The notes beneath the pieces were generated by a model, which was not told the DNA's origin, searched no databases, and saw nothing but the letters and a program-made list of their open reading frames with translations. DNA of 62,537 bases, the filler included. It is 16 parts of 16 records of this genome, joined end to end, with 100 filler letters (N's around TTAATTAATTAA, not from the genome) between each part and the next. Parts side by side here need not be neighbours in the genome. Positions count along the whole stretch, not along the records: positions 29,467 to 33,199 come from SRR9188676_1886; 15 more parts are not named here. The stretch is one strand, 5' to 3'. This document shows positions 1 through 62,537 of this stretch, one piece after another; within the stretch, counting starts at the first letter, position 1; every line of letters starts with the position of its first letter. A program made the translations under genes and the position numbers.

Positions 1-202
1 CCGAGGGTGGATACCGACTTGCGCTCAACAGAAATAATTGGCTGACTTGAGGCTGACTTTCGTTAACTCACACCGCAATGTTGTTATCCGGCCTTCGGAG
101 TGCCTCATTGATACTTGAAGTCGATACTCTTGCCTCTTGCTTTCATAAATTGGCTCCAACAGCTAATTATCTCTTTGTCGTGTACTTCTGCTTGTGGTTT
201 AG

Positions 203-456
203 AATACGTGGAGCGAATCTACAAAATCCTCAAAAAAGGTGGTACCTGGATCAACCTTGGACCGTTGCTCTATCATTATGCGGACATGGCCTCCTATGTG
301 AGCATCGAGCTCTCATGGGAAAGCTTACGGCAACTGATTCTGGACAAAGGATTCACGATTGAAAGAGAGGACTGGACAACATCCTGCTACACACACAATA
401 TCCAAAGCATGATGAGATTTGAATATGATTGTGTCTTTTTCACTGCAAGGAAATAA
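203..456 (+). CDS. CARNMT1: Carnosine N-methyltransferase (N2227-like family), terminal exon
   Basis: After an AG acceptor at 201-202: EYVERIYKILKKGGTWINLGPLLYHY...SIELSWE...GF...Y..N..SM...VFFTARK*, matching the N2227/CARNMT1 C-terminus. The 5' part lies outside the window. Confidence 0.85.
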
Positions 457-833
457 AACCGTCTCGTATTTCTTTTTCATGAACTCCTAATGTAGTTCCT
501 GAGACGGGTTACAAATGGGAGATGGCGCTCATGAAGCGATGATGATCTGAAATTTTGCTGTTGGTTCTATCCTTTGTTAGGAATACTATTCAGTAAGAAG
601 GATCCGTCGTCTATTTCTTTTTAAATCCCCAATCGCATGATGGCGACAATATGATGGCTGCAAAAAGCAAAAAAGAACTGAAAGATTTTCGCAACGTATA
701 TCCGAACAGGAGGGCTGTAAAGTCAGTCCTGCAGGTGAAATATTCGTACATAGGGGGGCTAATGTACAAAATTCAAACCTGTTGCGAAAGGTTGCGAAAG
801 TCTTTTGCCAATCCTGGCATCGGTTGCTGCGCC

Positions 834-2104
834 ATGGGATTATTTTCAAAAAAGGAGAAAACCCAAGCCCGATCACATCTTGAGGATGAAAATTCTGATG
901 AGGATGATGACGTCCCTCAAACCACAGGTGATTTGGCTCTGAAAACTTCTCGGAATTTTGTTCATGCTGATGAAACCGCTCTTTCTAACGACCAGCCAAA
1001 GGCACAAATGGTAATATGAAGAAAAGCGACGACCAAAAACCAAAGTCATCACTCTTCGGAAGCAAAAAGGGAGATAAGCACGATGCAAAAGGTAGGAACC
1101 TCTATTCTCGAGTGATCTAGTTTTTCAATTGATTCACTTTCGAAATTTGCAATATTTTGGATGTAATATTCAATATAGCTATACCAACAAAAGCCACCGA
1201 GAACCAAGTGGTGGAACCAGTCCCACCTCCAGTACTTGAAGAAGATGCAATCGAAGATGATCTTGACATTGGTCCGGTTTCTGTCACGAACCGACCCAGA
1301 CAGGGCAGTGCTGGGAGTAAAATCGCACTTTCTACTCATATGGCACCGGACCGCTTTTCGGATGGTATGATTTCCCTCTTAACCTAATACTCGTGTCATC
1401 CTAAATGACATCGGGCGCATTGTAGAGGCTTTTCAACAAGATTTTCTCATTATTTTGTAGTTAGTTTATTCCTTCTTCCTGGATTAAAATATAGAGAAAA
1501 TTAAATCCTACACACTCTATTTTTCTCAGTTCTTCACAACAGAATTTATGATTCAATTTCTGGCAAATGTCCGATGATTCTGTGACTGATTTGAAGCCCC
1601 ACTTTGGATTAACATCTACCTTTACAAGATAATCCTAATTACTTTTCCAGTAGCTTTTTTGTATTTCTGATCTCGGTGTAATAGAAACTAATTTGAACCG
1701 GTCTTTGGATCAATGTCTGTAGCCCCACATTCCTCCCGCTATGCCAATTCCATGGAATCTGATGGCGAGTCATCCGCTGATGAAGGTCCCACAAGAAATT
1801 CAGCACAAACTTCCCAAACTAAAGCCACATCCTCGAATTCCGGGTCTAATGATTCCCAATCTGGTGATACATCTGCATCTACCTCCACTACATCGGGCAA
1901 AAAACCTGGATTCTGGGGTAAGAAGTCGGGAAATCAGGATGACGGCACTGGTGGGAGTAGTGGTAGCAATAATTCTACAAAAGATAGCAAAGAGCAGGAG
2001 AAACTGGAAAAGTTAGAGGCCGCAAAGAAAAAGAAAGAGGAGAAAGAATCTGAACAGCGGCGAAAGAAGGAAGAAAAAGAAGAGGAACTTCGGAAAAAGA
2101 AAGA
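834..2104 (+). CDS. Multi-exon low-complexity (Ser/Lys/Glu-rich) protein, 3' truncated, possible N-myristoylation (MGLFSKK)
   Basis: Four exons join in frame through phase-1 GT-AG introns (about 928-995, 1092-1178, 1365-1721): MGLFSKKEK...TT/AKGTNGNMKK...DAK/AIPTKATEN...FSD/APHSSRY...KKEEELRKKK. No recognisable domain. Confidence 0.6.
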
Positions 2105-2204
2105 NNNNNNNNNNNNNNNNNNNNNNNNNNNNNNNNNNNNNNNNNNNNTTAATTAATTAANNNNNNNNNNNNNNNNNNNNNNNNNNNNNNNNNNNNNNNN
2201 NNNN
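2105..2204. other. Artificial contig-joining linker (44 N + TTAATTAATTAA + 44 N), first of 15
   Basis: The same 100-bp spacer with stops in all six frames also occurs at 10803, 13633, 16646, 21636, 24039, 26725, 29367, 33200, 36898, 40445, 43136, 45468, 47881 and 58089. Confidence 0.99.
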
Positions 2205-2476
2205 TGGCCAATGCCGGCACGCTGATCGCCTTCATGGCGGTGGGCGCCTGCCTGATGATCCTGCGCCGCCGGTCGCCCGAACTGCCGCGCCTGTTCCGTT
2301 GCCCGCAACCCTATGTCGTCGGCACGCTGACGATCCTGGGCTGCGCCTATCTGCTGTTCAGCCTGCCAGAATCCACGCTGATCCGCTTCGGCGCGTGGAA
2401 TGTCATCGGTCTGCTCTTCTATTATCTCTACAGCCGCAGCCGGAGCGGCGCTCGACAGGATGCGGCTGCCGCCTGA
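2205..2476 (+). CDS. APC-family amino acid permease, C-terminal fragment (bacterial)
   Basis: NAGTLIAF...LMILRRRSPELPRLFRCP...RFGAWNVIGLLFYYLYS is the typical last three TM segments of CAT/YfnA-like permeases. High-GC codon usage. Confidence 0.85.
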
Positions 2477-2531
2477 CGGCCACATCCTCTTTTCCATTGT
2501 CGTTTTTCATTGATCCAACGAGGAGATCGCG

Positions 2532-4049
2532 ATGACGCGCGCCCTTTTTGCTGCCACTGCCCTTGCCACCGCCACCCTTTGCATCGCCAGTCCCGCTTCC
2601 GCCAAAACCCCGTTTGATGGCATATGGCTGTTCGACAAGGCCCCGCCCACGCCGGGCGTCACCATGATGGAGGTCAAGAGCAAGGACGCGAAGATAGAGG
2701 GCCGCGTCACCACCCTATGGTACGGCCCGGTCGAGATGATGAACCCGCGGGTCGAGGACGGCAAGCTGCTGTTCGAGGCGCGCAACATCAACGATCGCGA
2801 TCATCCGACCCGCAACTGGAGCGTCAGCCTGAAAGACGGCAAGCCGCATCTGGAAGGGCAGATATGGGAAAGCGCGATCGCGATCGACGGCTATCGTGGC
2901 ACGGCCAAGGATGCCAAGGTGCGCGCCTTCAAATTTGCCGCGCTGCCGCCGCTTGGTCAGGCCATCCCCAGCAAGCTGGCCGCCACGCCGCCCATGGGCT
3001 GGAGCAGTTGGAACAAGTTCGCCGAACATATCGACGACAAGACGGTGCGCGCCATGGCGGACGCGATGGTATCGAGCGGGCTGCGCGATGCGGGCTATAC
3101 CTACATCAATATCGACGATGGCTGGCAGGGCAAACGTGACGCCAATGGCGTGTTGCAACCCAATGAGAAGTTTCCGGACATGAAGGCGCTGACCGATTAT
3201 GTCCATGCCAAGGGGCTGAAGATCGGCATCTACAGCTCGCAAGGGCCGCGCACCTGCGCCGGCTATGAAGGCAGCTATGGCCATGTCGCGCAGGATGCGA
3301 AAAGCTTTGCCGACTGGGGTTTCGACTATCTGAAATATGATCTGTGTTCGGGCGAATGGTTCTATGCCGACGCCGATACGGTCAAGCGCAGCTATCATGA
3401 AATGGGTGCAGCCTTGCAGGCGACCGGGCGAGAGATGATCTTTTCCCTGTGCGAATATGGCCGCTTCGACGTCGGCAGTTGGGGCCGCGATGTCGGTGGA
3501 CAATTGTGGCGCACGACCGGCGACATCACCGACGATTATGAGACGATGGCCAAGATCGGTTTCGACAAGAATGGCGACGCCGCCCATGCCGGCCCGCATG
3601 GCTGGAACGACCCAGACATGCTGGAAATCGGCAATGGCGGGATGAGTGCGGACGAATATCGCACCCATATGACGCTGTGGGCCATGTCCGCCGCGCCGCT
3701 GATGATGGGGCATGATCTGCGTGAGACGGATGCGGCGACGCTGGCGATGCTGACCAACCGCCGCATCATCGCGATCGACCAGGATGCGCGCGGCGTACAG
3801 GGGAAGGCCGTGCGCAAGCAGGGCGCTCTGGAAATATGGGCCAAGCCGCTTGCTGACGGGCGAGTGGCGCTGGCGCTGTTCAACCGCGGTACGCAAGGCG
3901 CCACGATGGCGCTGACGCCGGCAGATGCCGGGCTTTCCGGAATCGCGCAGGTCGAGGATCAATGGTCGGGCGCGACGACGGCTGCTTTGCCCGGCAGCTA
4001 CAGCGTGCCGGCGCATGGCGCGGTGATGGTCGTGGTGAAGGGCCGGTAA
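2532..4049 (+). CDS. Secreted alpha-galactosidase, glycoside hydrolase family 27
   Basis: Signal peptide; AGGAG RBS at 2521; motifs TPPMGWSSWN, YINIDDGWQ, DYLKYDLC (nucleophile), WRTTGDI (acid/base), WNDPDMLEIG, IIAIDQD. Confidence 0.95.
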   Translation: MTRALFAATALATATLCIASPASAKTPFDGIWLFDKAPPTPGVTMMEVKSKDAKIEGRVTTLWYGPVEMMNPRVEDGKLLFEARNINDRDHPTRNWSVSLKDGKPHLEGQIWESAIAIDGYRGTAKDAKVRAFKFAALPPLGQAIPSKLAATPPMGWSSWNKFAEHIDDKTVRAMADAMVSSGLRDAGYTYINIDDGWQGKRDANGVLQPNEKFPDMKALTDYVHAKGLKIGIYSSQGPRTCAGYEGSYGHVAQDAKSFADWGFDYLKYDLCSGEWFYADADTVKRSYHEMGAALQATGREMIFSLCEYGRFDVGSWGRDVGGQLWRTTGDITDDYETMAKIGFDKNGDAAHAGPHGWNDPDMLEIGNGGMSADEYRTHMTLWAMSAAPLMMGHDLRETDAATLAMLTNRRIIAIDQDARGVQGKAVRKQGALEIWAKPLADGRVALALFNRGTQGATMALTPADAGLSGIAQVEDQWSGATTAALPGSYSVPAHGAVMVVVKGR

Positions 4050-4067
4050 CAGGCAAAGGGGGAGAGA

Positions 4068-7000
4068 ATGATGCGGACATGGATGCACTCCAGCGCGACA
4101 GGCGCGCTGATCGCCGGACTTCTTCTCTCCCCCGCCCTGGCGCAGACCAGTCCGCCCGAATGGGAGCAGCCGGAGGTTATCCGGCAGGGCGCCGAACCGA
4201 TGCACGCGACGTTCGACGGGTTCGAAACGCGCGCCGCTGCGCTATCTGGTGACGTCGCGCGGTCGCGCTATCATCTCTCGCTCGACGGGGCATGGCAGTT
4301 CCATTTCTCGCCCAATCCCGAAAGCCGGCCGGTCGATTTCTACCGCCCCGATTTCGATACGAGCGCCTGGGGCACGATCAAGGTACCGGGCATCTGGCAG
4401 GCGGAAGGCCATGGCCGTCCGGTTTTCGTCGGCAGCGGCTATCCCTTCCCGCGCGACCAGCCGAAGATCGACCACAGCCTGAACGAGGTCGGATCCTACC
4501 GGCGCGACGTGATGATCCCGGCCCATTTTGCCGGGCGCCGCTTGCTGCTGACCGTGGGCGCCGCAGGGGCTGCCTATTATCTCTGGGTCAATGGCGAGCG
4601 GGTCGGCTATAGCGAAGATAGCAAGCTGCCCGCCGAATTCGATATCAGCCGATATGCCAAGGCGGGTCGCAACGTCGTGGCGATCGAACTCTATCGCTTT
4701 GCCGACGGCAGCTATCTGGAGGATCAGGATTTCTGGCGGGTCAACGGCATAGAGCGCAGCATCAGCCTCTATGCCGCGCCCCCTACCCATATTAGCGACC
4801 TGACCGTCGATGCCGAGTTGGAGCATGATTATCGCGACGGACGGCTGGGCCTGACGGTCGCGACCGGCGGCGCACCGGGCGCCATGCGCGTGCGCGCAAC
4901 GTTGATGGACGGCGCTAAAAGCCTGCTGGTGCGGGAGGCGACGGGCAGTGGCGCGGTCAGGATAGAGGCCGGCGTGCCGGGCGTGAAGACCTGGACGGCG
5001 GAGACGCCCAACCTCTACACGCTGCTGGTCGAACTGCTGGACGAAAAGGGCCGGCTGGTCGAAGCGACGAGCCGGCGGATCGGTTTCCGCACGGTCGAGA
5101 TCGCCGATGGCGAAGTACGGGTAAATGGCAAGCGGATCATGATCCGCGGCGTCAACCGGCACGAACATGATCCAAAGACCTTCCGCATCCTGTCCGAAGC
5201 GACGATGCGCAAGGACATAGAGTTGATGAAGGCCGCGAACATCAACGCGGTGCGGACGTCCCATTATCCCAACGACCCGCGATGGTATGATCTGGCCGAC
5301 GAATATGGCCTCTACATCATGGATGAGGCCAATATCGAGAGCCATGGCTATCTGAGCTTGTCGCAGGAGCGCAACAACGACCCGTCGGCGCTGTTGGGCA
5401 ACGATCCCAAATGGCGCGCGGCGCATCTGGACCGGGTGCAGCGCATGGTGCAGCGCGACCGCAATCATCCGTCCGTCATCTTCTGGTCGCTGGGCAATGA
5501 AACGGGGATCGGCGACAGTTTCGAAGCGGCGGCGAAATGGGTGAAGGCACAAGATCCGACGCGCCTCGTCAGTTTCCTGGGCTGGAGCATGAGCAACTGG
5601 CGTCATCCGGTGAACGCTTATGTCGATATCTTCGCGCCCATGTATGACGACGTGCCCAAGATGATCGACTATGCGCGCGATCCGGCGTTCAAAAAGCCGC
5701 TGATCCTGTGCGAATATGCCCATGCCATGGGCAATAGCCTGGGCGATCTGGAAGGCTATTGGCAGGCGATGCGGGCGCATCCCAAGTTGCAGGGCGGTTT
5801 CGTCTGGGACTGGGTCGACCAGACGATGCTGCTGCATGACAAGGATGGGCGCCCCTATTGGGGTCAAGGACTGGATTATGATCCCGATCCCAAGGCACCC
5901 GGCGTCCATGGCGACGATAGCCCGGTCGGCGACGGGGTGATCCAATCCGACCGGACGCCCGACCCGGAATATTATGAACTGGCCAAGGTGCAGGCGCCGA
6001 TCGCCTTCCTGCATGAAGGCGATGGCTATCATATCGTCAACCGGCACGACCATATCGACCTGTCACGCTTTACGCTGGACTGGACGGTGATGGAGGATGG
6101 CGTCGCGGCCGCGCACGGCAGCCTGCCCATGCCGTCGGTCGCACCGGGTGCCAGCGCGCCACTCCCCCTCACCCTGCCGGCGTCCAAAAATGCGACGGCG
6201 GAGCGCATGTTGGTCCTGCGCGCGCGGGCAAAGGCGGGCGCCGTGCCGATGCTGCCAGCGGGACATGTCGTAGGCTGGGAACAGTTCGCCCTTGCTGCCC
6301 CCGCCCTGCCTGCGCCGCCTGCCGGCGATGTGGCACCGGTCGAGGCGGGCGACATGTTGCGCCTGACCGCCGGCGATATCGTGCTGGAGATTGACCGCAC
6401 GACCGGGCTGCTGCGACGCTATGCGCGCGCAGGCGCAGTGCTGCTGAGCGGGGGAGCGCCCAATTTCTGGCGCGCGCCGACCGACAATGATATCGGCGCA
6501 GGCATCCCCAAAAGCCACGCCATGTGGCAATATTTTTCCGACCATCGCCGGGTCGAAACGGTGGAGCGTTCGGGCAACGCGATCATCGTCCGGCATGATA
6601 TGGGCGTGGGATCGGTGAAGGTCGAAACGCGATGGACCATGTCCGCCGACGGCCGGGTGGGCGTGACGATGCGCTTCGATCCGATCCGCGACACGCTGCC
6701 CGACCCGTTGCGCGTGGGACTGGCGTTCGACACCCCATCGGCGCTGGACAAGGTGCAATGGTATGGTCGCGGCCCGCAGGAAAGCTATGCGGACCGCAAG
6801 ACCGGCGCGCTGATCGCACGGTGGAGCGGCGATGTCGCGGACCAGTATCACGACTATGCGCGACCGCAGGAATCGGGAAACAAGAGCGACGTCCGCTGGA
6901 TCGCGCTGACCGGTGCCGGCGCGGGTCTGCGCATCACCGGGGCGCAGCCGTTGTCGGTCAATGCGCTGGCCTTCCCTTATGCGGACCTGGCGATGAAGCC

Positions 7001-7181
7001 GCCGGGGCAGGCGCATAGCGCGGACATCCGCCCGCACGCCCACGGCACGCTGCTGATCGATGCGGCGCAGGCAGGGGTGGGCGGCGACACCGGATGGAAT
7101 CTGGACGGACGCGCGCATATGAACTTCCGCATCCCGCTACGCTCTCTGACTTACAGCTTCACCATCGCTCCGGTGCGCTGA
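4068..7181 (+). CDS. Secreted beta-galactosidase, glycoside hydrolase family 2 (LacZ-like)
   Basis: Signal peptide; motifs GSYLEDQDFWR, RGVNRHEH, NAVRTSHYP, NHPSVIFWSLGNE, LILCEYAHAMGNS, GGFVWDWVDQ; small-chain domain WYGRGPQESYADRK...PQESGN. Confidence 0.95.
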   Translation: MMRTWMHSSATGALIAGLLLSPALAQTSPPEWEQPEVIRQGAEPMHATFDGFETRAAALSGDVARSRYHLSLDGAWQFHFSPNPESRPVDFYRPDFDTSAWGTIKVPGIWQAEGHGRPVFVGSGYPFPRDQPKIDHSLNEVGSYRRDVMIPAHFAGRRLLLTVGAAGAAYYLWVNGERVGYSEDSKLPAEFDISRYAKAGRNVVAIELYRFADGSYLEDQDFWRVNGIERSISLYAAPPTHISDLTVDAELEHDYRDGRLGLTVATGGAPGAMRVRATLMDGAKSLLVREATGSGAVRIEAGVPGVKTWTAETPNLYTLLVELLDEKGRLVEATSRRIGFRTVEIADGEVRVNGKRIMIRGVNRHEHDPKTFRILSEATMRKDIELMKAANINAVRTSHYPNDPRWYDLADEYGLYIMDEANIESHGYLSLSQERNNDPSALLGNDPKWRAAHLDRVQRMVQRDRNHPSVIFWSLGNETGIGDSFEAAAKWVKAQDPTRLVSFLGWSMSNWRHPVNAYVDIFAPMYDDVPKMIDYARDPAFKKPLILCEYAHAMGNSLGDLEGYWQAMRAHPKLQGGFVWDWVDQTMLLHDKDGRPYWGQGLDYDPDPKAPGVHGDDSPVGDGVIQSDRTPDPEYYELAKVQAPIAFLHEGDGYHIVNRHDHIDLSRFTLDWTVMEDGVAAAHGSLPMPSVAPGASAPLPLTLPASKNATAERMLVLRARAKAGAVPMLPAGHVVGWEQFALAAPALPAPPAGDVAPVEAGDMLRLTAGDIVLEIDRTTGLLRRYARAGAVLLSGGAPNFWRAPTDNDIGAGIPKSHAMWQYFSDHRRVETVERSGNAIIVRHDMGVGSVKVETRWTMSADGRVGVTMRFDPIRDTLPDPLRVGLAFDTPSALDKVQWYGRGPQESYADRKTGALIARWSGDVADQYHDYARPQESGNKSDVRWIALTGAGAGLRITGAQPLSVNALAFPYADLAMKPPGQAHSADIRPHAHGTLLIDAAQAGVGGDTGWNLDGRAHMNFRIPLRSLTYSFTIAPVR

Positions 7182-7199
7182 CCCTCATACGCCGCTCAT

Positions 7200-7238
7200 G
7201 AAAAGGCCCGCCTGCACGATGATGCAGGCGGGCCTTTT
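7200..7238. terminator. Bidirectional intrinsic terminator between convergent GH2 and TBDR genes
   Basis: AAAAGGCCCGCCTGCA-cgatga-TGCAGGCGGGCCTTTT perfect hairpin with A and T tails. A second GC hairpin GCCGGCCGGGG-cgaaa-CCCCGGCCGGC lies at about 7246-7272. Confidence 0.9.
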
Positions 7239-7280
7239 CATATGTGCCGGCCGGGGCGAAACCCCGGCCGGCGGACCTTT

Positions 7281-10193
7281 CTAGAAATTCACCGTCGCAC
7301 CGATGAAGATGTTGCGGCCCAGCGAGTCATAGACACCCGGATAGGTGTTGCCGTTGCCGAACGACGACAGGATGCCAGCGGCGATCGCCGGCGGATCCTT
7401 GTCGAACATGTTGTTCATGCCCGCCCGCAGCGTCAGTTGCTTGCCGATCGACTGGGTCAGCGAAAGATCGAAATAATTATAATCGTCGATTTTGCGGTTG
7501 ATCACGCTCGGCGTGCCGCTGAGCGCCGCATTATCCGACAGGCTCGACAGCTTGGTGCCGCCGATATGGCGCCAGGACAGCGAGAGGACGGTGTCGCTCG
7601 GCGCCATCCAGGTGAAGCGGGCGACATGGCGCCATTCTGGAGAGGGCTGACCGCAGGTATAGCCGAACAGGCCCTTGCAGTCGTAGCTGCCCAGGCCCGG
7701 CAGCGGTTGCGCCACCTGCTTGTCCAGCCAGGTACCGACCATGTTGACGTTGAACCGGCCCATCTTGCCGATGCCAAAAGTATAGTCAGCCGTAATGTCG
7801 ATGCCCGACGTCTTGAGATAGCCGGTGTTGAGCGTGGTCGAGACGATATAGCCATTCTGGCCGAAGATCGCGCCCGAACGCGGATCGCGGTTGAAGAGGC
7901 CGCAATAATAGGCATCGCCCGTTTCCGCGCACTGACTGATGATGAGCGACGCATCGAGCGCGCCGATATAGTCCTTCACCTTGATCTTGTAATAATCGAC
8001 CGACAGCGAGAAGTTGCGGAGCGATCGCGGCGTCAGGACGAAGCCTGCCGTGATGGTATCGGCGGTTTCGGGCCGCAAATTACGGTTGCCGCCACCCAGC
8101 GCCGAGCAGGTGTCCGCCGGGCATTCGATGATATTGCCATATTGGGCGGCGGTGACGCCGGTAAGGGCGCAGGTTTCCCGTGACGCGACCGGATTGGCCC
8201 CCGAACAGGGATCCTGCCCCGCGACATTACCGACCGATTGCGACGCGAAGAGTTCGCCGATATTGGGCGCGCGAATGGCATGATTGTAACTGGCGCGCAG
8301 GCGCAGGTCATCGACCGGTTGCCAGCTGAGTTCGCCCTTGTACGTCCAGACATTGAACTTCGACTGGAAGCCGGTCGATTTCTGTTCGTTGCTGTAGGAC
8401 GAATAGCGCAAGCCGCCATTGATCGTCAGCGAACGGATGAAGGGCATGTCCGAAATCAACGGAATTTCGATTTCGCCATAGCCTTCGGTCACGCTGATGA
8501 TGCCGTCCGCATTGGTGGCGCCGCCCTGCTGCGCGATCTCATCGGCGAAATAGTTCAGCGTCTCGCGCCGATGTTCGGCGCCCAGTGCAATGCCCACACC
8601 GCGGCTGGCCCAGGGGCTGGTAATGCCCATCTGGCCCAGGTCGCCGCTCAGCGTACCGGAAAAGACCTGTTGCGCATTGCGTGACGAGGTGTTGCTGGGG
8701 GTGAAGAGATAGGCGCCCTGCTCGGCGGTCACGCCGCCCGCTGCAAAGACATTGACGGGGACGCAGTTGGGATCGGTGCCATCGACCACCGAACGACAGG
8801 TCGGCGTACCGTTGACGGTCACGACATCCAGCGCGCGCTGCGCCTTGATCGCGTCGACATTGTTGAGATAGCGTTCCTTGAAGCGGACCAGCGAATAGAG
8901 ATAGTTCACGTCATAGCTGAAACCGCTGCCCAGATCGCCGCGCACGCCGGCGGTGTAGCGATAATCGGTATGTTTGAGGTCGTCGCGCCGCGGGGCGATC
9001 GACATGCGATAGCCCACGAGCGCGTCGGCGGTCTGGCCCGTGCCCGCCTTGCTGCCGCACAGAGTGTTCAATTGGCTCGCGCTGGCGAGCGGGTTGTTGC
9101 ACGTAATGGCGAAAGGCGAGCCAAGGAAGATGGCCGAAGGCGCGACCTGCGAGAAGGTATGGTCGCGCATGAACATGAAGCTGCCATAGACTTCGGCCGC
9201 CTTGCTCAGTTCGAACTTGGCGAAAGCACCCGCCGTAATGCGTTCTTCCGATCGCTGGAAATAATTGTCGGGCGCATAATTATAGGCGTAGCTGTTGTCA
9301 TAAGGCACGAAAGTCTGCGTGCCATTCTTGTTATTGGTCAGCGTCTGTCCCTGAAAGGCGCCTTCCAAAGGTACGAAGGTGCCATAGGGGGTATTGCTCG
9401 ATCCGCCGCAGAAGAGCGCGGTGCCGGCATCATCGGCCTGTTGCAGGGCGCAGGAAGACACGTCGCGGGTCGACTGGCGCACCGGGTTATAATGGCGATA
9501 GCCGGCATAGGCCGTGATGTTGCCCCGGCCGTCGGCGAAATTCTTGCCCGCCGATATGGTGATATCCTGCTTGCCGCCGTCCAGGACGGAGCCCTTGGCC
9601 TTCTGATATCCCTTGTCGTCGAGCAGGCTGCGCACGGCGCTATTATTATTGTCATGCTGGTAGAAACCGGTCTGGGCGTCGATACGGATGCCGTCCAGAT
9701 TATCCTTGAGCACGAAATTGACGACACCCGACAGCGCGTCCGAACCATAGACCGCCGATGCGCCGCCGCTCAAAATATCGACTCGCTCGACTAGGCTGCT
9801 GGGCACGAAATTGAGATCGATCGCCTGTTGCGGCAGCATGCGCTGGCCGTTGACCAGCACCAGTACGCGGTTGGAACCCAGGTTGCGCAGGTTGATATTG
9901 GATGTGCCGTCGGATCCGTTGGACACATTTTCGTTCGCGTCGGCGGTGAATTGGGGCAGGCGGTTCAGCACGCCTTCCACGGTCGTTGCGCCCTGATATC
10001 GGAATTCTTCGGAACTCACGACGGTCTGCGGGCTGTTGCTTTCCAGATCGGGGCGTTTGATGCGCGTCCCCGTCACGACGATGTCCGTCGCACCGGACGC
10101 TTCGCTTGCCTGAGGCGCCTGCGCCATTGCCGCCCCCGGCAGCAGCGCGGCGGCCGCCACCGCACAGCATAATTTCACACGGTATTGCCGCAT
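7281..10193 (-). CDS. TonB-dependent receptor (cysteine-rich alphaproteobacterial type)
   Basis: Probable start MRQYRVK at 10193 with GGGAG RBS. Signal peptide, TonB box DIVVTGTRI, plug INLRNLGSNRVLVLVNG...VERVDILSGGASAVYGSDALSGVVNF, C-terminal Phe. Confidence 0.95.
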   Translation of the reverse strand: MRQYRVKLCCAVAAAALLPGAAMAQAPQASEASGATDIVVTGTRIKRPDLESNSPQTVVSSEEFRYQGATTVEGVLNRLPQFTADANENVSNGSDGTSNINLRNLGSNRVLVLVNGQRMLPQQAIDLNFVPSSLVERVDILSGGASAVYGSDALSGVVNFVLKDNLDGIRIDAQTGFYQHDNNNSAVRSLLDDKGYQKAKGSVLDGGKQDITISAGKNFADGRGNITAYAGYRHYNPVRQSTRDVSSCALQQADDAGTALFCGGSSNTPYGTFVPLEGAFQGQTLTNNKNGTQTFVPYDNSYAYNYAPDNYFQRSEERITAGAFAKFELSKAAEVYGSFMFMRDHTFSQVAPSAIFLGSPFAITCNNPLASASQLNTLCGSKAGTGQTADALVGYRMSIAPRRDDLKHTDYRYTAGVRGDLGSGFSYDVNYLYSLVRFKERYLNNVDAIKAQRALDVVTVNGTPTCRSVVDGTDPNCVPVNVFAAGGVTAEQGAYLFTPSNTSSRNAQQVFSGTLSGDLGQMGITSPWASRGVGIALGAEHRRETLNYFADEIAQQGGATNADGIISVTEGYGEIEIPLISDMPFIRSLTINGGLRYSSYSNEQKSTGFQSKFNVWTYKGELSWQPVDDLRLRASYNHAIRAPNIGELFASQSVGNVAGQDPCSGANPVASRETCALTGVTAAQYGNIIECPADTCSALGGGNRNLRPETADTITAGFVLTPRSLRNFSLSVDYYKIKVKDYIGALDASLIISQCAETGDAYYCGLFNRDPRSGAIFGQNGYIVSTTLNTGYLKTSGIDITADYTFGIGKMGRFNVNMVGTWLDKQVAQPLPGLGSYDCKGLFGYTCGQPSPEWRHVARFTWMAPSDTVLSLSWRHIGGTKLSSLSDNAALSGTPSVINRKIDDYNYFDLSLTQSIGKQLTLRAGMNNMFDKDPPAIAAGILSSFGNGNTYPGVYDSLGRNIFIGATVNF

Positions 10194-10299
10194 TGATTGT
10201 CTCCCTGACTTTTTTGCAGGCGGGATGCTGCGACGGAAATATTTAAAAGTCAAATACCGTATACTAAATATCTTATGCATATTCGACCGATTGAGACAT

Positions 10300-10334
10300 A
10301 AAAAAGGGCAGCCGCCCAAAGGCGCTGCCCTTTC
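10300..10334 (-). terminator. Intrinsic terminator downstream of the dipeptide epimerase
   Basis: AAAGGGCAGC...GCTGCCCTTT hairpin with a T run on the minus strand. Confidence 0.8.
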
Positions 10335-10351
10335 ACGCCAAATCTGACGGA

Positions 10352-10802
10352 TCAGCCGCCCCAGACGGCCCTATCGCAATGGAGCAGCCCGCCATTATAG
10401 GCGACGGCAGGCACATGGTCCCGCGCCAGGAACAGCGGCGCGTCGAGATCGACCAGATCACAGACCTGTCCCAGCAGGAAAGCCGGTGCCATCGCCAGAC
10501 TGCTGCCCACCATGCAGCCGACCATCACGCCAAGGCCGGCCTGCCGCGCGGCGTCGGCGATCATCAGCCCTTCAGTCAGGCCGCCGCATTTATCGAGCTT
10601 GATGTTGAAGACGTCGAACCGACCGACCAGTCCCGCAACATCGTCCAGCGTCAGGGCGCTTTCGTCGGCCGCCAAAGGGATGGGCGAGTCCAGCCCCTCC
10701 AGCGCCGCCTCCTGACCGCGTGGCAAGGGCTGTTCGATCAGGGACACTTTCGCGTCCACCATCGCCGCCAATAGACTGTCCAACTCGTTGATCGCGAAAC
10801 CC
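10352..10802 (-). CDS. Dipeptide epimerase (L-Ala-D/L-Glu epimerase / DgcA-like, enolase superfamily), 5' truncated
   Basis: IEQPLP, PLAADES, NIKLDKCGGLTEG, MVGCM and the DLD motif diagnostic of dipeptide epimerases. Confidence 0.9.
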
Positions 10803-11236
10803 NNNNNNNNNNNNNNNNNNNNNNNNNNNNNNNNNNNNNNNNNNNNTTAATTAATTAANNNNNNNNNNNNNNNNNNNNNNNNNNNNNNNNNNNNNNNNNN
10901 NNTTTAGCCTCTTCCCCACCCTCTAGGTATTGACGTGAAGCTGCCTAGAGGAGTGAATCTTCGATTTACCGCTTGAAAATAATAGTTGTTACACATGGAG
11001 TGACGTGGGAATGCCAGAATCAGTGGGACATGACGCCCGAGGGTTGGCCCAAGGGGATTTGTCCTTTGACAGAGAATTATGTCACGTTATTATCTGCACA
11101 TATGAGTTTTTATCTTATCTGGCCGAATCATAGACGCCAAGGTTGCACAGAATACATTTTACATTATCTCTAAATGGGAAATTGGAGAATCTGCAGATAC
11201 CTTTTGGAGATTATGAATATGACAATGAAATATTAC

Positions 11237-11659
11237 CTGGCCGTAAGCAAAGATGGTACCATTGTATCCTTCGAATGCTTTTTCAAGTGCCGGGGCGCCC
11301 AGATCGCGATACAGTTGCACCTGATTGGAGTCCGGACCATAACAATAATCAAAAACAAAGTTTTGCTCCATATTTTTCTGGTATTTCAGCAGCCATGCCA
11401 CATTATCCTCAATGTGCACGATGGGTTCTGCATTCGCATCAATCTCTTTGGGGTTCATGGGACGACATCGAATGGCCACTTTCACATTGACAGAGCTCTC
11501 AGCATCAACTGGTGCCATGCTAGACATGGAGAGTTTCGGTGACACAGAACCGTCATAAAAGGAAGCCTCTTTAACGGGACTGGCATTCGAAGCGGATGCA
11601 TCGTTTGAGATACTGCGAGGGAGAGATTTCCAAGCCCGTCCTAAGGCCTCATCGGACAT
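11237..11659 (-). CDS. Kinesin motor protein (kinesin-3-like), first exon
   Basis: NVKVAIRCRPMNPKE...FVFDYCY...Q..LYRDLG...LEKAFEGYNGTIFAYGQ followed by a GTAAT donor. The P-loop exon is not in the contig. Confidence 0.9.
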
Positions 11660-14047
11660 TTTTTGAAATATCGAGCTTTGTATTAGTCGATATTATTCCA
11701 TTCTGGCTGAATAAACAGCATATTCCACAAAAGTTGAGAAAAGTTCTTCGTTGTTGTGGTTCTGAATTTTTTATGAACCTCTGAAGTCGTTTTCCTTCCC
11801 CAAACTCTAACAAGCCCCATTGTGCAGGTTACTAAGGTTGCTTTGCGGTTCAAAATACACGACACACAACTCTACAAAATTATTGAGTCAAAAGGAACCG
11901 AGATAAGCCGCAACAAATTTTTGACATATAGAGCAAGTTATTTTCTCATTAAACCCCGATGGAATCGAGAGCATTAGCATTTTAATTTAGTTGATTTCCA
12001 CATCACTCAAAACACATCGCATTGGACATGAAAAAGTAAACAAGCAACAAAACGCTGAATGATTCTTGAACAGTGATTCTTGAAGATTTTTAGGTACATA
12101 GCACTTCTTAGATGCCGATTCAGAGAGTGATCTTATGCTTATAAACCGATATTATCATATCCATGAAAAAATCGGGTTTATCCCTCCGTGGATTCACAAA
12201 CTGCGCCCAGCTGCATGCGTTATAAACTGATCTTCAAGCTTTCTGTTGGAAACTTTCTATGCAGTACCCTTCCCTGGACCTCATGAGCTAAAATTCTCAT
12301 TTTTCTCTTGCTATTTGTCCAGATTGTTGAGACTTGTGAGCAGGGGCTGATACTAAGATGTTGGAGGGGAGATGTAAGTTCCAATTCTTTGTCTTTCCCC
12401 CTCTCTGAGTCACGTATGAATAACATTCTTCTAACCTTAGGGAATGGTCATTTATATTTCTCTCTCTTTTCCGTCCATAGTCGTAATGACAAATTTGTGT
12501 TCCGTTTCAATCCGAACCACATCAGTCGAGCGCCGTCTATTGGACGTCTTTTTCTGATTCAATTACCGTCAGAATATGTGTTAAATATCTAGACATGTCC
12601 TTTTTACCAGCCGAATGAATTTGTGATAAATCATCCAGGCTCTGATGCTCATGTCCTTCTCATCTTTCCAATTTGGGGACTCGTATTGCTCCTCCGACTT
12701 ACATTTTTATTTTTATTTCTATGGAACTTATTATCACTTTATCCCTCTTTCCAACGTTTTATCTCTCCTTCACATTCCTCCTCAGCATCAGTCAAACCCA
12801 TGCTGCTTTGCGCTATGGCCACTGTTCTGATTTTATTCCTCTTATCATCGCCAATTTCATACTGTCAAGCTCCATATTTGACTTCATACCGGAGAGTTAA
12901 GACCCATGCTTCAATACTTTTTTATCGATCACTATCAACCTCAACCTCTGAGTTTTTTAGGACGGGTTTTGGGTCGTTGCAGGAAATATCTATATCAGAA
13001 TATAATTCTAATATTCTAAGTGATTTTGTTGACTGTCCGGATTCCCTCCGACATCACTCTCACAGATCCAACCTGACTTCACACATCAACACATACCCTC
13101 TCCTCCGCTTCTGACTCCTCATTCCCTATTATTTTTATTTCACGTACTTTCTTTCTGCCAGACACCTCATTTTGTCATTATTGGAATCTCAGCCAATTGT
13201 GAGAAGAATAGATTTTCGTACAACAACTACCAATTGACTGTTTTATCCAATCCTGTTCCTTTTAAAATTTTCATTTTATATTGCTGTTGTTATTTATATT
13301 GCTTTTATGAAGTGTCCATTTTTATGTCTGTATGAGTATATCATCCACGTCTCACTTTCAATATGAGCACCCTCGATCCAAGCGGTGCAGTTCACTGTAG
13401 ATTTTATTCTTTATTTTTATTACTATCATATTTTTCTGCTTGGAGTCGACGTTTGAAGAACTTACAGCAATGCAAAGGGTCTGAGCGTACATTTTCGTTA
13501 AATATATACTCCGAAAAACATATATATCGGACCATGGTATGAACATGAGACCCATTATGGGCATTTTTATATCATAAAGTGTATTTTAAAATCATATAGT
13601 CAACTTTGAAGGCTTGCCCTTCGGTCAAATTCNNNNNNNNNNNNNNNNNNNNNNNNNNNNNNNNNNNNNNNNNNNNTTAATTAATTAANNNNNNNNNNNN
13701 NNNNNNNNNNNNNNNNNNNNNNNNNNNNNNNNATGGTTCTGTGTGAATGGAAATGGTAGAACGTGTGACAATAGAAATATGATTGTTCTACTTGAGGCAC
13801 CTGGGATAAAACGATTGATAATTGATCCCTACATAGACCCCAATGACCGTATCACCAAAGGATTGTACCGGGTCATCAAAATCGCAGCTGAGAAAAAAGA
13901 AGACCTTCTGGCAAGGAACGAAAAGTCATTTCTGAATCGAGTCCTGAGCTTGAAGAATGAGGACTTCGGACCATTTCTAATTTTCATTCGATGGAATGAA
14001 GGAAAAGACAAAGGAGACAAGAAAGAAAGAGAGAAAAGAAGACGTAC

Positions 14048-14722
14048 TGCAAGCCAGCTGTAGGGTTCCTTGATCAAGCCCTGCGTGAAAAACGAGGAGC
14101 ATACACATACGGGAAGAGTGAATAAGACAAACTATGACACAAAGATACTCTGAGGATGGGCCTGGAGTGAAAATGGCAAAACAGTGAGCCGAGGGATAGA
14201 AGGAACAAAGAAGAGAAAGGACGAAATTATTCCACCATCATTACCACAGAGACACTATGAGAATAAGTATGGAGTGAAATGAAAATAATGTGCTCCGGGA
14301 TTGATTGATACATACACGGAACAGATCGGCTGATGATGAGCCGGCAAGAACATTGACTCCAACGAAAGTTATTTTGTCGATGATGGGAATACCTTCGCAG
14401 CGCTATCGTCAAGAATCTCATTCAAGGCGACCAAGTCCTCAAGATCGGCAGAATATCGGCTGCCATGACGACCGAAATGCTGGATTTGACCTATGGATTC
14501 ATAAATCAGGACACTGAACCCTGAGAAATGGCAGGAAACGTGATTCTCACGAAGTGTGCAGGTGGAAGGAGGGCGGGCATAAGTGTTCTCGTCCTGCTGG
14601 GGTGAATAGGGGGTCTTGGTATCAAGCCATTTCAGCACATCGAAGGATGACGAAGCCGCAGCCTCAAAATCAAGAGCCGAGGTGGAGACGGCAAAAATAC
14701 CAAGAAGGAGGCCTCGCAGCAT
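14048..14722 (-). CDS. Secreted histidine acid phosphatase (MINPP1/phytase-like), 5' exons
   Basis: Signal peptide MLRGLLLGIFAVSTSA; L.TKTPY...PPSTCTL/RQIQHFGRHGSRY after splicing. The RHGxR catalytic motif and the TKTPY pre-motif are typical of MINPP1. Confidence 0.8.
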
Positions 14723-15012
14723 GATGGGTGTTGCAAAAGGAAGGAAAAACGAAGGGGGGAATGGGAGAACTGTCTGGCAAGAGAGAGGCCAGAATTCCGC
14801 TTTTACCGTTTGCCGCGAGCCTCCTTTTCTACCGGACCACACAACTTTAAGACTTTACCCCCCCCTGGCTAAGATTTTCTTGGTGAAGAAGCTGAATTCA
14901 TACCCTCCCCCTAAGTACCTACGTCCTCTTTATAAACCAACGTCATGTGTTTGAAATATTAGCAACCTCTGATGTCGTACTTGTTTCCTTCCCCGACAAC
15001 ACTGCCCCATCG

Positions 15013-16302
15013 ATGGAAAATGTTGCAGGCTCGTTGGCTGCAATTAATTCTGCTGAAAAAAATGTAATTTAGTTGATCTAGCAAGAAGCCTTCTTTTATT
15101 GATTATTTTCTCCTTTTCTCGCGCTCCCAAAGAAAGTATGGGGTTCTGCTGTCGGGGAGGAGAACTGCTGTTTGGGGAGCGCAAAGTCCATCCTCTCGTT
15201 CTGTGATTTTTTCTCTCCATTTATCGATGCCATGTCTGATGATGATGAATGTTATTTAACTCCGTCAGAAGATACAACTGTGAGTATCTCTTTGTGTGAA
15301 AGGTGGACTCTCAGCTGATAGTTTTGTCCCTAGGGCGGTGAGGGAGAGGGAGATTCTGAAGGCGAGGATGATATCTTGCTCGACACAACAACACAGCTCC
15401 CTAATACGAGTCGTCCACGTCCAAAGGATATCACTTTCTTCGTCCGCTCGGACTCCACAAGTGTTGTCCTCAATAATGAAGAGGTGATACACCAATCCAC
15501 ATTCACCTGATCAGCTTGATTTTCCCTCGCAGTTCACATTTCTTTCCGTGTGTCATAGACAATTGCTGAGATTGAAGAAGCAGAACAGTTTATTCGTTCG
15601 CTTCCTGTGCTCAGCTATGATGTGATCAAGGTCTCGAATGGATTCATTCGCCTCTCACGAACGTTAAAGCTCACAAGGTATTCCCATCTAATCAGCTTAA
15701 CTGAGACATGCAGTTATCACTAACATTGTCTTGTAATTGCAGTGAGGGTATATGCAATGCCAAAAACGGAGGAGGAGAGGTCACCACGATGTATGCGTAC
15801 CGACGAGTGAAGCGGGTCGCTCTGCGAAATACGACCACATTAGTTCTGCAATATGAAGATGGCCCTCATGATTATGTTTATGAATCTCCTGTATGACTCT
15901 TTCAGCTCATTATATGCAGATTTTTCTTGACATTTCGACTGTGTCATCCATCGCTTATTCCGAGGCGCGAGGGAAATTGCATGCCGAACAAAAACACTCA
16001 GCACAAAAAACTTCAATCAAGAACGCACCAACACTGATCAAAAATATACCTTAGCAATCAACAGAAATCATCCTTTCAGTTCTGCTTCTCAGTTCCATTC
16101 GAGTAATTCTATGCATTTCTCCACTTTCTTCAATGACCTTCAAATTTCGCTCACAATCTCATCCGACTCCTATATATTCATTCTTTTATTTCTGTAGGTT
16201 GCAGTGGAGATCGCGCAAGAAATTTCTGTGCGGCTAGCACTGAGACGGAACACTGACAAGAAAAAACACACTCTGGATTGCCTCAGATTCCAACAAAAGA
16301 TG
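15013..16302 (+). CDS. Multi-exon protein with a probable PH-like domain, 3' truncated
   Basis: Exons join in frame: MENVAGSLAAINSAEKN...TIAEIEEAEQFIRSLPVLSYDVIKVSNGFIRLSRTLKLT/EGICNAK...YRRVKRVALRNTTTLVLQYEDGPHDYVYESP/VAVEIAQEISVRLALRR. A beta-strand series followed by a C-terminal helix fits a PH fold. Confidence 0.55.
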
Positions 16303-17790
16303 GTAAATAGCGTGATATGTGTCTATATGAGAAAGTGTTTCTGGACATAGATTGTATCCTGTCGAAAATCAGATGAGCGCACTTCCATGCACACACACAA
16401 CAGAAGGCGAGTGGAGGATGGAAGGAGGACGGATATGAGAATTAAGTAGCTGATTCATATGCATCTGTCGAGAGAGGGAATGATCTCCGAAGACACAACA
16501 TTTTCTCGTCCTCGAACGCACCATTGATCTCACAAAAGCCTGGTCTGGACTTGCTCCGTGTGGAAAGCAAATGCAAAATTGTTGTTGACCTCTACATTTC
16601 GCTGCTCTAGCTGAATTAGCAATAGATGATGCAATGATTTTGGTANNNNNNNNNNNNNNNNNNNNNNNNNNNNNNNNNNNNNNNNNNNNTTAATTAATTA
16701 ANNNNNNNNNNNNNNNNNNNNNNNNNNNNNNNNNNNNNNNNNNNNCATTTTTTGTGAAACCCGATCCGATTTCCTGATCCTTCTTCCTCCTGCCCTTGAT
16801 CTGAATCCAGGTATACCTTGAAAGTGAGATTATTCGCGCCATTGTCATCCTCTCCCTTCCAACGGCTGGTATCATGGCTCACAGGAACAAGACCTGAATT
16901 TATTGATTCAAAATTCGTCTCCAAGAGCAATGGCCGAGAAGGTATGCATGTCACATCTGATCACGATGACCCCTGCTGAAATCAACGTAAAACAAGAGGG
17001 ATCGTTTATGAATGTGAGGGAGGTATCGAGGAGCAGATGCGTTCATTATTGTTTTATTTCTGTAAATTTTAGAAAAACACCAATGAAGAGCCGAACTGGA
17101 AACCTGCATATAATTAACAGGATCAGATGAATCAATCCCAACGATTCCCACCAAATTCAGTGATGATGTTCCTGGTAAGCAATCTTCCAAGATTCCCAGA
17201 AGGGTGTAGGGATGATCGACATCCCCTCGAGAAATTCGTCAGAGGCGCCGATACGATCGCTGAAAATCGCGGCGAAGTCAATGTTGCAGTACTAGTGATG
17301 TATTTGACAAAACGCCACAATATTTCCTCTCAGAACGAAACACTTATGTTCCCGAGAGAAAAGGTTGCAGTGTGTCTAATGGCTTCTATTGTATGATTGA
17401 TATCTTGCAGTGGTGCGTGTGCGATCACAAGGTGTTGTGACCATTCATCTTGATGTGATCACCAAAGATATGCGGGCTTTCGGGTATACAGAAGAATACG
17501 GAGCATCAACAGGTTCAACATAAGAATGGACCAGAATGGACCAGAATGGACGACCATCGAACTCACTGACATTTCATATCACATCCAGACAAGCGGCACA
17601 CATCAATACCCAAACCACCATGTCACTGGGGTGGAAGAACAGAAAGCGCATGCCAGAGCATCTGTCAATCTTGAGAACCAGCAAGGAGCATATTCCCCCC
17701 TGCCATGCAGCCATCAACCGCTCCCGCACAAATCAAACAAGCAGTCACCGAATCCAGAACCAGAAACCATCAGAACAAAATAAAATATAC

Positions 17791-18240
17791 TTATTTCTTA
17801 TTATTTTCGATATCCTTGCTCTTCTTTTCAATATCTGCCACAATTGTGTCCACAGTGTTCTTCTGATCTCGAATTGGCCCTTGAGGTGATGGTAGTCTTT
17901 TACTTGGGAAGTACTTGTGATAGATAAATTTTGGTAGTCGAAACGTGTATTGTGTCTGCGAGGAGCGAAATAAGTGCGCTGTTTCAAGAATACTATTGAT
18001 GTGCCGAATGTGCACATCAAACTGGGTTTTACGTACCCAATCGCGAATCCACCTTTGTCTTTCAGGATTGCTGCGGAACATATAGCGATTCAATTCCATC
18101 ATTCTTCGGTAGATTCGATGCCATCCATAGGTCTACATGCAGGGATTAGCTCGTGACGAACAATTAGCAGTAGTGAGAGCCTACATGACCGGCGCCGTAA
18201 ACAATCACTTTTTTCGTGACTGAAAGTATCAGTAGCTTCA
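17791..18240 (-). CDS. Small basic hypothetical protein (at least 3 exons, start not located)
   Basis: Exons splice in frame: KLLILSVTKKVIVYGAGH/TYGWHRIYRRMMELNRYMFRSNPERQRWIRDW/TQYTFRLPKF...ENNKK*. Confidence 0.5.
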
Positions 18241-18501
18241 CTAAAATGCCACCAGGTAGCATCAGTCAGGTGGAAACGATGAAGACGATGACAAAAAAAA
18301 GATGAGTGATTCGTGTAGAGTCCAGAATGCTGACGAGGACGTTAGGCAAAAAACATTCACCTGACCAGAAATCGTTGTTCGCAAAATAGATTCAGAAAAA
18401 AGACCATTTGCATGAGCTAATCCACCTCCAAAGAGAAAAACACGTCGCTCATTATCCCATACATGTGCTGAGGATTGGAATGATCAACCGTTTTTCGACT
18501 T

Positions 18502-21500
18502 ATGGGTGGCGCGAAATCGAAACCAGAAGTGAAATCACCCCCACCTCTCCCCAGAGATGGTTCTGAGCGACGGACATCTTTGGAATTGTTTGGAGGAGAT
18601 GATGATGATGAACCTGATAAGCCTCTGAGTGCTGAGTCCAAGCCACCCGAAGCCTCAGATTCCAAACAACGTGATGCACCAAAACAACCTGGATCGCTTC
18701 TCAAAGAGTTATCGCCTCCAGACACTAAACAGAGCTCCCCTCCTGTATCATCACATCCATTAATATTTCATCAAAGTTCTGACTCTTTGCCTATTCCCAC
18801 ACCTACACCTGAACCAACAAAACCTGAACCCCCCAAATCAAACCCGAAACCCATCGAAGCGCCGGCTTCTCAGAAACGTGATGATACTGCCGATCAGAGT
18901 GATATAGATGCAATATTAAATGGTATTTCTTCGTCGACTGTTTGACTGATTCTGTCGCTAACAAAGTTTCCATATAGAAATCGATGACGTGAAGGCTTTT
19001 GTTCCTCCTCCTGTTTCCCGGCCTGTAAGTCTTTTTTCTGTATCAATATCATCTTCATCTCATGATTTATTGTATTATAGCGCAAACATTACATTTCTAT
19101 TCATCAAGGATTGTGTCAAAATCTAGAGCTTTTGTTGATAGCCAGCAGTGCTATGGAAGAGATTATGCAATGATTTTTGGTCATTAGGAGCTTATTTTAT
19201 CTATATATATCGCTTGACCGCTTCAGAAATCTTTGGCGTATTATTTATTCTCTCCCCGCTTCCTTCCCCCCTCCATCCCTCTCTCGATCCTTGGTACTTA
19301 GATGCGCCGATTATCAAAGCAATCATCTGGACCATCACAGAATCTCTACGCATACGGAGGGGGGTATAGTGAATCCAGCCGTGCGACCCCGCCGCCTAGG
19401 GACTCCTCCATTGGCTTTCCTGCCCCTAGCAGCAACGATCTCAACGCCATGGGCATCCATAACACATATCCCAACACAGACAATTTTGGCTTCCCGATTT
19501 CGAATGGGCAGCATATCGAAGAGCCCACGAATAGTGGTAGACCGAAAATGGGCCGGGGGAAAACATCCTCGAATCGGTCTTTGGGCACGTGGAGTGGGGC
19601 TGCGGGGGACAATACTTATAATAATCTTGACACTCAAGAAGAGCCGATGCTCGGTGTTACGAGCAACTATGGCAACCCTAGCAACCTTAGTCTCAACGGC
19701 AATATGGGGCATACAAATGGGGTTGGTAGTACTCACGGGTATCTCAATGGGGATGGAGAGTTTGGTGGGGGGGGAGGGTACAGCTCTCGCACAAACGCTA
19801 GCGTACCCCCCCGGACAGGAACAAGGAGAGTATCGGACCTGGTTGGACCCGGCCTGAACCCCTCTATATATTCCCCTGGCACCATCTCTGGCGACAGGCC
19901 ACCCCGACTCGAGAGGGTACGCTGCTTTATTTCCATCCACACAAGAAAGTCTTTGTAAACCTGCGATGTGAAAAGTAGGGTTAGGGTTGCTTGCTCACTC
20001 GAATCAATCGATAACTATTCCGAACAAGGAATAAGATAAAAAAACAAATTCCCCTGACACAATCTAGATAGGAACACGCTCTTACCTGGCACAGGTTGAA
20101 TTGGATTCAACGGCCGTTATGCTTTGACTTTCTTGAGTTATTCTCTCTTCAGGTCGCTTTCTTTCGGATACCCATACAGACACAAAAAAAAATGTCTTTT
20201 CAAACAACGATCCGATTCACACGTAAATACGACTACGCCCAACATCTCCATGCACAACATCTGTACAGTTGCTTTCACCTCGGTATCTACGATATGTCCA
20301 TTTATCTTTGTTATTAACGTCATTCAGCTTGTGACAAGTATCTCATCCTTCTCGCATCAATCGAACTTATGAATTACGAGCAGTTAGTTGAAAGACCAAA
20401 TCCATTCTTTGTCTGATGTTCCGTACTCTATCAGACGGCATGGCAATGCCAATGTCATCTCTCCATCTCATCCCCCACTCTCTTTCTCTCGCTTATCTTT
20501 CTATGTTTTTCTGCAGCCAAGAAAAGGATTTGATAACGACAAATTCCGAGTGGCCAATGGACAGGTATGGCTGATTCCTGTCATCACTTACAACTCAGAC
20601 AACATCCTACACCCCCTCATCCGCACCCTACTCCCCACCCCCACCCCCATCCCCAACAACCCACACCTACCGCCATGTCTTGCATCCCACACCCCCACCC
20701 CTACTCCCCACCCTCCCCATCCCCACCTACAGCCATGTCTAGCATCCTCGTCGAGATTGTTCTCTCTTTGTCTGAATTGAATCACGTTCGATTCTCGATA
20801 AGTCCTTCGAATCAGCTTGATATCAACCTATTCTCTGCTCATTCCCCCGACAGGAGCGATATGGGTATCGAGCTGCCGTCCCTCGTTGACTTTCTCTGTT
20901 CCCTGTTTCTCTGATGAGTCTAGCAGTATTTGACAATGTGCAGGAGGTTGTGATGTGCGCATTTCGAGAATGTACATCTCAGAAATAGGTCGTGTCAAAT
21001 TAGAAAGGACCTGAATTAATTTTTTGAAGTTCCAAAAAGCGGGTATCTCGGCTTTGGGCCCTTCTCTTTTTTCTTTTGAACAATCCTTTTCATTTGGCCT
21101 GATTCAAATATCAGCATTAACAATCCTTCGACCTCCATACAAATTCGCCAAATTCGCGGATTTGCCCCGTCTCTTCTTTGGGATAAGAGGAGAATGATGA
21201 TGAGAATGTTGCGAGGCAAATGATAGAATTGTTTGGCGATGGGGAGGGGAGTGTGGGACTCACCATTCTTTTTCCCCTACATTTGTATGTGCATGTGTAC
21301 CGAGCATGCAGCCATAATCACATAAGAACAGTCTCCTCTTATCACAAATACTAATAACCCCCACATTTTTTTTTCTCTCCCAGCAGACACCGTCCCCCGT
21401 GAAAGCCGCGCCTAGCTACGGGGACAGCAACACCTTGTATCTGGAGAACCCCAATGACATTTCATCTGATGACCCCATGTCGCTGATCAGCCCCTCGTAC

Positions 21501-21554
21501 GGCATGCCACAGGACCCCATCATCATCGATTTCAGCCCCAAGAAACCTGAATCG
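18502..21554 (+). CDS. Large disordered Pro/Ser/Gly-rich protein with N-myristoylation motif MGGAKS, multi-exon, 3' truncated
   Basis: Exons at about 18502-18922, 18978-19023, 19302-19916, 20517-20564 and 21384-21553 join in frame through GT-AG introns. Confidence 0.6.
20600..20747. repeat. C-rich intronic tract with a ~28-bp imperfect direct repeat
   Basis: CCCACACCTACCGCCATGTCTTGCATCC (about 20660) and CCCCACCTACAGCCATGTCTAGCATCC (about 20721) within CCCCA runs. Confidence 0.7.
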
Positions 21555-22028
21555 TGAGTACTTTTGATCCAATTTATCGTATTGGTCTGCTGGATCACGT
21601 AACGCTGAGATGAGGCGAGTGGGTGTGAGATGAGGNNNNNNNNNNNNNNNNNNNNNNNNNNNNNNNNNNNNNNNNNNNNTTAATTAATTAANNNNNNNNN
21701 NNNNNNNNNNNNNNNNNNNNNNNNNNNNNNNNNNNGAATTTCGAACGAGGCCAGAATTCGAGGAAGCACTCTAGTGACAGTTTCATTATATTGGTTCGTA
21801 TTCTTGATTCTCGACAGAAAAGGCGTGAAAGTTCGGGAAATACTATCACACCGAGCTTCGGCATTTTCACAAATTCCTCTGAGATTTCCTTCTAGCAAAG
21901 AATTATGTGAACTGAAGGGACTCTTCTAGCACCTGATCAACTCGTCTGAGAAGGGGGTGAAACTATCTATCGAAATTAAAGACCAGGAAACAACATTAGC
22001 GGGCTCATAATGGAGAAAGTAGACGTAC

Positions 22029-22791
22029 TTTTGTGAGGTTGCACGCGAATTATGGTTGTTGATTTCGCCAAGGAATGTCTCGTACTCTTCTCGATTCTGG
22101 CGAAGAGATTATATTCGATATCAGAAAGAGCTTATAACGATGACGAAAGTGAAGTATTTTCAGGCATACCTTTCGGAGATTTCGTTCTTCTTCTAATCGC
22201 TGCTTTAACTGCTCGATTTCTGTCTGGATGTCACCCACATGTGAATCTACATATGATACGGGATCAGCAAGGTTCAAAACCGAAAACATATCTATCATAC
22301 CAATTTGTGCTTCAGTTTGATCATAATTACTCAACGCTTTCTCCGCCGTCACACTGACAATCTGAGCCTTTCCGATTCTAGAGATAATGTCAGAGACACA
22401 CTCACATGGAAAAGTGACCAAAGATTTATATCATACGTAAAGTCGAATAGATAAAGATCACGAAGCAGGCTTTGATATGTTAATTCACTGAAAGAGAGTC
22501 TCAATGAGAGTCAGAGGGCTGTGCATTCCTCATGCAAAATCAAGAAACAGACACTTCTTCAAGCTTTCCAGCTTCAGCAGCTCGGCAAAACTTCAGCAGA
22601 CGGGTTGTTACTTTCTTTAAGGTCTGAGAAAAGGAAGCAGGTTAAAGTACATGTTTTTCCATTACAGATGATGAATCTTACTTGTTCTCGGGATAGTGCT
22701 CGCCTGGTCAAGATCTTATCTATATCACAGGAAAGCATCAACAAAATAGTCAAGTGGACCCGATGAGCTATATACCTTCTTCTTCAGCCAT
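22029..22791 (-). CDS. THOC7: THO complex subunit 7 (THOC7/Mft1-like), multi-exon, 3' end uncertain
   Basis: Spliced: MAEEEDKILTRR...TLKKVTTRLLKFC...ELTYQSLLRDLYLFDF...IGKAQIVSVTAEKALSNY...EIEQLKQRLEEERNLRK/NREEYETFLGEINNHNSRATSQK, matching the THOC7 pattern (MGK...NY; RKNRQEY...I...R). Confidence 0.75.
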
Positions 22792-23001
22792 TTCTGCTCG
22801 ACTTTTCTCAGGCAAGACGAGAATGCTTTGTTTACAGATCGATTTTGATCCAGATTCTACGGGTGTTGTTCTGATCAAAATTTCTTTGTCTAGATCTGTG
22901 CAGATATAGGGGGTTGAGGAAAAGAATTCAAATCGGGGAAAAAGAAAAAAAAAAGTTTTCAACCGATTTTCTGTTTTTTGAAGAACAAAATAATTTGAAA
23001 T

Positions 23002-23937
23002 ATGGCCGGTATTGTACAACAACAGATTGAAAGGGAGCTTCTGCGCGCTGCTCAAGCCATCGAGGATGAAGTCGATAATCAGCTCAAGTCTCTTGACCAC
23101 ATGGAAGAGGATGATCTCGAAAAGATTCGCCAGAGGAGGATCGACCAAATGAAGCATGCACAAAAGAAGAAGCAAGAATATTTGGCCATGGGTCATGGCG
23201 AATACTCTGAGATTGACGAAAAACAGTTCTTTGATGTTGTGAAGAAGAGTGAACGAGTTGTGGTTCATTTCTACCGAACCACTACCTTCCGATGCAAGAT
23301 TCTTGATAAGTATGAATATACTTTACTTATATCTCGCCAATGCTAATCATTTATTTACTTTGCTCTCCTAGACATCTCGCCATCCTTGCCAGAAAGCACA
23401 TTGAAACGCGATTCGTACGCCTCGATGCTGAAAAGGCGAACTTCCTTGTGGAAAAGCTCAAGATCTGGATGTTGCCCTCTTTGGCTTGCATTAAGAACGG
23501 TCAGGCCGTAGACTATGTGGTTGGCTTTGACGATCTTGGTGGCAAGGGTAAGAGATCCATCTTTTTTTTCTCATATATATTCTTTATTATTCGTATAGTA
23601 TTATTAGTATTATTCTGTGGTATGGTCAACTTTGGAGGCTTGCCATCTAGTCAGATTTATGATATAACAATTCCTATTGCACACGTCATCAAGTGAATTG
23701 GCTCTCTGTCTCTTGACTCTTGACACCTGGCACTCCACTAATGCACATGTCGCACCTCCTATTTAAAGCTTCCTTTGCACTAATCATCCTCTCTTTTTTT
23801 CAGATGACTTCTCCACCAACCTTTTGGCAAAGCGTTTGGCCAAACCTGAAATCTTGACTTACAATGGTGATGTGTACGGCAGCACCCAGGAGGCCCAGAA
23901 CGATGCCTACGATGACGATTCAGATGAGGATTTCTAA
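23002..23937 (+). CDS. TXNDC9: Thioredoxin domain-containing protein 9 / phosducin-like protein 3 (complete, 3 exons)
   Basis: GHGEYSEI...FFDVVKKSERVVVHFYR...RCKILDK/HLAILARKHIETRF..DAEKANFL..KLKI..LP...DYVVGFDDLGG/DDFST..L..RL. Stop TAA at 23935-23937. Confidence 0.92.
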
Positions 23938-24138
23938 GTTCTAATTCCTCCCACAATGTCTCAATTCGTCGGACATTTATCATTCATTTTCTCCATCATA
24001 ACGCGCAAGTTGGATCGCAGGGGAATGGATTTCCTGTCNNNNNNNNNNNNNNNNNNNNNNNNNNNNNNNNNNNNNNNNNNNNTTAATTAATTAANNNNNN
24101 NNNNNNNNNNNNNNNNNNNNNNNNNNNNNNNNNNNNNN

Positions 24139-24167
24139 GAGAGAGAGAGAGAGAGAGAGAAGAGAGA
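24139..24167. repeat. (GA)n microsatellite at a contig end
   Basis: Similar contig-terminating simple repeats occur at 26695-26724 (TA)n, 33176-33199 (GA)n, 40550-40568 (GA)n, 43236-43248 (GT)n and 62512-62537 (GA)n. Confidence 0.95.
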
Positions 24168-25194
24168 ACTCCCAGTATTGTTCCAGTTTGACATACCGGC
24201 ATTCTTCTCGCCAGGGGGCTGATGGGTCGAGTCGGGATATGTAGGGGAGGTACCGGGGGTGCAGCGCGATTTTCAGTAGGCGCTGAAGGCGCTGGGTGCC
24301 CGAAGGGGGGGGTATGAAGGCTATTCTCCGATACGGGGGGGCGCGGCGAGTGGTCGCTGGACCCCATCGGGGGGGTAGGAGTCGGCACAAGAATGTCAGG
24401 GGGAGGGGGGGTATGATCGAGATTTTTGCCCGGAAAGGTGGATAGCTCAGGAGAGCCGCTTTCCCCTTGCTGCAAAAGGTTGTGAAATTAACAACCAGAA
24501 AAATGAAACAGAGAGAAAGAAAGAAAGAGAGAGAGGGTCAGAAATCAACATCGACAAATCAGAAGGGGGATGGGGATGAGCTTTTTTTGTCCGAAAAATG
24601 AATATGCAGTCAACCCTCGCAAATGCACAGAGTGCAAGACTGACTGCATTCTCCTGTCGATTAAGAAGAGAATTTGAGGAGAATGCAGGCGAGAGTTCGT
24701 GCATTTTGAGAGGGTTGACTGGAGAAGGGGGTGGGAAATGGACGGGGTTAGGAGGAGGGAAGAAAAGGGGGAATACTACTCTGGGACCGATAACCAGGGG
24801 TCATTCAGGACGGGGGCATCGCACCCAAAGCGATTTGAATCCAGAAGATGGGGTGTGTAATTTCACCTGAATGCCCCCAAAGAAACAAGCTCGGAGCTTT
24901 GTCACAATATGGATCACCGTAAAATCAAACCAACCATACTCAATTTTCGTTTTTTTTGTGAAAAGCAGGGGCTTGGGGGCACCTTTTCCAGTCAGGGATT
25001 TCGATTAAGGTCGGTTTTGAATTTCCATGATCCACGTGTAGGTGTTCCAAGATACTATGCCTTTCTCCAGCAAGAATCCAGAATCCAGCAGATGGGATGT
25101 GTAATTTCACCGGAGGGGGTTTGTCACAATATGGATCACGACAAATCGATTACGATTGATTTCCGGTTGATCCATACGTATGTGTTCCGAAATA

Positions 25195-25644
25195 CTATAC
25201 CTTAAGTGACACGACATCAGCATCAGGTGACGGTTTATTCAGGGGGGTTTCAGCCACTGGGGGGGAAGACTGCATGACAGGGGGGGTTTGCAGCACGGCT
25301 CCTAATGAATTTCCACGCGATAGGGCGGGTACAGCAGTCGTAGCAGGAATCGAACCAGATGTGGGACCAACACCAGGAGGAGGTATATGGGGTGCATAAT
25401 TAGAGCCCAGAGGTTGCGAAACTTGTATTTGTTGTTGGTGCATTTGGAGTTGTAACTGCTGTAGTTGTAACTGAAGTTGCAGGATTTGTTGCTGTGCAGC
25501 GTCTAGGGGGGGTGGCTGGGCGTTAATATTGGTACCAGGGGGAGGTATCGACGTTACAGCCGCAGCTTCAGCTGCTGATGTGACATTGTTGGTGTCAGTT
25601 GGGAGAGCACCAGACCCGCCACGTGTGCGGTCTTGACGTGACAT
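25195..25644 (-). CDS. Gln/Pro-rich low-complexity exon of an unknown protein; may continue into the Pro-rich frame at about 24170-24475
   Basis: ATG-initiated 149-aa ORF with a QQQILQLQLQLQQLQ tract, ending at an AAG/GTATAG donor. No domain recognised. Confidence 0.45.
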   Translation of the reverse strand: MSRQDRTRGGSGALPTDTNNVTSAAEAAAVTSIPPPGTNINAQPPPLDAAQQQILQLQLQLQQLQLQMHQQQIQVSQPLGSNYAPHIPPPGVGPTSGSIPATTAVPALSRGNSLGAVLQTPPVMQSSPPVAETPLNKPSPDADVVSLKV

Positions 25645-27105
25645 GTGCGCGCGATGCCGTCTGGATAGAAAAAGAGAATGGATGAAACAAGCAAACAGTC
25701 AGGGAAAATAAATAGAAGCAACAACAGGGGAAAAAAGGATGGATGAGATCTCACCTCCATCACACACCAGCGAAAGAGAAAAAATGGTACGATAAAATTG
25801 CACGTAAGTGGAAGGCCGCCCAGTTATACGAAAAAATATATATATTCTTAGAGCGATCGAACGGTCAGCCATTCAGGCTTCGAGAAGTCCTTCTGTTATC
25901 TGGTGCTACGTACTAAAACGGGAAATCTCTAACAAATACATACACACGCCCTAGCAACAGCATAATTCGAAGCATAATCATCACTCAAGTGCCTAGCAAC
26001 CCTCATCTCTTGCTGACTCTGAACCTCGCATCATATATCGAGGTCCAGCATTCTATCTCCCGAAAAAATAAGTAACAGCGGCGGCATAACACAGATAAAG
26101 TAAAGTCAGGGTTGTGTTCCACACGGAGCAGTACACGAACAAAAGCACCAACACTCCAGAATTGGATAACCGTTTCTGAGAAAAATACACTATCAGGACG
26201 ATTGATAATATCATTTTTGTAAGGTTCCCGTATTTTCAGCATGCCCCAGCCCTACAAAGTTCCCACAATTGTACCAACCACCCCAGTATCATTATGAAAC
26301 CAGAGAACATTACAGACCCCCCCTGGGAGGAAGGCTGCAAAGGGGTGGGGTGGGGGTGGGGGATACACATGGGGCAGAACACGTGTACTCGACACGGAAT
26401 TATGCATATAAATGCAGGAAGTGATATCGAACATATGAAAATAGTCTGAAACAGTTTACAACTCCCCGCAATAGAAGTACAAGCAGCGGGTGCGGGAATA
26501 ACAAATCCAGCACCCGACCACCCCGACCACCCCCATCACAACCGCTGTATAGTCCCATAGCTGGAATGCCACAAAAATAAACCAAAAGCACATAGCGAGG
26601 GACGGAGGGTGTAGATGCGGGGCAGCACACGTGTACCAAGCATGTCATTAACATATATGTGTAAAATAACCGGAATTATCAAGCACTCCGATCCAATATA
26701 TATATATTATATATATATATATATNNNNNNNNNNNNNNNNNNNNNNNNNNNNNNNNNNNNNNNNNNNNTTAATTAATTAANNNNNNNNNNNNNNNNNNNN
26801 NNNNNNNNNNNNNNNNNNNNNNNNTGTATCAGTGTATTTTGCCCTGTTTGCCCTTCTACTCCGTTACTCCAGCCTCGCTGTTCTGCGTTGTCCGTGACAG
26901 ATTCCGAAAGAGTCCATTGTGCGAGGTGCGTGAGTGAAGTGGATGGATATGATTGAATGGATTGTTTGAGCTGGGCCTCACGAAGCTCAGACCGGGGGTG
27001 AGCTCAACGGATACCTGTTCGAAGCCATTCGAAGTCCGTTCGTCTGCATTCGCAAGTCCGTTCCTTCAGAATCACTGTGACACTAGTCATCATAGAGTAA
27101 AGTGT

Positions 27106-28363
27106 TTAGCTGGATGATGAGCTTTCCTGTAATGTTCGCTTGTTATGTTCGATAATCCAGTCAACAGCAGCAGCAAAGGAGGCACACATGGTGTTCGGGC
27201 TATGACCGGCTCTGAAAGACAAGGATAGATGAGATGACACTAAAAAAATCACAATAGAATCCAAGGAGAGCAATCACCCTACTTTGTTTCATCACCAGCG
27301 CGGTACTTTCCAGTCTGCACCAGAATCCCCCTCAAACCGGCATCCTGAGCGCCAAGCACATCGTCGCGAATATCATCCCCAATCATCACAACCTCATCGG
27401 GATTTACACCTCTACATACCAGAATATATCAAGAAAAGAAGGAAGTCAATGGTGCTTCCATCGGAGATGAATGAAAAAACGTACAAGTGCTCTACAGCAG
27501 CACGGAAAAACAATACACTCGGCTTTCCAATAATCTCGCTTCCTCGTTCGCTTGCAAATTCGAGGGCAGAAACAAATCCTCCAGAGCCCATGGATACGTC
27601 GCCTGTGTGAATATGCCCTTATACATACACTACAAGCATTTCACTGATTCATCTACGTACCATCTGTGTCTTGGAAATACCGGCTCCGATTCATTGCAAT
27701 TATACGAGCGTCCTTATTTCTTTTCAGGATCCGAAAAGCTTCATTCAGCTGGATATAAAGACAAGAGAGTGAGAAAGGTTCTATCACACGCTTGAATATC
27801 GAATAATACCTCGTCATAATGGAACTTTTTAAGTCCGATGACGACAGCATTTGGTTCGGCGGTACTGATCCCGTCGAAATCAGATTTGACCAAGTCGGAC
27901 ACAACAAGAAACGGTCGAAGATTTTCCTTCTCAAGGAATTGTTTACATGCGACAGGAACGGTCATCAACTGTTTTGATGAAGATGAGCTATCTGGAAAAA
28001 AAAATGGTTACGATCGGCATTTCACCTCCGAATCATCAGCATCAAAGCCACATGATTGAAGTTGTTCTAACACCATCTGTCTATCATCAGAAACTGGTGT
28101 AAATGGAAGCAGTTACGAAGGAAATCGTGAGTCCTCCCACTTTGTCTCCTTCGAGTTATTCGTCACAAAGCGAACTCCTGAGCCTGGAAGAAGAGCAAAC
28201 TCGCTTCTTAGCCTCTTCAGAGCCTGTATAATCTTGTCAACATATTGCCGAGGGAAGGCGTCGGGGGGGTAAGACGTACATCCACACAACCATCAAGCGC
28301 GTGTTTTCCAACAACCAGAGTTCCGCTGAGATCAATAAGTACACCTCGGATAGCTCTTCCCAT
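27106..28363 (-). CDS. HDHD2: HAD-superfamily class IIA hydrolase, HDHD2/LHPP-like (complete, multi-exon)
   Basis: [10 protein letters not shown] (motif I), [86 protein letters not shown]. Confidence 0.9.
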
Positions 28364-29964
28364 GACGAATAATGATAATATAAGTGGAAATCCCAGAAGA
28401 CGTCGACTCGAGAGACGCTCGATCGTTGCAGGGGGACACAATGGGAGTAATGAAACCTTCGACTTTTTTGGGGGTAGAACGTGTTTTTTTCACAAAACTT
28501 TTGCACGTCCGGAACGGGCCGAGCGTGCGTCAGGAGATAGACATCTAAACGAAAGGTATCCAAAGTTCCAAAAACAGACAAAAACATGAGACAGCAGTGC
28601 CCGCAAGGAGGCCTGCTGTCAACTCCGATCTCGGGTCTGTCTTTCCTGGTATCCCGAAAATCGAAGGAGTCCTACTGCGAGGGACGTTTCTAACCTCGTT
28701 CATCAAACAAACTCGAAGGCTAGACAAATCGAACTTGCAGTGATCGCTCGAGATTCAGGAGCGAGAAGTACGTAATCGTTTCTTATTCTCTTTAATTACC
28801 TTGTTGATGGGGGTGTAGTTATCAAGCTCACGATCATTCTCATATTCCTGGTGATGATGATTGTTCGATCCAAACACAAGCAAGAAGCTGCAGCCCGTTC
28901 ACAAGGGGATTGGAATCTGAATATTGTAACACCGAAGGAGGTCCGCATCATATGGACTAACTGAAATCGATGATTCAATGAGTCTTAAGATTCACCTCCC
29001 ACAATTTCCCCTGTCCACAGTTGAACCCATCTGATCAGGGATTCTTTTCACTGTGCTAGGATGTGGTTGTCAAGCTCCAGATGCTAGGCACCTTGGAGTT
29101 AGAATCAGGCAACGGACACAGCTCCAGTGACTCGCGGAGACCCCATTATTTCAACATTACAGAATGATTCAGCATCTTCAAGTGCAACTCTAGTGAATGA
29201 AAGAGAGAATTGTGATGTGTGTGTTGTTTTTTTTAAATATTTCGACTGCCTTTGGTTAGAATGCTTCATGTGATGAGTACCGGTGTGGTTTTCTCCTTAC
29301 CTCAGGTACCTATTCGCTCATGTTCGTTCCTTTACTTTTTTTCCGAACAGAAACGCTTTCTATGTCNNNNNNNNNNNNNNNNNNNNNNNNNNNNNNNNNN
29401 NNNNNNNNNNTTAATTAATTAANNNNNNNNNNNNNNNNNNNNNNNNNNNNNNNNNNNNNNNNNNNNCCAGAATCATTACATAATCTATTGCTAAACATCG
29501 AGGTATGTCTGAATGAATGGATTCTAGGCCGCTCAATGGTCTGTGATGTTTCTTGTATACGTCAGCTTTCCCTGAGGATGGGAATCCGCTCGAGATATTC
29601 CAAAATAGTCGAGTCAGTATCGAGCATGTGTACGAATGCAACTCCGCTCTGCCAGATGCCTGCCCCGCACGGCTCACACTCGCATCCGTCTCAGAGGCAT
29701 AAGCATATGCATAAGCATAACGAAACAAGTATAGCCGGGACTTTCCCGAATTTTAAACCCTCCCCCCCCACCCCCACCCCCGCGACACACATGGAAAGAG
29801 AAAAGGGGGACAGAAAAAGATCTCGATCAAAATTCAATGAGTGAATGCAAGGCTTGCAAGGCTTCGAGTTTGTCTGATTTCGCGAAACACGTTGCCACTT
29901 CAAGAGACATGAACGTGAAGAAAGAAGGTTTTCTTTTTCTTGCCAATTTTCTTCCAAACTTTCT

Positions 29965-31333
29965 TCACGCACCTCTCTTCGCGAGCACAACATCATCAGG
30001 AGAAGGTTCGTTGAAATCAAAGGGTTGCACTCGCTGCTTACTGCCCCCAAGAGAAGCGGGCTGCCAGGAGATAGTTAAATTGGAAACAAGCGAGCTGATA
30101 TCATGTGAATCCTGCAGCTCTGCGCACAGACCTTGTGCTAGAACTGAGGGCTGTGGTTCTGATGAAACTGCTGGTGATTTTACTGATGATGAGGCTACTG
30201 ATTGGGATGATGATTGCGTTGTCGATGTGGCTGCTGCCTGTCTCACAGTTTCTTTCGGCGAGGACGCAAAAATTGTTGGTTTCGTGGATGGGATCGATCT
30301 CGGTGCCTCATTAAGACCAATACCAGTGGTTTGTGCGGCCGAATTTGAGCTCTGAAGAGCAGAGGACAGTGCCGACCCCGATCGAGCAGTAGAAGATGTA
30401 GTAATATTGCTCTTCTGGCCTGGATCATGTGAGGAAAAAAAAAAGAAAAAAGGAAAAAAAAACGGGACTGACGCTCGTAAACCCCTATAAGGATGAAATG
30501 TATGAGTAAGTTACCTCCGGAGGCGAATGGATTCACGACTGCAGGCTTGGATGATGTCGTGGCAGCAGGCCGGAATGGATTATTGGCGGGAGCGGTGGCT
30601 TTATTTGCACTAGCAAAGGGATTCTGCTTCTGCTGAGGCTGCTTTGGTGGCTACAGCGAAATCGTATGAGTACAAGGGTCGATAGTAGATCGTGAGCGAG
30701 ATGATCCGCTCTATTTAGTGAGAACGTACAGGAGGTGGCTTGACATCTTCATCATCACCAAGGAGAGAATTTCGTGCCTTGATTACATCAAGATTATTTG
30801 CCTCTAAGGCATGGCCCAAGTCGGCATCTGAAAATGCATCACCGAGCAAATCCTATCGAGGATGGTTGAGATTGGAGCGGAGAAGATGGCAACAAGTTCG
30901 ATCAGAGAAGCAATACCTGAAGTTTTGCGAGGGCTTCGTTGAAAGCGGAATCATCCTTTAGTTTCTCAGCTGATCCTTCCCAATACTCATCAAAATATCT
31001 GGCAGAGATGTGAGAAATGATTCAAGCGAGTTGATGTGATTTCGTACTCTCCGTCATCTTCCTTTCCACTTCTATTGTACATGTACTACACAAAGAAAAT
31101 AAGTAATATTAGTGATAATTACTCATACTTTCAGGAAAATTCACTCACCGTTGCCTCCGTTCCGGGTGAAACACCATAGAAACCCTCTGATGGGGAAGCG
31201 GCAACATCGTAATCTAAAAAATGGTGAAGATATGAGTACAGAAATCGTCTACAGAATAAAAAAAATGTGGAAATGCAAGACTACCATCATCATCGTCGAA
31301 CGAAAGCTTCCTTAAATGGCGATGTCGAGACAT
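29965..31333 (-). CDS. HBS1L: HBS1-like / SKI7-like protein, N-terminal region (GTPase exons not in contig)
   Basis: Spliced: MSRHRHLRKLSFDDDD/YDV...FYGVSPGTEAT/YMYNRS (HBS1 N-terminal signature), helical HBS1_N-like segment DLLGDAFSDADLGHALEANNLDVIKARNSLL, then an exon with QPSVLAQGLC and PFDFNEPSPDDVV. Confidence 0.8.
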
Positions 31334-31649
31334 TCTTGATTGTGACAAACTGACGTGACCCAAGTTTTAGCAACCTTATGGCTTCTTGAGACCCCGACAT
31401 GGATTTCATTTCTGCCTGACTTTTCCCCACATAACATCAAATCGCATCGCACATACTCCAAGCTATGTACATATCATGCTTAAGCAAAGAGAGAAAGAAG
31501 ACGAGTGAGGCAAAGCCCAGAATTCTGTGCCACAAAGGAAGCGACTCTAACGATTCACATCAATCAGATCTCTTGTTCAGGGGGGTAGATCTGCTGTCTC
31601 TCAGATCCTTGATTGGCATCTTTTGGGCTTTTAGAGACTTCCTTTTGCG

Positions 31650-32680
31650 ATGAGTGAAGACGATTCACCCGAGGCACTTGCCAAAGAGGCTCGCTCTCGA
31701 TTCGAACGTGGCGATACAAATGGCTCTTTGAAAGTTTTGTCTCAGATTGCTAAGAAGAAGCCTGATGATCGAAAAGTAAAACATAATATCCATGTTTCGA
31801 CATATTACATGCAAGGCTGCCGCTATGCCGAACAGTTCATCAAAAGTTTGATTTCATTGCGTCGAAGCTCTGCTTCCGAAGAAGGTCTCGCAGACCGTGA
31901 GGGCGAGAATAAGCAAGATGATGAGATCGAAGATGACACCAATTCCGCTCTCGCAAAATACAATGAAGCTGTCGTATTATATCAGGTAGATAATTAAGCG
32001 CTCACAATAATCTCTTTCCATCAAATTCTAATATCCTTCCAACAGACCAAACAGTACTCTTCTGCCTACAAGACATTATGTGAGGTTTTCAAGCAAATTG
32101 AACCTCTCGAAGAGGGTCTTTCTCTCAGAATCTGGTTTGTTTTATTTTATTTTTTGCCCGTCTTCCTCTCTCCTTTCAAGAACGGTTATTTATATCATCT
32201 CCATTTCCTTCAGCTTCACACTCGTTGATTGCGCATTATATGTTGGTGATACTGAACGAGCCACCTTGGTTCTAGCATACCTCGAAAAGGAATTCTCTGC
32301 CCTTTTGTCTAAGGATGCAGTGGCCAATCCCACTCCTGGTGCTCTTGCCAATGCATTCAGTAACATTGAGATCAATGGCGGTGAGTGATGAGCATTTCTC
32401 TCGCCTTTTCTTCTTGGCATATGCCCTCATATTTTCCCATTTTGTAGAGCGATTTGGAAAACTCCCATGTTCAGATCTCATGATGTCCCCCTCTGAATTC
32501 AAGGCTGCTCTTCACTACTATAAAGCTGTATGCATTTTTTTCTTTTCGGAATCAATTCTATCATTCCATTTCTTTTCTTTCGTGAATCTAGACCTCTAAT
32601 CATTTATAATGTATACAGCGCCTTTATCTTCAGAGCAAGAATTTGAAGTTGAGCAAACGCGAAATCAAGGTTGCATTGAG
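31650..32680 (+). CDS. CNOT10: CCR4-NOT complex subunit 10, 5' exons
   Basis: LAKEARSRFERG...KVKHNI...YNEAVVLYQ/TKQYSSA...FKQIEPLEEGLSLRI/...LHYYKA/RLYLQSKNLKLSKREIK, matching CNOT10 N-terminal TPR motifs. Confidence 0.85.
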
Positions 32681-35246
32681 GTGAGTTGCATGCTTTGATC
32701 CAGCCCCAGTTAATGCTGTGAATACATCATCAACATCGAGCCATCCTATCAATATCTGCTTGTTCTTTTCTGATCTTTGCGGTCAATCCGCATTGATCCT
32801 GCCATCATTGATCCGTACATGGCAGGATCAGAAGATGTCAATTCAATTCGAAGACAAGCCATCTTCTTCTCATTCATTTATATTTCACATGCATCTGTCA
32901 TGTATGAGGTTCTATCCCTCCGCCATAAATTCAGCATCTAACGAACCAATTACTCACTTTCGCTCTTGTGTACTGTTTTCCTTTGTATCCTAACTCTGTA
33001 GTGTCGGAAGCGGTGTCAACCCTGGCAGCTCGCTGCATGCTGCATGCATTTTCTTGAAAGCAAAACTCGAGTACTTGAGACAAAATTACAGGAAAAGGTA
33101 TGCTGGGTGAAAACACGTCAAATATAGGTATCACTCGATAGATAGCAAACTTACCCTCCCCTCTTCCTCTCCTGAAGAGAGAGAGAGAGAGAGAGAGAGN
33201 NNNNNNNNNNNNNNNNNNNNNNNNNNNNNNNNNNNNNNNNNNNTTAATTAATTAANNNNNNNNNNNNNNNNNNNNNNNNNNNNNNNNNNNNNNNNNNNNT
33301 CATGGGTGGGAGAGACACACACACTCGATTCAACCATCTTTTTCACAGAAATCTTGAATTCATAATTCCGTCGAGGACGATGTGTGGTTTGAAGGGCGCG
33401 GGGTATTGTCGCGGCAGGTGTGCCCCATAATGTATTAAAATCTCTCTTGCCTGGAATTGTCGTCTCTCGAAACCATCTCTCTGAGCTACGTGCGTCACAA
33501 TGAGCGAAAATACCGTTATGAATCAAAAATGACTTTGAACTTTCGTTCAATCTAGCTAGACTGGAGACTGACGAGGGAATAGCTGTTCTCTCGCTTTCTC
33601 TCGCTTTCTTTCTCGCTTTCTCTCTCGCTCTCTCGTTTTCACTCGCGTTCGTCTTCTCTCCATCGTTATCTTCAGGGCATGTCCAAGTGCCCATCGCGAA
33701 GAGAGTCTCCCAGGAAGAAGAGACGGCTACGAAGGACACAGCGGCAACACGAAAGGCACCCTGAACATTTAGAGGCAACACGAAAGGCACCCTGATGCTC
33801 TAGCGGAGAGGAATCTGACCGAAAGACGTTTCAGGAAGAGCATGCTGACCATCCATTTTTAACACAGGTAACTCACTTCGCGCGTGGCTATACCGCCAAA
33901 AACTTATTTCTCGTATCCAGTGTGGCTAGCGCCAGAAACACAAGAAATACAAGATAACATTCCAGTAACTACGCGAGAATTTGGTCAATATGTTCGCTAT
34001 TCATGTTCCTGCTCTCTAGATTGTCTCTATTTCACAGCAAACAGGCCAGGCTTTTTCATAATTCCTCCAGACTCTTGAATCTGAGGGATCTATGAATACG
34101 AACCTCACCCTTCCATGATGTGAGAAGAGGAGAATGGTTATTCAGAATCTCTTCGTTCCTGATTTTTACTGTTTTTCTTTTATTATTATTATTTGTAGCT
34201 TCAAGGGACTTCCATTCACTTCTCCAGGTAACTTGGAAAGATCTAAGGACGAGTCTTTTTCCCAATTCAAGTTTCTTAGATTTGTGTCATTGCATCCTCG
34301 CTCTGTTCCCTTATTCTTTGCATCCTATTTGTACGCTTCACAGGCTTATTTTGTGCTTCATCTTTGAAAGTTCCAGCCACGCGTCTTCCCTTTACCATCC
34401 ACACTTTTCCGACTCTTTGCCACCCGACCACTGGACCCTCGCCTAACTATGATCATGGATAATCTCCACCGCCCGTGAGCCTGCGGCCAACTTTTAGGTT
34501 GGAGAGATGAAGCTATCAAAAGAAGCTAGAGAGACACTTCTCTGAAAACATCGTAAAATCAGTTTCTACGTCCACATTCAGAGGCGCAAACAGAATAGGG
34601 AGGAGGTTTCTCATCTCAAAAGCTCGCCGAGCACAGCAGCAAGATTCTCAAAAGCTCGCCGAGTCAATTGCGAAGAATGATTCTGGCGGAGCCTGAAAAT
34701 AAAGACGTGTCTTAGAAAGCAGTTTCCATCAGGAAAAGAGAGGAGATGCGTACTTCACTGGAGTAAATTTGTGTTCATAGAGATTTTCTTTTCCGATCCC
34801 TCAAAGGCTATCTAGACTTGTATCATAGTATTCAAAATCCTATGAAGTGGGATTAAGTCGGATAGAGAGGAAAAAGAAGTAATGAGGTATATACAGCTTG
34901 TTGGTACATAGAGGATATAGTGAGAAAAATGAAAGCAGGAAGGCGAGGTTGTGTCTCGTAGGCAGAGCTGATTCTGACCTTCATCTTGTCGTGCATGATA
35001 ATTATTCATTCGTCTTTCTCCAATTCTGCTCCAATAGCCGGTTGATGTGAAATCTCCGGATGAGCTGGTCTTGCTCAGCTCTCAGAATCCGAACGGGTGA
35101 TCTTATAGACCTTAGAGAGAGAAACGGAAAAAGATAAAGAGAGAGTTGTGGATATGAACATGGATAAAAAGAAAAGAAGGCTATTAGGAATCAAGAAATA
35201 CCTGGACACAGAGGGCATTTATTCCCATATATATGATCTTTGTCAC

Positions 35247-36295
35247 ATGAAAATTCAATCAGACACAGCATGCACAAAGCGATGGAATTTAGCAGAAATA
35301 CGAACCGGTAATATTTCTAAACATATTCAACTCAATACATCAAGCTCCCCATGAGATCAAACACGAAAGTTGTATGCATCTAATGATGGACTAGATTTAT
35401 GTTGGGGTGGATTTACGGGTTTACGAATGTTCAATTGTTGGCCTTTTGGTAAGCAATGCCAGATTGGTCAATCGAATGACACAGCAGCCTTTGAGAAATG
35501 TGGATGGATTTTGAGAAATGGTGTTCGAATGAATCTTGATGCATCTGATGCAAACATTAACAAACTAATTCAAACATGTGGTGCAGCCGGCGAAATTCAG
35601 AATATTTATGCGAAATCGATAGGTACAAATACAGCGTTTGCACTCAAAGTTTAAATGCGTCAACAAATGTAATGAATACAAATATCACAAATGCACTTGG
35701 TGAGCATCAATTCAGTTTAGCGGGGACAAATACGATAAAAATTAATAGTACAGGATTAACGGTAAATAGTGCATCGGGTACCATATTTGTAAGTAAAATT
35801 GGTGCATCGACATCTGAGGGAATTACCTTTACTACAGTGACACCACAAAACATATCATTTTATGCAGGTTGAGTTCAAATTCTTGATTTGGATAGCTGGA
35901 ATGGGGGTGAAGCAAACTTATGTGAAATATTTTGCCTGCAGCAAATGGTGTTAGTGATATCGGTAATAGAGAATTAAGATTAGGGATGTATATCTAGTCA
36001 ATAGTCCGAATGTATTGTCTGATTCACGGTCAAAGACAAATATCACTAACTGTAATTTAGGTCTGAATTTCATCAATCAATTACGCCCTGCTGTATCATT
36101 CAATCTAAATGTCGATTCTGCTGATACTCTACTGAGATATGGTCTTATTGCACAAGAATTTCAGTCTGTGCTAGCATTAAATAACATTAGAGATTTCAAT
36201 GGATTAGTCATTCACCCACAGCCCGAACAGGAGAATGATATGATGAGCATACGCGCTATGACCAGATTGTTGTGTTGTGCTATCAGAGCTCATAG
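35247..36295 (+). pseudogene. Decayed viral-type fibre/tail gene with a C-terminal peptidase S74 (intramolecular chaperone) domain
   Basis: Intronless AT-rich Gly/Ser/Thr/Asn-rich frames broken by TGA stops (35352, 35870) and frameshifts. Reconstruction: P..NGVSDIG...R / DVYLVNSPNVLSDSRSKTNITNCNLGLNFINQLRP.VSF...RYGLIAQE...SIR/YDQI...AI.EL. Confidence 0.75.
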
Positions 36296-36504
36296 CTTGA
36301 ACCTTCCACGGAGGAGCAAAGGGTCATTTCAGGGACATTAGGGAGAATTCCTACTTGACGTATTTTCAGCTCAAACTCTTTACAGTAGTACTAGCTCTGA
36401 CTAGATGTCAAAAACATTGATCAACTCTCATCAAACGATGAATCGTCCCCTGAACGGGTTTGCGGATTGTTTCAAGTGAAAAAAAGAAAAAAGACTTGTC
36501 TTGT

Positions 36505-36718
36505 TTACTTGGTAATAGATGGAAGAGTCAGCGAAACATGAGGGGGCGGAGCAGGATCTTGGGGAGGAATAGGATGAATGCTCAGGAGGGCGGATGGATC
36601 GGGATCTTCAGCAGTTCGGAGATAGTGCTCCACTAGAGACTCCTTGGTTGCACCGGAATTAGAGCTTGTTCTTCTTGCTGACGGTGGGTAAAATATACCG
36701 GTCTTCAGAGTTTTTGCT
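36505..36718 (-). CDS. Probable terminal exon of an unknown host gene
   Basis: Open frame AKTLKTGIFYPPSARR...SLTLPSITK* downstream of intron-like sequence. No homology recognised. Confidence 0.3.
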
Positions 36719-37327
36719 TGCAAGAGCATGTCATTCAGACTAATAGTAGTAACACACGTACTAAATTCAGTTGTGCTGTGATACATGCGCTGAGGCCTCT
36801 GCAATTTCTATGGACGTCACGAAGCCACACATGTCGCACAAGAAACCGGTTTGGGTGCGCGGTTTGCACATGTGATCTGCCCTTGTTTCCAACTCTGNNN
36901 NNNNNNNNNNNNNNNNNNNNNNNNNNNNNNNNNNNNNNNNNTTAATTAATTAANNNNNNNNNNNNNNNNNNNNNNNNNNNNNNNNNNNNNNNNNNNNGAG
37001 GTCATCGTGGAGAGGATCAATGCAATATAGATGAACAGCTACTTAATGAAATGATCACATCGCCAAATGAACACTGACAGTTTTTTCAAGCACAATTCGA
37101 GGCTCATGTAAATATTGTTGCGACGAAATAACATCATCAGCATCAATTCCACTTGGAGTCGTACAGCGCTCAGATATGAACGGAAATTGTTCGCGAGGAG
37201 CAAGCTGACCATACGATTTCGTCGTGGAATATCCCTTGACCAAACACGGATAGAGGTATGGATAATTTGAAATGACATTTTCGATTTCTGAATCCTCTCA
37301 ATGGAGATTCTGATGTGACGTTCTTAC

Positions 37328-37756
37328 CCTTGTGTCATCTGAGTTTGAGTCATGCTATTCCGGTTCCGCTTCGATTGCTCCATTTTGACGAGGTTAAAGC
37401 CATAGTATGGTAGACGTTTCTCAACTTCAGGTAATAGAGAAGCCACTAGGCGACTTCTTTCCTTGGGAATTACATATTTTGTGAAATCTTCACGCTTGGT
37501 CGGAATCTGAGACGGATAATATGAGAAAAGATAAAAAAGAATTAGAAAGCAAACAATGATGGTCTACCTTATCCGCGTTTCGAAAGATTAAGAAGCGGAT
37601 CATCTTGGAAATTAATTCATCTCGCTCATCACTGCCCATTGAGGCGAGCGCTGCGGATTGAGAGTGCGATTGGGTGCCGGGTTCAACTGCAGTCTGCGCA
37701 GTCCATTCATCTTCGTCGTCATCATCAACTTTCCTCGCTCGCTTCTTGGGTGCCAT
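37328..37756 (-). CDS. NSMCE3: NSE3/MAGE-family protein (SMC5/6 subunit), 5' exons
   Basis: SQ/TQ-rich N-terminus, then ELISKMIRFLIFRNADK/IPTKREDFTKYVI...LPEVEKRL..YGFNLVKM, the first winged-helix of the MAGE domain. Confidence 0.7.
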
Positions 37757-37776
37757 TGAATTGAGATGAAAGGGAC

Positions 37777-37790
37777 TTTTGGCGGGAAAA
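37777..37790. promoter_or_regulatory. E2F/DP consensus site upstream of NSE3
   Basis: TTTTGGCGGGAAAA (TTTTCCCGCCAAAA on the gene strand) lies 20 bp upstream of the ATG. Confidence 0.65.
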
Positions 37791-38636
37791 AAAATCTGTC
37801 AATAATGAAAGATCTCTCAGGATCTATTGTTGTTGCATTCTTTTCAGACGAATTTGATCTTGTTTTCGGCCGATGATTCAGTCGTTAAATCGTAAATACT
37901 ACTCCGATCTAATAGCTGTATGTCTCTTTGAAAATCGGTCCCCGATTGAAGATAGTTCTGAACATCATCGCACGCATCTCGGTTGCATCTCGGACAATTG
38001 AATCACAAGTTCCAAGCGAGAATAGCGAAGACAGCAAAAGGTTATTGTCATCTGATCCGAACTCATGAGGAACATGGAATGAGATTTCAGTGAAATACGA
38101 TTCGAAACCGACAGTGTTTCTCATGTTTCTCAATCTTGATTAGCTCCAGGCGGATGAATTCGCTGAGAAAATCAAGTGGATTGAAAGTATTTTCTGTTTC
38201 CGTTGCGAATGGAATGATGATTCTCAATAGGACCAATTCGAGAGGTTTGCAGTTGACTCAAGTTCCGTTTTGCCTTGCAATCGCGATGATCTTCCTGCGT
38301 CGACTGGAATCCGTCTCGCTTGGAGAGACTTGTTAGAAGATCTGGCATTGAAACATAGAGGAACTACATAGTTCTTAATCTAGAGGGGGTCTTGCTCGAG
38401 CCTTCAACGTTCATCAAGAGAAAAACAGCAGGACCAAGGTTCAATGAAAAGCGTTGAATAAGTTTTTATTCGATTAGAGGTATGTAAATAATATATAGAT
38501 TTGATTAGAGATATGAGCATCCGAGTTAAAAGTCCAGATGGGTTCGATGAAAATCAGACATCATGGCTTGAAAAAATTAGGATCATGTTTAGGAGTATCC
38601 CTCGAGCGCACAAGTCCACGCGATAAGACGCTACAT

Positions 38637-39120
38637 CTAGCAGCACTTAGCACGACCGAGCACAGCGTCACGGAGAGGAGCAACCAGACCAACAACCTCA
38701 TCGATCAGGTCCTGGGGAACATTCAGCTCCTTAAGAGTTTCGATCAAGTTGCCGGCAGTTGCGTCAAAGTCAGCGTCATTCAGGCCTCGCTCGACAAGCT
38801 TGGCATGGGCAGCAGTCATGTTGCGGTCATTGTAGTTCTTGGGACCACCGAAGGCGAAGGTCAAGAAGTTGTCTTCAGAGAAAAAGATTCAAAGAGATCC
38901 AGTTAGCAACATGAAACCTGCAGGCGAAGAAATAACTAGTCTCAGTAAGAAAGAAGGGAAGGGAATACGTACTCATCTTGCGCTTCTGCGCGGTCATGTC
39001 CAAGCCCTGGAACCACTTGTTCACTCGAGGATCAGCGAGCATGCGGGCGTAGAACTTCTCCACGGCAGCATCCACAGCAGCCTGGCCACCGATACGTTCG
39101 AAAAGAGGAGCAGCAGACAT
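38637..39120 (-). CDS. Group I truncated (2/2) hemoglobin, 127 aa, one intron (38873-38972)
   Basis: LFERIGGQAAVDAAVEKFYARMLADPRVNKWF..DMTAQKRKM/NNFLTFAFGGPKNYNDRNMTAAHAKL...GLNDADFDA...L.ELNV. Tyr B10, Gln E7, Lys E10 and proximal His F8 are present. Exons of 148+236 nt give 128 codons. Confidence 0.95.
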
Positions 39121-40669
39121 TGTAAAGAGCTTGAGTAGTTCAGAAACCGCAGAAGTGAAGAACAGTGCGAGTTCAGCGACTTTTTGTACCACGAGCCAAC
39201 AGAAATCACATAATAGAACCGTTACTTTTTTCGAAATGGCACGAGAGCTTCACGAGAAAAGAGCCATTTTTGGACACTTTCCTCCTCTCTTTTGTTGCAT
39301 TGGGGGTAATAGGGCCCAAACGCTATTAGGGAAATCATTCTCTACCCCCGTGAACAAGGTATACGCAAAAGTGAACCTGCTCGAAAAAACAACACGCAGC
39401 GAAGAAAATCTTCACGAAATTCCCCTCGCAAATTCCGCGTTTCGCCGTTTCGCTTCTTGTCTCGCGTCCCCTATTATGGAGGGGGTTCAAGAATGTAGAC
39501 AGTGGGAATCAACTACTGATTCTTTCTTATGCTGTTTTATTTTGGATTGCTCTCTTTTTTCATTTGAGAAGCAAAATGTCTCGAAATCCTTCATGATCTG
39601 CTGGATGTACCTTACTCGAACAGAGTATCTTTCGGAGGCCTTTTCTGGCCGACATTCCAGTCCAGTCGATAAATGCAATCTTGAATTTGACTTGATAAAA
39701 ATGTCATCTATGGTCCAACTGGATCTTAGTTCAGATGGTTCATCATCGGTGATTGTACTAATTCGAGCAGGAATCTCTTACACATATATACTCCTGCGTG
39801 TAGTTGGCTTCTTATACCAGTACAGCTTAAAATATCATTTCAGGTCCTACTTTCATCCTCATCTCTCACCAATATCATCTTGGTGTCTTCCTGGAAAAAT
39901 AGAGGTAAGAAGTCGAGTACCATGATTCTAATTGAGAAAGCTTGAATATCCCACATCCCGGCAGCTCTTGATTTCATGTATTGACTCATGGAGTGACAGA
40001 AAACCCCTGACGGTCCTGGAATGGAGATGATGGTTTCCTTTATGTTCTGGAATGAGGCACTCATGTTGCTCTGGATATTCTTTCCATTTGTGTTTTTTTT
40101 TCTATTTACCTAGCTTAACTTCTCTAGCGAATGCCGTGTTGGTGGACATTGCCCATTATGGACTTATTTATCCTAGTCAAGCCAGATTTCCTTGTATCCA
40201 GATTTCCTTCTTTATTTTTCAAGCACCATATTCCATCAAGATGTTTTCAATAATAATAACCATATTCACACAGCCATTCATATACATCATATTCGAACAC
40301 TCTATACATTTCATGCATGTCATTATGTTATTGGATATTATACCCTTACTCATTAGAAGCTTATTATTGACTTTATTTTTTCTTTCACCTTTCATGATTC
40401 TTTTGATTTCAACTTGGATTATACGTCCATTTACATGTACAACANNNNNNNNNNNNNNNNNNNNNNNNNNNNNNNNNNNNNNNNNNNNTTAATTAATTAA
40501 NNNNNNNNNNNNNNNNNNNNNNNNNNNNNNNNNNNNNNNNNNNNGGGAGGGAGAGAGAGAGAGAGAGAATGTGTTAGTAGGTCACCCATTAAATAAATAA
40601 TTAAATAAAAAATCAATATTAAGTATTAAGACAGAATATGCCCAGTTGAATATAATCACACGTGGTATC

Positions 40670-41713
40670 TCCACCAACCGGATTATCGGCGGGAATATTG
40701 TCTGATCCACACCCACATTATTGCTCAGTCAGGTAATAAAAAATGAAGCTGATGGTGATTGTGTGGGAAGGAGGCAACAACAAAAGAGAGAATCGAGCTG
40801 CACTGCAAAGACATACCTTGCACAACATTCTGTGGTCGTGGCTGAACCTGTGCCTGTGTCTGTGGTGGTAGTGGCTGTGACTGTGTCTGTGTCTGGGGCT
40901 CAGTTGGGACAGGAGGGGACACAAAGACAGGGAATTGGGTTCGTCGAAGATCAGCCTCTGACACTTGCATTTGCTCTGAAGCAGAGAGAAAAGCATATCA
41001 GAGGTCGCAAATGAGATTTGTGACAGGAATATATACGAGGGATTCTGGACGGATCTCAAGCATCATCGATGTCGCAAATGAGGGTCAACAAACATCTGAC
41101 TTCCGTGTATATGAAGAAGAAAAAGCCTATGAAAAAAGGTAGAAAGAAAGGGTGATGAAAAAGTGAAAAAAGTGAGAAGGACAAAATGCCAGGAGCGATG
41201 GTGTTGTTTACAATATTGGTGGAAGGTCAAAGGGATTGTCTCATAAAGCCGGATCAGGAAGATTATGTAGATTCCATCGAAAAAAATGCAATCATGCTGT
41301 ATCTACATCACTTTGACAGTACCTGTTGGGGAATATTCGGGAAGGCAGAGCCAGAGGAAATCAACACTGTCCGCTTTTCTTTCAGGTGGCGCGAAGGGTG
41401 GGGGAATCAAAAAGTGTTTCTCGCCATTCACAAGAACGCGGCCGACCATGGATTTTTCGAAGAGCTTTTTCGAAACTAAATGAAATCGATCAAGATCCTT
41501 TGGATGTTGGGGCTCGAGACGAAGCCAGGCATGACTCTGTCTCAGTGGCTCAATCACTCGTTCTGTGACTTGAACGCGGTCAACAGCGCTCAAGTTTTGC
41601 GGAATGTGGCAGATTTTTGGCGCCTCAGCTCCTTGATAGATTAGCAATGAAGGGCACAGTTGCGATTCTCCAAGGGAGAACATCCCCATCCAGAGAATAT
41701 GACAGCCGTCCAT
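40670..41713 (-). CDS. Protein with a SPOC-like beta-barrel domain followed by Gln/Pro-rich exons
   Basis: ILWMGMFSL...LRLEPQHPKDLDRFHLVSKKLFEKSMVGRVLV....FLIPP resembles the SPOC pattern (W.G.L; F..L...L....AG.V; L.L.PP). Next exon PQTQTQSQPLPPQTQAQVQP. Confidence 0.45.
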
Positions 41714-42626
41714 TGCGACTTGTGTATTGTATATAATTAATGGCAATTAGACAATGACAGCCTCAATTTTTGGTCTCTGATCTGCGCGCTTCATGGTCAA
41801 GAGAAAGTGTAATTTCGGCTGCCGTCATCCTATCACGTCATTCTCAGAACATCCACTCTACACGGCGATGTTCTGCGAGTTTTTTTTGAAATATTCGTTC
41901 AATTTGTTGGCTTGAGTCTCTCCTTTATTTGTTCCGTTTTCCTTTTCTTTCAAGTGGGAACGATTTCCCCGATTTTCGATTCCGATCATCGATTTTGAGA
42001 GGATCGTTCGAGTTCATGAAATCATTGATGAGAATTGAGCGATTACTTTCAAGAATAGGTGGAATCATTTCTTACTTGACGATCTCAACAAGAGTTAGAT
42101 CCACAGAGCTTGTTCTTCCTGTCCTCGATGTTCCATTGCAAGATTGTCCCTCGTGCAGAGGTTCGATCCGTGTTCGGTAAATTCGTTTCTTCATTCCGTA
42201 GGATTTGCCATACCGAACTTGAGTGCCGAACCTGACCTCGGGAGACCTGAGTCTTTAATGCGATTGAGTCGATGATGTTGATGTTGATGATGATCAGATG
42301 TGGCTCCTTTGACTGCCGAACCAGACACCATCACGCAGGAATATCTATCATATTTTATTATGGAGCGAACTGCAAAGCGCAATTTGAATAATCATACGGA
42401 TATTTTGGGGGAATCAAGTCAGCAACATCATGATCAATCATCAATCTGATCAATCAATTGAAACAATTGAATTGTATGGTTCGGAAAAACGAAGAGACCG
42501 GGAAGATTAACAAAGAAGATCAATATAAAAAAAAATCCCGTCTGGAGATGGGAAAAGCGATGCCTAAACAAACACATGAAAAATATTGTGTAAAATACAG
42601 AAAGTCCCAGATAAAAAACAAATTCG

Positions 42627-43135
42627 TTAGTTTGTGCTTGGGCCAGAGGAGGATTGCAGGAACTCCCAGTTGCTAACCATCATCTTTTGCACACACAACA
42701 AGGCTTGCTTCGACACTTCCCCGTTCTGGTCAGAGAGAGAAAGATAGGAGGAGCGACTTCAGTTTCACAGAAGAAAAAGCAGGATATTGACGGCCAATCA
42801 TCATTTGATGACAACGAAATCGGATCAATCGATATTTTCACACCAGAAGGAACAGGGGAGTAATAGGAATGTATGTGAGAGAGGAAAACGCTCACCTCGT
42901 GGGTCATGAGAGTCATCAGCTTTTCCTTCGCGTCCAATTTCTACACGAAGAAGGGGATGGAGGAAGGGTGAGGCGAAAATTACATGTGAAGTGAGTTTCG
43001 AATGAAGTGTTTTTGACGATGCCAGGGGGAGGAAAGGCAGACGAAATACTGCATTATCAAGTCAACCCCACGACACAAAACTAATCAATTCAACTCAACG
43101 TCGATTAAAAAAGCTCATAAATTACCACAATCATT
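42627..43135 (-). CDS. ATP6V1H: V-type proton ATPase subunit H, last exons
   Basis: Exons 42896-42940 and 42627-42725 give [38 protein letters not shown], the conserved VMA13/subunit H C-terminus. Confidence 0.9.
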
Positions 43136-43260
43136 NNNNNNNNNNNNNNNNNNNNNNNNNNNNNNNNNNNNNNNNNNNNTTAATTAATTAANNNNNNNNN
43201 NNNNNNNNNNNNNNNNNNNNNNNNNNNNNNNNNNNGTGTGTGTGTGTGCAGACGCGTACA

Positions 43261-45326
43261 TCCTGAGCGGAAGCCTTGCTCGCGCCATGCTTCGTGTACT
43301 TGGATGATGCAGAGGGGTTCGATCTGGGCGGTGTGAGCGCGATGGCTACGAGCGTGCCCGCCGCCTCTCTCTCCACAGAGACATGCTTTGCGCCGCGATT
43401 TCGTTCCTCATACTCCTCATCATCAGTGCAGGCATCAGCACCATCGTGCACACTCACACGCATACCCTCGCCATTCACACCGCTATGATACTCATCGTTA
43501 TCCATGACATCGTCCCCGTCTCGGCAACCATCGGGCAGCTCATTCAGCGCGTTATTGTCTGTACTATGATTCTCGTTGACAGAACGGCGGCGAGACCGTT
43601 GGGAATTTGAGCTGTTTGTGCGCGCACGGGCACCATTTTGTACTTGCTGAAGATTAATATGAGCAGGGAGATGAGATTGAAGCTCATCGTTGGCCTCGTC
43701 ATCATCATCGGAGCTGTCAATCTGGTGTTGTGTGCGCTTGACTGCTCGCTTAGGTCTCGAGGTAGTATGGGTAGTATTAGAGGGGATGATAGATGCAGAA
43801 GAGGAGGATGTGGTAGTAGAGATAGGGTGGGCGCCTGCGGGACCCAAGGAAAGTCCATGCCCGTGTCCGTGGGTGTGGGTGGTAGTAGAGGTAGTGGTAG
43901 AAGAAGTGGTGATGGTTTCATCGGAATAGCGTGTCTTCGGGATGATGGGGCGGCCTGAGCGCGAGAATGCTGGAAGCTGAGGGAGCTGGCTTTGTGATTG
44001 GGACTGCGCCTGGGGCTGCTGCTGCTGTGTGAGAGGCTGAGCAAGGGGGTGGGTGCGAGGTGGCGTGCTGAGCGTGATGGTGAATGGGCACTCGCGGTCA
44101 ACGTGGGACAATCTGCAAACGGAGAGGGAGAGATTGGCAGAGATTAGGCGAGAAATGAAATATGTCGAACGTGAGGGTGAATGTAGCCTGATCATCGTTC
44201 TGGATGAGTGGGTTCAAAGAGTGGATGATAAATGCATGCTTACGGAGCAAACTTGGCACCACTGCCTGGCTTCCGTCCTCGAGGGCGTCCTACAGACAAA
44301 GAATGAACCAAAGAAGAAGAAAGGTTGAGCGACGAGCTATATACGCTCACACCAACTTATAGGGGGTGACATCAACAACAGCTTTAAAATAAAAGAAAGA
44401 TGGGAAAAGCCCAAACTAAAGCGATAATGATTATGACTCAATAATAATCATGTCGAGGAGAGAAAAAAGAGGAGACACGATGGTAGATGGGGCGGGGACG
44501 GGGTCGGAAAAAGACAAAGTAGTGGCTAAGCATACCAGGCTTAGCCTTCTTGCAACTCTTCGAGTCTTTGTCAGACATGAGGTCATCGTTCTCCTTGTCG
44601 CTATCAGCATACAGGCGCGAGTGCATGCCTGCGTTACGCGTGGCTATTGACCCACGAGGAGTCGGCCCCGAATTATCATTGGAGGCACTTTCAGTCCCCG
44701 GTCCAGGAAAAGCAACGGGTGGGTCATCCGCGGTGCTTTCGGTTTGCTCGGCCAGAGACTTGCACGTACTGGAAGCCGATTCGAGTTTCACCATTACAGG
44801 ACGGCTAGAGGTATTGCTGCTGCTGTTATTAATGGCAGAGAATGCCGACAGATAGGCATGGCCACTGCTGCTCGAGGGAGGAGGTAGTAGGGACATCGAT
44901 GTAGCAGATGAGGACGAGGAAGAATGCATTCCGATGGGCAGAAACCCGCGCAGGGATAGGGTGTGTGCTGAAGGTGGGTTGGGGAGGGCAATAGCAGAGT
45001 TGGACGTAGCGGTAGTGCTAGAAGAGGAAGAAGACGAGGGGCCGCCTGAGGGGCCTGAGGACCCAGGGGTTGGGGATGGACCGCGCGAGGAGGGGAGTGA
45101 GGAGAGCCCGCTGGACGTGCGGTGTAGCAGACTCATAGGCGGAATCATGCCGGAGGCGGCAGAGGAAGATGAAGAGGAGGAGTGTGCTTGCAGGTGTGCG
45201 GCCGCAGCGGCGTGTGCATGGGCATGGGCATGTGCCTGCGCTGCAGCTGCGATGCTGGACTGCGACAGGGGGGCCACTTTGCGCCGGATGCTCGAGTTCC
45301 AGTGATTCTTGATCGCGTTGTCCGTT
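43261..45326 (-). CDS. Myb-family transcription factor, region from the end of repeat R3 onward (both ends truncated)
   Basis: After the CAG acceptor at about 45327: TDNAIKNHWNSSIRRK (end of Myb R3), then Ala/His/Ser-rich tracts, a spliced PGRPRGRK AT-hook and an EAAGTL motif. Confidence 0.85.
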
Positions 45327-45994
45327 CTGTCCAGAGCCGAGCGAGATATGAGAGCATGAAAACATGAAAAACATCAAACGCCATGGATGATCGAAAGAGA
45401 TGTTCGCCGTGAATGTTATTTCACCGAAGTGAAGAAAGGAATATGTGAGAATTCCGACCAACCCCCCNNNNNNNNNNNNNNNNNNNNNNNNNNNNNNNNN
45501 NNNNNNNNNNNTTAATTAATTAANNNNNNNNNNNNNNNNNNNNNNNNNNNNNNNNNNNNNNNNNNNNGGTCATGTTTACGAGTAGACTGAATATGAATAA
45601 CTGAATTAAAAAAAAAGGGGGGGTCGTCAAGGAAAGCCGAATCTGTAATGCAATTTGCACCGACAGCCTCGATCCTTGCTCTCACTAGTCCATTCTCAGT
45701 AACTGCCGGGAGGGTAGATCTTGACGTTGGGAGGTGTGGATTTGTCCACAAAGAAGTGAGCCCATCTATGAATCTTTTGCTTCGTTTTTGCGTTCGTGTT
45801 CTTCATGATCTAGGGCATGACAAATGAATAAAAAACAAGAAGGGTTCAAGACCCGAGAGCGGCCGTTGACCGCGCGAGAAGGGGTCCCCTTCTTGATCGA
45901 TGAGGGAGTTTGTGGATTGAGCTTCCATTAATTAATGATGATGGAAGAGCCCTAAAGCGCATCTATTTTTAACGGGAGATGAAAAGAGAATCGC

Positions 45995-46640
45995 ATACCA
46001 AGCGGCTCAAAGAGGACTTGGCAAATGCGGGAAACGAGGATGCAATGCTCGCGGTGGATGATGCAATTGAGGCTGGAGTGATGCTCCCAATGGTATCAAT
46101 AGTGCTTCTGATTGTGTTATTCACATTTGCCACGACCGATTGCCGATTTACGCGTCGAAAATTCCCAGTCGTCAAAGCCCAGATATAGGCACATAGCGGT
46201 ATGAGACTAAGCTTGGGCAATGACACAAGCGGTAATATAAGAGTTTCCAGAAGGAATTGTGATGACTGTTATTTCAAAATAAAATAAAAATAAAAGAAGA
46301 ATTAGCGACGATGTTGCATCTGATGGAGATGGATCTTACCCATAAGATGACCGGAATCAGGAGAAATGAAAACGGGGTACTACTATATCGAGGAGGAGGA
46401 GGTCTACTAAACCACTTCTGACAGAGTGCGTCTAACACTGATGTAATAACCCAGAAAATGATTCCCATGATTATGAAGAAGAAGATGAAACACCAAAAGA
46501 TGAGGCGGGTCGCGATTTCCAGTCCAAGTTGCTGAAATGTAACAGAATTAAAAATAAAAAGCGTCAATAACATGACCTCCATATTCTGGAATTCTGAGAG
46601 TGTACCTGAGTGACGCACATGAATAGCAGAATGAGAGAAA
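45995..46640 (-). CDS. Putative multi-exon membrane protein of unknown function
   Basis: Hydrophobic exons (LIFWCFIFFFIIMGIIFWVITSVL; FSFLLIPVILW; LILPLVSLPKLSLIPLCAYIW) bounded by GT-AG sites. No family recognised. Confidence 0.35.
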
Positions 46641-48048
46641 ACGCAGCGACCACATCGGGCTGATCAAAGCAGAAGTCATTACTCTTGACAAGATATGGAC
46701 CAATCTATCACAAACCTCCATATTCTGAGGTAAACCAGCGTGACCGAGAAGAGAATCCCTGCTCCCGGCGAGGTGCGCCACAAGACCCGTGCCGACTTTT
46801 CGACTCCCTTTGAGATACAAGATCAACAATCATCCCTCTGGAAAACTATGGTACCAGCCAATCTGCGAGTCATCACTTCTCTTGTCTCCCCCATTTCTTC
46901 AAGTATTTGATTTCACGGTCCTCAAACGATCAATCAAACAAGCAAAAAAAACCCGCATGTATCGTTCTTTCTCATTTTGAGGATTAGCCTTCCGAGATAT
47001 TCGGGTTACAGCAGACACTATCGACCCTTACCACGATGATTCACAACGTTTTCTGTTTCTGTTTTGTTTTGTTTTCCTTTCCGAGAAGGTAATGATGGAA
47101 TTTTTGCTCTCTTTCTCCTATTCTAACTCTTTAGTTTCCCATGTTTGTATACTTATCCCTTATCACATTCTCGATTCTGTGAATATCCCAGATGAAAAGC
47201 TCAGCCGTTGCCACTGGAACGACCCTAAAATGACAATAGCCCAAACCAGTTCACCCAACCAGCAATCAGCCGCAGTGCCAACAACCTACCTTGACGTCTG
47301 GAGCAGACGTCATTCATTGTCTGATCACACTCGAGCGCCTGTACTGAACCCTGAAAATGGTAAATTTTTTTGGAGCGACAGTAGCGAATATGTCCCCCGT
47401 CCGAGTTTTGACTTTTCAAAGCGCTCTCCAAAAATCTCACTAAATTTTATTATATCGCTCAAAAAGAGTTCATTCAACCAGGTTCTTAGTGGTCAAAGCT
47501 TCGGTGTCCTGGTGCGCCGAAAATCAAATGATCGACAGTAACCATTGCACCAGGGTCAAGTCTAGAGGCAACATGTTTCAAATCTGAAACTGTGAGAAAG
47601 CTCCAGCTCAACAAAAGACCCGCCCTTTCCAGGGGACCAAATTCCTTCCTAGTTTTTCTGCAGTTCGTGCCACATGTTCCCACCGTTTCATCCCGTCTCT
47701 CGCCTATTTAGTAGGAGTCCTCTGAATCAATGGATAGATACATTAATGATCTTTTAAAGGGTGCATTCGTGGTCAAAAATTGTGCATTCCGTTGGACATA
47801 AAGTTGACTCGAAAGGATAAGGTGAACGTCCGAAAACTTCGCGAGTTCTCGAAAGGCTGGGACTATCACTCTACCCATTANNNNNNNNNNNNNNNNNNNN
47901 NNNNNNNNNNNNNNNNNNNNNNNNTTAATTAATTAANNNNNNNNNNNNNNNNNNNNNNNNNNNNNNNNNNNNNNNNNNNNTGTGTCATCGACGAGATATT
48001 TTATGTCTTCAGAGTGTTGTTTTATCTGATGCAAGAGATAAAATATCT

Positions 48049-49074
48049 CTAAGCAAAATGTTCACGGGCTACTTGCCAAATGATTTTGGTTTCAATTGGC
48101 ATGATGCCTTTTTGTTGTTGCTGAATAGAAATATCTGCAATGATTTTCCAATGACGAGCCAAATCTCTGTAGGCATTCCAAACGGTGTTTTTAGGGTCAT
48201 AGATATGTCCCGGTTCAGAACTTACTCCGTTCAATTCCATGATTCGGATATTTTTTCCTTCATATAAATCTTCGATTGACTTTACTTTCATATCGAATCT
48301 TCCATAATGAAAACCTTCAATCGGTAGCGCAATTTTATCAAAGACTTGATTCAGTTTTTCATTGATTAAGAAATTGTTATCTAAGAATTTAGTGCCTCTA
48401 CAATGATTTCCTATCGGTTCTAATAATCGTTTTTCTCCTGCTGGAATTACTTCATGAATCTTTTCTCCTAAACGTAAACGCATCGTTTCAAGCTGAAATC
48501 TTGCACGAGTACTGGATTGCATTAATGCTTCAATACTAGATTTTCCATCGCCTGTTACCGACAAAAACTCTTTTCTAGTAATTGAACTTACTTGTCCTTT
48601 TGATTGATTTGGATAACGATAATAGAGTACGCCCAATTCAATACCAAAAGTGATAAATTCTTGAATGATAAAATCTTCTTGAAGGTTTTGTAAGTATTTT
48701 TCAAGCGCAAATTGGTCGATAATCTTTTCAACTTGCGAGCCTCTTTCACCCACATTGGGTTTACAAATAATAGGGAATTCAAGCTTGTTTTCTTCTAGCT
48801 TTTCAAGAATTATAGCCAAAGAAGTTTCTTTTTTTACAAAGAAATAAGTCGGTAAAAAGTCGGAAGAAATCTGTTTTAGAATATCAATTTTACTTTCACC
48901 AAAGAAACCGCCATAATCAATACAAGGGTCGGCATTGGTGAAAAAAGTAAGCGAGCGAGTACGAGCCGCTTGATATAACCAATAGGGGAGAAGCGGAATG
49001 TAAAACATCCACCACGTCCAATATTCAAAATGCGTAAGTTTGATAAGCCAGAGCGGTAATTGTAATTTGTTCAT
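48049..49074 (-). CDS. Bacteroidota ATP-grasp fold protein (D-Ala-D-Ala ligase-like family)
   Basis: HFEYWT, FFTNADP, ESKIDIL, FPIICKPNVGERG, IIQEFI, ELGVLYYR, GDGKSSI, GNHCRG, FHYGRFD, IMELNGVSSEPGHIYDP. Confidence 0.85.
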   Translation of the reverse strand: MNKLQLPLWLIKLTHFEYWTWWMFYIPLLPYWLYQAARTRSLTFFTNADPCIDYGGFFGESKIDILKQISSDFLPTYFFVKKETSLAIILEKLEENKLEFPIICKPNVGERGSQVEKIIDQFALEKYLQNLQEDFIIQEFITFGIELGVLYYRYPNQSKGQVSSITRKEFLSVTGDGKSSIEALMQSSTRARFQLETMRLRLGEKIHEVIPAGEKRLLEPIGNHCRGTKFLDNNFLINEKLNQVFDKIALPIEGFHYGRFDMKVKSIEDLYEGKNIRIMELNGVSSEPGHIYDPKNTVWNAYRDLARHWKIIADISIQQQQKGIMPIETKIIWQVAREHFA

Positions 49075-49368
49075 GTTGCAAACTTACGGATAATGAGGAA
49101 ATGATGGATGTCGGGAATCGGACAGTTTTATTGATTTGGGATTTATGATGTTGGATTTTAGATGTCGGAAATCGGATTTCAGCTTTCAGTCTTCTGTTAA
49201 TCAATAATTACTAACTACTAATTCGCCGATTTTTCCTGAAACGGCAAAGCAAGAGTTGTCGTTACGAAGTGCCATTTTTAAAGCAGATTCCTAATCACTA
49301 ATTCACAATTCGCTAACTCACAATTAAGAAAAATCACTAATTCACAACTGACTCATTCACTCAATAAA

Positions 49369-50727
49369 TCACTGCCCCAAATGTTGAATGGCACTTCTTC
49401 TAGGAATGGTTAAAATCTGTTTTTGTCGCCCGTCTATATAATGGACTTTTCCGTTGATAAAAAGTCCTTGTTCTTCAAGCATGATTCTTACTTCTTTATT
49501 CCCCCATTCTGGAATTTTCACCTTCGCATTCAGTTCAATGGCATAAGCAGTATTTTCATTCAAAGGATATTCGCCATTGCCCGGCACGCCACCTTGCATA
49601 TCCCACATACCAATCGCTGGTCCAGCAGCATGACCGTGATAACCCACTGGATGTGAATAGATTTGTGCTACCAAACCATCTTGCTCTGCTTTACGAAGCG
49701 ATAGTGCTAAAATTTGATTGCCCGTCATGCCCACTTTAAAGAACCCCGTCATAATATCTTGAACTTTGTTGCCAGCTGCTAAGGCTTTTCGTAAATATTC
49801 TGGTAATTCCTTTTCTTCGGGACGAAGTACATAGGCTAATTCTTGCACATCTGTATTTAAGCGAAGATAAGTAATGCCAAAATCGCAATGAAGTAAATCA
49901 CCGGAGAGAATCACATCTTCCGCTGGGCGACGGTCATAAGGCCAGTTCGTTTTATCTGGATCTGGACGTTGCACATCAACCGTTGGATGAAACCAAGTAT
50001 CTAACTTTAATTCAGCTACTCTTTCACGTAAATACCAAACTACATCTTCGGTAGTGGTTACACCCGGAACGACTACTTTATCAGAAAAAGCTTCTGCAAT
50101 AATTTGATGCGTAATACGGTCTAAGGTTTCGTAAAGGGCTATTTCTCTTGGCGTTCTACTTTCCAACCAGCCAACAGCTAGTTTTTCGCTAGAAACAATT
50201 TTCTCTTTACTTTTCTGCGATAAGTTTTCTATCAAAGCTTCGTGTTCAGAATGCGAAAGTCCATCAGAATGTGCATATTGTTCAGAAACATCAATCGCAA
50301 TTTTCTTAGGATTTCTTTCTTCAATTAAGGCAGAAAGACGTTTCCATTGGTTGGGTTCTTCTTCGGGTTTCCAAGCAGATTTGAAAATCGTACCTACATT
50401 ATAGCGAGCTACTGCCAAACATTCCAAGCCTTCTTTTTCGCCTTTATCGTAAATCAATAGAATCGTTCTTCGGCGAGCATTCAGCCAAGTAGAAGGAAGC
50501 ATCGTTTTGATGATTGGGTCTTCGTTGTATTCACGGGCAATAATTAGCCACATATCAATGCCTTGCTTTCGCATCAAAGAAGGCAAAAGAGATTTAAAGC
50601 GTTCTTCCAATAATTGGTCTTGCAGAACAGCTCTGTCTTTTAACGCTAAAATTTTAGGAATATCCTGAGCAAGAAGAGAATGAATAGCAAAAAGTAAGGC
50701 AATAAAGGTAAAAGCGTATTTGTTCAT
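49369..50727 (-). CDS. Secreted M24-family (Xaa-Pro) aminopeptidase
   Basis: Probable start MNKYAFTF with a signal peptide. Motifs IDMWLIIAREYNEDP, LLHCDFGI..L.TDVQ, YSHPVGYHGHAAGP, AIELN, LEEQ. Confidence 0.88.
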   Translation of the reverse strand: MNKYAFTFIALLFAIHSLLAQDIPKILALKDRAVLQDQLLEERFKSLLPSLMRKQGIDMWLIIAREYNEDPIIKTMLPSTWLNARRRTILLIYDKGEKEGLECLAVARYNVGTIFKSAWKPEEEPNQWKRLSALIEERNPKKIAIDVSEQYAHSDGLSHSEHEALIENLSQKSKEKIVSSEKLAVGWLESRTPREIALYETLDRITHQIIAEAFSDKVVVPGVTTTEDVVWYLRERVAELKLDTWFHPTVDVQRPDPDKTNWPYDRRPAEDVILSGDLLHCDFGITYLRLNTDVQELAYVLRPEEKELPEYLRKALAAGNKVQDIMTGFFKVGMTGNQILALSLRKAEQDGLVAQIYSHPVGYHGHAAGPAIGMWDMQGGVPGNGEYPLNENTAYAIELNAKVKIPEWGNKEVRIMLEEQGLFINGKVHYIDGRQKQILTIPRRSAIQHLGQ

Positions 50728-50867
50728 GATGAAGGATGTTAATGAAATTAGATTCTTATAAAAATAAGAGAATTTCATTAGAGAAGACTTATCATGAGCT
50801 GATTTTTTCTTCCATTCTCTGCAATAATTTTCGAAGTTATCAGAATCTTCAAACCGTTTTATGGTAT

Positions 50868-50899
50868 AAAAAAAGAAGCTCGTGGAGACACGAGCTTCT
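50868..50899 (-). terminator. Intrinsic terminator of map
   Basis: AGAAGCTCGTG-gaga-CACGAGCTTCT perfect hairpin followed by a T run on the minus strand. Confidence 0.88.
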
Positions 50900-50918
50900 C
50901 AAGAAATAATGGTTTTTC

Positions 50919-51683
50919 TTAATTCCAAATCTCATTCATCTCTGTCAATACAATTGGTTTTCCATCGGTAACAACAATTGTATGTTCGTGTTGAGCCATA
51001 AACCCGCCCCTGTTTCCAACCATTGTCCAGCCATCTTGCAATGTTTCAGCATAAGTAGAAGTAGTTGAAATAAATGTTTCAATAGCTACCACAGAATTTT
51101 TCTTAAACCTTGTGGTATTATATTTATCTCTGAAATTTGCTATTTCACTTGGTTCTTCATGAAGACTTCTTCCTACTCCATGACCAGTCAGATTTTTGAT
51201 GACCTTATAACCTCTTTTTTTAGCTTCAGTTTCAATCAAAAGTCCAATGTCAGAAATGCGAACGCCGCCCTTAATATTATAAATAGCTTTATGTAAAATT
51301 TGTTTTGACGCTTCAACCAATTGTTGATGTTTGTTTACATCATTTCCAATGACAAATGAAGCACCATTGTCCGACCAAAAACCACCAAGTTCTGCTGAAA
51401 CATCAATATTAATTAAATCTCCTTCTTTTAATATTCGTTTGCTTGAAGGAATGCCGTGACAAAATTCATTATTAGTACTGATACAAGTCCAACCAGGAAA
51501 ACCATAAGTAAGATACGGAGCAGATTTAGCTCCCAAGTCATTCAGGATTTGTCCACCATAATTATCCAATTCCTTTGTTGTCATACCGGGCTGGGCAAAC
51601 TTTCTCATTTCTTTCAACGTGTAAGCAACTGCTTCACTTGCTTTTTGCATTCCAACTAATTCTGATTCTTTTGTTATCGACAT
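50919..51683 (-). CDS. map: Type I methionine aminopeptidase
   Basis: GFPGWTCISTNNEFCHGIP, GDLINIDVS, WSDNG, GHGVGRSLHEEP, VAIETFI, AQHEHTIVVT. Confidence 0.96.
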   Translation of the reverse strand: MSITKESELVGMQKASEAVAYTLKEMRKFAQPGMTTKELDNYGGQILNDLGAKSAPYLTYGFPGWTCISTNNEFCHGIPSSKRILKEGDLINIDVSAELGGFWSDNGASFVIGNDVNKHQQLVEASKQILHKAIYNIKGGVRISDIGLLIETEAKKRGYKVIKNLTGHGVGRSLHEEPSEIANFRDKYNTTRFKKNSVVAIETFISTTSTYAETLQDGWTMVGNRGGFMAQHEHTIVVTDGKPIVLTEMNEIWN

Positions 51684-51742
51684 ATTTTCTTTTTCTAAAG
51701 TATTTGTTGTGTTTAGCTTGACTGCTGAATTTTAAATATAGA

Positions 51743-51750
51743 CAAATTTA
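51743..51750 (-). promoter_or_regulatory. Bacteroidota -7 promoter element for map
   Basis: TAAATTTG on the minus strand matches TAnnTTTG, 60 bp upstream of the ATG. Confidence 0.6.
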
Positions 51751-52020
51751 CGTTTTTTCTTATAGGTAAAAAATGGATATAAATAAACCAATTGTACTTT
51801 ACTTAACAATGGAAACAATAGAGGAAGTTCATATCGTTTTAATGGGCATTGGTAAAACAACAAAAATACCTATTACATGTAAAATTGATTGCCAAACACC
51901 GTCCTCTTGAAAATGATGCTGTAGGCAATTCTATTTTTAGGAAGAAATATTTAGCTTAAAGTATGGCTTTTTTTATTGAAAAGTTTAACTTACTTATCAT
52001 TTATATTTTTAATTTTGATT

Positions 52021-52797
52021 ATGTCTAACGAGCATTCACAACTTTACGTCAGAGCAAAAAAAATATGGGAGACAGTGGTAAAAGACGAACCCGGTTATCC
52101 CCTCGAATTAAAATTACAATTAGAGTTACACAAACAACTTCTTAATCTCTTTCAGCCGGGTACTTATTACTACTATGTGTTTAACATATTTGAAGCAGAC
52201 TTTGATTTTGTGAGCCCTGAGGTTGCGAATGTACTTGGCTATTTACCTGAAGAAGTAAATATTCATAAATTCTTGGATATAATTCATCCAGAAGACAAGC
52301 CTTACTTTTTACAATTTGAACAGCGAATTACAGAGTTTTTCAAGACATTGCCGTTTGAGAAAATATCAAAATATAAAATGCAGTACGATTTTAGGATGCG
52401 TACAAAGGACAATCGTTATGTACGGCTACTACACCAAGCAATACAAATAGATTTTGACGAAACGAATTATTATAGAACACTAGATCTAGATACTGATATC
52501 ACACATCTAAAGAAAGACGGGGAACCTTCTTTTTCAATAATAGGTCTTGACGGAGAACCATCTTACTATAATATTACAGAAACTAATACGCTTATTTTAT
52601 CTCATGACCTTTTTACAAGAAGAGAACGAGTGATTTTAAAAATGATTGTAGAGAATAAAACTAGTAAAGAAATAGCCAGCATACTTTTTATAAGTCTGCA
52701 TACCGTAAACACCCATCGTAAGAACATATTGAGAAAAGCCAAAGTCTCAACGCCAATAGAACTTGTGCGTAAAGCGATTCAGGAAGGTTGGGTGTAA
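52021..52797 (+). CDS. PAS-domain LuxR-family transcriptional regulator
   Basis: FVSPEVANVLGY...IIHPEDK...YDFRM (PAS_3) and FTRRERVILKMIVENKTSKEIASILFISLHTVNTHRKNILRK (LuxR HTH). ATG at 52021 is the likelier start. Confidence 0.92.
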   Translation: MSNEHSQLYVRAKKIWETVVKDEPGYPLELKLQLELHKQLLNLFQPGTYYYYVFNIFEADFDFVSPEVANVLGYLPEEVNIHKFLDIIHPEDKPYFLQFEQRITEFFKTLPFEKISKYKMQYDFRMRTKDNRYVRLLHQAIQIDFDETNYYRTLDLDTDITHLKKDGEPSFSIIGLDGEPSYYNITETNTLILSHDLFTRRERVILKMIVENKTSKEIASILFISLHTVNTHRKNILRKAKVSTPIELVRKAIQEGWV

Positions 52798-52937
52798 ATC
52801 GCTAATAGTGATAAAATTATTTATGAAAAACTGTACCCAACGATACATTAAGGCTACTATCGCTTTTAGTTTATATCATCGGTTTGATAAACGGGTCTTT
52901 AGTTTTTAGCTATTTAGAAGGCCTTGCTCATTTTTAA

Positions 52938-52986
52938 AATACCTACCCATAGGTATTGTCTTACCTACCTTGATTTTATAAGTTTG
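52938..52986 (+). promoter_or_regulatory. Palindromic operator overlapping a Bacteroidota promoter for the LamG gene
   Basis: AATACCTA-ccca-TAGGTATT (52938-52957); TTG at 52956-52958; TAAGTTTG at 52979-52986 with 20-bp spacing. Confidence 0.7.
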
Positions 52987-53218
52987 TCACGTTGATAGTA
53001 GCTCTAAGGATTAAAATTCATGATTAAACACTCACAATACAATGATATGAGGTGTGATTCTGTTCGTGAAGGCGTCTCGTTACTAATGTAGAATGATAAA
53101 AACTACAAGTTTTATGATATTGTTTAAACAAGTGGAGACAGGTAACTTCTATACAATTTTTAGCAATTAACACAATTAAGTGTATTCATAATGATCAACT
53201 TACAAACAATAATAATCT

Positions 53219-54019
53219 ATGAGAAAATCAGTAATCGTTTCGACTGTAATGCTATGTTTTCTTCTTGTCGTAGGATGTAAACTAAAAGAAAATGATGATA
53301 TTACACCTATCCCTACTTATACAATTCCTACCAATGGTTTAATTGCATACTTTCCCTTCAATGGGAATGCCAATGATGAGAGTGGATATAAAAACAATGG
53401 GGAGGTAATTCAAGGAGTGGTTTTGACTGCTGATAGAAAATTAAATAAAGACAAAGCCTATAGTTTTGGAGGTTTTGACAACGTTGGTTACATCAAAGTC
53501 AATAATTCAGAAAATATGCATCTAACCAAGACACTTTCTATCTCTATTTGGTATAAACTAAACTCATACTATGGAATGGATAGCTATGCAAAAGCAAGTC
53601 AAAATGGCTATCACGTTTTGATTGGAAAAGAAGGTGACAGAGATGGCTTCTATATGGCAGTTGATAATAATCAGGCTACTAACAAACAGAATGTAGCCTT
53701 TTACAACAAAATTGCCTTTAGTAGTAATTTCTCAATACTTGGTAATCCAACAGGTACAAAATCAGAAAATACCAATAAATGGATTCATACCGTGACAGTA
53801 ATTGATGAAGTAAATGCCAAATTATACATTAATGGTACACTTATTCAGTCAACACCAGTATCTCCTGACTTTTCAAGTGCAAATACCAAAAATTTGTATA
53901 TCGGTACCATGATGGCCTTAGGCACAAATTGGTATCCATTTAATGGCTCTATTGATGACATAAGAATTTATAACCGTAGCCTATCTGATACTGAAATAGT
54001 AGCACTTTCGAAGGAATAG
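53219..54019 (+). CDS. LamG-like jellyroll (concanavalin A-like) lipoprotein
   Basis: Lipobox LVVGC; GLIAYFPFNGNANDESG..NNG, LTADR, SISIWYK, WIHTV, LYINGTL, FNGSIDDIRIYNRSLSDTEI. Confidence 0.9.
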   Translation: MRKSVIVSTVMLCFLLVVGCKLKENDDITPIPTYTIPTNGLIAYFPFNGNANDESGYKNNGEVIQGVVLTADRKLNKDKAYSFGGFDNVGYIKVNNSENMHLTKTLSISIWYKLNSYYGMDSYAKASQNGYHVLIGKEGDRDGFYMAVDNNQATNKQNVAFYNKIAFSSNFSILGNPTGTKSENTNKWIHTVTVIDEVNAKLYINGTLIQSTPVSPDFSSANTKNLYIGTMMALGTNWYPFNGSIDDIRIYNRSLSDTEIVALSKE

Positions 54020-54187
54020 GTATTACACTTATATATTTTTGTCAGGTATGATGTATCTAGTAGGTAGCTCATACCTTTTGGCTATTTTATTATTTACATT
54101 TAACCCCCTCACTTGAAAATACAAGCATTATATACACAAAAAATATATTCGATAGTAATACTTACTTGAATTTTAATATATACAGGG

Positions 54188-54644
54188 ATGAAAAAAAAGT
54201 AATTTTAGTACTTCTGTTGATGTTAAGTACAACGTTTTGTTTTGGTCAAAAATATGAATGGAGTGGGTGGGTACGAATGTCTTGTTTCGAAGGTATTTGG
54301 ATGCGAAGTAAAAAAGAGAATTTTAATAAAGGACTCAATAAGTGGTGGTGGTACGTACAATTTCAAAATAGATATAATTAAAGAGTAGCTTTTAGTTGGA
54401 GACAATATGATGCGGCTGATGGAACTCCAGAACGCTTAATTAGCCGACAATCTTCGAAACCAATGAAATATGGGAAAGTACCGGCATAGGTGGTCAGGAA
54501 ACTGTTTCTGTTATCATTAATGATGCTTGTTTTGCATTTAAAAAAGTTAATGACACGTGGGTTGAACAATGTCACGTTGATTTTGAATATTGGAAAATGG
54601 CTTCTTACGCAGCCTGCGATAATGGAATACCTAACAAAGGATGA
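54188..54644 (+). pseudogene. Disrupted gene for a small secreted Cys/Trp-rich protein
   Basis: ATG plus an A8 run is out of frame with the signal peptide KKVILVLLLMLSTTFCFGQ. There is an in-frame TAA at 54379 and a second frameshift near 54452 before FETNEIWESTGIGGQETVSVIINDACF...ACDNGIPNKG*. Confidence 0.65.
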
Positions 54645-54867
54645 TAAACCTGTTTTAAATTTTAACCTTCAAATAATTATTTCAAGTGAAATAATTATTG
54701 ATTTCAGCTATTCGAAGGATTATTTTATTGGTGGAGATGTTACTTATCCAACCACATTGCAATCAGAGAAAATGAAATACTTTAGCATAAAAATTATTAA
54801 GCAAGGTAAGTTATATTAATAATAATTACGAAGTATATGTCTTATAAATTCCACCCTGTAGGCTGAA

Positions 54868-54903
54868 TTTTTTTTGCCTTTTTAAGTCGAAAAGGCAAAA
54901 AAA
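54868..54903. terminator. Bidirectional terminator-like hairpin downstream of priA
   Basis: TTTTTTTGCCTTTT-taagtcg-AAAAGGCAAAAAAA. Confidence 0.75.
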
Positions 54904-55036
54904 CCTTTACTCGCCCTGATGAATCCAAATATGTTTTTGCCATTACAATAAATAATTTTTACCTAGTTTAAGTGTAAAGCAAAGCATTACTCGGACTAAA
55001 TAAGCTAGCAAACCATGAAAATGGAATAAACTCAAA

Positions 55037-57547
55037 CTACCCACAATCCACATCCACTACAATTCCAACGCCTTTAAAGTCTTTTGATAGTTCTATGTTT
55101 TGTACTTGTTCGGCAATAAAGGCTTTTGCTCCTTTTAGGTTGATGGTTTTTTCGAGTTTTATCATGATTTCAAATAAATACTGATTGCGTACTCTTTCTA
55201 CCAATGGTTTTTCTGGGCCTAATACTCTTGGTGTTCCCAGTTTTTCGATAAGCTTTTGGGCTAAAGCTTGGGCTGCTTTTTCGGCATTGGGTTGGTCGAT
55301 ATGCCTTAAAGTAATCTTGATGATTCTGGTAAAAGGTGGATATTGAAAGTCTTCTCGCTCCTTGATTTCGTCTTGATACAAACCAACATAATCATTTTCG
55401 ATAATCTGTTGCAGTATTTTTTGCTTCGGATTATTGGTCTGAATCAATACTTTGCCTTGCGTTCCTCTTCGTCCTGCTCGTCCTGCTACTTGTATCAGCA
55501 TTTGAAAAGCTCTTTCCGATGAACGAAAATCTGGGAAATGAATCATTCTATCCGCATCAAAAATGCAGACAAGACTCACTTTTTCAAAATCCAATCCTTT
55601 AGAAACCATTTGCGTACCTACCAAAATATCTACCGCACCGCTTTCTACTTCATTAATCAAGGTTTGGAAAGCCGTTTTGGTTCTGGTAGTATCTAAATCC
55701 ATGCGGGCGATTTTGGCATTTGGCAAAAAGATTTGTAATTCTTCTTCCAATTTTTCTGTGCCATAACCTCTTGTTTTCAACTTGGTAGAACCACAAGCCT
55801 GACAAGTTTTAGACATCGGTTCGTGGTGTCCGCAATAATGACAACGCAATTCTTGATTGCTATAATGATAAGTAAGACTTACATCACAATTGGGACAAGC
55901 CGCAATAGTATCGCAATCTTCGCATTGGATATATGGCGAATAACCTCGACGATTTTGAAATAAAATTGTCTGCTGTTTTTTCTCCAGATTCAAGCCCATC
56001 GTATCTAACATCAAGTTTGAAAAATCACCTTTGGTTAGTTTTTGTTTTCGAGCCGCCTTGATGTCGATAAGTTCAATGTCGGGCAATTGCGTATTACCAA
56101 AACGTTCTTTCATTTCTACAAAGCCATATCTTTCGGTTTTGGCATTGTAAAAACTTTCGATAGAAGGCGTAGCAGAACCTAAGAGTACTTTAGCTTTTTG
56201 TCGATGAGCAATCACCACTGCCACATCTCTGGCATGATAGCGAGGAGCAGGGTCGAATTGTTTATAAGAAGTTTCGTGTTCTTCGTCAACAATGATGAGT
56301 CCGAGATTATCAAATGGCAAAAACACCGCAGAACGCACGCCTACCACAAATTGAAATTTGCCAGAAACAACACCTTTCCATACTTCTACCCGTTCATTAT
56401 CCGAAAATCGAGAATGATAAATGCCCATTTTATCGCCAAAAACTTTGCGTAATCGCACCACAATTTGAGTAGTCAAGGCAATTTCTGGCAATAAATACAA
56501 TACTTGCGAGCCACTTTCCAGTACTTGTTCAATCAGTTTGATATATACTTCGGTTTTTCCACTGCCCGTAATGCCATGCAAAAGCGTAGTGTCTTTTGTC
56601 TGGAAACTTTGCATGATTTCAGAGAAAGCTTTTTCTTGAGATTCGGAAAGTACAGGCGTTGGAGCTTCCACAAAGTCAAGGTCTTCTTCAAAGCGGCTAA
56701 CGATTACTTCAAATTGTTCGAGAATACCATTTTTCAATAAAGTACTCAGCGAACTTTCCGAAACATTTGCTTTGGTTAAAGCACTTTTTTCTAAACCTTT
56801 TTTGTTTAATTCGGGCGTGCGGAGGACGGGAACGAATTTTAAATAATTCAAAATCACATCCAATTGTTTGGGTGATTTTTCTAATTCTCCAATCAAAGCT
56901 GTTAAGTAACTGGCATCTTCATAAAAGTGATTCAGTCTGATTTTTTTAAGAATCTTTGGTGTGTATTTTTCACGTACTTCTTCAAAAACAATGACAGCCT
57001 TTTTCTGAATTAAAGACTTAATGATATGATAAACATTCTTTACTTCGGCAAAACGAGCGAGTTCATCATAGTTCAAAGACTGATGTTTTTTGAGTTCTTC
57101 GATGATTTCCGTTTCACGTTCTGTCAATAAAGTAGGCTGGTCGAATTCGGGATTAAACTGTACTTTCGATAAACTCGAAATCTTCAAACCCGAAGGCAAA
57201 GCAATATTCAATACTTCGCCGACGGTACACATATAATAATCGGCAATCCAATAGAAAAGCTCAATTTGTTTGGTATTCACCAAAGGAGCGTCATCTAATA
57301 CTTCTAAAATATATTTAGCTTGATATTTCTCTGGCGGTTTGTTATGAATTCGTGCAATGACAGCCGTAACAACCTTCGTTTTCCCGAATTGCACAATTAC
57401 TCTTAAACCAGCAGTAATACTGGCAGCGTACTCACGTGGCACACGATACGTAAAAGTATTCGGTACAGCAACAGGCACGATTACATCGGCAAAAAGGGTG
57501 ATTTCTTCTGTATATAAAGATGCTTGAGTATGTTCTGAAGATTGCAT
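55037..57547 (-). CDS. priA: Primosomal protein N' (replication restart helicase)
   Basis: LLHGITGSGKTEVY, LLPEIALT, IIVDEEHE, LGSATPS, NRRGY, four CxxC pairs, RMDLD, ILVGTQM, QVAGRAGR, YPPF, VDVD. Probable start MQSSEH. Confidence 0.97.
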   Translation of the reverse strand: MQSSEHTQASLYTEEITLFADVIVPVAVPNTFTYRVPREYAASITAGLRVIVQFGKTKVVTAVIARIHNKPPEKYQAKYILEVLDDAPLVNTKQIELFYWIADYYMCTVGEVLNIALPSGLKISSLSKVQFNPEFDQPTLLTERETEIIEELKKHQSLNYDELARFAEVKNVYHIIKSLIQKKAVIVFEEVREKYTPKILKKIRLNHFYEDASYLTALIGELEKSPKQLDVILNYLKFVPVLRTPELNKKGLEKSALTKANVSESSLSTLLKNGILEQFEVIVSRFEEDLDFVEAPTPVLSESQEKAFSEIMQSFQTKDTTLLHGITGSGKTEVYIKLIEQVLESGSQVLYLLPEIALTTQIVVRLRKVFGDKMGIYHSRFSDNERVEVWKGVVSGKFQFVVGVRSAVFLPFDNLGLIIVDEEHETSYKQFDPAPRYHARDVAVVIAHRQKAKVLLGSATPSIESFYNAKTERYGFVEMKERFGNTQLPDIELIDIKAARKQKLTKGDFSNLMLDTMGLNLEKKQQTILFQNRRGYSPYIQCEDCDTIAACPNCDVSLTYHYSNQELRCHYCGHHEPMSKTCQACGSTKLKTRGYGTEKLEEELQIFLPNAKIARMDLDTTRTKTAFQTLINEVESGAVDILVGTQMVSKGLDFEKVSLVCIFDADRMIHFPDFRSSERAFQMLIQVAGRAGRRGTQGKVLIQTNNPKQKILQQIIENDYVGLYQDEIKEREDFQYPPFTRIIKITLRHIDQPNAEKAAQALAQKLIEKLGTPRVLGPEKPLVERVRNQYLFEIMIKLEKTINLKGAKAFIAEQVQNIELSKDFKGVGIVVDVDCG

Positions 57548-57739
57548 TTGCTTGATTAACAATTCCTGTAAATAGTACAGAAATGAAAGAGATTCTAATT
57601 TAAATGCTCGATTTGGTCGAGAATATTGCAATTTACATGAAATAATGGTTTGGTAATATAGCCGACAAGTAGGAAGCAAAGAAATGTAGTAGTTTTGTTT
57701 GATGGCAATTTGTGGAATCTAAACCCTCAGAAAAATTTT

Positions 57740-58088
57740 ATGAAAAGCTTTATCATCTTCCTCATCACCTTCCTAATCAGTTTTGCGGGTTCGTTTCATC
57801 CTGGACCTCTGAATATGTCGGTGATTCAAAAAACACTAGTGAAAAACCTTAGTGCTGGTTTGTGGATGACTTTGGGAGGAGTTATTCCCGAAATGATTTA
57901 TGGATATTTTGCGGTTGAAGGTTTAAAAATATTTGAACAGTATCCTCTTGTTTTTGAAATTATGCAATGGGCTGTTTTGCCTATTTTATTATTGGTCGGG
58001 TGGAATTATTTAAAACCTAAGAAAAAGCAAGAAGCCTTGCTGAAAACAACAGAAGTACAGGCAGAAATAAAGGTGTTATCATTGGGCG
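57740..58088 (+). CDS. LysE-family translocator, 3' truncated
   Basis: FLISFAGSFHPGPLNMSVIQKTL...G...EMIYG, the hydrophobic LysE N-terminus with the PGP motif. Confidence 0.8.
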
Positions 58089-58594
58089 NNNNNNNNNNNN
58101 NNNNNNNNNNNNNNNNNNNNNNNNNNNNNNNNTTAATTAATTAANNNNNNNNNNNNNNNNNNNNNNNNNNNNNNNNNNNNNNNNNNNNGTGGGAACTATC
58201 CCCCTTTTTGACAGTGTACATGCCGTGGCACAGGGGCAAGGGTTAGCTCACAGCCAACACCTCACCAACACCTGCCAGTTGGCCCAGGTCAAGATCTTCC
58301 TCGTCGTCGTACCAGGAAAGAAATGAAGCAGAATGAACCCACTTCTCCGGATGAGGGTATTTTTGCTGACCAGAGCCGACAAAATTTGAATCGCCGAACT
58401 GGTTGCTCAGAATACATATCAAGAATATGTCACACTGGGGGAAAGGCATCAGCCGAATTGGATGAAACGTGATAACAAGTGGAACATTTCGGAGGGAACT
58501 GGGTGGATGGAACGGCACCCAGCCTTTTCCCCAGTCTATACAATTTCTGAAGGTTCATCGGGGAATTCATTGACGATGAAATTGCGAAGTTTGT

Positions 58595-60908
<2,314 letters not shown>

Positions 60909-61043
60909 GTCACAACAGGAAAAAAAAGGAAGGGAAGGGAGAGGAAGGGAGATGTTCGCGCCAGAAAAATCCAGGAGAATGTTTATTGGCACTTCTCTGT
61001 GGCATTTGAGCCTCGGTGTCTCGACAAAGAAACACAAAAAACA

Positions 61044-62404
61044 ATGGAAACTTTTTTACTCTGGATGGGATTTGGCTTGATTGCTATCATGTGGATGGTT
61101 TTTATGTCGTCACGGCGGAATAGACGAAGTGAAACCCCTGAACCTCTTGAAGATTTGCCTCCATTGGCTTCAGGCAGAACCAGCCAGGACGCAAATGACT
61201 CTGCTCCTGGCTTTGAAGTTGACAATCTTCTCTTCAAGTCACCAAGTACGATGTCGCTGAACTCTGCTGGTGATAACCTGGAGTCAATAGGGGAGCAAGG
61301 CAGAAAGATTCTGATCGTGCGAAACGATCTTCCGATTCGCTGCTTTCGTAATGAGCGAGGAGGTATAATTTCTTGATATCACATCTATGCATTCCCTGTT
61401 TCACTAATAACTTTCTGCGTGCTTCAGGGATTGAGGCAGAATGGCGTAATTCTCAAGATATTCTCACACCATTGCGTAACTTTGACTTCAATATCGATGG
61501 AGAGTCTGATCCTCGCCCAATTTATATGGGACACCCTGGCATTCGTGTTCGACCTGATGAGAAAGAACCATTAACTGAAATGCTCTGGTCAAAGTTCCGT
61601 TGCATCCCCGTGATGCCGAGGGACGAAACCTTTGACCAACATTCCAATGGATTTTGTCGGACTGTCTTATGGCCTTTGTTCCATTACATGACCAGCTCTG
61701 AAGGATTTCGGGTATTTTTCATGATTCATTTCAAAACAAATGCTGCTGGGTATTAACAACCGCACTTGTAGAAATTTGATCGAAACCAATGGCAGGCATA
61801 CACTGCAGTAAACAACATATTTGCAAAAGAAATTGTTTCCCATGTAGAAGATGGTGATTTGGTTTGGGTCAACGATTACCATCTCTGTCTTCTGCCCGCA
61901 TTGTTGCGAAAGAAGGTAGATAATTCCATTCCCTATTCCATGTTTCTGTATACTGATCCTTCTCTTCTTAGATTCCTCACGTAAATGTAGGGTTTTTCCT
62001 TCATACTCCATGGCCCAGTTCTGAGCTTTTCCGCACCCTGCCTGTGAGGAAGGAGCTCCTACAGGGAGTGTTGAACTCAAATCTCCTGGCATTTCATACC
62101 TTCGACTATGCTCGTCACTTCCTTTCTTCTTGCCGTCGCCTCTTAGATCTAGATCTCTCAACGACATCACAGTCTCATTGCACAGGTATGAAACAATAGC
62201 GTCCTTTGCTACGATAGCCCTGATAAAATTTAATATAGTCTGATAATTTCCTCTTCCTAGGCCTTTCTGTACAATATTGCGGTCGGACGATCATCGTTCG
62301 ATGTTTACCAGGAGGTGTGGACGCGGCAGCTCTTGCTCAGCTCTGCTCATCCTCCACATCACAACATCGAATCTCAGCCGAGCTCGCCAACACTCGTGGT
62401 CGTC
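61044..62404 (+). CDS. Trehalose-6-phosphate synthase family protein (GT20, class II-like), 5' exons
   Basis: [99 protein letters not shown]. Confidence 0.92.
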
Positions 62405-62537
62405 GTGTACGTGTTTCTATATCAAAGTTTGGACCCAACCTGGAATTGCAAGAGTATGGCTTGCGACTCATAGCTCAGTAGGGAGAGGATGAGTGGTGAT
62501 TGAGTGGTTGGGAGAGAGAGAGAGAGAGAGAGAGAGA

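Follow-up and report, generated by a model that had tools for sequence, protein, structure and literature searches.

An HBS1/SKI7-type locus of an intron-rich eukaryote with two exosome-docking motifs in one exon and the conserved intron position after Patch 4

Judged by its motifs and gene structure, the region described here is the 5' part of an HBS1/SKI7 RNA-surveillance gene from an intron-rich eukaryote, cut by the end of its contig. Seven exons join in a single frame, and the last of these carries both exosome-docking motifs of Ski7, the second followed by a splice donor at the position and in the phase of an intron found in plant-like and fungus-like loci. On balance, the locus is probably of the single-copy type, encoding a Ski7 that keeps its GTPase domain, with Hbs1 produced from the same gene. 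Ribosome-rescue GTPases and exosome adaptors derived from one locus are documented in fungi, plants and animals (PMC3597508, PMC6143672, PMC5389692). The gene is an expected member of this known family, and its Ski7-type exon combines an animal-like two-motif layout with a post-Patch-4 intron of the plant and fungus type. Among the questions that Brunkard and Baker list as open are the timing of GTPase loss in animal SKI7 and the evolution of the gene structure (PMC6143672).

Gene model and setting

The window, that is, the whole stretch of 62,537 nucleotides that was analysed, is a chain of small contigs with N44-TTAATTAATTAA-N44 linkers between them. The HBS1/SKI7-type gene occupies a contig of 3.7 kb (29467-33199), the end of which is reached 506 nt past exon 7. 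An exact 50-mer from the end of this contig has no match in the prokaryote genome collection. Bacterial contigs are also present in the window, and on another contig there is a kinesin exon, for which the taxon resolves to Eukaryota only.

Starting at its first ATG, the gene model joins seven exons in a single frame; its GT..AG introns measure 49-95 nt, and the frame is nowhere disrupted (Table 1). The large Ski7-type exon had been proposed in an earlier, sequence-only reading as a 447-nt exon with phase 1 at both ends, and the seven-exon model bears this out. It holds 148 full codons and is flanked by two strong splice sites: the acceptor (...cacatgatccag|GCCAGA) is rich in polypyrimidine (0.8 across 20 nt), and the donor (AGAGAG|gtgcgtgaag) resembles the consensus. 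With phase 1 on either side, skipping of exon 7 would preserve the frame. This symmetry had been presented as a telling feature; it is at chance level, with two of the six internal exons (123 and 447 nt) having a length divisible by three.

Table 1. Features of the HBS1/SKI7-type locus, in positions of the window
Feature	Position	Strand	Remarks
Exon 1	31285..31333	-	ATG 31333-31331 is the first ATG of the ORF; encodes MSRHRHLRKLSFDDDD; exit phase 1; donor ATGATG|gtagtc
Exon 2	31149..31213	-	65 nt; frame continuity; GT..AG intron of 71 nt
Exon 3	31048..31085	-	38 nt; its inclusion avoids an in-frame TGA; followed by a 49-nt intron
Exon 4	30917..30998	-	82 nt; HBS1_N-like helical region (first part)
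Exon 5	30730..30852	-	123 nt; phase 0/0; HBS1_N-like / UBA-like region (second part)
Exon 6	30515..30650	-	136 nt; low-complexity linker with three NPF tripeptides; exit phase 1
Exon 7	29973..30419	-	447 nt; phase 1 in and out; Ski7-type, with both exosome motifs preceded by a Ser/Thr/Ala-rich stretch
SKI7-like motif	30124..30156	-	PQPSVLAQGLC, exon residues 88-98; counterpart of RxxxFxxxL / A+PShFAahL; Q and L replace R and F
Patch 4-like motif	29986..30024	-	PFDFNEPSPDDVV; pattern match unique in the window; same pattern in 94 SKI7-like metagenome loci
Splice donor	29967..29972	-	GTGCGT after AGAG; phase 1; Gly codon split after Arg; matches AG|GTRNGT exactly
In-frame TGA	29965..29967	-	met only when the donor is passed over; tail ...LAKRGA-stop
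Downstream stretch to contig end	29467..29964	-	no recognisable coding sequence; G-run and short tandem repeats
Artificial contig joiner	29367..29466	no strand	N44 + TTAATTAATTAA + N44; unrelated contig beyond

N-terminal region and exosome-docking motifs

The N-terminal region resembles HBS1_N weakly. Queried singly against Pfam, exon 4, exon 5 and the exon-1 ORF gave no HBS1_N match, and exon 5 returned only UBA_RAD5A at an E value of 0.013, below the cut-off. An exon of an invertebrate-like metagenome locus, L020, does match HBS1_N in Pfam (E 1.1e-8), and compared with this exon, residues 71-109 of the spliced product gave a weak match of 31% identity over 39 residues (E 3e-4, in a single comparison), as did exon 5 alone (E 0.005, a weak pairwise match). 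In human HBS1L, the shared N-terminus contacts the SKI complex (PMC5389692).

Translation of exon 7 confirms that it encodes PQPSVLAQGLC and PFDFNEPSPDDVV, as had been read from the letters, and with both exosome-docking motifs at the usual spacing the assignment to an HBS1/SKI7-type locus with a Ski7-type exon is upheld. The Patch 4-like motif was defined by the pattern PF[DKR]Fx3SPDD[ILV]V, which corresponds to motif S3 of yeast and to PFDFxxxSPDDIVKxNQ of human. At the DNA level this pattern has one match in the window, none in 100 shuffles and only 4 in the prokaryote genome collection. The same pattern, a degenerate one, retrieved 97 loci from metagenomes, 94 of them SKI7-like, and against these the motif here is, by its residues, canonical; the KxNQ extension of the human form is absent and LAKR stands in its place. 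In a yeast structure, Patch 4 is the Csl4 site (as cited in PMC6143672).

The SKI7-like motif upstream is present, if weak. PQPSVLAQGLC scores 15.6 bits (comparator instances, 13.7-28.0) with a position-specific matrix built from 35 distinct comparator instances that had been selected only through Patch 4, L016 being left out as misaligned; the matrix columns were picked after the peptide had been seen. Of 20000 shuffles, 21 attain this score, 11 of these at a distance compatible with Patch 4. Several comparators also have leucine at the F position of this motif, and the fungus-like ones lack the basic residue. The two motifs lie 44 residues apart, compared with 29-70 residues in 52 distinct comparators, and between them there are only two in-frame AGs, both weak (polypyrimidine 0.35-0.5). 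The RxxxFxxxL-type motif had been attributed to SKI-complex binding, which names the wrong partner: in the human model, the RxxxFxxxL motif binds RRP43 of the exosome (PMC5389692). The metazoan form of the motif is A+PShFAahL. By analogy with these systems, the two motifs of exon 7 would both be expected to dock on the exosome.

In tblastn, a segment of exon 7 of about 70 residues (68-70) that takes in both motifs aligns with 38-43% identity to three fungus-like loci (L057, L002 and L021). With phmmer, the upstream half of the exon matched no comparator ORF at E values up to 10. An HMM of the whole region from 52 sequences gave 4.9 bits, which is not significant, with at least 12 of 2000 shuffles scoring higher. 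Searches of protein databases for homologues returned 3790 candidates for the whole of exon 7, none of them scored, 54 for the 63-residue motif half and 23 for exon 5, with no homologue among either of the latter sets, and no relative of exon 7 was detected among 1.84 billion representative proteins. Three matches from an exhaustive HMMER search of the exon (P0002-P0004) were rejected as internally repetitive, unrelated proteins, and two cyanovirin-N dimer chains, found when the PDB was searched by sequence with exon 7, were taken as noise at E about 1. Neither the motif half nor exon 5 had a match in the PDB, Pfam gave nothing for exon 7, the ESM Atlas gave no usable match for exon 7, and of 599 pattern matches of the motif half in metagenomes, tblastn confirmed none.

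The donor after Patch 4 and the sequence beyond it

In plant-like and fungus-like loci, Patch 4 is regularly followed by a phase-1 intron at [K/R]-G|GT. Of 38 plant-like loci, 30 have it, at codon 26 after PF; among the other eight, two are too short and six lack introns, their sequence running uninterrupted through the junction, which confirms it. All 10 fungus-like loci have the intron, at codons 19-22, compared with one of 46 animal-like loci. The junction here, AGA G|GT GCG, lies at codon 18 after PF. Since the position and phase of the donor are those of the conserved post-Patch-4 intron, the donor at 29972 is probably real, as had been supposed, and the GTPase exons probably follow off-contig. 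Two metagenome loci illustrate such a continuation. In L021, an in-frame splice from the equivalent donor leads into ...NLDVLAEYNK...FVVIG|HVDAGKST, and in L020 a large two-motif exon is joined to GTPase exons through a phase-1 donor. An intron position and phase common to plant-like loci, fungus-like loci and the present one point to an old gene structure, and this by-product of the analysis may be more useful than the gene itself. As the sequence-only reading had stated, the GTGCGT donor is followed by an in-frame TGA, which stands two codons past it. Such a stop is at chance level: in three of the gene's six other introns, reading past the donor likewise meets a stop within 4-5 codons.

The 506 nt that remain beyond the donor contain little that can be recognised. 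The GTPase motifs G[HN]xDxGKS[TS], GKST[LTI] and DxPGHxx[FY] are absent from all six frames of the whole window, the gene's contig ending where it does. The 506 nt have no tblastn match with E below 0.1 among the comparator loci, reach no Rfam family at or near the gathering score, and contain neither AATAAA nor ATTAAA, although the poly(A) signals of this organism may differ. A candidate next exon had been placed near 29560-29588. A fair phase-1 acceptor does exist there (first base 29571), opening a frame of 35 codons to the contig end, but the encoded peptide resembles no comparator linker. The intron after exon 7 would then be at least 401 nt long, against 49-95 nt for the other six.

Products of the locus and comparison with known systems

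In the explanation that we favour as the probable one, exons 1-5 would encode the shared N-terminal module, and exon 7 would supply the exosome-docking module of Ski7, namely the SKI7-like motif and, 44 residues on, the Patch 4-like motif. AGAG|GTGCGT would open the conserved phase-1 intron that plants and fungi have after Patch 4, so the mRNA would run on into a linker and GTPase exons past the contig end, and the product would be a Ski7 of the plant and fungus style that retains its GTPase. Hbs1 would most likely come from the same gene as a form without the SKI7-like motif, with skipping of the whole exon as the simplest route. Alternative splicing of the locus is plausible, as single HBS1/SKI7 loci are alternatively spliced as a rule (PMC6143672, PMC3597508), yet the strong acceptor and donor of exon 7 fit constitutive inclusion equally well. 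These splice sites are also what a dedicated SKI7 paralogue would be expected to show, in which exon 7 is constitutive, the GTPase lies downstream and Hbs1 is made from a second locus. The same arrangement has been described for S. cerevisiae, Schizosaccharomyces, rice and Solanaceae, and duplication into separate HBS1 and SKI7 genes has occurred repeatedly and independently (PMC3597508, PMC6143672); moreover, nothing in the sequence demands skipping, symmetry being shared by two of six internal exons. Dedicated SKI7 genes of yeasts, however, are described as having lost the N-terminal exons (PMC3597508), whereas a putative HBS1-type N-terminus is kept here, and SKI7-encoding loci are alternatively spliced in almost all of the eukaryotes examined in PMC6143672. 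A dedicated paralogue is unlikely. An ORF arisen by chance, or a fragment of a decayed pseudogene, is an exceedingly improbable explanation of the locus. The databases of proteins that were searched hold no homologue, and the gene sits on a short unplaced contig in a window with bacterial contigs too, but seven exons keep a single frame, undisrupted and with canonical splice sites, two family-specific motifs have the expected order and spacing, and the position of the intron is a conserved one.

The remaining possibilities concern the stop codon after Patch 4. If exon 7 were the last coding exon, with GTGCGT unused or only sometimes used, translation would end at the TGA and give a GTPase-less Ski7 of about 315 residues in the style of animals; any Hbs1 exons would then lie further downstream and be reached by skipping of exon 7. 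As in animal-like loci, a single large exon has a long low-complexity insert and then both motifs, the stop falls 19-20 codons after PF compared with 22-41 in most animal-like ORFs, and the 506 nt downstream look non-coding, with simple repeats, and are far longer than the gene's other introns. Against this, 45 of 46 animal-like loci have [KN]Q[KR]xAF after SPDD[IV]V and lack [K/R]-G|GT, the reverse of what is seen here, where an exact AG|GTRNGT donor stands at the conserved intron position. The missing AATAAA or ATTAAA also counts against a short adaptor, if weakly, and a stop near a donor is common in this gene. The truncated, animal-like adaptor of the sequence-only reading is accordingly a weak proposal, its LAKRGA-stop tail lacking KQKxAF, and we regard an ending at the TGA as quite unlikely. 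The fuller proposal of three products from one locus, with Hbs1 made by skipping, a Ski7-GTPase by inclusion and a truncated adaptor by read-through of the donor, is very improbable. All three are compatible with the reading frames, and the two-motif exon of L020 can likewise splice in phase 1 to the GTPase or reach a stop 17 codons later, but three unobserved events would be required, a read-through form is the ordinary outcome of any retained intron, and neither a conserved tail nor a poly(A) signal supports a dedicated short form. We put forward only as a tentative and rather improbable idea that the locus keeps an intermediate, possibly ancestral HBS1/SKI7 architecture, in which an animal-style two-motif exon with phase 1 on both sides still has a donor of the plant and fungus style. 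Were this so, the GTPase-less Ski7 of animals would have arisen through disuse of an ancient donor, read-through to a nearby stop and polyadenylation, and the present organism, like L020, could still make a GTPase-bearing and a truncated adaptor besides Hbs1.

Each of the known HBS1/SKI7 systems shares part of its organisation with the present locus. Plant HBS1/SKI7 genes of the Arabidopsis At5g10630 type, as described by Brunkard and Baker (2018; PMC6143672), have an identical spacing within the Patch 4-like motif (PFxFxxPSPDDhV), end the Patch 4 exon in phase 1 at [K/R]-G|GT, and allow removal of the SKI7-like motif without breaking the frame; the S-V-L-A-x-x-L variant found here also recurs in monocot-like loci (SGVSVLARSLF). 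In plants, however, the SKI7-like motif, of the form A+SLFaaa[P/L], is described on a cassette exon of its own with Patch 4 on the next, whereas a single 447-nt exon carries both here. The plant N-terminus is described there as acidic with a RanBP2 zinc finger, unlike the MSRHR.../HBS1_N-like one of this gene, and no GTPase part is visible here. The fungal SKI7/HBS1 genes (Marshall et al., 2013, PMC3597508; loci L002, L021, L057, L015, L067 and L047) provide the best sequence matches, with a shared ...SLGG...PFDFxxPSPDDVV context, a K-G|GT phase-1 intron 19-22 codons after PF in fungus-like loci, and an inter-motif spacing of 40-42 residues in these, compared with 44 here. They differ in that fungi splice alternatively at 3' sites just upstream of motif S3 (PMC3597508), while no intron separates the motifs here, and in that G1 follows Patch 4 by 339-612 nt in fungus-like loci, with none within 557 nt at this locus.

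Isoform 3 of vertebrate HBS1L and animal SKI7 in general, as presented by Kalisiak et al. (2017; PMC5389692), share what resembles an HBS1-type N-terminus, and the one large exon in which a long low-complexity insert precedes both motifs. Their SKI7-like motif has the same terminal L-C and, in its A+PShF form, the same proline, and the present gene, when read past its donor, likewise meets an in-frame stop shortly beyond Patch 4. They are unlike the present gene in having the KxNQKxAF tail, in having the R and F of RxxxFxxxL where Q and L occur here, and in that the place of the plant/fungus-type consensus donor is coding sequence in 45 of the 46 animal-like loci. The invertebrate-like locus L020 is similar in that its N-terminal exon leaves in phase 1 and, after Patch 4, its large two-motif exon carries a phase-1 G|GT; inclusion and skipping are both compatible with the frame. 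It is dissimilar in that 1 kb is enough to show its linker and GTPase exons and in that it has the KQKGAF tail; as for the gene described here, the isoforms of L020 are predicted from reading frame only.

The gene fragment and its surroundings

The locus is a fragment of an HBS1/SKI7 gene, a family that is already known, and its last visible exon, exon 7, is of the Ski7 type. A seven-exon model on the minus strand keeps a single reading frame from the ATG at 31333, and its six introns are all GT..AG and 49-95 nt long. Exon 7 has 148 full codons (product P0001); PQPSVLAQGLC occupies residues 88-98 of the product, and PFDFNEPSPDDVV begins at residue 132. The sequence-only reading described a 447-nt exon carrying both motifs with phase 1 on both sides, and frame and coordinates bear this out. 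Its GTGCGT donor with an in-frame TGA just beyond was also recovered: the exon ends in AGAG/GTGCGT, and ignoring the donor gives G-A-stop (TGA 29967-29965). Symmetry and a nearby stop carry little weight, since two of the gene's six internal exons are divisible by three in length and three of its six other introns have an in-frame stop no more than four or five codons past the donor.

Features of the window and of one comparator locus (last row, numbered on that locus)
Feature	Position	Strand	Remarks
Joiners	2105-2204, 10803-10902, ... 58089-58188		N44-TTAATTAATTAA-N44
Contig carrying the HBS1/SKI7 gene	29467-33199		3733 bases
Exon 6	30515-30650	minus	45-residue linker, three NPF tripeptides (NPFAS, NPFRP, NPFAS)
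Exon 7	30419-29973	minus	447 nt, phase 1 in and out, last visible exon
(GCATAA)n-type microrepeat and G/C-run	29697-29720 and 29765-29781		downstream of exon 7
L020, invertebrate-like	L020:445-4038		HBS1_N exon leaving in phase 1; linker and GTPase exons within 1 kb

The window (1-62537) is not a continuous chromosomal region: its 16 pieces are separated by 15 identical joiners, and adjacent pieces need not be genomically linked. Two pieces with long uninterrupted ORFs (2205-10802 and 47981-58088) look bacterial, and are probably contamination of a eukaryotic assembly; the high-GC one carries alpha- and beta-galactosidase-like ORFs and a TonB-type receptor, and the low-GC one a PriA-like helicase and peptidases. 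A divergently transcribed neighbour gene (31635-33199, plus strand) has its start some 300 nt away from the ATG of HBS1/SKI7. In Pfam, its first exon (MSEDDSPEALAKEARSRFERGD...) gave only sub-threshold TPR matches, and the gene may resemble CNOT10. NPF, found in exon 6, is a classical EH-domain ligand, and these tripeptides could also be plain low complexity.

The putative HBS1-like N-terminus is the weakest link of the assignment, leaning positive. Pfam searches with single exons gave no HBS1_N match, exon 5 returning only UBA_RAD5A (E 0.013, below the cut-off). The exon of L020 does match HBS1_N (E 1.1e-8, 35.8 bits), and spliced residues 71-109 align to it with 31% identity and 59% positives (E 3e-4 in a single comparison), while exon 5 alone reaches E 0.005. 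The opening MSRHRHLRK...DDDD presumably resembles the start of animal HBS1L.

Motifs of exon 7 among Patch-4 loci

Word-indexed protein searches found no relatives of the exon, and the only matches of an exhaustive HMMER search across 1.84 billion representatives were three unrelated proteins with internal repeats. Pfam and the ESM Atlas gave no usable match, no relative emerged when metagenome contigs were scanned with the protein as guide, and the sole PDB return, two cyanovirin-N dimer chains (E about 1), was taken as noise. The lack of a relative in so large a library is at least compatible with an under-sampled protist lineage.

Comparator loci were obtained with a degenerate DNA pattern for Patch 4, the exosome-docking motif PFxFxxxSPDD, back-translated from the consensus quoted in Brunkard & Baker 2018 (PMC6143672). 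The pattern matches once in the window and in none of 100 shuffles; it matches 97 loci in metagenome contigs, whereas the entire collection of prokaryote genomes yields 4 matches. By reading frame, 38 of the metagenome loci are plant-like (PFKF...), 10 fungus-like, 46 animal-like and 3 'other', labels that reflect sequence pattern and visible neighbouring exons and are not taxonomic assignments. L053 and L063 look like chance matches; L079, the third locus outside the groups, is ambiguous. Six plant contigs (L011, L026, L055, L066, L090 and L016) are intron-less and transcript-like, the monocot-like ones including SGVSVLARSLF. L016 joins its zinc-finger region straight to Patch 4 without the SKI7-like motif (RxxxFxxxL-type), so both plant isoform types are among the fetched loci.

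Because the loci were chosen through Patch 4 alone, the sequence upstream of it provides an independent test. For 52 distinct ORFs, the 68-residue stretch whose end lies two residues ahead of the Patch 4 PF was aligned. A single block of columns is conserved, x-x-[PV]-[ST]-x-[FL]-[AG]-x-x-[LIV]-[CSLV], and this is what the literature calls the SKI7-like motif. A weighted PSSM was built from 35 distinct instances, L016 being left out as a misaligned locus that lacks the cassette. Its best window in exon 7 is PQPSVLAQGLC at 15.6 bits, the low end of the comparators (13.7-28.0), a score reached by 21 of 20000 composition-preserving shuffles; in 11 of these the distance to Patch 4 is also compatible. 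The motif lies 44 residues from Patch 4 (comparators 29-70, fungus-like 40-42). In exon 7, glutamine and leucine occupy the arginine and phenylalanine positions of RxxxFxxxL; several comparators also have leucine at the latter place, and the fungus-like loci likewise lack the basic residue. In tblastn, about 70 residues of the spliced N-terminal protein align across both motifs, with 38-43% identity to L057, L002 and L021 and about 34% to several animal-like loci. The upstream 128 residues of exon 7 alone found no phmmer match among comparator ORFs, and a whole-region HMM gave exon 7 4.9 bits, exceeded by at least 12 of 2000 shuffles.

From these motifs and alignments, we conclude that exon 7 is a predicted exosome-docking module of Ski7. 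The RxxxFxxxL-type motif had been read as a SKI-complex binder; PMC5389692 (Kalisiak et al.) instead assigns it to the exosome (modelled on RRP43), with the SKI complex bound by the N-terminal part common to canonical HBS1L, and ascribes to PFDF a minor contribution to binding the exosome. According to PMC6711988, the second exosome-SKI linker of plants, RIPR, lacks such motifs, so the pair is specific to SKI7.

The junction after Patch 4

At 30 of 38 plant-like loci, GGT stands at codon 26 after PF, preceded by AAA, forming a phase-1 junction K-G/GT. Six of the other eight are intron-less and continue across this point (...RK/EVQIK, ...PKG/SGDA), thereby confirming the junction; the last two are not long enough. 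In the fungus-like group, K-G/GT lies at codons 19-22 in all 10 loci. Splicing from the K-G/GT donor of comparator L021, whose intron has a CTGAC branch-site-like element, brings ...KNLDVLAEYNK...FVVIG and then HVDAGKSTLMG back into frame. A junction of the K-G/GT or R-G/GT type occurs in only one animal-like locus (L020), the other 45 of 46 having an in-frame conserved [KN]Q[KR]xAF tail and then a stop. Exon 7 ends in AGA G/GT GCG at codon 18 after PF. It shares its phase and a glycine split behind a basic residue with the plant- and fungus-like junction, and its donor fits AG/GTRNGT. This speaks for a real splice site at 29972 that was inherited, and hence for an mRNA that continues, as plant and fungal ones do, into exons for the linker and the GTPase. 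A genuine donor, with the gene extending beyond it, is quite probable.

Several observations count against such a continuation. The sequence-only reading looked to another contig for the GTPase exons; G1 and G3 motifs appear in no frame of the window. Patch 4 and G1 are 339-612 nt apart in fungus-like loci, 835-1859 nt in plant-like genomic loci and 983 nt in L020; here the first 557 nt hold no G1, which agrees with the spacing of plant-like loci or L020 and not with that of fungus-like ones. The following intron would span at least 401 nt if the candidate acceptor is used (first exon base 29571), and more otherwise, compared with 49-95 nt for the other six. In tblastn, the remaining 506 nt of the contig past exon 7 show no resemblance to any comparator linker. 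An open 95-codon frame running from 29752 to the contig end (29467-29752, minus) includes the candidate next exon and has no tblastn match among the comparator loci. The microrepeat and G/C-run may be the reason for the nearby assembly break.

Possible products of the locus

According to PMC3597508, PMC6143672 and PMC7491326, fungi, plants and animals splice their single HBS1/SKI7 loci alternatively, and what is omitted is the SKI7-like motif. Among the full-text papers listed for Ski7, HBS1 and protists none appears to be on alternative splicing; Marshall et al. 2018 (PNAS) may cover protists. Removal of the whole of exon 7 keeps the frame, but such symmetry by itself is weak evidence for skipping. 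The strong acceptor and donor count against skipping or are neutral, as is the repeated origin of separate HBS1 and SKI7 genes with respect to alternative splicing here. No internal 3' splice site of the fungal kind is evident between the two motifs, where the only in-frame AGs are two with poor polypyrimidine tracts. The chance that the SKI7-like motif would be alternatively excluded is even at best. The proposed 'animal-like' truncated adaptor is a weak reading: the read-through product lacks the conserved animal tail, no canonical poly(A) hexamer lies between exon 7 and the contig end, and a short read-through product is the expected outcome of any retained intron. A stable truncated adaptor, with or without other forms, would be unlikely, and production of all three forms, Hbs1 by skipping, Ski7-GTPase by inclusion and the truncated adaptor, appears highly improbable.

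In the two-motif exon of L020, about 395 codons long, codons 19 and 25 after PF carry phase-1 G/GT donors, and frame-wise the locus could yield Hbs1, Ski7-GTPase and short Ski7. Many vertebrate-like terminal exons (among them L003, L009, L019, L025, L027, L045, L078 and L097) contain ...AF-G, encoded by TTT G/GT AAA in phase 1, at codon 22 after PF and approximately at the position of the fungal K-G/GT intron, which could reflect a remnant of the ancestral donor or simply chance. Ultimately, the observation most worth carrying forward is the intron position after Patch 4 that is common to plant-like loci, fungus-like loci and the present one.
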